A stretch of 45,581 nucleotides of DNA, from positions 1-45,581 of the forward strand of contig DATLHE010000178.1 of NCBI GenBank assembly GCA_035540335.1, read 5' to 3'. The DNA comes from Thermomicrobiales bacterium. GTDB taxonomy: Bacteria > Chloroflexota > Chloroflexia > Thermomicrobiales > UBA6265. The notes under the pieces were generated by a model. The model was given only the letters and a program-made list of their open reading frames with translations, did no database searches and was not told where the DNA came from. A program made the position numbers and the translations under genes. Positions 1 to 45,581 of the stretch are shown here, piece by piece (position 1 is the first letter of the stretch; the number at the start of each line of letters is the position of its first letter).

Positions 1-155
1 GTGCGGGACCGGCGACCTTGCTGAACTTCCCAAACCGGCTCTACGACCCGGAGGACGAGGGGCGGCTGCCGTTCACCGAGGCGGGGATGACGTTCGCCGA
101 CGGCACGCCGTTCGACTACGGCGCGGTCGCGGCCTGGTACCGGACGCGGGGGTAA
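1..155 (+). CDS. 3' end of an unidentified protein-coding gene that starts upstream of the window
   Basis: Open frame (codons phased from nt 3) reads ...TLLNFPNRLYDPEDEGRLPFTEAGMTFADGTPFDYGAVAAWYRTRG, then TAA at 153-155. Third codon positions are G/C-rich, as in the confirmed genes. The fragment is too short to assign a family. Confidence 0.4.
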   Translation, partial: AGPATLLNFPNRLYDPEDEGRLPFTEAGMTFADGTPFDYGAVAAWYRTRG

Positions 156-160
156 GCGAC

Positions 161-700
161 GTTATTGTCAGGTTGCCAATGCAGTTAACTTGGCCGGTGG
201 CCACCTAGGGGCTTATCGGGGCCGTTTTCCTGGATGTGGCGGGGATTTGCTTAGGTGGCCAGGTTGTTTCGGAAACCTGGCAGCCTGGGCGACGTTATGG
301 AAGGCTGCCCAGATGGCCAAGTAATGGGTATGTAGGGCAGTTGGCCAGGTGGGGCGGCGGAGGCGCTGCGCGCCGGATTGGACGTGCTCTCGCTTCGCTG
401 CGCACGCGGATTCTTCGCGTTCGCTCGGAATGAGGGGGAGTCGGCGAGAGGGCGGACATGAAGGGCTCGCTCCGCTTCTCGCCTGCGGCTCGGCCGGGTC
501 CGCCTGTACGATCGTCGTCGGTCGCACGGGCGCACACTCTTCGGGGTGCGCGGCTACGTCATCAGAGTGGCGTGTCGCCATCGTAGGGGCCGTATCTCCG
601 AAGGAGTGTCGGCCCGCATCGCTGAAGGCGAAGGATGATTGTGGCGAACTGCGCTTCGCGTAGGGTTCTTCGCTGCGCTCAGAATGAGGGATTGTTAGGA
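161..700. repeat. Mosaic cluster of interspersed short repeat modules between convergent gene ends
   Basis: 161-290 is a degenerate copy of the ~115-nt element at 41597-41712. The 17-mer GGCAGCCTTCCATAACG lies at 293-309 (minus orientation), and TGGCAGCCT at 278-286. The CGCTTCGCG..GCTCAGRATGAG module is at 389-438 and 651-690. A 60-nt module at 451-510 matches 42155-42214 at about 53/60 positions by eye. The GCGCACAC..TTCGG..GTGCGCGGCTACG hairpin is at 530-558. Confidence 0.8.
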
Positions 701-743
701 GCGCGGCTTCCGGTAGCCACAGGCCGACCAATCAGCGATCGCG

Positions 744-2150
744 TCAGGCGGCGCCGAAGCCGCGGAGGGTGCGGACGAGCTGGACGGGGCGAGTGGTGGC
801 GGCGCGGCCGCCCTCGAGGCCGAGGAGGTCGTCCTGGTCAACGATCGTGTCGTAGAGCTCCCGCTCGGCCACGGAAGCTGGCGTCCACGCGCGGAGGGCT
901 GCTTCGCCGGTGGCGGTGGCCCAGGAGCGGTGCGAGAGCCACCAGATTGTGAGGCAGATCGCGACGAGCGCGAACGCGGCGGCGAAGACGCCCCAGCGGG
1001 CCAGCCCGACGATCGCCGGCGTCAGCGTATAGAGCGCCACCGCGAGCACGATGAAGCATGCCAGGCCGACCCAGAGCGTCTCGCGCTTCGCGTTGCGGTT
1101 GAGCAGCCCGCGCCGGGCGACGTCGTCCTCCAGCTCGTGGCGGGGGGCGGACAGCACATCCGGCAGGCGCCGCATCGCGGCGGGTGAGACGGCCGGCGGC
1201 TCGCCCTGCGCCTCGACGCGGAGCGCGTCCCAGACGTGGACGACGAAGCGATCGGCTCCGGTGGGCGCGGGCCCGATGGCGAGGGTCACGCCACGGGGCG
1301 TCGTCCATGGCGTGAGGGCGCCCAGCTCGATCAGGTGGAGGACGGCGCCGGTGGTGACCGCGTCGTCGACGCGTCCGCGGGCGATGGCCGCCGCGGCGAA
1401 CGGCGAGAGCGGGCCCGTGGCCGATCCGGCGGGGCCGCGGCGGCGGTTCAGCCAGAAGGCGAATCCGAGCAGGGCGAGGGCGCTGGCGGCGGCGAGCGCG
1501 GCCAGGGGCAGGTTCGCGACGCTCTGCAGGCGCTCCCTGGCGCCTGTCACCTCGATCCGTGGCGCTGACAGGAAGAGATTCTCGTAGGAGAGCGTCGCCG
1601 TGCCCTCGGCGATGCCGGTGCCGACGGTGTCGGCCCGGAAATAGGGCTCCATCACCCCGCGCACGATGGCGTCGAGCCGCGGGCGCGTGACGCCGTTCTG
1701 GGGGAAGGCGTTCGCGCCGGTTGCGTAGGCGGCGGTCGTCTGCGTGTGGTCGTCGGCAGGGATGACGACGAGGAGCAGGATGCCGTCGTCGGCGCCGGGC
1801 GACGACTCGATCGGCTCGTTGGCGAGCCATTCGGCGGCGAGGCGCTTGGTGATCTCCTGTTGCGACGGCACCGGGCCGGGCAGGCGGGCGGCGCTGGTCG
1901 GGACCGAGATGACGCGCACGGCGAGAGGCACGCCGAACTCGCGGTTCTCCAGCACGAGGCGGTAGATGAGCGTCGCGTCGTCGCCGGTCAGGATGCCGGC
2001 CGGGAACGACGCGAAGGGCGGGGCCTCCATGGTCAGCGGCGCGAGGCGGTCGCGCTCGGCGTCCTGCGCGGAGACGCCCGTCGGCAGGGCGCCGAGCAGG
2101 AGAAGCAGGAGCACGCCGGCGGTCGCGCAGCATCGTGACGCGCGGCTCAT
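744..2150 (-). CDS. Secreted, membrane-anchored TPM-domain protein (paralog of 3676-4704) with a C-terminal multi-TM extension
   Basis: The real start is MSRASRCC.. (ATG at 2150) inside the 1015-aa track ORF. A signal peptide ends ..GVSA/QD. The TPM-like core includes SSPGADDGILLLVVIP. TM segments follow (LPLAALAAASALALLGFAFWL, and two near the C-terminus). The ATG overlaps the upstream stop as ATGA (2147-2150). Confidence 0.75.
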   Translation of the reverse strand: MSRASRCCATAGVLLLLLLGALPTGVSAQDAERDRLAPLTMEAPPFASFPAGILTGDDATLIYRLVLENREFGVPLAVRVISVPTSAARLPGPVPSQQEITKRLAAEWLANEPIESSPGADDGILLLVVIPADDHTQTTAAYATGANAFPQNGVTRPRLDAIVRGVMEPYFRADTVGTGIAEGTATLSYENLFLSAPRIEVTGARERLQSVANLPLAALAAASALALLGFAFWLNRRRGPAGSATGPLSPFAAAAIARGRVDDAVTTGAVLHLIELGALTPWTTPRGVTLAIGPAPTGADRFVVHVWDALRVEAQGEPPAVSPAAMRRLPDVLSAPRHELEDDVARRGLLNRNAKRETLWVGLACFIVLAVALYTLTPAIVGLARWGVFAAAFALVAICLTIWWLSHRSWATATGEAALRAWTPASVAERELYDTIVDQDDLLGLEGGRAATTRPVQLVRTLRGFGAA

Positions 2151-3679
2151 GGCTGCGGGTCCTGAGGCGTCGACGCCCGGAACGACGCCTCGCGCGGCAT
2201 CAGCGGCAGTCGCTCGCGCGGTTGCCTGGCCGGCTGGGCTGCCGGGACGGGCGCAATGGCGGTGCGACGGGCGGGCTGCCACGCGCGCTTGCGGACGAAG
2301 GGGACGAGCCGGTCCCAGGCGGCGCCGGTGGCGACGGCGATCCAGATCGCCATGATGACGACGATCGGCAGGTGATAACGGTAGAAGTCCGTGCCCATGC
2401 CGACCGCCATGGCGCCGACCTCGGCGCCCATCAGGAGCGTCACGAGGGCGGTAGGCGTCCAGAAGCCGTACTTGATCACCCAGAAGAGCAGCAGGATGAG
2501 GCCCGCGATGGCGGGGATGAAGTCGATGCCGGTGGCGGTGCGCTCGATGCCGATGACGTCGTAGAGGACCTGCACGAGCCGCTTGGTGGTCGAGTCGATC
2601 TCGGTCAGGCGGGCGCCGAAGCGGCCGACCGCGTCGAGCGGGCTGGTGACGGCGACCTCCGGCCAGGCGGTGGCCTGTCCCTGCATCTCGGTCGCGCGGA
2701 ACTGGAAGAGCTCCCAGGTGCGCCGGATCGGGTCCGGCCAGAGGAAGGGGTAGACCGCCACGAATGTCGCGAAGGCGATCACGGGTTGGAGCAGGAGCTT
2801 GATCGCATAGTCGCGCGCCGCCCGGTCGCGGTCCACGATCAGCCGCAGTACGCCGAAGCCGGCGAGGGGCAGGCTGAGCAGCAGCGGCGAGAGCTTGGCG
2901 GCGCCACCGAGGCCGAGGAGGATGCCGAGCAGGATCGCTCGCCCCCACGTCGGCCGTTTCGCGAAGAACCACGCGGCCAGGAACGACAGCGCGAGCACGA
3001 GGACGAAGGTCTCGTCGGAGAGCGCCTGGCTGGAGAGCGTGATGTGGAGCGGGTGGAAGGCCAGGAAGAGACCGCCGAGGAGGCCGCCCGCGCGATTCGT
3101 CAGCAGGCGGCCGAGGACGTAGACCACGGCCACGACGAGCGCGCCGATCAGCGCATTCGTCTGCCGGCCGGCGGTGAGGTCGGCGGCCGAAGGGCTCGCG
3201 CCCGCCTGCGCGTTCCAGTCGGTGCCGTAGGCGAAGTCCCAGACGCCGGTGGCGTCGAGGGGACGGCCCTGGACGGCGAGGCCGACGCCCATGACGTAGC
3301 TGCCGAGCGGCGGCTGGCCGACGGTGGTGACATAATCCTGCCAGGTTGAGCCGAAAGGATCGGCGAGGTCGCGGATGTAGTAGGCGCGGTTGAGCCAGCG
3401 CGACTCGTCGGGATGGAAGGCCGTCTCGTGCACGCCGATCATGTTCTGGCCGAACGAGATGGCGAACAGGAGCAGGACGAGCAGCACATCCGGCAGCAGC
3501 CGGTCGCGCCAGGTCATGACCCGGGCGCGGGGCTCGACGTCGCGCCCGCGCAGCCGCACCGGGTGGGTGGCCGGCAGATCGTGACGGCGGACGGCCGACC
3601 TCGGCCGCCGGACGAACCGGCGACGGCGCGCGATGGGACCGGCGGGCTCGGGGGCGAGCAACCAGCGGAGGAGCGTCAT
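2147..3679 (-). CDS. GT-C fold membrane glycosyltransferase (PMT/ArnT-like, GT39/GT83-type)
   Basis: Multi-TM protein. The first extracytoplasmic loop carries FHPDESRWLNRAYY, the DE motif typical of PMT/ArnT enzymes. It is clearly paralogous to 4716-6128. I chose the start MTLLRW.. at 3679 because it forms an ATGA overlap with the upstream stop. An alternative ATG (MTWRDRLL..) lies about 160 nt downstream. Confidence 0.8.
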   Translation of the reverse strand: MTLLRWLLAPEPAGPIARRRRFVRRPRSAVRRHDLPATHPVRLRGRDVEPRARVMTWRDRLLPDVLLVLLLFAISFGQNMIGVHETAFHPDESRWLNRAYYIRDLADPFGSTWQDYVTTVGQPPLGSYVMGVGLAVQGRPLDATGVWDFAYGTDWNAQAGASPSAADLTAGRQTNALIGALVVAVVYVLGRLLTNRAGGLLGGLFLAFHPLHITLSSQALSDETFVLVLALSFLAAWFFAKRPTWGRAILLGILLGLGGAAKLSPLLLSLPLAGFGVLRLIVDRDRAARDYAIKLLLQPVIAFATFVAVYPFLWPDPIRRTWELFQFRATEMQGQATAWPEVAVTSPLDAVGRFGARLTEIDSTTKRLVQVLYDVIGIERTATGIDFIPAIAGLILLLFWVIKYGFWTPTALVTLLMGAEVGAMAVGMGTDFYRYHLPIVVIMAIWIAVATGAAWDRLVPFVRKRAWQPARRTAIAPVPAAQPARQPRERLPLMPREASFRASTPQDPQP

Positions 3680-4704
3680 CGCCGCGCCTCCGTGCCGCCA
3701 AGGGCCATGCGCCTGGCCTGCGCCCAGCGACGGACACGCCGGCTCGCCGGGGGCACGGCGCGCTGGCGGGCGGGCCGCTTCGGGATCGCACGCGGTCGCG
3801 TCCAGACCCAGAGCTGGATGGCCAGCGAGATCACGATCAGGAGGGCGCTCGCGACACCGAGCGCGCTGCGGCAATACACCGCGAGCACGGCCAGCGCCAA
3901 GGCGAAGAGGCCGACCGCGACGCCGATGCGGCGCACCAGCGGGCGACGTGCGGGGTCGTCCATCGGGACGCGCAGGGAGATGGCGATGAAGATGCCGGTG
4001 AGCGCGATCACGCTCAGGGGACCGAGCCAGGCGAGGGTGTCGTGGACCGTCTCGGCGGCGCCCTCGAGCGGGGCCACGGGCGGCGGGAAGTAGATGCCGC
4101 CGTAGCGAATGCGACGCATGCCGATGGAGACTGCGTCGAAGTAGCGGCCGTCCTCGAGCAGCGGCCGCATCTGGTCCTCGAAGATGCCGTAGATGTAGGC
4201 GGGCGTCAGGCCGCTGTGCGCGAAGGTCTCGGTCCCATAGGAAAGCGACAGGCTGTGGCCGTGCTCGCCCTGCTTGTCGAACGTGAGCAGCAGGACCAGC
4301 CCATCGTCGGCGCCCGGGGCCGAGGCAATGCCCCAGTCGGCGCGCACACTGTCCGCGAACTGCTGAGAGGCGTCCACGCCCGCATACTCGCTGTCTGCGA
4401 CGCGGACGTAGACGAGAACGGGGATCTTGATGCTCGTCAGCCGGAAGGCGTCCATCTCCAGGGTCTTGAGCTGGCCGTCGGTGAAGAGGTTGGTGCCGTT
4501 GTAGAGCGCGGGCACCTCCTCCGGTTTCGGCGCGGGCGTGTTTTGCGTCTGGAACCGGCGATCCGTCCGGTCCTCCTGCTCATACTGCGCCGAGGCGAGC
4601 GCGGGGAGCAGGGCGACCAGGGCCGCGACGAGGAGCGCGAGCCCGGCCCAGCCGATGCGATTGTGCGAGCGAACGGTCGACACGGACATTCCCGATCTGA
4701 GCAT
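3676..4704 (-). CDS. Secreted TPM-domain protein with C-terminal TM anchors
   Basis: MLRSGMSVSTVRSHNRIGWAGLALLVAALVALLPALASA/QY is a signal peptide. The TPM-like core includes SAPGADDGLVLLLTFDKQ. There are two C-terminal TM helices. The start could instead be ATG 4689. It lies 11 nt after the stop of the upstream GT-C gene. Confidence 0.75.
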   Translation of the reverse strand: MLRSGMSVSTVRSHNRIGWAGLALLVAALVALLPALASAQYEQEDRTDRRFQTQNTPAPKPEEVPALYNGTNLFTDGQLKTLEMDAFRLTSIKIPVLVYVRVADSEYAGVDASQQFADSVRADWGIASAPGADDGLVLLLTFDKQGEHGHSLSLSYGTETFAHSGLTPAYIYGIFEDQMRPLLEDGRYFDAVSIGMRRIRYGGIYFPPPVAPLEGAAETVHDTLAWLGPLSVIALTGIFIAISLRVPMDDPARRPLVRRIGVAVGLFALALAVLAVYCRSALGVASALLIVISLAIQLWVWTRPRAIPKRPARQRAVPPASRRVRRWAQARRMALGGTEARR

Positions 4705-4715
4705 GGGCGAGGCCG

Positions 4716-6128
4716 CTATTGGCGAGAGGTCACGTTCGCGCTGGAGGCGGGCAGCATGCCGTAGGCACGCGCGCCGCCGCGCTCCTCTCGCCGGGCCAGG
4801 AGCCGTTGCACGGTCCGGCCCGCGTACCCGACGCAGCACCCGATGGACACCACGAACCCAAGGAGAATGGGCAGATAGTAGCGCTCAAAGTCTACCCGCA
4901 TCGACAGGATGATGGTGGCCGTCTGGACAATGATGATGCCGGCGACGATCAGCTCGGGGCTGCGCAGGCCCTTGGCGATCCCGACCAGCAGGAGGCAGAG
5001 CAGGCCCGCCGCGCCGAGGATGACATCGAGCTGGGAGAGCGCATCGCCCAACCCCGGGGCACCGAGCCAGTCGAGGAAGCCGCGCGTGGAGCTCCAGGCC
5101 TGGCCGAGCGCGTAGACCGTGCGGTCGAACGCCTCGGCGGGTGAGTCGGTCCGGAACTTCGGGTAGAGGAAGTACTGCATGTCCATCTCCGCGCGCCGGA
5201 AGCGGATGAGCTCCAACGTGCGGCCGATGGGGTTGCGCCACAGGTAGGGATAGACCATCACGAAGGTGGCGGCGGTGGTCAGCGGGATGGAGACGAGCAT
5301 CCAGCCGAGGTCGGTGAGGGGCGGAAAGCCGAGGATGCCCCGCGGCTTCGGGCCGCGCAGCTGGCGGCGATCCCACCAGGCGCGAAGCAGCAGCAGCGCG
5401 CCGAGGCCCGCCAGCGGCGCGGAGAGGGCCATGGGAGTGAACTTGTTCGCGCCGCCGAGGCCGATCAACACGCCGGCCAGGATCGCGAGGCCCCATGAGG
5501 GTTTGCGCATGAGATGGATGACGCAGAGCAGCAGCAGCGCCAGCGTGAGCGTCAGCGTGGTGTCGGCGAGCGCGAGCCGGTTGTGCCAGGTCTGCAGCGG
5601 GTTGGCGATGAGGAAGAGTGCCCCGGCGAGGCCGCCGAGGGGGTTCGTGAGGTGCCGCACGACAAGGTAGACGACGGCGGCCGCCATCGCGCCGAGCACC
5701 GAGTTCGTGCGCCGGCCGGCGACGAGGTCGGCGTCGGTCGGGTAGGCGCCGATGTCGTGGTTGAACTGCTGGGTGCGACGGAAGTCGTAGGCGTTGTTCG
5801 TGACGAGATCCCGCCCCTGGACGAGCAGGCCGAGGCCCATCATGTAGGAGCCGACCGGCGGCTGGCCGCGGGTCAGGTACTGATCGTTCCAGGTGGGGCC
5901 GAAGGGGTCCGCCAGATCGGTCAGGTAGTGCGCGCGGTTCAGCCAGCGGCTCTCGTCCTGGTGGAACTTCGTGCTGTCGATGCCGCTAATGTAGACGGCG
6001 GCGGCGAACACGAAGATCGCCAGGACCGCCCCGAGGTCGATCAGGCGTGACCGGCTGATGGCGTGTCTGGTACTGGTGAAAGCGTTCGTGTCCGTCACGT
6101 CAGGCGGGCTTGGCGGCGAGGATGACAT
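4716..6128 (-). CDS. GT-C fold membrane glycosyltransferase (PMT/ArnT-like), paralog of 2147-3679
   Basis: FHQDESRWLNRAHYLTDLADPFGPTW.. aligns residue-for-residue with FHPDESRWLNRAYYIRDLADPFGSTW.. of the paralog, and the protein is multi-TM throughout. The ATG at 6128 overlaps the methyltransferase 3' end by 29 nt. An in-frame GTG at 6098 sits 1 nt after that stop and is an alternative start. Confidence 0.8.
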   Translation of the reverse strand: MSSSPPSPPDVTDTNAFTSTRHAISRSRLIDLGAVLAIFVFAAAVYISGIDSTKFHQDESRWLNRAHYLTDLADPFGPTWNDQYLTRGQPPVGSYMMGLGLLVQGRDLVTNNAYDFRRTQQFNHDIGAYPTDADLVAGRRTNSVLGAMAAAVVYLVVRHLTNPLGGLAGALFLIANPLQTWHNRLALADTTLTLTLALLLLCVIHLMRKPSWGLAILAGVLIGLGGANKFTPMALSAPLAGLGALLLLRAWWDRRQLRGPKPRGILGFPPLTDLGWMLVSIPLTTAATFVMVYPYLWRNPIGRTLELIRFRRAEMDMQYFLYPKFRTDSPAEAFDRTVYALGQAWSSTRGFLDWLGAPGLGDALSQLDVILGAAGLLCLLLVGIAKGLRSPELIVAGIIIVQTATIILSMRVDFERYYLPILLGFVVSIGCCVGYAGRTVQRLLARREERGGARAYGMLPASSANVTSRQ

Positions 6129-6837
6129 TGTGGGCGCACAGCTTGTTGACGACGGGTGTTCGCTCGACGAAGCCCTCGAGGCGGGCGACCGCGCCGGTCA
6201 GCGGCTTCGGCGTGAAGTCCGGCATCAGGCCCAGCGGGCGCACGACGACCGGCGTGGCGCCGCCGGCCTTGAGCCCGCTGAGGATCTCGTCCTCGGGGAT
6301 CAGCCGCTCGGCGCCGGTGTCCTGCGGGACACGGTTCATCAGCAGCGGCCAGTAGGGATTGCGCGGGTTGTGGTCCCAAACGAGCACGTAACCGCCGGGC
6401 CGCGTGACACGGGCCATCTCCATCAGCGTGTCGCGCACGTCGGCCGGATCGGCGACGTGGTGCATGACGGCGACGCAGTAGGTGAGGTCGAAGGCGCCGT
6501 CGGCGAAGGGGAGCTGCTGGCCCTTCGCGTGGACCGCCTGGAGGAGGGGCTGCCGCAGCTTCACGTAGTTCAGCATGCCCCGGAAAGGGTCGACGCCGGT
6601 AACGTCGTAGCCCTCGCGGGCGAGACGCTCGGCGAGCACCCCTGTGCCGCAACCGACATCGAGCACGCGGCCCAGCGGCACGTGCTGGCGGATGAATGTC
6701 ACGCGCTTGTCGAGATAGTGCTCGACGACGTGCTCGGGAAGGCTCTCGTCGTAGGCGTCCGCGACCGCGTCGAAGTCCGTCTGCCCGTGCGAGCCGGCCG
6801 TGTTCGGCCGCGGGGCGTTGGTCGGGGGAGCGCTCAT
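6100..6837 (-). CDS. Class I SAM-dependent methyltransferase
   Basis: Motif I VLDVGCGTGVLAERL, with an overall Methyltransf_11-like layout. AGGAGAA lies 5 nt upstream of the ATG at 6837. Confidence 0.85.
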   Translation of the reverse strand: MSAPPTNAPRPNTAGSHGQTDFDAVADAYDESLPEHVVEHYLDKRVTFIRQHVPLGRVLDVGCGTGVLAERLAREGYDVTGVDPFRGMLNYVKLRQPLLQAVHAKGQQLPFADGAFDLTYCVAVMHHVADPADVRDTLMEMARVTRPGGYVLVWDHNPRNPYWPLLMNRVPQDTGAERLIPEDEILSGLKAGGATPVVVRPLGLMPDFTPKPLTGAVARLEGFVERTPVVNKLCAHNVILAAKPA

Positions 6838-6874
6838 GCAGATTCTCCTGATGCGGGCGCGGGCCCGAGTCTCG

Positions 6875-7654
6875 TCATTCGCCGGCCGTGTCGGGGTTGA
6901 TGACGGAGGTCGTGACCGTCCGCGGCGCGGCCTTGGCGCGGCCGTTGCGGAAGACGCGCAGCCGGAATTTCAGCACAAAGACTATCATCTGGAGCCCCAG
7001 CCGGATGGCCTTGCCGAGATCGCCGGTGACAGAGGATACGCCGACGCGGGGCAGATAGTTCACCGGCACCTCGACGACACGGGCGCCGGAGGTGATGACG
7101 AGCAGCATCAGCTCGGGACCGAAATGGCTGCCGCCGACCTTGAAGTGGGGCTGGATTTTCTCCAGCGTCTCGCGCGTTACCAGCCGGTAGGTGCAGCCGA
7201 CGTCGCTGAGGTGGCTGGTATTGAAGAGGACCTCGACGAGCTTGGCGACGGCCCAGTTGCCCCATTTGAGGAAGAAGCCCATGTTGGCGCCGCTCCAGAT
7301 CATCTCGCGCGTCGTGCGGGTGCCGAAGACGGCGTCGCAATCGTCGGCGTAGGTGAGGAGCTTGACCGCGTCGCGCGGGAGGAAGGTGCCGTCGGGCTCG
7401 GCGAGGATGAGGAGGTCGCCGGTCGCCTCCTTCAGCCCGCGCTGGTAGGCGTGGCCGTAGCCCTGCTTCGACTCGAAGACCTGCCGGGCCTGGGTCTGGG
7501 CGACCTCCGTCTCGGTGCCCGGCTCGGCGTTGTTGTTGACGACCACCACTTCATCGACGACGCCGGTGGCGAAGAAGCCGTCGATCACCTCGCGGATGGA
7601 GTCCTTTTCCGCATACGTGCCCAGCACGACCGATACCGACCGTCCGTTCCACAT
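6875..7654 (-). CDS. GT2 family glycosyltransferase, polyprenyl/dolichyl-phosphate sugar synthase-like
   Basis: VSVVLGTYAEKDSI.. N-terminal GT-A fold. Later motifs are LAEPDGTF and GCTYRL. The C-terminal amphipathic/TM segment is typical of Dpm1/Ppm1/GtrB-like enzymes. GGAGGG RBS lies 9 nt upstream of the ATG at 7654. Confidence 0.8.
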   Translation of the reverse strand: MWNGRSVSVVLGTYAEKDSIREVIDGFFATGVVDEVVVVNNNAEPGTETEVAQTQARQVFESKQGYGHAYQRGLKEATGDLLILAEPDGTFLPRDAVKLLTYADDCDAVFGTRTTREMIWSGANMGFFLKWGNWAVAKLVEVLFNTSHLSDVGCTYRLVTRETLEKIQPHFKVGGSHFGPELMLLVITSGARVVEVPVNYLPRVGVSSVTGDLGKAIRLGLQMIVFVLKFRLRVFRNGRAKAAPRTVTTSVINPDTAGE

Positions 7655-7722
7655 CGATCAGAACCCTCCATGACGTCTCACGTGGCGGCACGGGCATGTT
7701 CCGTGCCGTTGCCGCCGGGTGG

Positions 7723-9549
7723 CTAGGGGATGGTGGACGTGTTGATCTTTCGCAGCAGGTACATGGGCCGGGACTCGCCGTCGAGCCACGACGAGTAGCG
7801 GGCCTCGCGCACAACCTCATACTGGGGCAACTCGCGGGTTGATACCACATACATCGAGGTCGTCGCCGGCCCGAAGAGATCGGTCCACCACGGGCCATGC
7901 GGGGTCTGCTGGTCGATGTTGTTCGCGATCGAGTACTCGTAGAGGTAGTAGCCGTCCCAGCTGGCGCCGGCGTCGAGCGCGGTGATCGGCACGCCCATGG
8001 CGCGCGCCTCCCGCGCCAGGTCCCATGTCGCGTCCTGGAAGACGAGCAGGTCGCGGGTGCCGGCGATCGAGAAGGCGGCATAGACGGCGACCGCGATCCA
8101 GCCGAGCGGGAGCCAGAGCTTCGTCTCCCGCAGCGCCCAGAGCAGCAGCGCGATCGCGATCGGGAGCAGCGGCAACAGATAGCGATCGACCGAGATGATC
8201 CAGTTCCGGAAGTGGAACGACGGCGGCAGGACGCCGATGACCTGCCAGATGCCGATCATCGCCAGCAGCGAGGCGCTGGCGCGACCCGGGGCGGCCCGCG
8301 CGAAGAGGCGGCGCGAGAGGGCGAGCGCGAAAAGGACGGACGAGGCAAGGAAGACCCAGGTGAAAGCTTTTCGCAGGTCATAGTCGATGACGCCCGGGCG
8401 GCCGCCCTGGAGATCGGTCGGTCCGATGCCCTGGAAGCCGGCGTACTGGGCGATGTAGGGCATGTACTTGTCCCGTCCGGCGAAGACGAGATAGCCGGCG
8501 AGGGCGATGGCGATCCAGAGGCCGAGGAAGATGCGGCCGCCGCGCGTCGACGGCAGGCGGAGCGAGCGCAGGTGCGGCACGATCGCGAGGGTGATCGGCA
8601 GCAGGAAGAAGCCGAGGTAGGCGATCTCGATGTAGGTCATCCGGCTGATGAGAATGCGCGACTCGTAGACGCCGGCCTCCGTCATCTGGCTGAGGAACTC
8701 GCTCTGCTGCTCGGGCGCGCCGTGCGAGAGGAAGAGCCAGGCGTAGTAGGCCACCATCGTCAGCGCCGGAAAGCCGGCGACCAGCGCCGCGGTTCGGACG
8801 CCGGCCAGGTTCGGCCGCCAGCGTCCCGCGAGGAGGAGGTAGAGGCCGACGGCGAAGGGGATGAGCAGCCCCTGCTGGCGGACGAGGAAGGCGAGGGAGG
8901 CGACCGCCGAGGCGAGGACGATGACGCGGGGACTGGCGCACTCCGGGCGCAGGCCGCGGATGTAGAGCCATGTCGAAATCACCAGCAGGGCGGTGAAGTG
9001 CGGGTCGGTCATGAAGGTGAAGGCGAGGCCGAAGGTGAGCGGGTTGAAGAGGTAGACGGCCGTGCCGAGCGCCGACCGGTGGCGGGAAACGCCCATGTCG
9101 CGGCAGAGCGCGTACATCGCGCCGCCGCTGAGGAGGACGATGGCGATCGTCGAGGCGCGGGTGGAGGCGAAGGAGACGTCGGCCAGCGAGAAGAGCGCGC
9201 CCCAGGCGACCTGGAAGACGAGCGTGACGACGGAGAGGTCGAGGATGTGCATCCGGCCGTCGTTGACGAGGATCTCGACCGAGCGGGTATAGACCCAGTC
9301 GTCGCCGACCGGCGCGTCCGCCATCCAGGGGATCACGAGCAGCGAGGCGAGGAAGAGGGCGAAGACGGCGATGACCGGCCAGAGCGATTCCGCCGGGTGG
9401 CTCGCGACGTCCGGGGGCGCGGCCGTGGAGACGGCGGGCCGGGCGTGGCCGTTCGGGGAGATCGCGGGGCGGGAACCGTTTGCCACGGCCGGGCGGCTGG
9501 CGCGGGCGTTCTGTCGTTGGCGCTTCCGTCTCGTGCGGGCGTTGCTCAT
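7723..9549 (-). CDS. Large GT-C fold membrane glycosyltransferase (third PMT/ArnT-like enzyme)
   Basis: The start MSNARTRRKRQR.. (ATG 9549) lies inside the 642-aa ORF. It has a basic cytoplasmic N-terminus and at least 10 TM segments. The first loop carries ADAPVGDDWVYTRS, an acidic DD motif. A roughly 130-aa soluble C-terminal domain follows. Confidence 0.7.
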   Translation of the reverse strand: MSNARTRRKRQRQNARASRPAVANGSRPAISPNGHARPAVSTAAPPDVASHPAESLWPVIAVFALFLASLLVIPWMADAPVGDDWVYTRSVEILVNDGRMHILDLSVVTLVFQVAWGALFSLADVSFASTRASTIAIVLLSGGAMYALCRDMGVSRHRSALGTAVYLFNPLTFGLAFTFMTDPHFTALLVISTWLYIRGLRPECASPRVIVLASAVASLAFLVRQQGLLIPFAVGLYLLLAGRWRPNLAGVRTAALVAGFPALTMVAYYAWLFLSHGAPEQQSEFLSQMTEAGVYESRILISRMTYIEIAYLGFFLLPITLAIVPHLRSLRLPSTRGGRIFLGLWIAIALAGYLVFAGRDKYMPYIAQYAGFQGIGPTDLQGGRPGVIDYDLRKAFTWVFLASSVLFALALSRRLFARAAPGRASASLLAMIGIWQVIGVLPPSFHFRNWIISVDRYLLPLLPIAIALLLWALRETKLWLPLGWIAVAVYAAFSIAGTRDLLVFQDATWDLAREARAMGVPITALDAGASWDGYYLYEYSIANNIDQQTPHGPWWTDLFGPATTSMYVVSTRELPQYEVVREARYSSWLDGESRPMYLLRKINTSTIP

Positions 9550-9714
9550 GGACGACGTCGACCCTCTCCAAACAGGAAACCGGCAGGCGAATCGCGCCCG
9601 CCGCACGCGCACAGGGTAGCCGAGATGCGCCGGTCGATCATCAAATTGCATCCCGGCGTCATGTCGTTCACCATTTCACCATACGTCAGCGAGCGGACAA
9701 GACGATTCGAAGGG

Positions 9715-11496
9715 ATGGACGGCGTGACTGAGGGCAACATCCGGCGCGTGCTGGTCGCCAACCGCGGCGAGATCGCGATTCGCATCATGCGTGCCTGCCG
9801 GGAGATGGGCATCGCGTCCGTGGCGGTCTATGGCGACGGCGAGGAGCGCGCGCCGCACGTGCGCTACGCCGACGACGCCTGGCGAATCCCGGACGGCCCG
9901 GGCCTGCCCTACCTGCGGATCGAGGGGCTGATCGACGTCGCCAAACGCGCCGGGGCGGACGCCGTGCACCCCGGGTACGGCTTCCTGGCCGAGAACGCGG
10001 CGTTCGCGCGAGCGACGGTCGAGGCCGGGCTCGTGTTCATCGGCCCGCCGGCGGAGGCCATCGCGGCGATGGGCAACAAGGTCGAGGCGCGCCGGATTGC
10101 GACCGGCGCGGGGGTGTCGCCGGTGCCGGGGACGCCCGGCCCGGTCGCCTCAGCCGAGGAGGCGCGGGCGTGGGCGGACGCGCACGGCTATCCCGTGGCT
10201 GTGAAGGCGTCTGGCGGTGGAGGAGGGCGCGGCTTCCGCGTCGCGCGCGACGCGTCGGAGATCGAGGCGGCGTTCGCGGGCAGCCGGGGCGAGGCGGAGC
10301 GTTACTTTGCGAACCCCGAGGTCTACCTGGAGCGCTACCTGGAGCAGCCGCGGCACATCGAGGTGCAGGTCTTCGCGGATGCGCACGGCGGGGTGGTCGC
10401 CTTCCCGGAGCGCGATTGCTCGATCCAGCGGCGGCACCAGAAGCTGGTCGAGGAGTCGCCCTCGCCGGCCGTCGACGCCGCGCTGCGGGAGCGGTTCCAG
10501 GCGGCGACCGGGGCGCTGGTGCGCGCGGTGGACTACCGCGGGGCGGGGACGGTCGAATACCTGCTGGACCGCGGCGGCGAGTTCTTCTTCCTGGAGATGA
10601 ACACGCGCATCCAGGTCGAGCACACGATCACCGAGATGGTGACCGGCATCGACCTCATCCGCGAGCAGATCCGGGTGGCATCCGGCGCGCCGCTCTCGTT
10701 CGGCGCGGCGGATGTGACGCCGCGGGGCTGGGCGATCGAGTGCCGGATCAACGCGGAGGATGCGTCGCGGCAGTTCGCGCCGGTCGCGGGGACGATCACG
10801 CGCGACCGGGAGCCCGCCGGGTTCGGCGTGCGCGTCGACGGCGCGCTGCGCGAGGGCGACCAGATCCTGCCGGCGTACGACTCGATGATCGCCAAGCTTA
10901 TCGTGTGGGGGCGCGACCGCGACGAGGCAATCTCGCGGATGCGGAGGGCGCTCGCCGACTACGAGATCGGCGGCGTGCCGACGACGATCCCGTTCCATCA
11001 GCGGGTCATGGCGCACCCGGCGTTCGTCGCCGGCGAGGCGACGACGACGTTCCTCGTCGACCATCCCGACGTGCTGGAGATCGCGGCAGCGAGCCAGGAG
11101 GAGGCGAGCGCGGCCGCGGATGGCGCGGTCGACGAGCGCACGCGCCTGATCGTCGAGGTCGGGGGCCGCCGCTTCGACGTCGCGGTCGCGGGACTGGCGT
11201 CCGTAGCGACGACCAATGGCCGGTCGCGGGCCAAGCGGTCCGGGCGGCCGCGGGCGGCAAGTGCAGCGGCGGCGGGCAACGCGCTGGTGAGCCCGATCCA
11301 GGGAACCGTGTTGCGCGTGGCGGTGGAGCCGGGGCAGGCGGTGGCGGCCGGGGACCTCATCTGCGTCGTCGAGGCGATGAAGATGGAGAACGAGCTGACG
11401 GCGCACCGGGACGGGGTCGTGACGGAGGTCGGTGTCGCGGCCGGGGGGACGGTGCAGATCGGGACGGTGGTCGCGACGATCGAGGACGCGGGGTAG
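9715..11496 (+). CDS. Biotin carboxylase fused to a biotin carboxyl carrier domain (acyl-CoA carboxylase alpha subunit)
   Basis: RVLVANRGEIAIRIMRACREMGI.. is an ATP-grasp biotin carboxylase. The C-terminal lipoyl-like domain has the biotinylation motif EAMKMENE. The upstream 600 codons of the 1199-aa track ORF are antisense to the GT-C gene and are not coding. The start at ATG 9715 (MDGVTEGNIRR) is the most typical; other in-frame ATGs lie upstream, e.g. 9661. Confidence 0.9.
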   Translation: MDGVTEGNIRRVLVANRGEIAIRIMRACREMGIASVAVYGDGEERAPHVRYADDAWRIPDGPGLPYLRIEGLIDVAKRAGADAVHPGYGFLAENAAFARATVEAGLVFIGPPAEAIAAMGNKVEARRIATGAGVSPVPGTPGPVASAEEARAWADAHGYPVAVKASGGGGGRGFRVARDASEIEAAFAGSRGEAERYFANPEVYLERYLEQPRHIEVQVFADAHGGVVAFPERDCSIQRRHQKLVEESPSPAVDAALRERFQAATGALVRAVDYRGAGTVEYLLDRGGEFFFLEMNTRIQVEHTITEMVTGIDLIREQIRVASGAPLSFGAADVTPRGWAIECRINAEDASRQFAPVAGTITRDREPAGFGVRVDGALREGDQILPAYDSMIAKLIVWGRDRDEAISRMRRALADYEIGGVPTTIPFHQRVMAHPAFVAGEATTTFLVDHPDVLEIAAASQEEASAAADGAVDERTRLIVEVGGRRFDVAVAGLASVATTNGRSRAKRSGRPRAASAAAAGNALVSPIQGTVLRVAVEPGQAVAAGDLICVVEAMKMENELTAHRDGVVTEVGVAAGGTVQIGTVVATIEDAG

Positions 11497-11527
11497 GCCG
11501 CGCTGATCGAAGAAACAGATCCCTGTA

Positions 11528-11550
11528 GCGCCGGGTCTTGTACCCGGCGC
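11528..11550 (+). terminator. GC-rich hairpin immediately after the carboxylase stop (terminator/REP-like, CTTGT-loop family)
   Basis: GCGCCGGGT-cttgt-ACCCGGCGC forms a 9-bp stem and is followed by TGTCGTGT. There is no strong U-tract. Confidence 0.4.
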
Positions 11551-11559
11551 TGTCGTGTC

Positions 11560-11740
11560 ACATCAACGCGGTGCTTTTGCACAGAGGGAAGGGCGGCCGT
11601 ACCCGAATCCACCCACTCTGAGCGGGTGTGGCTCACCCTTCGGGTTCGGCCATGGCCAGTCCTTGCCTGCGGCTCGGCCGGTTCCGCCCGTACAACCGGC
11701 CTTCGTGGCCGGTACTTCGGTTTCGCGCGAGCCGCCGCCC
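11560..11740. repeat. Interspersed repeat modules between the carboxylase gene and the mraZ promoter
   Basis: 11651-11700 (CCTTGCCTGCGGCTCGGCCGGTTCCGCCCGTACAACCGG) matches modules at 466-516 and 42168-42218. A hairpin ACCGGCC-ttcgt-GGCCGGT directly follows it. Confidence 0.7.
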
Positions 11741-11767
11741 CCATCATCGCGGAACGGCTCGCGTCAC

Positions 11768-11796
11768 TCGACATTCGGTGTCCGTACACGTATGCT
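11768..11796 (+). promoter_or_regulatory. Candidate sigma-70 type promoter of the mraZ/dcw operon
   Basis: TCGACA (11768-11773), exactly 17 nt, then TATGCT (11791-11796). The phased GTGG boxes begin directly downstream. Confidence 0.5.
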
Positions 11797-11842
11797 GTGG
11801 ATAAGAGTGGAGCGAAGTGGGGATAAGTGGCTGGTTTTGTGG
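11797..11842 (+). promoter_or_regulatory. Candidate MraZ operator: five phased GTGG direct repeats
   Basis: GTGG sits at 11797, 11807, 11817, 11827 and 11839 (spacings 10, 10, 10, 12). Three boxes are in an A(A/G)GTGG context. The array lies directly downstream of the -10 hexamer and about 130 nt upstream of mraZ. Confidence 0.55.
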
Positions 11843-11973
11843 ATATCCCCACCGGCATCCCACCCCGCTGACTCTTCCGCAGTTCAGCTCGTGCCGTCCC
11901 CGCAGCGGTTCGTCAGGCACAACCGGCGCCGGGTGTGCTCATCGTGACCTTGCGCGGACAGGACCACGACGCC

Positions 11974-12402
11974 ATGTTTCTGGGCCGTCATTCGCACAAC
12001 CTGGACGAAAAGGGACGCCTGGCGATCCCGGCGCGCTTTCGCGAGCTGCTCGCCGAGGGGCTCGTGCTGACGCGCGGCATCGACCAGTGTCTCGCGGCCT
12101 ACCCGCGCCCGGCGTGGGAGCGGCTGGCCGAGAAGATCAGCGCGCTCTCGATGGCGGACCGGGATGCCCGGCTGTTCCGGCGGATGGTGTTTGCCGAGGC
12201 GGTCGACGTCGCGCTCGATGGGCAGGGGCGGATCGTCGTCCCCGCCGAGCTGCGGCGCTACGCCGGGATCGAGCGGGAGGCGATCGTCGTCGGCGTGCAC
12301 ACGTCGATCGAGATCTGGAGCCCCGCCCGGTGGGCCGAGGTCTCCGGGCAGGTCGAGGACAGCGGCGAGGAGATCGCCGCCCGGCTCGCCGGGATGCTGT
12401 AG
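11974..12402 (+). CDS. mraZ: Transcriptional regulator MraZ
   Basis: MFLGRHSHNLDEKGRLAIPARFR.. and a second ..DGQGRIVVPAELR.. are the duplicated SpoVT-AbrB/MraZ halves. I chose the canonical MF start at 11974 rather than the track start at 11935. Confidence 0.9.
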   Translation: MFLGRHSHNLDEKGRLAIPARFRELLAEGLVLTRGIDQCLAAYPRPAWERLAEKISALSMADRDARLFRRMVFAEAVDVALDGQGRIVVPAELRRYAGIEREAIVVGVHTSIEIWSPARWAEVSGQVEDSGEEIAARLAGML

Positions 12403-12476
12403 CATCCTTTCTGGCATCGGGCAGGACGCGCACTGAGCACTCACGAGGGCCCGAGCCGATCATTCTGGAATCGTTG

Positions 12477-13460
12477 ATGAATGCTGCTTCGCCCGCCAAC
12501 GGGCACATCACCGTCTTGCTGGAGGAGGCCGTGGACGCGCTGCGCCCGCGGTCCGGCGGCGTCTACGTCGACGGCACCTTCGGCGGCGGGGGGCATACCG
12601 GCCTGCTGCTTTCGCGGGTCGACGGTGAGGCGACGGTCTACGCGATCGACGCCGATCCGCAGGCGATCCACCGCGCCGAGGCGCTGGCGGCGACCCCGTC
12701 CGGCGCCGGAGTGACGCCGGTGCACGCCAACTTTCGAGGTTTGGATCGCGTGGCCGAGCGCCTTGGCATCGACGGCGTCGACGGCGTGCTGCTCGATCTC
12801 GGGCTGTCGTCGTTCCAGCTCGACGAGGCCGAGCGCGGCTTCGCGTTCCGCTTCGCGGGACCGCTGGACATGCGCTTCGACCCGACCACCGGGCCATCGG
12901 CGGCCGACCTCGTCAACACGCTGGAGACGGACGAGCTGGCGCGGCTGCTCTGGCAGTACGGCGAGGAGTCGAGCTCGCGCCGCATCGCGCGGGTGATCGT
13001 CGAGCGGCGGGCACGGGCGCCGATCGAAACCACGACCGAGCTTGCGGAGTTGGTAGAGGCAGCGGTCGGCGGCCGGCGCGGCAAGGCGATCCATCCCGCG
13101 ACCAAGACGTTCCAGGCGCTGCGGATCGCGGTCAACGAGGAGCTGGCGGCGCTGGAGTCGGCGCTGGGGGCGGCGGTCTCGCTCTTGCGTCCGGGTGGGC
13201 GACTGGTGGTGATCTCCTTCCATTCGCTCGAGGACCGCATCGTCAAGCAGACGATCGCCGCGGAATCCGCGACCTGCATCTGCCCGCCGGATCAGCCGGT
13301 GTGCACCTGCGATCACCAGCCGCGGCTGCGGCGGATCGGCAAGCCGGTGCGTCCGGGCGCCAACGAGATCGACATCAATCCGCGGAGCCGTTCGGCGATC
13401 ATGCGCATCGCCGAGCGCCTGCCCGCGACGGGAACTGACGAGGTGAGACCAGGGGCATGA
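12477..13460 (+). CDS. rsmH: 16S rRNA (cytosine1402-N4)-methyltransferase RsmH
   Basis: HITVLLEEAVDAL..VDGTFGGGGHT..SFHSLEDRIVK are hallmark RsmH motifs. The start is MNAASPANG at 12477, inside the longer track ORF. Confidence 0.9.
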   Translation: MNAASPANGHITVLLEEAVDALRPRSGGVYVDGTFGGGGHTGLLLSRVDGEATVYAIDADPQAIHRAEALAATPSGAGVTPVHANFRGLDRVAERLGIDGVDGVLLDLGLSSFQLDEAERGFAFRFAGPLDMRFDPTTGPSAADLVNTLETDELARLLWQYGEESSSRRIARVIVERRARAPIETTTELAELVEAAVGGRRGKAIHPATKTFQALRIAVNEELAALESALGAAVSLLRPGGRLVVISFHSLEDRIVKQTIAAESATCICPPDQPVCTCDHQPRLRRIGKPVRPGANEIDINPRSRSAIMRIAERLPATGTDEVRPGA

Positions 13461-14902
13461 CACGTTTTCTTCTTCGGGATGTCCTGGCCGGCACGGGCGG
13501 CGAGCTGCGCGGCGAGCTGCCGGACGAGACCGTGTTCGCGGCGCTGGAGCGCGACTCGCGCGTGGTGCAGCGCGGCGACCTGTTCATCGCCGTGAAGGGC
13601 GAGCGGCTCGACGGGCACGTCTTCGTGCCGCAGGCCATCCAGAACGGCGCGCGGGCGGCGATCGTCTCCCGGGCGTGGGCGGATGAGCACCCGGACGCCG
13701 GGATCCCGCTGGTCGTCGTCGACGAGCCGGTGAAGGCGCTGCAGCGCTGGGCCGCCTGGCGGCGGGACCAGCTCAATGTCCGGGTGATCGGCATCACCGG
13801 CAGCGTCGGCAAGACGAGCGCGAAGGAGTCGATCGCGGCCGTCCTCGGCCAGCGCTTCCGCGTGCACAAGAGCCCCGGCAACTTCAACAACGAGATCGGG
13901 CTGCCCCTGACGCTGCTGGAGACGCCGCCGGACACCGATGTGCTGGTGCTGGAGATGGGCGGCGCCTATGCGTTCGGCGAGCTGACGCTGCTGGCGGGTA
14001 TCGCGAAGCCGGACGTCGGGGTCGTGACGAACATCTACCCGGTGCATCTGGAGCGGATGGGCACGATCGAGGCGATCGCGCAGACCAAGCGTGAGCTCGT
14101 CGAGGCGATCCCCGAGGGCGGGCTCGTCGTGCTGAACGCCGACGATGCGCGCGTGCGGGCGATGGCGTCGGCCGCGAAGGGCCGCATCCTCACCTACGGG
14201 CTCGACGAGCCGGCGGACATCCGCGCCGGCGGGGTGCGGACCGAGGGGCTGAAGGGAACGAGCTTCTGGGTCTCGATCGAGGGCGAGGAGACATCGCTGA
14301 AGGTGCCGTTCGTCGGCGCGCAGGGCGTGCAGATCGCGCTCGTCGCGCTGGCGGTCGGGCACGGCTTCGGGATGCATGTCTCCGAGATGCTGGTCGGGCT
14401 GCAGGACCCGTCGGTGCAGGTGCGACTGCTGTTCGTGCCCGGGCCGTCGGGGGCGCAGCTGATCGACGACACCTACAACGCGAGCACCCCGTCCGTGCTG
14501 GCGGCGCTCGGCATCCTTGACGAGATCCCGGCGCGGCGGAAGGTCGCCGTGCTCGGGGAGATGCGCGAGCTCGGCGAGCTGAGCGAGGGTGAGCACCGCA
14601 TCGTCGGCGGCCGCGCCGGCGACGTCGTCGACGTGCTGGTCACGTTCGGCGACCTGGCGCGGGCGACGCTCGAGGAGGCGGGCACGGCCGACCGGCCGCC
14701 CGACCGGCCACTGGCGCTGCACTCCTTCGGCCTGCATGAGCGCGAGGAGCTGGTCGACTTCCTCCGGAACGAGCTGCGCGAGGGAGACATCGTGCTGCTG
14801 AAGGGCTCACGCGGGCTCGAGATGGAGACCATCGTGACCGCGCTGCGATCCGATGCCGGGCCGCAGGACGACGGCGCACGTGGGCGAGCGGCGTCCATAT
14901 GA
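13457..14902 (+). CDS. murF: UDP-N-acetylmuramoyl-tripeptide--D-alanyl-D-alanine ligase MurF
   Basis: Mur ligase layout with P-loop GITGSVGKTS, and DDTYNAS in the C-terminal domain. ATGA overlap with the rsmH stop (13457-13460). Confidence 0.9.
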   Translation: MTRFLLRDVLAGTGGELRGELPDETVFAALERDSRVVQRGDLFIAVKGERLDGHVFVPQAIQNGARAAIVSRAWADEHPDAGIPLVVVDEPVKALQRWAAWRRDQLNVRVIGITGSVGKTSAKESIAAVLGQRFRVHKSPGNFNNEIGLPLTLLETPPDTDVLVLEMGGAYAFGELTLLAGIAKPDVGVVTNIYPVHLERMGTIEAIAQTKRELVEAIPEGGLVVLNADDARVRAMASAAKGRILTYGLDEPADIRAGGVRTEGLKGTSFWVSIEGEETSLKVPFVGAQGVQIALVALAVGHGFGMHVSEMLVGLQDPSVQVRLLFVPGPSGAQLIDDTYNASTPSVLAALGILDEIPARRKVAVLGEMRELGELSEGEHRIVGGRAGDVVDVLVTFGDLARATLEEAGTADRPPDRPLALHSFGLHEREELVDFLRNELREGDIVLLKGSRGLEMETIVTALRSDAGPQDDGARGRAASI

Positions 14903-15960
14903 ACCTCCCCATGGTCCTGCTGGACATCCTGGAGCCGTTGCGCGTCGACGCCGTGATGCCGCACGACGACAACGAGAACATGGCGGTCTCGCTGGCGCTG
15001 GGCGCGATGGCGTTCGTCTTCACGATCATCATCGGTCGGCCGATCATCACCTACCTGCGGCAGCGCAAGGTCGGCAAGAAGATCCGGATCGAGCTGGAGC
15101 AGCATTTCGGCAAGGCCGGCACGCCGACGATGGGCGGGATCATCATCACCATCGCGGTCGTGGTCCTGACGCTGGTGTTCAATACCGCGGGTAGGCTCTC
15201 GATGCTGCTGCCGGTGGCGGTGCTGGTCTCCTGCGGCGCGCTCGGCGCGATCGACGACGGCATGAATCTCGTCGGCGGCAAGGGCAGCGGCATGACCGGG
15301 CGATTCAAGTTCGCCTGGCTGCTGGTCTTCGCCGTCGCCGCCGCCTTCGTCCTGCACCTGCCCGATCCGTGGGGGCTAGGCCTCCACCACATGTACATCC
15401 CGTTCTTCGGGCGGTTCGACATCGGATGGGTCTACCTGCCGATCGCGGCGTTCGCGATCATCGGCATGGCGAACGCGGTGAACCTGACCGACGGGCTGGA
15501 CACGCTCTCGGCGGGCACGGCGGCGATCGCCTTCGTGGCCTACGGCATCATCGCCTACCGCCAGGGACAGCTCGGCGTCGTGACGTTCTGCTTCACGATG
15601 GTCGGCTCGCTGATGGGTTTCCTCTGGTTCAACGCCAATCCGGCGCAGGTCTTCATGGGGGACACCGGCTCGCTGGCGATCGGCGCCTCGCTGGCGACGG
15701 CGGCGTTCATGACCGGTCAGTGGCTGCTGCTGCCGATCGTCGGCGCGGTGTTCGTGGCCGAGACGCTGTCGGTCATGCTGCAGGTGACCTACTTCAAGAT
15801 CACGAAGCGGAAGTTCGGCGCCGGCCGCCGGCTGTTCCGGATGACCCCGCTGCATCATCACTTCGAGCGGCTGGGTTGGTCCGAGACGCAAGTCGCATTA
15901 CGATTCTGGCTGGTGGGGATGATGTCGGGCCTGCTCGGCGTCGCGCTCGCCTTGCTGTGA
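14899..15960 (+). CDS. mraY: Phospho-N-acetylmuramoyl-pentapeptide transferase MraY
   Basis: Polytopic membrane protein with the signature motifs NAVNLTDGLDTL and FMGDTGSLAIG. ATGA overlap with the murF stop (14899-14902). Confidence 0.92.
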   Translation: MNLPMVLLDILEPLRVDAVMPHDDNENMAVSLALGAMAFVFTIIIGRPIITYLRQRKVGKKIRIELEQHFGKAGTPTMGGIIITIAVVVLTLVFNTAGRLSMLLPVAVLVSCGALGAIDDGMNLVGGKGSGMTGRFKFAWLLVFAVAAAFVLHLPDPWGLGLHHMYIPFFGRFDIGWVYLPIAAFAIIGMANAVNLTDGLDTLSAGTAAIAFVAYGIIAYRQGQLGVVTFCFTMVGSLMGFLWFNANPAQVFMGDTGSLAIGASLATAAFMTGQWLLLPIVGAVFVAETLSVMLQVTYFKITKRKFGAGRRLFRMTPLHHHFERLGWSETQVALRFWLVGMMSGLLGVALALL

Positions 15961-16060
15961 TGATGGCCGTGGACTCCCTCGTACAACCGGCCCCGCAGCG
16001 GCAGGGCCGACCGTACGGCTGGTATGGCAGCCTGTTCGACAACAACGATGGACACCGCGC
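15961..16060. repeat. Repeat modules inside the mraY-murD spacer
   Basis: GTACAACCGGCC (compare 11691-11702). GCAGGGCCGACCGTACG (compare the same 17-mer near 42085-42101). TGGCAGCCTG at 16025-16034 matches the TGGCAGCCTT 10-mer at 9/10 positions. Confidence 0.6.
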
Positions 16061-17461
16061 ATGACTGATCGACTGGCTGGAACGCGATACACCGTCATGG
16101 GCCTCGGCGTCCTCGGCGGCGGGGTGGGGGTGGCCCACTACCTCGCCACCCACGGCGCGGTGGTGACGGTGACCGACATACGCGACGCGGCGCAGCTGCG
16201 GACCTCGATGGACGCGCTGGCCGGGCTGCCGATCACCTACCACCTCGGCGCGCACGACGCGGCCGACTTCACCCGCGGAAACGCCGACGTCATCGTTCGC
16301 AACCCGGGCGTGCCGCGCCGCTCCCCGTATCTCCAGATAGCCCGCGAGGCCGGGCTGGCGATCGAGATGGAGATGTCGCTCTTCTTCCGCGCCTGCGAGG
16401 CGCCGATCCTCGGCGTCACCGGCACGAAGGGCAAGACGAGCGTCTCGACACTCTGCGGCGGCATCCTGAACGCATGGAAGCCCGAGACCGTGCTGGCCGG
16501 CAACATGGGGATCTCGGCGCTGGCGGCGGTCGACGACATCGAAGGCGGGACGCCGGTCGTGATCGAGCTCTCCAGCTGGCAGCTGGAGGCCCTGGACGAG
16601 CACCGGCTCGGGCCGAAGGTCGCCGTCATCACCAACGTCTCGCCGGATCACCTCGACCAGTACGACGGCTTCGACGACTACGCCGCGACCAAGCGCACGA
16701 TCGGCCACCATGTGGGGCCAGAGGGCATCGTCGTCTACAACGCCGACGACCCCGAGTGCGTGAAGATCGTCGCCGAGACGCCGGGGCGGGCGATCCCGTT
16801 CGGGCTGCACGACACCGGCGGCGATGGCGCCTGGCTCGTCGGCGAGGAGCTCGTCTGGCGCGCGTCGGGGCGTGAGGAGCGCCTGCCGCGACCCACCCAG
16901 CTTCAGCTCGGCGGCGACCACGGCGCGGCCAACGCGCTCGCGGCGTTTGCCGCGACGCGCGCCTATGGCGCGCCGCTGGAGGCCGTCCGGCACGGCCTGG
17001 AGGTATTCGCCGGCGTGCCGAACCGCATGGAGGAGGTCGCGATCGTCGACGGCGTGCTCTTCGTCAACGACACCTCCGCCACGGCGCCGGCGGCGGCGAT
17101 CGCCGGGCTCCGCGTGCTGCACGAGCGGGCGAACACGGTGTACCTGATCGCCGGCGGGGCCGACAAGAAGACCGACCTGACGCCGTTCGCCGACGAGATC
17201 GCCCGCCTGCGGCCGCGGGTGCTGCTACTCGACGGCACCGCGACGTCGCGCCTGCGCGAGCTGCTGGACGAGCATGGCGTGCCCTACGCGGGCCCGTTCA
17301 CAAGCATGGCGGAAGTCGTCCGCGCCGCCGCGACGGAGGCCCGAGACGGCGATGTCGTGACGCTGACGCCCGGCTGCGCCAGCTTCGGCCTTTTTCGCAA
17401 TGAGTTCGACCGGGGCGAGCAGTTCCGCGCCGCCGTCCATGCCCTTCGCATCGCCGTCTGA
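16061..17461 (+). CDS. murD: UDP-N-acetylmuramoylalanine--D-glutamate ligase MurD
   Basis: N-terminal Rossmann segment VMGLGVLGGGVGVAHYL, P-loop GVTGTKGKTSV, and a Mur ligase C-terminal domain. Confidence 0.9.
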   Translation: MTDRLAGTRYTVMGLGVLGGGVGVAHYLATHGAVVTVTDIRDAAQLRTSMDALAGLPITYHLGAHDAADFTRGNADVIVRNPGVPRRSPYLQIAREAGLAIEMEMSLFFRACEAPILGVTGTKGKTSVSTLCGGILNAWKPETVLAGNMGISALAAVDDIEGGTPVVIELSSWQLEALDEHRLGPKVAVITNVSPDHLDQYDGFDDYAATKRTIGHHVGPEGIVVYNADDPECVKIVAETPGRAIPFGLHDTGGDGAWLVGEELVWRASGREERLPRPTQLQLGGDHGAANALAAFAATRAYGAPLEAVRHGLEVFAGVPNRMEEVAIVDGVLFVNDTSATAPAAAIAGLRVLHERANTVYLIAGGADKKTDLTPFADEIARLRPRVLLLDGTATSRLRELLDEHGVPYAGPFTSMAEVVRAAATEARDGDVVTLTPGCASFGLFRNEFDRGEQFRAAVHALRIAV

Positions 17462-17491
17462 CGTTCAACCACCACCCAGGGGACCGTTCGC

Positions 17492-19885
17492 ATGACCGAC
17501 CAGGCCGTCCAACCCGCCGCCCAGGAGACCGACACGCTGCCGCCCTCGCCGGCGACGTTCCATTTCATCGGGATCGGCGGCATCGGCATGAGCGGCCTGG
17601 CGCGTATCCTCCATGCTTGGGGCTACCGCGTCAGCGGGTCCGACGCGGCCGATTCGGCGCAGGTCGCCGCGCTCAGGGCGCTCGGCATCGAGGTCGTGAT
17701 CGGTCACGATGACCCGACGCTCGCCGGTCTGGCCGATGTCGTCGTGACGACGCTGCGGGCGGTGGTCAACGCCCCGCTGGAGGTCGACGCGGCGATCAGC
17801 GCCGGCGCGCGGCTGGTCAAGCGCGGGCAGCTGCTCGGCATGATCGGCAACGCCCGCCGCCTCGCGGCCGTGGCGGGGACGCATGGCAAATCGACGACCT
17901 CCGGCATGCTCACCGTCGCCCTGCGCGCGCTCGGCGCCGACCCGACATACGCGGTGGGCGCGATCATCGGCGCGACCGGCACCAACGCGGACCCTGGCGA
18001 CGGGCCGCACATGGTGGTCGAGGCGGATGAGTTCGACCGCGCGTTCCACTTCCTGCGCCCGGAGATCGGGCTCATCACCTCCGTCGCCTACGACCACCCC
18101 GACATCTACCCCGACCAGCAGAGCTACGACGAGGCGTTCGTCGAGTACGCGCGCAACATCACGCCGGGCGGCACGCTCATCGTCGCCGGCGACGATCCAG
18201 GGTGCCGGCGGGTGATCGGGGCGGTCCGCGCGCTCGACCGTCCAGACCTGACGATCACGACCTTCGGCGAGACCGACGACGTTGACTGGCGCCTCGCGCG
18301 CACCGCGCCGGGCTGGTCGGTGACCGGCCCGGATGGCCAGACGCATCCGATCAGCCTCGCCGTGCCGGGGCGCCACAATGCCCGCAACGCGACCGCCGCC
18401 ATCGCCGTGCTGGCCGCGTTCGGGTTCACGGCGGAGCAGGCGATCGCCGGCGTCGCCGCCTACACCGGGATCGGCCGCCGCTTCGAGCACAAGGGCACCG
18501 TGCGGGGCGCGGCCGTCGTCGATGACTACGCGCACCACCCCGACGAGCTCAACGCGGTGCTCAGCGCCGCCCGGGAGCACTTTCCGGGGCGGAGGATCAT
18601 CGCCGTCCACCAGCCGCACACCTACACGCGCACCGAGGCGCTGATGCCGGAGTTCGCGGCCTCGCTGGAGCAGGCCGACGTCGTCGTGCTGCTCGACATC
18701 TACTCTTCGGGCGAGGAGAACACGCACCAGATCAGCAGCGCCGACCTCGGCCGGCTGATCCAGCGCCCGGTGCACCTCGCGGCGGGGCCCGAGGATGCCG
18801 TCGCCACCGTGCTGGAGGTGCTGGAGGAGAACGACGTCGTCCTCACCCTCGGCGCGGGCGACATCACCCGCGTCGGCCCGCTGCTGATGCAGACCGGGCC
18901 GCTGCCGGAGACGCCGGCGGCCCGGCCCCGGCGCGCGCCGGGCACCACGGCAACGGCAACGATCCCGAACGCGCCGGGGCTGAAGGTGCTGCGCGATGCG
19001 GCGATGTCGTTGTATACGACGATGCGCATCGGCGGGACGGCCGATTTCCTCGTCCGCGCGCCCTCGCCGGAGGAGATCCTCGCCGCGACCCGCTGGGCGG
19101 CCGACGAGGGGCTCCCCGTCTCCGTCATCGGCGGCGGCAGCAACCTGCTCGTCGGTGACGACGGCATCCGCGGTCTGGTGATCGTCGCCCGCACGCCCGG
19201 CGAGCGGGCCGAAGCGCTGGTCGAGACCGTGGATCTCGGCACGCACGTCGAGATCACCGTCGGCGCGCAGGCGCCCCTGAGCTGGGTCGGCCGCTACTGC
19301 GCCGAGCAGGGGTGGAGCGGCATGGACTGGGCCGTCGGGCTGCCGGGGCAGATCGGCGGCGCGACGGTGAACAACGCCGGCGCCCACGGCACGGAGACGA
19401 AGGACCATCTCATCGGCGTCGAGCTCCTGCTCGCGGACGGCGAGATTCGCCGCGAGGACGCGGCGTGGATGCGGGCGGAGTACCGGATAACGCGCGTCAA
19501 GGGCGCGCCCCGGCCCCGCCCGTGGACGCTGCTGCGGTCAACCTTCCGGCTGCCGAAGGGCGACCGGGAGAGCCTGATGCGCCTGGCGGACGAGCATGCG
19601 GCCTTCCGGCGGCGCACGCAGCCGACCGGAGCGTGCTCCGGGAGCACATTCGCCAACCCGCCGGGCGACTTCGCCGGGCGGCTGATCGAGGCGGCGGGGC
19701 TGAAGGGGCACACGCACGGCGCGATGCAGCTCTCGCCGAAGCATGCGAACTGGGTCATGAACACGGGCGGCGGCACGGCCGTCGAGGCGTGGGAGCTCAT
19801 CCTGCACACGCAGGAGGTCGTGAGCGAGCGCTTCGGCGTCGAGCTGCGGCCCGAGATCGAGCGCATCGGCGACCACCGGATTTGA
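17492..19885 (+). CDS. murC: Fused UDP-N-acetylmuramate--L-alanine ligase (MurC) and UDP-N-acetylenolpyruvoylglucosamine reductase (MurB)
   Basis: Single 797-codon ORF. The MurC part has FIGIGGIGMSGLA and AGTHGKSTTS. A Pro/Ala/Thr-rich linker spans about 18895-18979. The MurB part starts about 18980, with TTMRIGGTADFLV and VIGGGSNLLV (FAD-binding). No stop codon or frameshift separates the two parts. Confidence 0.9.
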   Translation: MTDQAVQPAAQETDTLPPSPATFHFIGIGGIGMSGLARILHAWGYRVSGSDAADSAQVAALRALGIEVVIGHDDPTLAGLADVVVTTLRAVVNAPLEVDAAISAGARLVKRGQLLGMIGNARRLAAVAGTHGKSTTSGMLTVALRALGADPTYAVGAIIGATGTNADPGDGPHMVVEADEFDRAFHFLRPEIGLITSVAYDHPDIYPDQQSYDEAFVEYARNITPGGTLIVAGDDPGCRRVIGAVRALDRPDLTITTFGETDDVDWRLARTAPGWSVTGPDGQTHPISLAVPGRHNARNATAAIAVLAAFGFTAEQAIAGVAAYTGIGRRFEHKGTVRGAAVVDDYAHHPDELNAVLSAAREHFPGRRIIAVHQPHTYTRTEALMPEFAASLEQADVVVLLDIYSSGEENTHQISSADLGRLIQRPVHLAAGPEDAVATVLEVLEENDVVLTLGAGDITRVGPLLMQTGPLPETPAARPRRAPGTTATATIPNAPGLKVLRDAAMSLYTTMRIGGTADFLVRAPSPEEILAATRWAADEGLPVSVIGGGSNLLVGDDGIRGLVIVARTPGERAEALVETVDLGTHVEITVGAQAPLSWVGRYCAEQGWSGMDWAVGLPGQIGGATVNNAGAHGTETKDHLIGVELLLADGEIRREDAAWMRAEYRITRVKGAPRPRPWTLLRSTFRLPKGDRESLMRLADEHAAFRRRTQPTGACSGSTFANPPGDFAGRLIEAAGLKGHTHGAMQLSPKHANWVMNTGGGTAVEAWELILHTQEVVSERFGVELRPEIERIGDHRI

Positions 19886-19908
19886 ACGACAGGATGGAAG
19901 ATGGGCCT

Positions 19909-21021
19909 ATGACAGCCGGCAATGGACACAATGGCAGGATCCGCGTCGCGGTGGTCTTCGGCGGACGCTCCGACGAGCACGACGTCTCGCTGCGCTCGGC
20001 GCAGACGATCATGAACGCGCTCCACCCGGACCGCTACGAGGTCGTCCCGCTCGGGATCACGCGCGAGGGGCGCTGGATCGCCGGCGGCGACCCGATGGCG
20101 GCGCTGGTCGCCGAGTCGCCGATGTTCCACCTGCAATCCGGCGAGCAGACGTCGCCGAAGCCGGCCAACGGCTCGCTCGTGCCCGCGAACGGCGCCGACA
20201 CGCTGATGCCGGGCGGCGTGACCGACACCGTCGACGTCGTCTTCCCCGCGCTGCATGGGCCGATGGGCGAGGACGGCACGCTGCAGGGCATGCTGCGGAT
20301 GGCGGGCGTGCCGTTCGTCGGCAGCGGCGTGCTCGGCTCGGCGGCGGCCATGGACAAGGCGATGACCAAGGTCGTCATCGACAAGGCGGGCATCCCGCAG
20401 CTGCCGTGGATGCTGGTGATGCGGCGCGACTGGGAGCGCGACGCCAAGGCGGTCGAGCAGAAGATCGCCGGGGAGATCGGCTTTCCGTGCTTCACGAAGC
20501 CGGCGAACCTCGGCTCCAGCGTCGGCATCTCGAAGGTGCACGACGCGAGCGAGCTGCACGAGGCGCTGGTGCAGGCGGCGCACTTCGACCGCCGGATCGT
20601 CGTCGAGAAGGGCGTCTCGGGGCGCGAGCTGGAGATCTCGGTGCTCGGCAATGACGACCCGGTCGTCTCCATCGCCGGCGAGATCCGGCCGCGAGGCGAG
20701 TTCTACGACTACAACGCCAAGTACATCGATGACACCGCCGAGCTGATCATCCCGGCCGACATCCCGTCCGAGGCGCAGGCCCAGCTGGAGGAGTACGCCG
20801 CGCGGGCGTTCCGCGCGCTGGACCTGGCGGGGCTGGCGCGGGTCGACTTCTTCCTGGAGCACGGCACCGGGCAAATCTACCTCAACGAGGTGAACACGCT
20901 GCCCGGGTTCACCTCGATCAGCATGTACCCGATGCTGTGGGAGGCGAGTGGGGTGCCGCTGACGGAGCTGGTGGACCGGCTGGTCCGCCTCGCGATCGAG
21001 CGGCACGAGGAGCTGGGGTAG
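19909..21021 (+). CDS. ddl: D-alanine--D-alanine ligase
   Basis: RVAVVFGGRSDEHDVSLRSA.., ..FPALHGPMGEDGTLQGML.. and ..EVNTLPGFTSISMYP are Ddl ATP-grasp motifs. I prefer ATG 19909 because GGAAGA lies 7 nt upstream. ATG 19894 is the alternative. Confidence 0.9.
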   Translation: MTAGNGHNGRIRVAVVFGGRSDEHDVSLRSAQTIMNALHPDRYEVVPLGITREGRWIAGGDPMAALVAESPMFHLQSGEQTSPKPANGSLVPANGADTLMPGGVTDTVDVVFPALHGPMGEDGTLQGMLRMAGVPFVGSGVLGSAAAMDKAMTKVVIDKAGIPQLPWMLVMRRDWERDAKAVEQKIAGEIGFPCFTKPANLGSSVGISKVHDASELHEALVQAAHFDRRIVVEKGVSGRELEISVLGNDDPVVSIAGEIRPRGEFYDYNAKYIDDTAELIIPADIPSEAQAQLEEYAARAFRALDLAGLARVDFFLEHGTGQIYLNEVNTLPGFTSISMYPMLWEASGVPLTELVDRLVRLAIERHEELG

Positions 21022-21039
21022 GGGCGGCTGATCCGGCGC

Positions 21040-21250
21040 AGCGGGAGGACACAAGGACCTCCCCTACGCCGGGTTTGGCAGCCCGAAGGCGCACACCCTT
21101 CGGGGGGGCGCGGCTACGACGGGGAGCCTCGCCCGCAAGATGGTAGGGGCGACGCTACGTGGTCGCCCGATGGCCCACAGGAACAGCCTGCGGAGCGGGA
21201 ACCACCCAACCGTCATCCCGAGCGAGCCCCCTGGGATGACGGGTAGTGTG
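21040..21250. repeat. Interspersed repeat modules downstream of ddl
   Basis: ACAAG-loop hairpin at 21043-21063. GCGCACACCCTTCGGGGGGGCGCGGCTACG at 21089-21118. Hairpin GGGCGAC-gctacgt-GGTCGCCC at about 21145-21167. GTCATCCCGAGCGAGC..GGGATGAC at about 21216-21241. Confidence 0.75.
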
Positions 21251-21389
21251 TCGGCCAATGGACTTCGCGTGCGTCCCTGCCTCGCCCGAGATAACGGAGC
21301 CGCTGGCGGGGTGAACGTGCCCGCGTCCGTTCGCGGGTGATGGACGGGCCGGATGTGTTGTCGCATGCGGCGAAGGGCGCGGGGACGCA

Positions 21390-21398
21390 TGCTATACT
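21390..21398 (+). promoter_or_regulatory. Candidate extended -10 promoter element upstream of ftsZ
   Basis: TGCTATACT fits TGnTATAAT-type extended -10 elements. It sits in the only AT-enriched stretch of the ddl-ftsZ gap. Further -10-like hexamers are TACAAT (~21465) and CATACT (~21492). I see no convincing -35. Confidence 0.3.
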
Positions 21399-21515
21399 TT
21401 GCGACGATCGCCTGGTGTTGTGCATACGATGTCTCGCGTTTGCCCGTGCATCGCGCCTTGTGGTCGTACAATACGCACACGGGATGTGCGATCATACTGT
21501 CAAGTCAACGGCCCA

Positions 21516-21579
21516 GAACGAGAGCGGCACACCTTCGTGTGTCCGGCGAGGAACCGATCGGGTTCCCGGGCTCTCGTTC
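21516..21579 (+). ncRNA. Candidate structured RNA element in the ftsZ leader (closing stem plus two hairpins)
   Basis: GAACGAGAGC (21516-21525) is perfectly complementary to GCTCTCGTTC (21570-21579). Between them lie GGCACAC-cttc-GTGTGTCC (one bulge) and GGAACC-gatcg-GGTTCC. I recognise no family. Confidence 0.3.
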
Positions 21580-21823
21580 GATTCCTGGAGTTAACGGTTG
21601 GCTGTCCCCGCACCGGGGGATCGCGTGACAGGCACGTCGATCAGCCGGGTGATGAAAGCCACGATGAAACATGGATGGTGAAGGGACAATGCAATCCCGA
21701 GGTCAGAATCCGGCACGCGGTCAGCAACAAGTACGGGTTCACGGCGCGGCCGGCCAGCCGCAGGTTCCGAATGAGCGCTCCGCCGCCCCCGAGCAGCCGG
21801 AGAAACCCGCGTCGCGCTGGAGC

Positions 21824-22957
21824 ATGTCGGATCATCTGGCCAACGCGTTCGCCCGGATCAAGGTGATCGGCGTCGGCGGCGCCGGCGGCAACGCGATCAA
21901 TCGCATGGTCAGCTCCGGCGTCGACGGCATCGAGTTCGTCGCAGTCAACACCGACGCCCAAGCGCTGATGACGAGCGAGGCGACGATCGCGATCCGCATC
22001 GGCGACAAGCTCACCAAGGGTCTCGGCGCCGGCGGGCGTCCCGAGATCGGCGAGCGCGCCGCCGAGGAGAGCTCCGAGAGCCTCTCCGAGGTGATGCGCG
22101 ACTGCGACATGATCTTCATCGCCGCGGGCATGGGCGGCGGCACCGGAACCGGCGCCTCGCCGACGATCGCACGGCTCGCGAAGCAGGCCGGCGCGCTGAC
22201 GGTCGCCGTCGTCACCAAGCCGTTCGAGTTCGAGGGCGGGCGTCGTCGCCGGGCGGCGGAAGAGGGCGTCGCGGCGCTCAGGGAAGTCGTCGACGCGCTG
22301 ATCACGATCCCGAACGAGCGCCTGCTGCACATGGTCGACCCGAAGACGACGGTCACCGAGGCGTTCCAGATCGCGGACGACGTGCTGCGGCAGGGTATCG
22401 CAGGCATCTCCGACCTGATCACGAAGCCGGGCGTCATCAACCTCGACTTCGCGGACGTCAAGACGATCATGCAGGACGCCGGGTCGGCGCTGATGGCGAT
22501 CGGCTACGGCGAGGGGTCGGACCGCTGCGTCAACGCCGCCCGCGAGGCGATCGAGAGCCCGCTGCTGGAGATGAACATCCAGGGCGCCAAGGGCGTGCTC
22601 TACAACATCAGCGGCGGCAGCAACCTGACGCTGTTCGAGACCAGCGAGGCGGCGGAGGTCATCCGCGCCGCGGCCGACGACGACGCCGAAATCATCTACG
22701 GTACGTCGATCGACGAGTCGCTGGGCGACGCGGTGATGATCACCCTGATCGCGACCGGCTTCGACGAGCGCCCGGCGCTCGACGCGTTCTCGTTCGGCAG
22801 CACGTCGCGTGAGCCGTCGCGGGCGAGCGAGGATCGCTACACGCGGTCGACCTCCTCGCGCGAGCCTGAGCCGCGCGGCGGTGGCGGGCAGCCGGTCTAC
22901 CCGGACGACGACTGGGAGTCGGAGTCGTCGATCATCAGGTTCCTGCGCGAGCGCTAG
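21824..22957 (+). CDS. ftsZ: Cell division GTPase FtsZ
   Basis: IKVIGVGGAGGNAINRM and the tubulin signature GMGGGTGTGASP. The C-terminal peptide is SSIIRFLRER. I chose the start MSDHLANAFARIKVIGVGG (21824) for its typical N-terminal length. In-frame ATGs at 21671 and 21689 (the latter with a GAAGGGA RBS) remain possible. Confidence 0.9.
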   Translation: MSDHLANAFARIKVIGVGGAGGNAINRMVSSGVDGIEFVAVNTDAQALMTSEATIAIRIGDKLTKGLGAGGRPEIGERAAEESSESLSEVMRDCDMIFIAAGMGGGTGTGASPTIARLAKQAGALTVAVVTKPFEFEGGRRRRAAEEGVAALREVVDALITIPNERLLHMVDPKTTVTEAFQIADDVLRQGIAGISDLITKPGVINLDFADVKTIMQDAGSALMAIGYGEGSDRCVNAAREAIESPLLEMNIQGAKGVLYNISGGSNLTLFETSEAAEVIRAAADDDAEIIYGTSIDESLGDAVMITLIATGFDERPALDAFSFGSTSREPSRASEDRYTRSTSSREPEPRGGGGQPVYPDDDWESESSIIRFLRER

Positions 22958-22985
22958 GCGCCTACCAAACACGAAAGAACCAGTG

Positions 22986-23016
22986 CGGTGCCCGGACGTT
23001 CGACGTGCGGGCACCG
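22986..23016 (+). terminator. Weak hairpin after ftsZ
   Basis: CGGTGCCCG - 13 nt - CGGGCACCG (9-bp stem) lies 29 nt after the stop. No U-tract follows, and nrdR starts 36 nt later. Confidence 0.25.
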
Positions 23017-23051
23017 TCGTATCATGGCCGTGAGCCGGGGGAGCAGGTGTC

Positions 23052-23513
23052 GTGCGTTGTCCATACTGCAAGGCCAAGGATTCACGCGTCATCGACAGTC
23101 GCGACATCAGCGGGGGAGACTCCATCCGCCGCCGTCGCGAGTGCGTCGAGTGCAAGCGGCGGTTCACGACCTATGAGCGGGTGGAGACGGCGCCGCTGAT
23201 CGTCGTCAAGAAGGACGGCCGGCGCGAGGAGTTCAATCCGGAGAAGCTGCGCCAGAAGCTGCGGGTGGCGCTGACGAAGCGCCCGATCGGGGAGGACGCG
23301 CTGGAGGCGCTGATCAACCGCATCGAGAGCGAGCTGATGGCGCTGGGGACGAAGGAGGTCTCCTCGCACGCGATCGGCGAGATGGCGCTGCGCGAGCTCA
23401 AGGCGCTCGACCACGTTGCTTATATCCGGTTCGCCTCGGTCTACCGCCAGTTCGCGGACATCGACGAGCTGCGGCGCGAGGTCGAGGGGCTCTCCGCGCC
23501 GGGCGATCGATGA
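23052..23513 (+). CDS. nrdR: Transcriptional repressor NrdR
   Basis: GTG start preceded by GGGGGAG. MRCPYCKAKDSRVIDSR..RRRRECVECKRRFTTYE is the zinc ribbon, and an ATP-cone follows. Confidence 0.92.
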   Translation: MRCPYCKAKDSRVIDSRDISGGDSIRRRRECVECKRRFTTYERVETAPLIVVKKDGRREEFNPEKLRQKLRVALTKRPIGEDALEALINRIESELMALGTKEVSSHAIGEMALRELKALDHVAYIRFASVYRQFADIDELRREVEGLSAPGDR

Positions 23514-23565
23514 CCGCGTTTTCACGCCTCTTCGGCGCATTGATGATAGAACGGCGATTCGCTCT

Positions 23566-24030
23566 GGTAGCCCCGGGTCTTGTACCCGGGGTTGTTCCCG
23601 ACCCCCTACCGCTTGGTGTCTGCGCGCTGGTCCGCAACAAACCAACTTCTTTCTGAGCGAAGCAAAGGGTCGCCCGGCCGAGCCGGCATTGCCGGCGAGA
23701 AGCAAAAGGCCCGCTCCGCTTCTCGCGCTGCGCGCTCGGCCATGGCGAGCCCTTGCCTGCGGCCATGGCCGAGGTGGCACAGCCACCGAGAAGCGGAGCG
23801 GGCTCTTGGCCGGAGAACCCTACGGGAAGCGGTGTGATCGGCACGCCCTCGTCCCCCGCACTATATGGCCCTGCGGGCCATCGGGCCGACACCGCTTCGC
23901 GGGTACGGCCCCTACATCATTGCGCTCCCGTGCCGATACCCTACAGCGGTTCTCGAAATGGTTGGTAGGGGAGGAGGTTGTCTCCTCCCGCCGCCGGGAG
24001 CACACAAGGTGCTCCCCTCCACCTCAACGA
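23566..24030. repeat. Mosaic cluster of repeat modules between convergent nrdR and anti-sigma genes
   Basis: CTTGT-loop hairpin at 23571-23591. An inverted CTCAGAA..GCGAAGC module at 23651-23674. A GCCTGCGGC..GGCC module variant at about 23715-23790. GGCCATCGGGCCGACAC..GGTACGGCCCCT at about 23876-23915 (compare 43140-43180). Hairpins at 23969-23989 (GTTGT loop) and 23996-24016 (ACAAG loop). Confidence 0.8.
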
Positions 24031-24130
24031 TCGCAACGTTTCCTAGAATGGCTCTAGGCCTGTGATTCCCGTAGGGAATGTCGGACCGCGCGCCCGAAAG
24101 CCGCGATAGGTCGCCACACAACGACGTGAC

Positions 24131-24159
24131 ACGCCCGGATGGAATCTCCATCCGGGCGT
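24131..24159 (-). terminator. Strong hairpin downstream of the anti-sigma gene
   Basis: ACGCCCGGATGGA-atc-TCCATCCGGGCGT forms a 13-bp stem 12 nt beyond the stop at 24172. Only a modest T-rich tail follows on the minus strand (GTCACGTCGTTGTG). Confidence 0.55.
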
Positions 24160-24171
24160 TCGTGTGCTCCG

Positions 24172-26238
24172 TCAGTCTCCTGTGCCTTCGGCGAAGAGGA
24201 TGTAGCCGGGGTCCTGGCCGGGGACGGTGTTTGGCACCTCGGTCCAGTCACCGTCAGGCGCGGAGAGGTCGAGCAGCCAGCGGGTCCGTGATTCGTCGCC
24301 CTGCGATGAGAGCGAGAGGAACGAGCCGTCCCGCGAGAGCACCACGGTCGCGGCGCTCCGTGCCGCGTTTGGTGGCGTGATCTGCTCGATGACCGGTGGT
24401 CCGTTCCGCGTCTGAACCACGGAAATGTGCTGCGAGCCAATCGTGTAGGCCATCGTCGTGCCGTCGCCAGAGGCTGTGATGGAGTTCTTGCCGATCGCCA
24501 TGGACCCAGCGTTGTTGGGGTTCGGAACGTCCTCCAGCTCATTGACGAGGTCGCCCGAGACCGGATCATGGACGCGAATCGTGACCGTGCCTCCATCCAT
24601 ACCTATGTAGTCGTACATGAAGAGGGCGTTCGTGCTGGTGATCCACGAGATGCTGTTGCCGAGCTCCATGCCCTCGAACTCATGTGTTTCGCCCGTGGCG
24701 ACGTTCACCGAGAAGACCTTGTCCACGTCCGTCGAGGCCGGGTCGGCGTCGGAGCCGTGATCCGCGCGGATGGTCGCGACCACGACATCAGGATCCGGCG
24801 TCGTGCGAAGTCCGGCGATCGTCTGATCTGTGTCGAGCACTGTCCCCGGCTCGGCGTTGAGCTCGGCTTTCAGCACCTGCACGTCGTTGCCCGCCGCGTA
24901 GCTGATCGCGCTGCCCTCCTGCACCCAGGCCATGAAGGGCTGCCAGGCGTCCGGGATGCTGGGCGACTGGGCGACCGCCGCGCCATCGGCTGTGTCGACA
25001 ATGCCGTAGGTGATCGAATCGCCCTGGTTGCCGATTGTCAGGGCGGCGTGGCTGCCGTCCGGTGAGAGGGCCATCGCGGTGACGAGGGGCAGGTCCTCGC
25101 TGAGGGTGATCCAGTGCGTGTCGTCGAACGAGTCGCCGAGCAGCAGCAGGTCGCCAGGCGCGCCGGTGTTGGTCTTGAGCCGGCCCCCATACACGGTTTG
25201 GGCGAAGCCGAGCGCCACGGTGCCGTCGTCGGCCGGGGTAGAGAGCATCACCGCCACATCGGCTGGCGCCGGGATGCCGGCCATTGCGCTCAGCGGGCGC
25301 GACTCCATCGTCCTCAAGTCGAGGACCGCAAGCTCGGAGGGATCATCCGCCAGCGGGCCGACGACCCACGGGCTGCCGTCCACGGAGTAGGTCATCACCG
25401 ACCGCGCCTCCGAGTCGTCGGTGGGTTTCCCGAACATCACCATGTCGCCGCTCGCGACGCTGACGTAGCCGCTCAGCAGGTTCGCAAGGTCATCCTCGCC
25501 CGGTGGCAAGACTGCGAGGCTCACCGTTCCGGGCCAGGGACCGGGTGAGGCCGAGATGACGTTGGACGAAAGCACCCAGTTCGGCTCGCCCGCACACGTG
25601 AGCTTGAGATCACCACGAGGATCGATGCCGGTCGTGTCGTAGCGGGAGATGATCAATGACGTCGTCTCGACCGGCGAGTTTGGGTCCGCGACATCGGGAA
25701 TGATCGGGATGTCGCCGCTGAGATCGCAGGCGGTGATTGGCGCGGGGGTGGCGGCGGGCGCCGTGATCGTCTCCCGCGTCGAGGGCTGCATCGCGACGCC
25801 GGGGATGGTCGCCGGGTCGTCGTTCCCGCCGCCTCCGGTGCCGAAATCGCCGTCGAAGACGCGCCAGATGCCGAAACCGGCGAGGATGACCAGTGCCGCG
25901 AGGGCGATGTTGGCCGCGTGCGACCACGCCATACGCCGGAAGAGCGGCGTGGATCGGGGTTTCGCGGCAGTGCCTCCCCTGTGTGGCGCGGGCCAGGGGT
26001 TCGGGATCGCGTGTGCGTCGGGTGTTGGGGCAGAAGTCATGATGTCCTCCCAGATCTGTGATTTGAGGTCGAGAGGCATCGTGGGGAGATCGTCTGGCCC
26101 GCGCAGCGCGCGCTGGACGCAAACGAAGGTCGCTTCGAGCTCGTTTCGCGGTGCGCGATCGACTCCGTCGGCGATCTGCTCGCCGAAGTCCATGAACGCA
26201 TGCTCGTCCGAATCGAACTGTCGTCTCTGGTTGCTCAT
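24172..26238 (-). CDS. Putative anti-sigma factor: single-pass membrane protein with an extracytoplasmic PD40/TolB-like beta-propeller region
   Basis: The start MSNQRRQFDSDEHAF.. (ATG 26238) overlaps the sigma-factor stop as ATGA. It has an ~85-aa cytoplasmic head and the TM AANIALAALVILAGFGIWRVF. The ~570-aa outside region has recurring S(P/R/V)DGS motifs (SVDGSPWVV, SPDGSHAAL, SRDGSFLSL). No HxxxCxxC zinc motif is present. Confidence 0.7.
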   Translation of the reverse strand: MSNQRRQFDSDEHAFMDFGEQIADGVDRAPRNELEATFVCVQRALRGPDDLPTMPLDLKSQIWEDIMTSAPTPDAHAIPNPWPAPHRGGTAAKPRSTPLFRRMAWSHAANIALAALVILAGFGIWRVFDGDFGTGGGGNDDPATIPGVAMQPSTRETITAPAATPAPITACDLSGDIPIIPDVADPNSPVETTSLIISRYDTTGIDPRGDLKLTCAGEPNWVLSSNVISASPGPWPGTVSLAVLPPGEDDLANLLSGYVSVASGDMVMFGKPTDDSEARSVMTYSVDGSPWVVGPLADDPSELAVLDLRTMESRPLSAMAGIPAPADVAVMLSTPADDGTVALGFAQTVYGGRLKTNTGAPGDLLLLGDSFDDTHWITLSEDLPLVTAMALSPDGSHAALTIGNQGDSITYGIVDTADGAAVAQSPSIPDAWQPFMAWVQEGSAISYAAGNDVQVLKAELNAEPGTVLDTDQTIAGLRTTPDPDVVVATIRADHGSDADPASTDVDKVFSVNVATGETHEFEGMELGNSISWITSTNALFMYDYIGMDGGTVTIRVHDPVSGDLVNELEDVPNPNNAGSMAIGKNSITASGDGTTMAYTIGSQHISVVQTRNGPPVIEQITPPNAARSAATVVLSRDGSFLSLSSQGDESRTRWLLDLSAPDGDWTEVPNTVPGQDPGYILFAEGTGD

Positions 26239-26915
26239 GCTGACGTGTCCTGGTCGTCGTGCGGGTCGCCAAGCAGCTCGCGCAGGCGGACGTAGGCGCG
26301 GAAGTGCGCGGTGCGGACGGCGCCGATGCTCATCTGCAGGAGGCGGGCGATCTCGGCGCCCTTCGCGCCGATAGCGCACAGCTCCACGATCTGCCGTTGC
26401 TTCTCCGGCAGCTGGGCCAGCGCCCGCTCGATGCGGCGTCGCTCGTCGGCCGCGATCGCGGCGTCCTCGGGCGACCGGCTGCGGTCCACCAGCCACGGCT
26501 GCGCGGCCGGGGCGTCGAGCGCGGTCGTCGGCCGGTGGCGGCGCGTCTCGTCGATGACGACGTTGCGGGCGATCGTCATCAGCCAGGCGCGGAACGTCGT
26601 GCCGTCGCCGCGGCGCTCCGGCCGGAACCGGGGTAGGGCGGCGAGCGCCCGGGAGAACGTCTGGCTGGTGGCGTCCGCCGCGCGCTCGGGGTCGCCGAGC
26701 CGGCTCAGGGCGTATTTCCAGACGAGGTCGGCGTAGACCTCGTAGAGCGGGGCGAAGGCGCGTGGGTCCCTGCGCGCCCGCTCGACGTGGACGAGCTCCC
26801 ACTCCCACGTCGCGCCGTCATCCGTCCGATGGGCGGCGCGATCCGGTGGCGATGTGCGTTTGTGACTCTCTCCCGAGAAGGAGGCTGTCCGCGCGGACAG
26901 CTCGATCTTCCCCAC
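26235..26915 (-). CDS. ECF-type RNA polymerase sigma factor (sigma-70 family, regions 2 and 4)
   Basis: Region 2 is FAPLYEVYADLVWKYALSRLGDPERAADATSQTF. Region 4 is LPEKQRQIVELCAIGAKGAEIARLLQMSIGAVRTAHFRAYVRLRE. No in-frame ATG lies upstream of region 2 before the trxA overlap. GTG at 26915 (VGKIELS..), preceded by AGGAGAG 11 nt upstream, is the best start. Confidence 0.8.
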   Translation of the reverse strand: MGKIELSARTASFSGESHKRTSPPDRAAHRTDDGATWEWELVHVERARRDPRAFAPLYEVYADLVWKYALSRLGDPERAADATSQTFSRALAALPRFRPERRGDGTTFRAWLMTIARNVVIDETRRHRPTTALDAPAAQPWLVDRSRSPEDAAIAADERRRIERALAQLPEKQRQIVELCAIGAKGAEIARLLQMSIGAVRTAHFRAYVRLRELLGDPHDDQDTSA

Positions 26916-27229
26916 AGTGCTCTCGACTCTCCTCGCTGCGGTGTCGACGTCGACGGCCGGTTCATGTGCACATCTGGTTAACGGGGACGGTGTGGAAACA
27001 TTACACGCTGGGAGTGGTCTTGGCCGAGGGACGTCCGTGGTCTGTAGGGGAGGACTTGAACGCGCTTCTGATCCCTCGTGAACAACCACCGAATGCGCGT
27101 TCAATGTCCTCCCGTTCCCGCCGAGCGCGAGCGGGACGACATTGGATGCGCAGGCTGTTGCGGCCCGCGTCGGCTCCCATGCGCATCCAAGTCGTCCCCT
27201 ACAGCCTTGGGTTGTTCTCACGACGACAC

Positions 27230-27265
27230 AAAAACGCCCGGACGGAATTCCCGTCCGGGCGTTTA
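27230..27265 (-). terminator. Intrinsic (bidirectional-looking) terminator downstream of trxA
   Basis: AAAAACGCCCGGACGG-aattc-CCGTCCGGGCGTTT. On the minus strand the 12-bp stem is followed by TTTTTGTGT. It lies 19 nt after the trxA stop. Confidence 0.85.
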
Positions 27266-27283
27266 GGGGCAGGTGTCTGGGTG

Positions 27284-27610
27284 TTAGCCGAGATGGGGCT
27301 CGAGGCGGTCCATGATCATCTGCTTCGGCATGGCGCCGATGATCTTGTCGACCGGCTGGCCGCCCTTGTAGAGGATCATCGTCGGGATGTTGAAGACGCC
27401 AAGCTGGCCAGCGTACTGCTGGTTCTCGTCGACGTTGACCTTCACGATCTTGATCTTGTCCGGCTGCTCGGCGGCGATCTCCTCCAGCACCGGGCCGACG
27501 ATCCGGCAGGGGCCGCACCATGGCGCCCAGAAGTCGACCAGCACAGGCGTCTCGGAATCGATGACTTCCTGCTGGTAGGTGCTGTCTGTAACGGTAACGG
27601 GCTTCGACAT
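27284..27610 (-). CDS. trxA: Thioredoxin
   Basis: MSKPVTVTDSTYQQEVIDSETPVLVDFWAPWCGPCR.. contains the WCGPC active site. Length is 108 aa. GGAGGAA RBS lies upstream of the ATG at 27610. The longer 180-aa track ORF is an N-terminal over-extension. Confidence 0.93.
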   Translation of the reverse strand: MSKPVTVTDSTYQQEVIDSETPVLVDFWAPWCGPCRIVGPVLEEIAAEQPDKIKIVKVNVDENQQYAGQLGVFNIPTMILYKGGQPVDKIIGAMPKQMIMDRLEPHLG

Positions 27611-27653
27611 GGGTTCCTCCGCCAGTGGTGGCAAAACGATTGTTACTTCCCTA

Positions 27654-27662
27654 ATGATACCA
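27654..27662 (-). promoter_or_regulatory. Candidate extended -10 element for trxA
   Basis: The minus strand reads TGGTATCAT (TGnTAnnAT), about 45 nt upstream of the trxA ATG, in an AT-enriched divergent spacer. There is no clear -35. Confidence 0.3.
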
Positions 27663-27743
27663 TAGCGTGCAAGCGCAATGTCTCTCGCAACGTCACGCAC
27701 GCGTGATGCCAAGGGCGATTCTGCCTCTATACTACGTGGCGGT

Positions 27744-28886
27744 ATGACGCACGGCAACGGGCCATCTGGCCACCCCCTCACCATCGCGCTCGACGGCAGC
27801 TTCCTCGCGATGCCCTTCTCCGGCATCGGGACCTACCTGCGTGGGCTGCTGGATGCCTTCGCGGCCGACGCGGACACGCTCGGCGTCGATGTCCGCGTGA
27901 TCGAGCCCGCGCCGGGGCGACTGCTGCATCCCGGGAGCAAGGCGCACCGCTTCCTCTGGGACGCGGCGGGGGTGACCGGCGGGCTGCTGCGCGCGGGACG
28001 CCCGCGACCCGCGCTCCTGCACCTGCCGCAGATGTCGGCGCCGCTCTTGTCGCCGGTGCCGGTGGTGGCGACAATCCACGACGTGATCCCCTTCCTCCTC
28101 GACGACTACCGCGCCAGCCGCGCGATGCGGATCTACCTGGCGACGATGGCGCGCTCCGTCCGGAAGGCGAGGCGGGTCATCGTGCCATCGGAATCCGCCC
28201 GCAAGGACGTCCAGCACGTGCTCAAGATCCCCCCCGACCGGATCAGGGTCATCCCCGAGGCGGCAGGGGCGGACCTTGGCCCGGCGACGGACGGTGGCGC
28301 ACGGGCGGAGGTCCGGGAACGATGGGGCCTCACCGGCCGCTACCTCTTCAACATCGGCGGCTTCGACCGGCGCAAGAACCTGCCGCTGCTGCTGGAGGCG
28401 TTCGCGATGGCGCTGCCGACGTTGCCGCCGGACGCGAAGCTGGTGATCGCCGGCGCGCCGCACACGGACAACCCGCGCGTGTTTCCGCCGCTGGACCCGC
28501 TGATCCGGCTCTATCAGCTCGAAGAGCGCGTGGTGCGGACCGGGCGCGTCTCCGACGACGAGCGGCGGTGGCTCTACCAGGCCGCGCACGCCTACATCAC
28601 GCCGTCGATCTACGAGGGATTCGGGCTGACGCCGCTGGAGGCGATGGCCTGCGGCGTGCCGGCCATCGTGGCCGACCGGACGAGCCTGCCGGAGGTGGTG
28701 GGGGACGCCGGGTTCGCCGTGGAGCCGGTCGCCGGGGACCTTGCGGCGGCGATCCGCGCGCTGATGACGGACGACGCGCTGCGCGAGTCGCTGTCGCGGG
28801 CGAGCCTGGAGCGTGCGGGGACATTCACCTGGGCGAAGGCCGCCCGGGAGACCGCGGCGGTCTATCACGACGTCGCGGGGACATAG
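27744..28886 (+). CDS. GT4 (GT-B fold) glycosyltransferase
   Basis: LTIALDGSFLAMPFSGIGTY.. is the N-terminal strand. The C-terminal motif is EGFGLTPLEAMACGVPAIVADRTSLPEVVGDAG (E-x7-E). ATG 27744 gives the typical short N-terminus. ATG 27678 is the alternative. Confidence 0.85.
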   Translation: MTHGNGPSGHPLTIALDGSFLAMPFSGIGTYLRGLLDAFAADADTLGVDVRVIEPAPGRLLHPGSKAHRFLWDAAGVTGGLLRAGRPRPALLHLPQMSAPLLSPVPVVATIHDVIPFLLDDYRASRAMRIYLATMARSVRKARRVIVPSESARKDVQHVLKIPPDRIRVIPEAAGADLGPATDGGARAEVRERWGLTGRYLFNIGGFDRRKNLPLLLEAFAMALPTLPPDAKLVIAGAPHTDNPRVFPPLDPLIRLYQLEERVVRTGRVSDDERRWLYQAAHAYITPSIYEGFGLTPLEAMACGVPAIVADRTSLPEVVGDAGFAVEPVAGDLAAAIRALMTDDALRESLSRASLERAGTFTWAKAARETAAVYHDVAGT

Positions 28887-28929
28887 ACCTCCACCCGCCA
28901 TGGCGTCTGGTCGCCACCCACGGTGACGT

Positions 28930-29185
28930 TGCCGCGCACCCGCAGGGTGTGCGCCCTGGGACCGCCACCGGCCGCGGCTGCGGGCGGTGGCCGACCTCTC
29001 CGCCGAAGATGGCCACATCCCCTCTACATCCATAATGTGGCCACCTGGCAGCCTTCCATAACGACGCGAAGGCTGCCACATACCCTGGCGCCCTTGGCAG
29101 CCTTGAAGTGCCCGCCATATCAAGGAAAACGGCCAAGGCTGCCAACGGCCACGTTGTTTACGTTGGCAGCCTTCCATAACGCGTT
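28930..29185. repeat. Repeat cluster with five alternating copies of TGGCAGCCTT
   Basis: Inverted GCGCAC hairpin module at 28932-28954. GGCCGCGGCTGCGGGCGGTGGCCGACCT at about 28968-28995 is the reverse complement of about 42038-42065. A ~48-nt module at 29013-29060 is the reverse complement of about 41843-41900. Perfect TGGCAGCCTT or its complement lies at 29046, 29069, 29095, 29135 and 29164 (orientations + - + - +). The 17-mer GGCAGCCTTCCATAACG lies at 29047-29063 and 29165-29181. Confidence 0.9.
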
Positions 29186-29235
29186 GAGAGTATGGCGGGA
29201 AGACCCCGGACACGAGGTCCGGGGCTACGGAGCGG

Positions 29236-30366
29236 TCATCCTGCCGGTTGGCATCCCGAGCTGAGGAAGAGCAGGAGCTCGACCTGGCCGCTGGGTGTCG
29301 CACCCGGCAGGGCGACAGAGTCGAAGGCGAGCTTCTGATCGCCGCCATTCGCGGGTTCAGGCAGGAGCTGCGGGAAGTCCTGCTCGATCATGGCGCCGAT
29401 GCGTTTGGAGAGATTCGCACCGGTAGGAACGTCGGGCGCATTCGATGAGATCAGCACGAAGCCGATGCGGCAGTTTTGACCGTTGATGTAGGGTGCCAAG
29501 GCATCATCCAGTGCCTGCTGCGCATCATTGAGCGCGCCCTCATCGCCGGCCAATACGCCTTGCAGGTCGACCTGTAAGGTCTCGGTCACGGCGTCCGGGT
29601 TGAGCGAGTTCAGCTGCACCTGCTGCTGTGCCTGCGAAAGCTGGCTCTGCGCCGCGGCGGACGTCGCCTCGGCGGACTCCACGCGCGACGAGGACGCCGC
29701 GGCGGTGGCTTGCGCGGATTCGAGGTTGGACTGCGCGGCGGCGGATTGCGCCTCGCTGGTCGCCAGCGCGTCGGCATTGCTCTGGAGCTGATCCTGGAGC
29801 GCGACCATCGTGCCCTGCGCATTGACGCCGCTCGCGGCGTTCTCGGTCGCTTGCGCCTGGAGCCGGGCCTGCTCGGTACCCTGTGCCTGGATCTGCTCGG
29901 CGACCGTCGTCGCCTGCGCCACGCTGGTGGCGAGCTGGTTGTTCAGCGCTTGCTGATCGAGCTGCCGGGATGCCTGCTCGGTGGAGAGCGCCTCGATTGT
30001 CGCCTGGGCGACGACGGCGTCCTCGGTCGCGCGAGCGTCCTCGGTCGCCCGCTCGCTTTCGCTCAGGGCGGCGCGGGTCGACTCGGCCTCGGCCGTCTGC
30101 TGGGCGCTGGCCTCCTGTGCGGCGATCTGCTCGCGCAGCGCCTCGGCGGTCTGCTCGCTGGTGGTCTGCTGCATGGCGAGATCGGATTCGGCCGTCGCGA
30201 GGTAGTCCGGCGCGGGCGTCGGGGTGGGCGTGGGCGGCGGTGCGCCGACGGTGTTCGCCACGGCGAAGAGCATCGCGAGACCGAGCAGGAGGTCGGCAAA
30301 GAGCCAGCCACCGAGCACGATCATGTCCCGTCTGGTGCGCCTGCGGCGCTTGTATGGCTGCATCAA
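29236..30366 (-). CDS. Hypothetical single-pass membrane protein: MotB/PomB-like Asp-containing TM segment, Pro/Thr linker, ~250-aa Ala/Gln/Thr/Glu-rich coiled coil, ~110-aa C-terminal globular domain
   Basis: MMQPYKRRRRTRRDMIVLGGWLFADLLLGLAMLFAVANTVGAPPPTPTPTPAP.. The low-complexity helical region (..AQQTAEAESTRAALSESERATEDARATEDAVVAQATIEAL..) follows. The C-terminal domain contains ..CRIGFVLISSNAPDVPTGANLSKRIGAMIEQDF..GQVELLLFLSS. Codon usage resembles the neighbouring genes. Confidence 0.7.
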   Translation of the reverse strand: MMQPYKRRRRTRRDMIVLGGWLFADLLLGLAMLFAVANTVGAPPPTPTPTPAPDYLATAESDLAMQQTTSEQTAEALREQIAAQEASAQQTAEAESTRAALSESERATEDARATEDAVVAQATIEALSTEQASRQLDQQALNNQLATSVAQATTVAEQIQAQGTEQARLQAQATENAASGVNAQGTMVALQDQLQSNADALATSEAQSAAAQSNLESAQATAAASSSRVESAEATSAAAQSQLSQAQQQVQLNSLNPDAVTETLQVDLQGVLAGDEGALNDAQQALDDALAPYINGQNCRIGFVLISSNAPDVPTGANLSKRIGAMIEQDFPQLLPEPANGGDQKLAFDSVALPGATPSGQVELLLFLSSGCQPAG

Positions 30367-30416
30367 GGTCTCCGTCGATCGGGCAAGGCGAGTGTGTCAG
30401 GTTGCATGGTTGCGCG

Positions 30417-32003
30417 CTAGCTCCGGGACGAGCGGTTCCAGCGCGATCCTGCTTCGCCCTCCGACGGGGTCCGCGCGAGCTCGGCGCGCAGGGCGGTGGT
30501 GAACGCCTGCTGCAGATTCTCCGTGCTCGGCGTCTGCTGCACGAGCCGGTTGAGCGTGTTGGCGAGGCCGTCCAGCCGCTGCACGAGGTGCTGGAAATCC
30601 TGGTTCACCTCGCGTTGGCGCTGGGCGGTCGTGAGGCCGACATTGCCGAGCTCGCGGACGGTCTGCGAGATGTCCTTGGCGATGTCCGACTGCTGCGCGA
30701 GCAGGCCGTTCAGCGCGTTCGCCTGCTGCCCGGTCTGAACGCTGAGGCGCTCGAACTCCTCGCGGATCTTGGACAGGCCACCGCCGATGTCGTTGAGCGT
30801 GCGGGCCGTCGCATGCGAGCTGGCGGTGCTCGACCGGAGCGATTCGGAGAGCTGGCCGCTGGTGTCCGTCTGGGTCGTCAGTGCTTGCTCGACGCGCGCC
30901 TGGCTCTCCGCCACTTGCTGCGCGATCTGGCTGATGCCACGGATGGCGTCGACCGCGACGCGGCTCGCCTGGGCGGCATTCTCGGCGCCGGTGATCGCCT
31001 TGTCGGCGGTTTCGGCGAGGTTGTTCGCGGCGGTGGACATCTGGCGGGCGACCGCCTGGTCGCTCTGGATGGACGATGACGTCATCCGCTCCAGGTTCGA
31101 GACGGCGGTGAGGAGCGTGCGCTGCTGGTCGCCAGCGGCACCGACCTCCCCGGTGAGATCCTCCAGCGCGCGCTCGAGTCCGGACGAGACCTGGCGCAGA
31201 TCGACGAGGAGACGGTGCATCTCCTCGGCGCCGGCGCGCATGCCCGAGGCGAAGACGCCGAAGTCGGCGAACTCCTTCTCACGGCGCGTCGCCAGGTGAT
31301 CGAGGCGGTCGTGCTCGACCTGGAGCTGGTTGAGGAGCGACTGGCTGCTGCGCTCGAAGCGGTCGGCGAGGCGTTCGACGCTGTCGGCCAGCTGAAGCGG
31401 CCGCGACGACTTGTCGGTCGCGAGAAGAACGGTCGCCTCGGCGAGGGCGTTATCGAAATCGGCCTGGAACTCGGACGCGGTGTCGGCGATCAGGTCCTCC
31501 TGCCGCTCGCGCCGGCCGTGGGCGTAGAAGGTGAGCAGGATGATGACGATGATGACGACGGCATCGATGAGCGCCACGGTCGAGAACGTCGGCGACAGCC
31601 AGCTCGACTCGCCGCCGAAGCCCCGCTGCCAGAGCAGGAGGAACGGCTGGCCGGCCTGGTCGGGGTTCGCGGCGATGTAGCGCTCGTATGCGGTGGCGGC
31701 CTCGCCGAGCGCCGCCCACGTCAGCAGGATCGGCACGAGGACGAGGACGTTGCGGACCTTGTCCGCGATCTCGATCGTATTTGGCGCGTAGCCGCCTTCG
31801 CGGCGAACCGCGTAGGAGTGCGAGAGCCGGTCGGTGTTGAAGGCCCGGCTCAGGTCGACATCCGACCAGCGCATGCGGCCGGACTCGGTCGTCAACGACG
31901 TGGCGAGCTCGCGGAGACGCCGCGCGGACCGTGGGTCGACCTCGTTCAACGAGGCGGCGATGCCATCGATCTGGTCTGCTACTTCCGGCGCGGGGGCTGA
32001 CAT
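30417..32003 (-). CDS. Hypothetical membrane protein: ~110-aa cytoplasmic head, 2-TM hairpin, ~330-aa C-terminal coiled-coil tail
   Basis: I prefer the start MSAPAPEVADQ.. (ATG 32003) over the track start at 32120. The TMs are VRNVLVLVPILLTWAALGEAATAY and FSTVALIDAVVIIVIILLTFYAH; the second contains an Asp and is followed by GRRERQ. The long heptad-like tail (..LERALEDLTGEVGAAGDQQRTLLTAVSNLERM..QIAQQVAESQARVEQAL..) is predicted cytoplasmic by the positive-inside rule. Confidence 0.7.
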   Translation of the reverse strand: MSAPAPEVADQIDGIAASLNEVDPRSARRLRELATSLTTESGRMRWSDVDLSRAFNTDRLSHSYAVRREGGYAPNTIEIADKVRNVLVLVPILLTWAALGEAATAYERYIAANPDQAGQPFLLLWQRGFGGESSWLSPTFSTVALIDAVVIIVIILLTFYAHGRRERQEDLIADTASEFQADFDNALAEATVLLATDKSSRPLQLADSVERLADRFERSSQSLLNQLQVEHDRLDHLATRREKEFADFGVFASGMRAGAEEMHRLLVDLRQVSSGLERALEDLTGEVGAAGDQQRTLLTAVSNLERMTSSSIQSDQAVARQMSTAANNLAETADKAITGAENAAQASRVAVDAIRGISQIAQQVAESQARVEQALTTQTDTSGQLSESLRSSTASSHATARTLNDIGGGLSKIREEFERLSVQTGQQANALNGLLAQQSDIAKDISQTVRELGNVGLTTAQRQREVNQDFQHLVQRLDGLANTLNRLVQQTPSTENLQQAFTTALRAELARTPSEGEAGSRWNRSSRS

Positions 32004-32265
32004 CCGGTGCGTCGCCTGGGCAGGCGGGCTGAAGTGCTCGCTTGTTGGTCGCGACGTTCCGGGGCGGGTCAGGGAATCGGAAAGGCTGTTCTGGTTCTGT
32101 TTGCGTGATCGCAGCTGCAAAGGCTCGACCCCCTCTGTCGTTACGGTGCCGTCGCCGATCCTTCCCAGTCCACTACAATCATGGCGATTGCAGCATCACT
32201 CTACCATCTCTCGCAGGTCCCATGACTGCTCAGGCGAGCCTGCAGGGAGGCGACAAGGGGCGGAC

Positions 32266-34566
32266 GTGGACGGCCTGACACTCTTTCAAAACGCACTGAA
32301 CCGCACGTACGTTCCGGAACTCGTTCGGATGCATGCTCGCCCGGAGCTCGATCATCAGCGGCGGCCGGTGGTGATCCAGGGGGAGCATGCGCTGGTTGCG
32401 CGCATTCTTCGCACGGACGGTGCCCGCCTCGCGCTGCGCGTCGCCGCGTCGCCGGAGACCGGCAGGGACTGGCACCTGCGCTACGCCGCGATGCGCACCG
32501 ATGTCCCGGACTCTGTGCGCGATTTCCTGCCGCACGCGATCGACGTGGTGCCCAACGGCTTCCGGATCGGCGACGTCCTCCATGAGGCGATCGTCACCGA
32601 GTGGATCGACGGGCCGACCGTCCTGCAGGCCGCCGATCGGGCCGGGCGCGGGGGGAACACCGCCGTGCTGCGGGCGCTCGCCGCCTCGCTGCGCGAACTG
32701 GTGGTCGCCTTCCGGCAGGCGCGGGTCGTCCATGGCGACCTGGCGGCCGACAACCTGATGATGCGGCCGAACGGCGACCTCGTCGCCATCGATCTCGACA
32801 GCATGACGTGGCCCGGCGCTCAGCTCGGCCCGGCCGGCGGTGGCACGCCGGAGTACCGGCATCCGGGCGGCGGGTCCGCCGCGGAGCGCGATGCGTTCGC
32901 GGCGCTGGTGCTCTACACGTCGCTGCGCGTGCTGGCGGACGATCCCGACCTGCGTCGCACCTACGGTGACCCGGTATCGATCCATGGCGGGGCGCTGCTG
33001 TTCTCCGCCTGGGACCTGGCGGATCCGGCGACGTCTCGCGCGTTCGCGGATGCCCGCGAGCGTGTCCCGACGGAGACGCAGACCCTGCTCGACCGCCTGA
33101 GGGACGCCTGCATCGGGCGGCCGGCGCAGGCGGCGGCGATTCTCGGCGAGGTCTTCGCGCTGCCTCGTGCACCTGAACCCGAGGCCCGGGCCGTCGAACA
33201 GACGCAGATGACGACCGCGTGGGACGTGTCGTCGGTCATCGATCGCATCCGGACGCAGTACGGGACCGCGCAGCCGTCCGAGCGCCCGGCCCCGCCTGCG
33301 CGGGGCGATTGGTCGACGTGGGCATCCCCGGACGACCAGCCGGCGCCCGAGCCGCCCGCCACGATGAAGCTTCCGGCCCAGCCGGACCCCACGCGAGGGC
33401 TCGACGAGGATCGCGAGCGGCTGCGGCAGGCGATTGCCGTTGGCGACGAGGCCGAGGTTGTGCGCCTCGCCGCGCGGCTCGGCGACGATCCGGTGGCGCA
33501 GATGTACAAGCTCGATGTCGAACGCGTGTTGGCGGCGGGCTACGAGCAGCGAATCGCACAGGCCGCCAACCGGCGCCAGGACGACCAGGTTCTGGCCCTG
33601 GCGGGGGAGGTGGCGCGCCGGCACCTGCCGGTCAGCGCGGCGACCCGGGGCCACGTCCGCCGGGCGAAGGAGCGGATCTCTGTGCGCGGGCGTTTGGAGG
33701 CGGCACTCGCCGCGGACGATCGCCGCGCGTTGACCGACCTCGCCGTCTCGGGCGAGCTCGTCGTTCTCGGCGACACGGACCGGGCGTCGCTGCAAAAGGT
33801 GCTGCGTGCACTGGAGTGGCCGAGCCTGCAGCGGGCGCTCGCCACCGACGACGACGCGATGATCCTCGAGTGGTTCGACGAGGAGCTCTTCGGCGAGCCG
33901 ACGGCGCTCCCGGAGGACGCGCAGCGCCGGGTGCAGCTCGCCCACGACCGGACGGCGTGGGTGATCGAGGTCCGCGATGCCCTGAAGCGCCGGCGCGTGC
34001 GGGATCTGGCGTCGCTTTTCCTCGGGGCGCCCGAGGGTGGGCCGGAGCGGCTGACGGCGGCGGAGCGGGAGCGCGCCGCGCGGTTGATCGAGCGGCAGGC
34101 CGCGCTCGACGAGCTGCAGCTGGCGATCCGCTCCGGTGATGACAATGCCGTGCTGGCGGCGCTCAACACGATCGAGCGGGTCGGAGCGCGGATCGAGGAC
34201 CGGTTCTCGTGGGGCACGGTGCAGGGGGTTGTCGAACGGGCGTCGCTGATCGAGGACATCGTGGCGGCCGCGACCGCGCGGCCTGTCGACGACCGGCAGC
34301 TGGCGCACCTGCTGCCGGTGGCGAAGACGATGGGCCTGGCGCACGATCCACGGCTGCGCGACGACCTCGCCATCGAGCACCTGGAGCGATTGGTGCTCCG
34401 GGGAGCGGCGGTGCGGCGCATCCGGCGGGCGCTGCGGGAGGACGACGATCACGCCATCCGGCAGGCGGCGTACCCCGACGTCGCGGACGCGCAGGACGCG
34501 CTGACGGAGGCGGAACGGATGCGGATCGCGGAGGCCGTGGCCCGCTCCGGGCGGGCGGCGTCGTAG
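32266..34566 (+). CDS. Hypothetical protein with a degenerate protein-kinase-like N-terminal domain and a ~450-aa C-terminal alpha-helical repeat region
   Basis: GTG 32266 is preceded by GGGAGG and AAGGGG. Kinase-like landmarks are VTEWIDGPTV (hinge), HGDLAADNLMM (catalytic loop), VAIDLDSM (in place of DFG) and GTPEYRHPGG (APE-like). I see no Gly-rich loop, and LALRV stands where the VAIK lysine is expected. Five or more A-[IL]-x3-D-[DE]-x2-[ILV] repeats follow. ATG 32329 is an alternative start. Confidence 0.7.
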   Translation: MDGLTLFQNALNRTYVPELVRMHARPELDHQRRPVVIQGEHALVARILRTDGARLALRVAASPETGRDWHLRYAAMRTDVPDSVRDFLPHAIDVVPNGFRIGDVLHEAIVTEWIDGPTVLQAADRAGRGGNTAVLRALAASLRELVVAFRQARVVHGDLAADNLMMRPNGDLVAIDLDSMTWPGAQLGPAGGGTPEYRHPGGGSAAERDAFAALVLYTSLRVLADDPDLRRTYGDPVSIHGGALLFSAWDLADPATSRAFADARERVPTETQTLLDRLRDACIGRPAQAAAILGEVFALPRAPEPEARAVEQTQMTTAWDVSSVIDRIRTQYGTAQPSERPAPPARGDWSTWASPDDQPAPEPPATMKLPAQPDPTRGLDEDRERLRQAIAVGDEAEVVRLAARLGDDPVAQMYKLDVERVLAAGYEQRIAQAANRRQDDQVLALAGEVARRHLPVSAATRGHVRRAKERISVRGRLEAALAADDRRALTDLAVSGELVVLGDTDRASLQKVLRALEWPSLQRALATDDDAMILEWFDEELFGEPTALPEDAQRRVQLAHDRTAWVIEVRDALKRRRVRDLASLFLGAPEGGPERLTAAERERAARLIERQAALDELQLAIRSGDDNAVLAALNTIERVGARIEDRFSWGTVQGVVERASLIEDIVAAATARPVDDRQLAHLLPVAKTMGLAHDPRLRDDLAIEHLERLVLRGAAVRRIRRALREDDDHAIRQAAYPDVADAQDALTEAERMRIAEAVARSGRAAS

Positions 34567-34589
34567 GGCAGGCACCGATCACGGAGAAG

Positions 34590-34610
34590 GGGCCGCCACA
34601 AGGGCGGCCC
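34590..34610. terminator. ACAAG-loop hairpin between convergent genes (terminator/REP-like)
   Basis: GGGCCGCC-acaag-GGCGGCCC forms an 8-bp stem. It lies 24 nt after the stop at 34566 and 15 nt beyond the stop of the minus-strand oxidoreductase. No U-tract. Confidence 0.4.
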
Positions 34611-34624
34611 GTACGAGCATGGTT

Positions 34625-35791
34625 TTACGACGGCTCGACCGGGGTCTCCCAGGCGCCGGATTCGGTGCTGCGGATAACCGCGTCGAGCACGGCCTGGCAG
34701 CGGAAGCCGTCCTCAAACGTCGGCGCCGGGTTCGTGCCCGAATGGATGCCGTCGAGCAGATCCTTCACGCCATTGATGTGCGAGTGCTCCCAGCCGATGA
34801 TGTGCCCGGCCGGCCACCAGTTGCCGGTGAAGGCGTGCGACGGCTCGGTGACGCTGATGGTCCGGAACCCCTGCAGGCCGGTGTCATCGTCGGTGAAGTA
34901 GACCTCGAGCTCATTCAGCCGCTCGAGGTTGAACGTGATGCTGCCCTTCGAGCCGTTGATCTGGAACGAGTTGTAGTTGCGGCGGCCGGGCGCGAGACGG
35001 GTGGCCTCGAAGACGCCGGTGGCGCCGTTGGCGAAGCGGGCGAGGAAGGAGGTCGAGTCGTCGACCGTGACGTCGCCCATCTCCTCACCGGCGGCCATCG
35101 AGAGACCGGTGCCGCCGGTGCTTGCGACCTCGACCGGGCGCTGCTTGATAAAGGTGTCCAGCGTGCCGACGACCTTGGAGACGTCGCCGATGAGGAAGCG
35201 GGAGAGGTCGACGATGTGCGCCCCGATATCGCCCAGCGCGCCGGAGCCGGCGAGCTCCTTCTTGAGCCGCCACGAGAGCGGGGCCATGGGGTCGAGCAGC
35301 CAGTCCTGCAGGTAGACGGCGCGCCAGTGGCGAATCTCGCCGAGTCGTCCCTCGTCGATGAGACGCTTGGCGAGCTGCACGGCGGGCACGCGGCGGTAGT
35401 TGAAGTTCACCATCGCGATCGTGCCGGCCTTGCGCCAGGCGTCGAGCATCTCCTGCGCTTCCGGCAGGGTGTTTGCCAGCGGCTTCTCGCAGAGGACGTG
35501 CTTGCCCGCCTCGAGCGCGGCGATGACGACATCCTTGTGCAGGTAGCCGGGGGTGGAGACATCGACGAGGCCGATGTCATCCCGCTTGACCAACTTGTGG
35601 TAGTCGGTCTCGTAGGACTCCCAGCCAAGTGTCTCGGCCGCGCTCTTGACGGCGGCCTCGTCACGGCCGCAGATGGCGACCATGCGGGGCTTGGGGTCGA
35701 CCGGAAAAAAGGCCGCCACCTGCCGGTACGAGTTCGAATGGGCCCGGCCCATGAATTTGTAGCCAACGAGACCGACGCCGATCGTGCTCAT
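34625..35791 (-). CDS. Gfo/Idh/MocA family NAD(P)-dependent oxidoreductase
   Basis: MSTIGVGLVGYKFMGRAHS.. is the Rossmann N-terminus. The ..HVLCEKPLANT.. EKP motif is present. Length is 388 aa. Confidence 0.9.
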   Translation of the reverse strand: MSTIGVGLVGYKFMGRAHSNSYRQVAAFFPVDPKPRMVAICGRDEAAVKSAAETLGWESYETDYHKLVKRDDIGLVDVSTPGYLHKDVVIAALEAGKHVLCEKPLANTLPEAQEMLDAWRKAGTIAMVNFNYRRVPAVQLAKRLIDEGRLGEIRHWRAVYLQDWLLDPMAPLSWRLKKELAGSGALGDIGAHIVDLSRFLIGDVSKVVGTLDTFIKQRPVEVASTGGTGLSMAAGEEMGDVTVDDSTSFLARFANGATGVFEATRLAPGRRNYNSFQINGSKGSITFNLERLNELEVYFTDDDTGLQGFRTISVTEPSHAFTGNWWPAGHIIGWEHSHINGVKDLLDGIHSGTNPAPTFEDGFRCQAVLDAVIRSTESGAWETPVEPS

Positions 35792-35860
35792 GTGTGGTTA
35801 CCTCGCTTGGTGTTGGTCGCTCCGTCGATGGCCCGCAGGCGATGACTGTCTGCAGCGAAC

Positions 35861-35900
35861 GTCGCTTCGCGTAGGGTCCTTCGCTGCGCTCAGGATGAGT
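35861..35900 (+). repeat. Single copy of the CGCTTCGCGTAGGG..GCTCAGGATGAG module inside an operon spacer
   Basis: GTCGCTTCGCGTAGGGTCCTTCGCTGCGCTCAGGATGAGT is near-identical to the modules at 651-690, 39098-39139 and 41971-42012. Confidence 0.85.
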
Positions 35901-35906
35901 GGTTTG

Positions 35907-36869
35907 CTACACCCACCAGGCGGCGCCGGGCTGCTCGTGGAGAACGACGTCCTTGAGGAAATCGACGGCCCGCGTGAAGCCCTCGTTGATGCTCAGCAGT
36001 GAGTCCTCGTGCTCGATCGAGAGCGCGCCATCGTAGCCCGCGAGGCGCAGCTCGGAGACGAGCGAGCGCCAGAACTCCTGCCCGTGGCCGTATCCGACGG
36101 TGCGGAAGATCCAGGAGCGGTGCTTCTCGTCGGTGTATTGCTTGGTGTCGAGCACGCCGTTGCGCTTGATGTTCGGCTCGTCCAGCCACGTGTCCTTCAT
36201 GTGGACGTGGAAGATGGCGTCGCCGAGCTCGCGGACGCAGACCAGCGGGTCCATGCCCTGCCAGAAGAGGTGCGAGGGGTCGAAGTTGACGCCGATCGCC
36301 TCGCCGCCGATCTCGCGCAGCCGCCAGAACGACTCGGTGTGGTAGCCGATGAAGCCGGGATGGAGCTCTATCGCGACGCGGACGTTGTTGTCAGCGGCGA
36401 ACGTGCCGGCCTCCGACCAGTAGGGCGTGGCGACCTCTTTCCACTGCCAGTCGAGGATCTCCAGATACTCCGTCGGCCAGGGGCAGGTGACCCAGTTGGG
36501 TTTGGTCGCGTTCGGGCCCTCGCCGGGGCAGCCGCTGAAGGTGATCACGTTCTGCACGCCGATCTGGTTGGCGAGGCGAACGGTCTTGCGGAAGGTGTCG
36601 TCGTCCTTCCGCGCGACGTCCTTGTTCGGATGCAGTGGGTTGCCGTGGCAGGAGAGGGCGCTTATCTCCAGTCCGCGGCTGGTGATGGCGTCCATCCATT
36701 GCTTCTGGGCCGCGCTGTTGTCCACGAGCGCGTCGAGGTCGCAGTGGGCGTTGCCGGGCGCGCCGCCGGTGCCGATCTCGACGGCCTCGCAGCCGGTTTC
36801 CTTGATGAAGTCGAGCGCCTGTTCGAACGACCGCTCGGCGAAGAGGACCGTAAAGACACCGATTTTCAT
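35907..36869 (-). CDS. Sugar phosphate isomerase/epimerase (xylose isomerase-like TIM barrel)
   Basis: The start MKIGVFTVLFAERSFEQALDFIKETGCEAVEIG.. (ATG 36869) has a GGGAGGA RBS. The internal ..VAIELHPG.. and ..LSIEHED.. are typical metal-ligand strands. The track ORF start at 37100 is an over-extension. Confidence 0.88.
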   Translation of the reverse strand: MKIGVFTVLFAERSFEQALDFIKETGCEAVEIGTGGAPGNAHCDLDALVDNSAAQKQWMDAITSRGLEISALSCHGNPLHPNKDVARKDDDTFRKTVRLANQIGVQNVITFSGCPGEGPNATKPNWVTCPWPTEYLEILDWQWKEVATPYWSEAGTFAADNNVRVAIELHPGFIGYHTESFWRLREIGGEAIGVNFDPSHLFWQGMDPLVCVRELGDAIFHVHMKDTWLDEPNIKRNGVLDTKQYTDEKHRSWIFRTVGYGHGQEFWRSLVSELRLAGYDGALSIEHEDSLLSINEGFTRAVDFLKDVVLHEQPGAAWWV

Positions 36870-37153
36870 GCGCCATCCTCCCTGTTCGTGCGTTTCGCCT
36901 GTGACTGCCAATGCATCATACCCGCGATCCCGCGCGGGCGAAACGCCACGAAACCCGCCCGCCCGGTGTCGGGGGGGCGTTTGGAACTTTGGTACATTGG
37001 AACCCAGCATTCGTCCCCGTGTGACGCCGTGGCACCCCCGCCTCCGCCACGTCGTCGTTGCCATGTGGAAAGAGCGCTCGTCCCTGCTTCGATGGTGCAC
37101 CGCGTCCGTCCGTTCATGGCCCGCGTGCGTCCTGAGGAAACCCGGATCTCTCC

Positions 37154-38728
37154 ATGACGACCCGTGATCGCGAAGCCGTCGCCGGCTCGCGGCTGATCAT
37201 CGCCAACCGCTACGAGATCGATCTCGACAACCCGCTCGGAACGGGCGGCATGGCGACCGTCTATCGCGGGCAGGACTTGCGGACGCGGCGGCCGGTGGCG
37301 ATCAAGACGCTGCGGCCGGAATATCAGCGCAACCCGGACTCGCGCCGCAAGTTCCGCCAGGAAGCGCGGATGATGGCCTTCGTGTCGCATCCGAACCTGG
37401 TGACGATCTATGACCTGCACGACGAGTCCAGCGGGTCGTGGATGGTGATGGAATATGTGGCCGGTCGGAACCTCAAGCAGATCCTCGAGGATGAGGGACC
37501 GCTCGACCCCGAGACGGTGATGGGCATCCTCGACCAGACGCGCAAGGCGCTCGGTCACATGCACGCCCGCAACCTCGTCCATCTCGACGTCAAACCGCAG
37601 AACCTGATCCAGATGCCGGACGGGACGATCAAGCTGATCGACTTTGGGCTGGCGCAGATGACCGGCACCAACCAGGAGATGGTCGGCGGCACGGCGTTCG
37701 GCACGGTCGCCTATCTCGCGCCGGAGCAGGCAAGCGGCGAGATGGTCGACGCGGCGACCGATGTCTACTCGCTCGGCTGCGTCATCTACGAGCTTCTCAC
37801 CGGGCGGCCGCCGTTTGTCGCCGATGGGGCGGACCAGAAGCGTCAGCTGATCGACGCGCATCTCAACGAGCTGCCGCAGTCGCCTTCGACCGTGCGGCCG
37901 GAGCTCGAGCTGCCGGGGTGGATCGACGATGTCCTCGGCTGGGCACTGGCCAAGCGCCGGAGCGAGCGCTTCCATGATGTGGACACGTTTTCCCGGATGT
38001 TCGAGGCGGGGCTGGAGGGCGCGGCGATCCCGCATCTCGACCACACCTCGGCGATCGAGACGCCGGCGCCGAGGGCGCCGGCGCAGACCGGCGTCTTCCG
38101 GCGGCGCTTCCGGCAGGTGGCTCGGTGGGAGGGGCCAGGGCGTGTCGCGACGGCCCCGGCGGCCGCGATCCCGGACGCACAGCCGGTCTCGCCGAGCGTG
38201 GCGCGACGGCTGTACCGGCGGGGCGGCAAGCTGGCGCGACGCTCGCGACGCGTCCGGCGCACGCTGTGGCGGCTGACCGCCGTGCTCGCGATCGGGAACC
38301 TCTTGCTGGCGATTGTGCTGATGGTCCAGAGCGGCCCGTCGGCGCTGGTCGAGCGCTTCCTCTCGCTCGCGCCGGGGACGAGCACCGAGGTCGTCGTCGA
38401 CGGGCTCAACCTGCGCGACGCGCCGGGTGCCGACGCCGGGGTGATCGCCGTGCTCGGCAACGGCCAGACGGTGAAGGTGATCGGGCTGTCCGAGGACGAC
38501 GACCAGGGCCGGTGGTGGCCGGTGGAGGTCGAACAGGATGGCCAGCGCCTCGAAGGATGGGTCTGGGAAGGCGGATTGCAGCCGAATGCCTGGACCGGGC
38601 GGCTCTCGTGGATGCAGGACGTTGTGGACGGTGTCGTGGGCGTCAAGGACCGGATCGGCGGCTTCGTCGACGACGTGATCGGGGTCATCCCGGGGCTCGC
38701 CGTGGGCCCGCGATGGGCTGTGACATAA
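37154..38728 (+). CDS. Hanks-type Ser/Thr protein kinase with one TM segment and an extracytoplasmic SH3b-like domain
   Basis: GTGGMATVYRG, VAIKTL, HLDVKPQNL, DFGLAQ and GTVAYLAPEQ. The TM is LWRLTAVLAIGNLLLAIVLMV. The C-terminal ..LNLRDAPGADAGVIAVLGNGQTVKVIG..WWPVE..GWVW is SH3b-like. Confidence 0.9.
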   Translation: MTTRDREAVAGSRLIIANRYEIDLDNPLGTGGMATVYRGQDLRTRRPVAIKTLRPEYQRNPDSRRKFRQEARMMAFVSHPNLVTIYDLHDESSGSWMVMEYVAGRNLKQILEDEGPLDPETVMGILDQTRKALGHMHARNLVHLDVKPQNLIQMPDGTIKLIDFGLAQMTGTNQEMVGGTAFGTVAYLAPEQASGEMVDAATDVYSLGCVIYELLTGRPPFVADGADQKRQLIDAHLNELPQSPSTVRPELELPGWIDDVLGWALAKRRSERFHDVDTFSRMFEAGLEGAAIPHLDHTSAIETPAPRAPAQTGVFRRRFRQVARWEGPGRVATAPAAAIPDAQPVSPSVARRLYRRGGKLARRSRRVRRTLWRLTAVLAIGNLLLAIVLMVQSGPSALVERFLSLAPGTSTEVVVDGLNLRDAPGADAGVIAVLGNGQTVKVIGLSEDDDQGRWWPVEVEQDGQRLEGWVWEGGLQPNAWTGRLSWMQDVVDGVVGVKDRIGGFVDDVIGVIPGLAVGPRWAVT

Positions 38729-38823
38729 CCTCCATACTTTTGCGCGGCGGGCGCGACATCTGCCCATCAGACTTCATGGTGTAAGGACGGAGCCTTCCCG
38801 GAAACGGGTTCATTCAACGGAGA

Positions 38824-39009
38824 ATGACCACCATGGAAACGTTTGTCGTGATCGCGGCTGTGACCCTGTTTGGCGTGCTGTTTGGACTGATGGCGATCGT
38901 GCCGGCGCTGCTGGAGATCGAGCAGAAGGCGGATTACCCGCACAACGTGGTTCATCTCGATTCGGTGCGACCGACGCCGCATGGGACGGACCACCGGCCG
39001 GCGGCGTAG
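38824..39009 (+). CDS. Small hypothetical membrane protein (61 aa)
   Basis: One clear TM (FVVIAAVTLFGVLFGLMAIVPALL). Third positions are G/C-rich. GGAGA lies just upstream; the start is 38824 or the in-frame ATG at 38833. No family recognised. Confidence 0.45.
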   Translation: MTTMETFVVIAAVTLFGVLFGLMAIVPALLEIEQKADYPHNVVHLDSVRPTPHGTDHRPAA

Positions 39010-39028
39010 GGACAGGAGCGTCCCTTGT

Positions 39029-39139
39029 CGTAGTCGTGCGCCCCGAAGGGTGTGCGCACGAAGCCACTGTACGAGAGAGCAGGGCCAATCGTGAACAGCG
39101 CTTCGCGTAGGGTCCTGCGCTTCGCTCAGGATGAGGGGG
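39029..39139. repeat. Two repeat modules upstream of the response regulator gene
   Basis: Inverted GCGCACACCCTTCGGGGCGCAC..CTACG hairpin at 39029-39057. GCGCTTCGCGTAGGGTCCTGCGCTTCGCTCAGGATGAGGGGG at 39098-39139. Confidence 0.85.
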
Positions 39140-39165
39140 CTTTGGCCTCATGAGGAGTCGTTTCG

Positions 39166-39864
39166 TTGGCGCGTGTGCTGGTAGTCGAAGACGAACAGGA
39201 ATTGTTGGCCCTGATCCGGCAGGAGCTGCGCCACGCGGGGCACGAGGTGGAGGCCGCGTACGACGGGCCGACTGGCGTGGCGGCGGTCGAGCGAGAGGAG
39301 CCCGACCTGATCGTGCTCGACGTCATGCTGCCCGGCTTCGACGGTCTCGAGGTGCTGAGGCGCGTGCGGGCGAAGCGGGCGACGCCGATCCTCATGCTCA
39401 CCGCGCGCTCCACCGAGCTCGACAAGGTGCTCGGGCTCGAGCTCGGCGCCGACGACTACCTCACCAAGCCGTTCTCGATGCGGGAGCTGCTGGCGCGCGT
39501 CTCCGCGATCCTGCGGCGGGTCGAGCTGATCCGGGCGCGGTCGGCCTCGACGCCCGAAGCGGAGCGGATCGAGGCTCCGGGGCTAGTGATCGACATCGCG
39601 GCGCATGAGGTGATCGTCGAGGGGCAGACGGTCGCGTTCACCGCGACCGAGTTTCGCTTGCTGCGCCTGCTGGCCGGGAACCCCGGCCGGGTGTTCAGCC
39701 GTGAATACCTGCTGGAGGAGGTCTGGGGCGGCGACGTGACCGTGTTCGACCGGACGGTGGACAGCCACATCCAGCGTGTCCGCAAGAAGCTCGGGAAGGC
39801 GGGCGAGATGATCGAGACGGTGTGGGGCGTCGGGTATCGCTTCACCGCGCGGGTCCGGGCATGA
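39166..39864 (+). CDS. OmpR/PhoB-family response regulator
   Basis: TTG start with GAGGAG 8 nt upstream. The receiver is VLVVEDE..DLIVLDVMLPGFDG..LTA..DDYLTKPF. The winged helix ends ..TVWGVGYRF. Confidence 0.9.
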   Translation: MARVLVVEDEQELLALIRQELRHAGHEVEAAYDGPTGVAAVEREEPDLIVLDVMLPGFDGLEVLRRVRAKRATPILMLTARSTELDKVLGLELGADDYLTKPFSMRELLARVSAILRRVELIRARSASTPEAERIEAPGLVIDIAAHEVIVEGQTVAFTATEFRLLRLLAGNPGRVFSREYLLEEVWGGDVTVFDRTVDSHIQRVRKKLGKAGEMIETVWGVGYRFTARVRA

Positions 39865-41039
39865 GCATCCGGGGGCGACGTCCGCCCATCCGAGATCGCC
39901 TCCGGACGTCGATCCGCACGAAGCTGACTGTCTCTCACATCGCGGTCGTCGCGTTGAGCCTGTTTGTCTTCTCGGCGCTGATGGCGGTGTTCTACATCTG
40001 GCTCCTGAACGTGTCGGGGGCGGATTTCGCCACGCAGCTGCGATCGATCATCGGCGCGACGATCGTCGTGCTGATCGTGATCGCGATTATCACCGCGTGC
40101 AGCATCGTCGTGGCGAGCGTCGCCAGCCGGTACGTTTCACGGCGGCTGTCGCGGCAGATCAACGAGCTCGAGAACGCGACGGAGGATTTTGCCAGCGGCC
40201 GGCTGGACCGGCGGGTCGCGGTGCTCTCCGAGGACGAGCTGGGCCGGCTGGCGGTGCGGTTCAATGCGCTGGCCGAGCGGCTGGACGAGCTGGACAAGCA
40301 GCGGCGCTCGTTCGTCGCCAACATCTCGCACGATCTCCGGACGCCGCTGGCAATCATCCGCGGGCACGTCGACGCGCAGCTGCGCGACCCGGGCGACGAG
40401 ACGCCGTCGGCGCGCGAGGCGTTCCTCTCGATCGAGCACGAAGCGCACACCCTCGGCAAGCTGATCGACGATCTCTTCACACTTTCGCGGCTGGAGGAAG
40501 CGGCGCTGCCGATGGAGCGGCGCCCGGTCGACCTGGCGGCGCTGATCGAGGACGCGGTGCGCGGGATGCGCCCCTACGCGCTAAAGGTCTCGCGGGTAAG
40601 CGTGAACGCGCTGCTGCCGGACGATCTTCCCCACGTGCTCGGCGACGCGACGCGAATCACGCAGATCGTGAACAACTTGCTCCACAATGGCGTGAGGCAC
40701 ACGCCCGAGGGCGGCGTGGTGATCGTCGAGGCCGGGGAGGATGCCGCACACCAGCGCGTGCGGGTGCAGGTGCGCGATACCGGCGTCGGCATCGCGCCGG
40801 AGATGCTGCCGCGCATCTTCGACCGCTTCTACCATGGCGAATCGACGCGGGAATCCGGCGCGGGTCTGGGCCTGAGCATCGTCAAGCAACTGGTGGAGGC
40901 CCAGGGCGGAACGGTCGGGGCCGAGTCGGTGCCGGGCGAGGGAACTGTCATCACGTTCACGCTGGAGATGGCGCCCGGGGAGAAACGCGCGACCGCTCAG
41001 GTGCCGGCGGGCGCCGACGAACGCATTGGAGCGAACTGA
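39861..41039 (+). CDS. Sensor histidine kinase (two TMs with a very short outside loop, HAMP, HisKA, HATPase_c)
   Basis: The ATG at 39861 overlaps the RR stop as ATGA. The TMs VSHIAVVALSLFVFSALMAVFYIWLL and IIGATIVVLIVIAIITACSIVVASV are separated by about 15 residues. H-box NISHDLRTPL, N-box LLHNGVRHTPEGG, G-boxes RDTGVGI and GAGLGLSIV. Confidence 0.9.
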   Translation: MSIRGRRPPIRDRLRTSIRTKLTVSHIAVVALSLFVFSALMAVFYIWLLNVSGADFATQLRSIIGATIVVLIVIAIITACSIVVASVASRYVSRRLSRQINELENATEDFASGRLDRRVAVLSEDELGRLAVRFNALAERLDELDKQRRSFVANISHDLRTPLAIIRGHVDAQLRDPGDETPSAREAFLSIEHEAHTLGKLIDDLFTLSRLEEAALPMERRPVDLAALIEDAVRGMRPYALKVSRVSVNALLPDDLPHVLGDATRITQIVNNLLHNGVRHTPEGGVVIVEAGEDAAHQRVRVQVRDTGVGIAPEMLPRIFDRFYHGESTRESGAGLGLSIVKQLVEAQGGTVGAESVPGEGTVITFTLEMAPGEKRATAQVPAGADERIGAN

Positions 41040-41169
41040 CACGATTCTGCAACGTTGACGTGTGCGGCGTTGATGCCTCCGCCATGCACCGGCGGCGAGA
41101 ATGCCGTCAGGAGTGCAGCGGTCCGTGGAACAGCGGTGTTTCGCCGACCGGTAGGGCAGGGAGCGCCAG

Positions 41170-41580
41170 ATGAAGATGCGTGGGTACGTGCTGTTCTTTG
41201 CCGCGGCGGCGGTCGTCATCATGCTGGTCACCGTCAACCTCGTCACCGGGCGTGGTGAGCGGGAAGACGTCGCGAGCGCGCCGCATTTCCAGACGGCGCC
41301 GCACGTGAATGTCCGGATCACGGACGAGCCGCAGGTCTCCCGGGATCTGGATCCCGTGCTCGTGACGCTGTACGACGGCGCGATTCCCGATGACGCGGCG
41401 AACATCACCGTGTTGAGCGACGAGAACTGCCAGCCGGACGCGGATGGCGTCTCCCACTGCCTCAACCGGGTGCAGTTCGAGACGGCTGGCGGCACCGGGC
41501 ACGCGACGCTGCAGCATCATCATCGGATGGCGGAGGAGCCGTGCCTGGCGCCGGGCCAGATGGTGATGATGGTGGAGTAG
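41170..41580 (+). CDS. Hypothetical secreted or membrane-anchored protein with a Cys pair and a His/Met-rich C-terminus
   Basis: GGGAG lies 6 nt upstream of the ATG. The N-terminal anchor is YVLFFAAAAVVIMLVTVNLV. Later motifs are ..NCQPDADGVSHC.. and the tail ..LQHHHRMAEEPCLAPGQMVMMVE. Codon bias is good. Confidence 0.65.
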   Translation: MKMRGYVLFFAAAAVVIMLVTVNLVTGRGEREDVASAPHFQTAPHVNVRITDEPQVSRDLDPVLVTLYDGAIPDDAANITVLSDENCQPDADGVSHCLNRVQFETAGGTGHATLQHHHRMAEEPCLAPGQMVMMVE

Positions 41581-41596
41581 AGCGGGTGCGCGGCTC

Positions 41597-42290
41597 TGTT
41601 ACGGAAGGCTGCCAACGCATTTAACCTGGCCGGTGGCAGCCTTGGCGGATTTGGCTGATTTTGCGGGGATTTCAAGGCTGCCAAGGATGATCGGGAACCT
41701 GGCAGCCTTCGTGGTGTGTGGTGGGAGGCCAGTGAACGCGCCTTTCGAGTTGACGGAGCGGGAGGACATTGACCGCGCGCTCGGGGTCTGACCCTGGAGG
41801 CGCTGGGCGCGGTCAAGTCGTCCCCTACGGGGGGCGAGCGAGGGAAGGCTGCCACGTGGCCACGTAACGGGTAGAGGGGAATGTTGGCCACCTTCGATGA
41901 ATGAGGTGGCGCTACGCGCCGCGACGGTCGGGGGTGGGGCCGCACCGGTGTACGCCGGCGGGTGGCGAACGTCGCTTCGCGTGGGGTTCATCGCTTCGCT
42001 CTGAATGAGATGTTTTGGTGCGGGGTAGGGCGTGCCAAGGTCGGCCACCGCCCGCAGCCGCGGCCCGCAGGGGCGCCCACAGGGGCAGGGCCGACCGTAC
42101 GACGGTTGGCGGGAGACGGTGCACACTCTGCGGGGTGCGCGGCTACGGCCATGGGGCGGACATAGAGGGCTCGCTCCGATTCTCGCCTTAGGCTCGGCCG
42201 GGTCCGCCCGTATGACGGCGAGCGTCGGGCCAGAGGCCGGTCATGGGCCGGCCGTACGGAAGGACGGGAAGTCGCGGGGGGGCGGACTTG
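41597..42290. repeat. Largest mosaic repeat cluster of the window (between convergent genes)
   Basis: TGGCAGCCTT or its complement lies at 41605 (-), 41634 (+), 41674 (-), 41700 (+) and 41845 (-). 41597-41712 is homologous to 161-290. About 41843-41900 is the reverse complement of 29013-29060. The CGCTTCGCG..CTGAATGAG module is at 41971-42012. About 42038-42065 is the reverse complement of 28968-28995. The GCACAC hairpin is at 42119-42147. The 60-nt module at 42155-42214 resembles 451-510. Confidence 0.9.
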
Positions 42291-42294
42291 GCCG

Positions 42295-43023
42295 TCAGTG
42301 GCGGTGGCGGAAGAGCGTTGTGGTCTCGGGGAGGGTGTGCACCTCGACGAGGCGGCCGCGCCAGGTGGGATCGGGGACGATCTCGACGTGCTCCAGGTGC
42401 CAGGTCATCTCGTGGGGCACGAAGATGGCGTTGAGGCCGGCCGCCAGGGCGGGGCCGATGTCGGACTTCGGCGAGTTGCCGATCATCCACGACTTCTCCG
42501 GGTCGAGATCGAGCGTCTGTGTCGTCTCCTCATAGGTCTCGACCCGCTTTTCCTCCGTGACGACATGCGCGTCGAAGAGATCGGCGATGCCCGAGCGCTC
42601 GATCTTCGCCTGCTGCTCGTCGAGCTGTCCCTTGGTGACCAGGAAGAGGTCGTGGTGGGGCCGCAGTGCTTCCAGCGTCTCGCGCACGCCGGCGATGAGC
42701 TCGATCTCCGTCTCCAGGATGCGCAGACCGAGCGTCTCGACGGTGGTCAGCTGCGCTTCGTCGCGCGAGCCCGTGATCTGGAGGAAGGTCTCCCGGAGGG
42801 TATGCGCGAAGCCCCGCGCGCCGTAGCCGTGCGAGACAAGCGTGGCGCGCTCGACGTCGTCCAGCATCGCCCGAATCTCGTCGTGCGAGAGCGATTCGTG
42901 GTTGAGATAGGTCACGAAGTCGTGAATTGCCCGCTCGAAGTAGACGTTGTTCTCCCAGAGCGTGTCGTCGGCGTCGAAGAGCAGGTGCTGCTGGTCGAGC
43001 AGCGGTCCGTTGTGGGCTGTCAT
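42295..43023 (-). CDS. HAD superfamily hydrolase
   Basis: The start is MTAHNGPLLDQQHLLFDADDTLW (motif I DxDxT). Later motifs are ..LVTKG.. and ..IGNSPKSDI... The track ORF start at 43095 is an over-extension. Confidence 0.85.
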   Translation of the reverse strand: MTAHNGPLLDQQHLLFDADDTLWENNVYFERAIHDFVTYLNHESLSHDEIRAMLDDVERATLVSHGYGARGFAHTLRETFLQITGSRDEAQLTTVETLGLRILETEIELIAGVRETLEALRPHHDLFLVTKGQLDEQQAKIERSGIADLFDAHVVTEEKRVETYEETTQTLDLDPEKSWMIGNSPKSDIGPALAAGLNAIFVPHEMTWHLEHVEIVPDPTWRGRLVEVHTLPETTTLFRHRH

Positions 43024-43099
43024 GGTCGGTCTCGTTCCTGATGGCGTGCTGACGCGTTCGGTGATTGATACGGAATTCGGGAGGACTCCGAACATGGGG

Positions 43100-43190
43100 C
43101 GCGCTCATATTGCCCTGCGGCCGCAGGTGCGCCACAGGTGCGGCCATCGGGCCGACACAGGCTGCGCCAGGTACGGCCCCTGGAGCTAAA
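43100..43190. repeat. Repeat modules in the HAD/nadA divergent spacer
   Basis: GCCACAGGTGCGGCCAT resembles CCACAGGTGCGGCAT at about 45247-45262. GGCCATCGGGCCGACAC..GGTACGGCCCCT resembles about 23876-23915. Confidence 0.65.
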
Positions 43191-43292
43191 CGCGCGTCGG
43201 TCTACCTGACCGCGTATGAAACGCCGTCAGATGATGCATCGTGAGACACCGGTGTGCCAGTGGTCCGCCTCCCGGCGGGACTTAGTGTCATA

Positions 43293-43321
43293 TTGACAAT
43301 TACTCCGGTGCCCCGTACCAT
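43293..43321 (+). promoter_or_regulatory. Candidate sigma-70 type promoter of nadA-bcp
   Basis: TTGACA (43293-43298), exactly 17 nt, then TACCAT (43316-43321). It lies about 100 nt upstream of the nadA ATG, in a locally AT-enriched patch. Confidence 0.55.
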
Positions 43322-43421
43322 TTGGCCAGTGGTTTTATGGGATGGTTAAGGCCATCCATGCGTGACGCGGCCGATTTCCCCGGGATATGGGCGGGACGGG
43401 TCGCAACAGGAGGCCGCACCA

Positions 43422-44705
43422 ATGGTGCAGCGGACCGGGAATCTTCAGACGATGTGGCCAACGACCTCGACGGAGGATGTGGCTACGACAGCCGTGCTGG
43501 AACGACCAGCAACAGCGACCCAGTGGCTCGTCGACCCGCAGTTGGAAACGGCCTCGTGCACCCCGGAGGAGGGTGCCGGCGCCTATGACCGGCTGCGCGC
43601 CTACGGCGTGCGGCCGTTGCAGCAGCAGCGCATCCCGCGTGAGTACTTCAAGATGCCGACGGAGGAGCGCGACGCCAGGATCTGGGCGCTGAAGCGCGAG
43701 CTGGGCGACCGGCTGACGATTCTGGGGCATCACTACCAGCGCGACGAGGTCGTGCAGTTCGCCGACTTCCAGGGCGATTCCTACAAGCTCTCGAAGGAGG
43801 CCGCGGCGCAGTCGAAGGCGGAGTTCACGCTCTTCTGCGGCGTCCACTTCATGGCGGAGAGCGCCGACATCCTTGGCGGCCCGGACCAGCACGTCATCCT
43901 GCCGAACCTCGAGGCGGGCTGCTCGATGGCCGACATGGCGAAGGCGGAGGACGTCGAGGCGGCGTGGGCCGTGCTGGAGCAGCTCGGGATCAGCGACGAG
44001 GTGGTCCCGATCACATACATGAACTCGGCGGCGTCGCTCAAGGCGTTCTGTGGCCGCAACGGCGGCATCGTCTGCACCTCGTCGAACGCGACGCGCGTCT
44101 ACGACTGGGCGTTCGAGCGGGGTGAGCGGGTCTTCTTCTTCCCCGACGAGCATCTTGGGCGGAACACGGCGGTCCGCAAGGGCATCTTCGAGGACGACAT
44201 GGTCGTCTGGGATCCATTCCTGCCGCTCGGCGGCAACACGGAAGAGGATCTGCTGGCGGCGAAGGTGATCCTCTGGAAGGGCTACTGCTCGGTGCACGCC
44301 CGCTTCTCGGTGGAGCAGATCGAGAAGGCCCGGCGCGACTACCCGGACGTCAACGTGATCGTCCATCCGGAGTGCCGGCTGGAGGTCGTGCAGGCATCCG
44401 ACTACGACGGATCGACCGAATACATCATTGACGTGATCCGCAAGGCGCCCGCGGGTACCGTCTGGGCGGTCGGCACGGAGATCAACCTGGTGCGCAGATT
44501 GCAGAGCCAGATGCCGGACAAGACGATCTTCTGCCTCGATCCGGTGATCTGCCCCTGCTCGACGATGTACCGCATCCACCCGGCGTACATGCTGTGGGCG
44601 CTGGAGCACCTCGCGCGAGGCGAGATCGTCAACGAGATCACGGTCGACCCGGTCGTGACAGCCGAGGCGAAGATCGCGCTCGACCGCATGCTGGCCGTTC
44701 CCTAA
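43422..44705 (+). CDS. nadA: Quinolinate synthase NadA
   Basis: ..ILGHHYQRDEVVQFADFQGDSYKLS..FCGVHFMAESADIL..GCSMADMA..SVHARF..VHPEC..CPCSTM.. are NadA blocks including the Fe-S ligand cysteines. AGGAGG lies 8 nt upstream of ATG 43422. The track start at 43362 is an over-extension. Confidence 0.9.
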   Translation: MVQRTGNLQTMWPTTSTEDVATTAVLERPATATQWLVDPQLETASCTPEEGAGAYDRLRAYGVRPLQQQRIPREYFKMPTEERDARIWALKRELGDRLTILGHHYQRDEVVQFADFQGDSYKLSKEAAAQSKAEFTLFCGVHFMAESADILGGPDQHVILPNLEAGCSMADMAKAEDVEAAWAVLEQLGISDEVVPITYMNSAASLKAFCGRNGGIVCTSSNATRVYDWAFERGERVFFFPDEHLGRNTAVRKGIFEDDMVVWDPFLPLGGNTEEDLLAAKVILWKGYCSVHARFSVEQIEKARRDYPDVNVIVHPECRLEVVQASDYDGSTEYIIDVIRKAPAGTVWAVGTEINLVRRLQSQMPDKTIFCLDPVICPCSTMYRIHPAYMLWALEHLARGEIVNEITVDPVVTAEAKIALDRMLAVP

Positions 44706-44719
44706 TCGGAGGCACCGCC

Positions 44720-45181
44720 ATGTTGATCGAAGTGGGACATGACGCGCCGGATTTCACGCTCAAGACGAGCACCGGCGAGGATTTCCGGCTCAGTGACCTG
44801 CAGGGGCAACTGCGGGTGATGCTGATCTTCTACCCGAAGGACTTTACGCCCGGGTGCACGGACCAGCTGATCCAGGTTCGCCGGAACATCGAGCACATGC
44901 GCGAGGCCGGCATCGAGCCGGTCGGCGTGAACCCGGGCGACGCGGAGACGCACGAGCAGTTCCGCGAGGCCCACGCGCTGAACTTCGAGCTGCTGGTCGA
45001 TGAGGGCGCCGGGGTCGCAAAGGCGTACGGGGCGATCAAGGACGACGGCGAGGGCATTCAGCGCTCGGTCGTGATCGTTGGCCGTAATGGCAAGGTCGTC
45101 TTCGCGCGGCAAGGCGCGCCGGCGTGGCAGCAGGTACTGAACGCCATGCGCGACGTTGTCGACGAGCCGGTGACGGCGTAG
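44720..45181 (+). CDS. bcp: Thiol peroxidase / peroxiredoxin of the BCP (AhpC/TSA) family
   Basis: MLIEVGHDAPDFTL..MLIFYPKDFTPGCT.. carries the peroxidatic Cys motif. CGGAGG lies 7 nt upstream. It starts 14 nt after the nadA stop. Confidence 0.9.
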   Translation: MLIEVGHDAPDFTLKTSTGEDFRLSDLQGQLRVMLIFYPKDFTPGCTDQLIQVRRNIEHMREAGIEPVGVNPGDAETHEQFREAHALNFELLVDEGAGVAKAYGAIKDDGEGIQRSVVIVGRNGKVVFARQGAPAWQQVLNAMRDVVDEPVTA

Positions 45182-45196
45182 ACGCAGAAGGTCGAG

Positions 45197-45228
45197 AGCC
45201 CCGGGCCGTTGGGTCCGGGGCTTTTTTC
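45197..45228 (+). terminator. Intrinsic terminator of nadA-bcp
   Basis: AGCCCCGG - 10 nt - CCGGGGCT followed by TTTTTTCG, 16 nt after the bcp stop. Confidence 0.85.
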
Positions 45229-45239
45229 GTGCCGGGCGG

Positions 45240-45470
45240 AATGCCCCGGCCACAGGTGCGGCATTGCAGCACGGGGCTCCTGGGTGAAATGGGGCGATCG
45301 CCCGCCCGATGGGGAGCGGAGAGACTGCGGCCATCCGTCCGTACGAGGGCGCACACCCTCCGGGGTGCGCGGCTACGACGGGATGGTTTCCGCCGTGGTC
45401 CCAATCATCCGTCATCCTGAGCGAATGCGAGGGCCCGCTACCGCTTCTCGCCTGCGGTTGGCCGGAGGAT
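45240..45470. repeat. Repeat modules downstream of the bcp terminator
   Basis: CCACAGGTGCGGCAT at about 45247-45262. GCGCACACCCTCCGGGGTGCGCGGCTACG at 45349-45377. Inverted GTCATCCTGAGCGAATGCGAGGGC module at about 45411-45450. A CTTCTCGCCTGCGG..GGCCGG variant at about 45443-45470. Confidence 0.8.
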
Positions 45471-45509
45471 GCCCCGACGCCGCAGCGCCGGTCTCTTCCG
45501 GCGTGTGTC

Positions 45510-45581
45510 GTCACGACGTCTCCATCTGAAACCGGGTATTCGGCCGCACCAGCTCGATGCTCCGCATCGATGGGGATCCCT
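45510..45581 (-). CDS. Possible 3' end of a minus-strand gene that starts beyond the window
   Basis: The frame reads ..GSPSMRSIELVRPNTRFQMETS, then TGA (complement of 45510-45512). 18 of 22 third positions are G/C. Only 23 codons are visible, so no family can be assigned. Confidence 0.3.

Follow-up and report, generated by a model that had tools for sequence, protein, structure and literature searches.

A divergent three-gene locus of Thermomicrobiales encodes two membrane proteins, A and B, and a soluble pseudokinase-repeat protein, K, which are real, always-linked genes and may together form a signalling system. It lies in a 45,581-nucleotide window, the whole stretch of DNA analyzed here. 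We consider it possible, at a probability of roughly 40%, that A and B constitute an ion-coupled membrane transducer of the ExbBD/MotAB/ZorAB/GldLM type, with the R domain of K as the receiver of its signal. The coordinates and geometry given for the three genes in the original prediction are confirmed, with A and B separated by 50 nt and a 262-nt spacer between the divergent A (minus strand) and K (plus strand) genes (Table 1). Database homologs of A (n = 456) and B (n = 181), GC3 values of 0.85-0.87 for B and for the K-containing ORF and an arrangement kept in 82 loci indicate that all three are real genes. The B/A/K order is found in 82 of 82 Thermomicrobiales loci with a long enough contig, B directly follows A in all 79 loci uncut by a contig end, and every Thermomicrobiales species with sufficiently long contigs carries the trio, as a single copy at the loci inspected. 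This complete synteny within the order, together with a separate R-domain gene adjoining A in distant lineages, bears out the proposal that B, A and K form one functional module.

Table 1. Features of the B/A/K locus (positions in the window).
Feature	Position	Strand	Basis
GC-rich hairpin just past B stop, CCCCGGAC-acgag-GTCCGGGG, possible terminator	29204..29224	-	sequence read directly
Gene B, 376 aa, single-pass membrane protein, N-in/C-out	29236..30366	-	ORF, alignments; AF2 mean pLDDT 79
B C-terminal alpha/beta domain, residues 255-376, invariant Cys 299 and 372	29239..29604	-	pLDDT ~97
B extracytoplasmic helical stalk, residues 55-252, A/Q/S/E/T-rich, ATxxA motifs	29611..30204	-	AF2 helix pLDDT 58-81
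B TM helix, residues 16-40, LGGWLFADLLLGL...	30247..30321	-	invariant in 83 orthologs
B Asp25 codon	30292-30294	-	
Gene A, 528 aa, cytoplasmic head, TM hairpin, long cytoplasmic coiled coil	30417..32003	-	alignments; AF2 mean pLDDT 73
A cytoplasmic coiled coil, residues 163-510	30474..31517	-	AF2 secondary structure, hydropathy period
A membrane hairpin: TM1 ~84-105, outer loop with PFLLLWQRGFGGE, TM2 ~141-162	31518..31754	-	hydropathy
A Asp147 codon, in TM2	31563-31565	-	
A cytoplasmic head, residues 1-75, conserved motif RWSDVDLRRAFNTDRL	31779..32003	-	alignments; pLDDT 83-90
Divergent intergenic region A/K, promoters presumed	32004..32265	.	sequence
Gene K, 766 aa, soluble pseudokinase-repeat protein	32266..34566	+	no hydrophobic segment; ortholog alignment
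K kinase-like domain, residues ~34-270	32365..33075	+	PADLOC, PDB profile, column conservation
K R domain, residues ~386-766, ~7 helical repeats of ~48 aa	33421..34563	+	ortholog alignment
GC-rich hairpin GGGCCGCC-ACAA-GGGCGGCCC, between convergent K and GFO/IDH/MocA genes	34590..34610	.	sequence read directly

The locus belongs to the core chromosome, at a stable site beside the dcw/ftsZ cluster with housekeeping neighbors, and is not a mobile defense island in this genome. Just a few genes (thioredoxin, GT4) lie between the trio and NrdR-FtsZ-dcw, joined in the window by an ECF sigma factor and an unknown 688-aa ORF; FtsZ falls inside the fetched flanks of 25 loci and NrdR inside those of 29. 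The vicinity of the trio contains no flagellar genes and no effector such as a nuclease, protease or GTPase. The A/K intergenic region contains no match to the sigma-70 consensus and no Rfam family, and the hairpin past B was not called in a U-tract terminator scan. An inverted-repeat cluster (TGGCAGCCTT, 29046-29173) and the hairpin beyond K are present as first noted, but as ordinary intergenic features and not as edges of a mobile block.

Protein A is oriented N-in, C-in and shows the predicted anatomy of a head, a two-TM hairpin with an Asp in TM2 and a cytoplasmic coiled coil, the last extending over ca. 350 residues by hydropathy and AF2. The AF2 model is all-helical, a 3.5-residue hydropathy period dominates residues 201-510 and the coil is modeled as an antiparallel hairpin of helices 202-309 and 316-452. 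Hydropathy peaks for the two TMs fall at about residues 86-104 and 143-161, and Asp147 is invariant in alignments within the order. Among 131 superfamily representatives the membrane-embedded polar or helix-breaking residues of the hairpin are kept in 121-131 (R84 in 130, N85 in 125, P91 in 131, T95 in 128, W96 in 130, D147 and T158 in 121 each). Neither A nor B has a significant match in Pfam or NCBIfam; for A this includes the Pfam models MotA_ExbB, MCPsignal, HAMP and other sensor domains. No relationship of A to MotA, ExbB, TolQ, ZorA or GldL was detected: sequence searches of the PDB were empty, hhalign gave a probability of 0.1% and the best Foldseek match of the A model has E = 0.24, with ExbB chains recurring among the top matches, none of them significant. 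The initial caution about A, with its two TMs and no visible MotA/ExbB signature, was well placed. Several sources label A a methyl-accepting chemotaxis protein.

Orthologs of B begin at its second codon, making the ATG at 30363 the probable true start. A basic N-terminus precedes a single invariant helix, GWLFADLLLGL (TM at approximately residues 16-40, GGWLFADLLLGLAMLFAV), and a PT linker. The TM motif is present in 86 of 90 loci, distant ones included, and the helix hardly varies between orders or in one Streptomyces assembly; its Asp is retained even where A lacks Asp147. Asp25 sits about one third of the helix in from the cytoplasmic face. The TM, PT linker and C-terminal domain originally assigned to B stand; the coiled coil of ca. 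250 aa needs correction. The stalk spans ca. 200 aa, has no heptad period in its hydropathy and represents a low-complexity helix in which a coiled coil is not demonstrated. Distant homologs carry PT-rich linkers in place of the stalk. The C-terminal domain follows the OmpA-like order beta-alpha-beta-alpha-beta-beta. It has no sequence match in Pfam or the PDB and weak Foldseek matches only (best E = 8.5e-3), which include the SiiA and YfiB OmpA-like (peptidoglycan-binding) domains. The canonical OmpA Arg of LSxxRA is replaced by Ile or Val.

Weakly, yet above controls, the N-terminus of B matches ExbD/TolR, its Asp25 aligning with their essential Asp. Using manually entered templates for ExbD, TolR, MotB and PomB, hhalign returned a probability of 70% and P = 4.2e-5 against ExbD/TolR and P = 1.6e-3 against MotB/PomB; the known-homolog control, ExbD/TolR against MotB/PomB, was weaker than the former (P = 3e-3). 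The observed scores were attained by 1 of 150 block-preserving shuffles for ExbD/TolR and 2 of 150 for MotB/PomB. In a search of the B N-terminal profile against the PDB the top match was ExbD, spanning ca. 50 residues of hydrophobic segment and placing Asp25 on ExbD Asp25, at a non-significant E = 1.5. The suggested likeness of the B helix to stator B subunits is thus upheld beyond composition by the hhalign comparison and shuffles.

Protein K contains the predicted kinase-like fold with degenerate catalytic motifs followed by helical repeats, in agreement with the ortholog alignment and PDB profile. The kinase domain matches PADLOC STK_OB (1.6e-14) and the PDB entries PknA/PknB (2.6e-6), aligning with these Hanks-type kinases over the N-lobe, the catalytic loop (HGDLAADN in K, HRDVKPGN in PknA/PknB) and the DFG position (IDLD in K). 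Unlike them, it carries Arg58 in place of the VAIK Lys (Arg in nearly all orthologs), the HxD Asp of the catalytic loop varies among orthologs (D/N/E/T), a Gly-rich loop is missing and a novel domain of helical repeats follows in the same chain. K is a Hanks-type kinase fold, probably dead as a kinase. The R repeats follow the signature AL-x3-DD-x2-I-x3-[YFW]-[DN]-x2-L-[FLW] and have no relative in Pfam or the PDB. An R-domain HMM finds separate genes near A at loci L083/L084 (2.5e-30), L085 (2.5e-20), L091 (8.7e-12) and L092 (1.6e-49).

The view of these families as small or local does not hold, as A and B form a very large superfamily. The N-terminal region of A defines an unannotated group of 1008 clusters at 50% identity that reaches Chloroploca and Streptomyces. 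Of 10 distant loci, 9 have A directly followed by a B homolog that shares this helix, and at L084 the two genes overlap by 4 nt. Distant pairs often adjoin genes for kinases, for GAP1-N2 GTPases or for R-domain proteins that stand alone. Neighbors in other lineages include active kinases, PP2C, HSP70/GrpE, CHAT proteases and GAP1-N2 GTPase systems as well as DO-GTPase2, NACHT, HerA-like ATPase and Mrr genes. Some pairs directly follow GAP1-N2 and DO-GTPase2 genes and others adjoin HSP70-GrpE, kinase-PP2C or CHAT, themes which one study describes as membrane-proximal conflict systems (Kaur et al. 2020, PMC7159879); its passages on these systems name neither the A/B pair nor the R domain. In contrast to these systems, the window contains no GAP1, GTPase, HSP70 or CHAT gene.

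Comparison with known ion-coupled systems reveals likenesses and differences for each. As in ExbB-ExbD and TolQ-TolR, the A and B genes are adjacent in this order, and B, like ExbD/TolR, starts with a short basic segment in the cytoplasm, crosses the membrane once and continues through a linker into a small alpha/beta domain on the outside, with the TM Asp in the ExbD register (FADLLLGLAMLF in B, FIDVMLVLLIIF in ExbD). In contrast, A has two TMs instead of the three of ExbB/TolQ and no sequence or profile similarity to them, B carries a 200-residue helical stalk and fails the Pfam ExbD model, the locus has no TonB/TolA-like partner and the hosts are Chloroflexota and one Actinomycetota assembly, which we take to be monoderm. 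The B motif W-x(1-3)-[FY]-A-D-[LIF]-[LM], together with the hydrophobic residues that follow, recalls MotB/PomB, as does the OmpA-like strand/helix order of the C-terminal domain for MotB, but the Trp-Asp spacing is two residues shorter, the peptidoglycan-binding Arg is not conserved, B matches neither MotB_plug nor OmpA in Pfam, A has no detectable relation to MotA and flagellar genes are missing nearby. GldL, an A-type subunit, reportedly has only two TMs with an acidic residue in TM2; A is also a two-TM protein with a TM2 Asp and a long cytoplasmic tail, and GldM/PorM, like B, combine one TM with a long extracytoplasmic shaft. The GldM TM carries Arg where B has Asp, the GldLM system is found in Bacteroidota with T9SS partners and neither A nor B matches PDB chains, GldLM included, by sequence. 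A 5:2 architecture lacking obvious sequence homology to MotAB is described for GldLM, whose GldL subunit extends a long tail into the cytoplasm (PMC9389320). ZorA-ZorB resembles the pair in a very long cytoplasmic coiled coil encoded just before the Asp-TM subunit, a B-type extracytoplasmic anchoring domain and the joining of a membrane pair to varying soluble partners. In ZorA5B2 the coiled coil talks to soluble partners and ZorB Asp26 touches Thr and Ser of ZorA (PMC11946911). The TM domain of ZorA has structural relatives in other 5:2 motors (PMC11946911), while A has no MotA/ExbB Pfam match, and the parallel pentameric ZorA tail (~70 nm) contrasts with the antiparallel hairpin of ~15-20 nm predicted for A by AF2. 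The PADLOC ZorA match to A is confined to the coiled coil, with no ZorB-E match, and the locus, on the core chromosome and not an island, lacks ZorC/D/E.

An ion-coupled reading is favored by A-B gene coupling, invariance of the B helix, the ExbD register, the conserved A hairpin residues, the OmpA-like B fold, ExbB chains among the fold matches of A, the GldLM and ZorAB precedents and the varied partners. It is weakened by the lack of a motor-subunit relative of A, the failure of B to match Pfam ExbD, MotB_plug or OmpA, the ExbD E-value of 1.5, the coil predicted as antiparallel rather than parallel pentameric, the lost OmpA Arg and the manual entry of the hhalign templates. In such a stator-type complex several A subunits would surround a B dimer, with Asp25 of B as the putative proton- or ion-binding residue and Thr158 of A, plus Asp147 where present, lining the putative ion path. 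The stalk and C-terminal domain would anchor B within the cell wall layer. Ion flow, under the control of envelope state, would move A relative to B, and the coiled-coil hairpin would relay the motion to K, the cytoplasmic partner, at its R domain.

A passive transmembrane signaling or scaffold complex, without ion flow or rotation, is a somewhat less probable explanation. Here A and B would associate via polar TM residues, Asp25 serving helix packing only, the outer domain of B would sense the wall or an extracellular ligand and the A coil would work as in chemoreceptors or in sensors lacking HAMP, recruiting the pseudokinase-R protein. The two TMs and antiparallel cytoplasmic coil of A do resemble methyl-accepting chemotaxis proteins, consistent with its database names, pseudokinases are typical scaffolds, kinase and PP2C linkage elsewhere suits signaling and homology of A to motor subunits was not found. 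However, A matches no MCPsignal, HAMP or other sensor domain, its outer loop comprises merely ~35 residues, the B Asp aligns with that of ExbD/TolR above shuffle controls, and near-invariance across phyla of the B helix and five polar or Pro residues of A exceeds the usual demands of packing. An envelope or cell-division accessory, in which the trio would be a housekeeping machine particular to this lineage and linked with septation or wall synthesis, its role resembling that of Tol-Pal or of EzrA/DivIVA scaffolds however it is energized, seems unlikely; as a biological role it is compatible with both the ion-coupled and the passive reading. The fixed site near NrdR-FtsZ-dcw, the FtsZ and NrdR counts and the universal presence of the trio on sufficiently long contigs point this way, with TolQR as a stator-type motor precedent in division (PMC12505986), but vertical inheritance within one order could explain the neighborhood, distant R-A-B genes adjoin rpoB, metabolic or conflict-system genes instead of dcw, and the domains of A, B and K lack matches to known proteins of the divisome or of wall synthesis. 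A Zorya-kind anti-phage system in this genome, in which A/B would sense phage envelope perturbation and activate K as effector or adaptor, is very improbable: the conflict-type neighbors of distant pairs, described as such in PMC7159879, and the best PADLOC match of K, to the candidate defense kinase STK_OB, are outweighed by a universal, single-copy trio at one housekeeping site, the lack of a nearby effector and of the catalytic Lys of K, and a PADLOC ZorA match confined to the A coil with no match to ZorB-E.

On the ion-coupled reading, the Thermomicrobiales trio would serve a housekeeping coupling of envelope state to the cytoplasm, and other lineages would have wired the same A/B unit to active kinases, PP2C, HSP70/GrpE, CHAT proteases and GAP1-N2 GTPase systems. 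The A/B pair belongs to a large family without a name and possibly represents a novel class of ion-coupled transducer in the membrane.

The A, B and K ORFs match exactly the coordinates and layout of the original prediction, which described a membrane pair (A and B) facing a kinase-like protein (K) across a divergent spacer. Ortholog alignments agree with its start positions for A and K and place the start of B at the second codon (ATG 30363). All three are real genes, and database searches at E <= 1e-3 returned 456 relatives of A and 181 of B. The B gene lies directly downstream of A, which is the gene order of stator-type pairs. The G+C content of the window is ~69%, the names carried by its homologs assign it to Thermomicrobiales (Chloroflexota), and neither an Rfam family nor a sigma-70-type promoter was matched in the locus.

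Positions of the A, B and K genes and of flanking genes in the window
Feature	Position	Strand	Length	Remark
Gene B	29236-30366	-	376 aa	ORF
Gene A	30417-32003	-	528 aa	ORF; 50 nt upstream of B
Gene K	32266-34566	+	766 aa	ORF; 262-nt divergent spacer from A
MurC-MurB fusion	17492-19885		797 aa	likewise found in L001, a related locus
FtsZ	21671-22957			dcw cluster
NrdR	23052-23513			dcw cluster
ECF-type sigma factor	26235-26906	-		B side of the trio

The trio is part of the core chromosome in Thermomicrobiales. Scanning a single genome for each species yielded 80 loci, every one of them in a Thermomicrobiales or Sphaerobacteraceae MAG and with an A identity of 48-76%, and two further loci obtained by look-up brought the set to 82. 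The B helix motif is found in 79/82 loci, the kinase-like domain of K in 78/82 and the R domain, as we named the repeat region of K, in 70/82, with a contig end or short flank accounting for each missing feature. Conserved neighbours are a GT4 glycosyltransferase, thioredoxin, NrdR, FtsZ and dcw genes on the B side and a GFO/IDH/MocA oxidoreductase and a xylose-isomerase-like protein on the K side, indicating that the locus is fixed and not an island. The dcw cluster of the window (13457-23513) contains a Mur ligase, MraY, MurD, the MurC-MurB fusion, FtsZ and NrdR. The ECF sigma factor is followed by a 688-aa ORF without Pfam match (region 24172-26906, minus strand), possibly an anti-sigma factor; in the related locus L002, an ECF sigma factor and a zf-HC2 anti-sigma factor lie a few genes away from B. 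A 1199-aa ORF (7897-11496, plus strand), whose N-terminal ~600 residues have no match and precede biotin carboxylase and biotinyl domains, seems to be an acyl-CoA carboxylase subunit of unusual length. Two intergenic clusters (29046-29173 and 41605-41854) each contain five copies of the short element TGGCAGCCTT, whose orientation alternates. It has 15 matches at <=1 mismatch against 1.5 expected, its clusters give several possible hairpins, and it looks like a REP-type repeat of the host genome.

The N-terminal helix of B carries an invariant aspartate in register with those of ExbD and MotB. Eight Arg/Lys residues are followed by the sole transmembrane segment (TM; 16-40, hydropathy peak 16-34) and a PT linker, with the N-terminus on the cytoplasmic side and most of the protein outside. 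All 83 orthologs and every distant B protein seen have Asp25, and both HMMER and hhalign align it to ExbD Asp25 and MotB Asp32. The best match of the B N-terminal profile among all PDB sequences was E. coli ExbD at a non-significant E = 1.5, and the Pfam families ExbD (PF02472) and MotB_plug (PF13677) did not match this region even at E <= 10. Using hhalign over a short, hydrophobic region and with hand-entered template sequences, B scored a probability of 70% (P = 4.2e-5) against ExbD/TolR N-termini and P = 1.6e-3 against MotB/PomB; the known homologs ExbD/TolR and MotB/PomB, compared as a control with such hand-entered templates, gave only P = 3e-3. Column shuffles attained the B scores in 0/150 cases, and shuffles keeping the hydrophobic block in place did so in 1/150 (ExbD/TolR) and 2/150 (MotB/PomB). 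The likeness of the B N-terminus to ExbD/TolR weakly stands as a lead from these alignments.

The remainder of B consists of a stalk and a small folded domain. The helix spanning residues 55-252 is composed of 26% Ala and 17% Gln with repeated ATxxA motifs and had originally been predicted to be a coiled coil; since a heptad period is absent, we describe it as a low-complexity helical stalk for which a coiled coil is not demonstrated. This spacer is lineage-specific: Thermomicrobiales have an A/Q/T-rich helix of 200 residues in which ATxxA motifs occur (window 29611-30204), the distant locus L084 (9758-10693) has many tandem PTPYPTYTPG-like units, and other lineages have a plain PT-rich linker. 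Length rather than sequence seems to be conserved. The C-terminal domain (255-376) is modelled at a pLDDT of about 97 as strand-helix-strand-helix-strand-strand and contains two invariant Cys, which fit an extracytoplasmic location. Neither Pfam (OmpA included) nor PDB sequences yielded a relative of this domain, and fold matches were weak (best E = 8.5e-3), with the OmpA-like, peptidoglycan-binding domains of SiiA and YfiB appearing alongside equal-scoring Rid and chorismate-mutase folds. The order of elements is OmpA-like, but B has Ile/Val where the LSxxRA motif of OmpA has its Arg; an OmpA-like identity, suggested by the model, is tentative.

A is predicted to be a two-helix membrane protein with a long cytoplasmic tail. 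Its hydrophobic segments lie at about 86-104 and 143-161 by hydropathy and the second is followed by HGRRERQED, an arrangement that places the head (1-75) and everything past residue 162 in the cytoplasm. The AlphaFold2 model (69 sequences, mean pLDDT 73) is all-helical, with TM2 continuing as a long helix and two further helices (202-309 and 316-452) separated by a short break, which may be read as an antiparallel hairpin. A hydropathy period of 3.5 residues dominates residues 201-510, indicating a true coiled coil. Some A homologs (P0252, P0263) have an extra hydrophobic helix at their C-termini and a conserved W-x-R closes the Thermomicrobiales A proteins (window 30417-30440); these features would fit a coiled-coil hairpin returning to the membrane.

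No link of A to an established stator family was found. The A subunits of the MotA/ExbB/TolQ family (PF01618) have 3-4 TM helices, the last two of which line the B helix, and contain conserved Thr and Pro residues. A has only two TMs by hydropathy, and these carry near-invariant Pro91, Thr95 and Thr158. A did not match Pfam, the MotA_ExbB profile included, hhalign against ExbB/TolQ gave a probability of 0.1%, and searches of PDB sequences with A N-terminal profiles were empty at both the order and superfamily level. Foldseek with the full-length model returned nothing below E = 0.24, in a list dominated by long helical proteins in which ExbB chains recur at E = 0.3-0.8. PADLOC matches to ZorA of Zorya (best E = 1.7e-4) are confined to tail positions 481-609 of 699, and PADLOC and neighbour annotation detected no ZorB match and no ZorC/D/E genes at the window locus. 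The Pfam, NCBIfam and PADLOC matches of A and B (SMC, JetC, ZorA tail, LmuB) were rejected as compositional coiled-coil noise. GldL has two TMs and the GldM TM carries an Arg. A is likewise a two-TM protein, has an acidic residue in TM2 and extends a tail into the cytoplasm, whereas the B TM has Asp, not Arg, and the A and B profiles gave no GldLM match among PDB chains. Nothing was thus found for a relationship of A to MotA, ExbB, TolQ, ZorA or GldL. Profile, PDB and fold searches bear out the caution of the original prediction, which saw no MotA/ExbB signature in A; its observations hold, and its stator idea gains weak support for B and none for A.

K is most likely a pseudokinase, judged by its catalytic motifs. 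No hydrophobic segment was detected in K by hydropathy, and its first 270 residues adopt a Hanks-type kinase fold (PADLOC STK_OB, 1.6e-14; ortholog profile against PknA/PknB, 2.6e-6). In an alignment of 32 orthologs, the VAIK Lys position is a nearly invariant Arg (Arg58) and N, E or T takes the place of the catalytic-loop Asp158 in many orthologs, as anticipated by the earlier description of a degenerate kinase; His156 and Asn163 alone are invariant. A GxGxxG Gly-rich loop is absent. The assignment as a pseudokinase follows from the loss of these three features of active kinases. The last 380 residues, the R domain, comprise about 7 repeats of ~48 residues with the signature AL-x3-DD-x2-I-x3-[YFW]-[DN]-x2-L-[FLW] and gave nothing significant in profile searches against Pfam and PDB. 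In L083/L084 (2.5e-30), L085 (2.5e-20) and L091 (8.7e-12), the R-domain HMM matches a separate gene that immediately precedes A, and in L092 (1.6e-49) it matches a gene two upstream of A. Separate R genes beside A/B in distant loci indicate that the R, A and B module is older than Thermomicrobiales, where R became fused to the pseudokinase and was flipped to the opposite strand.

The A/B pair belongs to a large superfamily. Searching 1.8 billion cluster representatives with a profile of the A head and hairpin (residues 8-205) identified 1008 proteins at E <= 1e-3, and 461 remained at a cut-off of E <= 1e-10. The majority span the full profile and are 400-650 aa long. Among 131 representatives with full profile coverage, the hairpin residues Arg84 (130/131), Asn85 (125/131), Pro91 (131/131), Thr95 (128/131), Trp96 (130/131), Asp147 (121/131) and Thr158 (121/131, plus Ser in 9) are highly conserved. 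Named members come from Candidatus Chloroploca and Streptomyces alboniger, and A/B hosts comprise Chloroflexota and at least one Actinomycetota assembly. A third homolog search using a diverse A N-terminal alignment gave only 2 matches, one being a Streptomyces alboniger fragment, and the actinobacterial A had no match in a plasmid collection. In nine of ten distant loci inspected (L084 to L093), A is immediately followed by a gene for a B homolog that has a nearly identical helix (L[AGST]GW[LV][FY]ADLLL[GV]L), a PT-rich linker replacing the helical stalk, and a related C-terminal domain. The sole locus lacking a B gene is L088, where an A-like hairpin and coiled coil are fused to N-terminal TPR repeats (6223-10795) between an AAA_16 gene and an Mrr-type restriction nuclease. 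Covariation between A Asp147 and B Gly29 was considered and rejected: in L093, A has Val147 yet B retains FADLLLGL.

Outside Thermomicrobiales, the wider A/B family is clearly used in conflict-type neighbourhoods. Genes near distant A/B pairs encode active-looking kinases, PP2C, two HSP70 proteins and GrpE, CHAT proteases, a HerA-like ATPase and NACHT. GAP1 genes are found in three distant loci, two of which (L092 and L093) have GAP1-N2 and DO-GTPase2 directly upstream of A, and L093 also has NACHT after B. The third, L090, combines GAP1 with CHAT, GrpE, two HSP70 genes, a kinase and PP2C. L091 contains TPR-CHAT, PP2C, a K-like kinase and AAA, and L087 a DUF4062-kinase, a HerA-like ATPase and a kinase. 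Neither the window nor L001/L002 carries GAP1-N2 or DO-GTPase genes. Such neighbourhoods correspond to the membrane-proximal 'GAP1-N2 GTPase-centric' systems, in whose description, in the parts available to us, the A/B pair is not named (Kaur et al., 2020; PMC7159879). A/B may be an unnamed membrane component of these conflict systems. In Candidatus Chloroploca (L085 1-10131, SIJK02000002.1), the gene just upstream of R-A-B encodes a kinase-like protein of 1045 aa in which the VAIK Lys is retained, and a >1875-aa protein with VWA, Tricorn, PD40 and Tubulin_2 (FtsZl1-type) domains is also encoded upstream. The Tubulin_2 neighbour led us to ask whether R-A-B is connected with the FtsZl1/VWA 'membrane remodelling' operons, which include that of Chloroflexus aggregans (Makarova and Koonin, 2010); the C. 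aggregans operon has no obvious R-A-B set, so the connection is kept as a side remark.

In the best-supported reading, A/B looks like a stator-like pair, with B a putative remote ExbD/TolR relative and A new. We put the probability that the two proteins form an ion-coupled complex of stator type at roughly 40%. In such a complex, B Asp25 would bind the ion and the A hairpin would be the surrounding channel, with Thr158 near the level of Asp25 and Asp147 closer to the outer face. The B stalk and C-terminal domain would anchor B in the wall layer, and the A coiled-coil hairpin would transmit movement to the R domain of K. Several features make this more than an analogy: the in-register B Asp25, the extreme conservation of the B helix across phyla even where A has no Asp147, the conserved polar and Pro residues of the A hairpin and the tight coupling of A and B genes in that order. 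Precedents likewise exist in GldLM, a 5:2 motor whose sequence shows no obvious homology with MotAB (PMC9389320), and in ZorAB, which reaches soluble partners via a long cytoplasmic coiled coil (PMC11946911). The main rival, in which A/B is a passive signalling scaffold, is a doubtful but serious contender. A role in division or the envelope, which would concern biology rather than mechanism, has the dcw-adjacent position as its sole support and appears improbable. A Zorya-like defence role of the window locus is very unlikely given that the trio is universal and fixed in Thermomicrobiales, an effector gene is absent and K is probably inactive.

Carrying the stator-type reading further, A/B could tentatively represent a new family of 5:2-type motors that are driven by ions and work by rotation or a power stroke, with a minimal two-helix outer subunit unrelated in sequence to MotA/ExbB and an ExbD-like axle. 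This motor would couple proton motive force and wall state via a coiled-coil lever to R-domain proteins, which would have lineage-dependent ties to pseudokinases, kinases/PP2C, HSP70 and GAP1-N2 GTPase conflict modules. To our knowledge, either MotA/ExbB similarity or the genetics of motility and secretion led to the discovery of every established motor of stator type (Mot, Exb, Tol, Agl, Gld, Zor). Understanding of these motors is most advanced in diderm bacteria; the Chloroflexota and Actinomycetota hosts of A/B are presumably single-membrane bacteria. None of A, B and the R domain is represented in Pfam-A (2025), NCBIfam 20, PADLOC 2.0 or PDB, and literature searches on the motif and on new stator-like families found no published description of the pair or of the R domain. 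The possible new motor family, pairing a putative ExbD-like ion-binding helix with an unrelated two-helix partner, amounts to ~1000 unannotated clusters at 50% identity. If confirmed, it would be an independent or very divergent answer to the mechanical problem solved by stator motors and would provide a concrete membrane sensor or energiser for the membrane-proximal GAP1-N2/HSP70/kinase systems of multicellular bacteria; it would also explain what the core gene trio next to dcw does in Thermomicrobiales.
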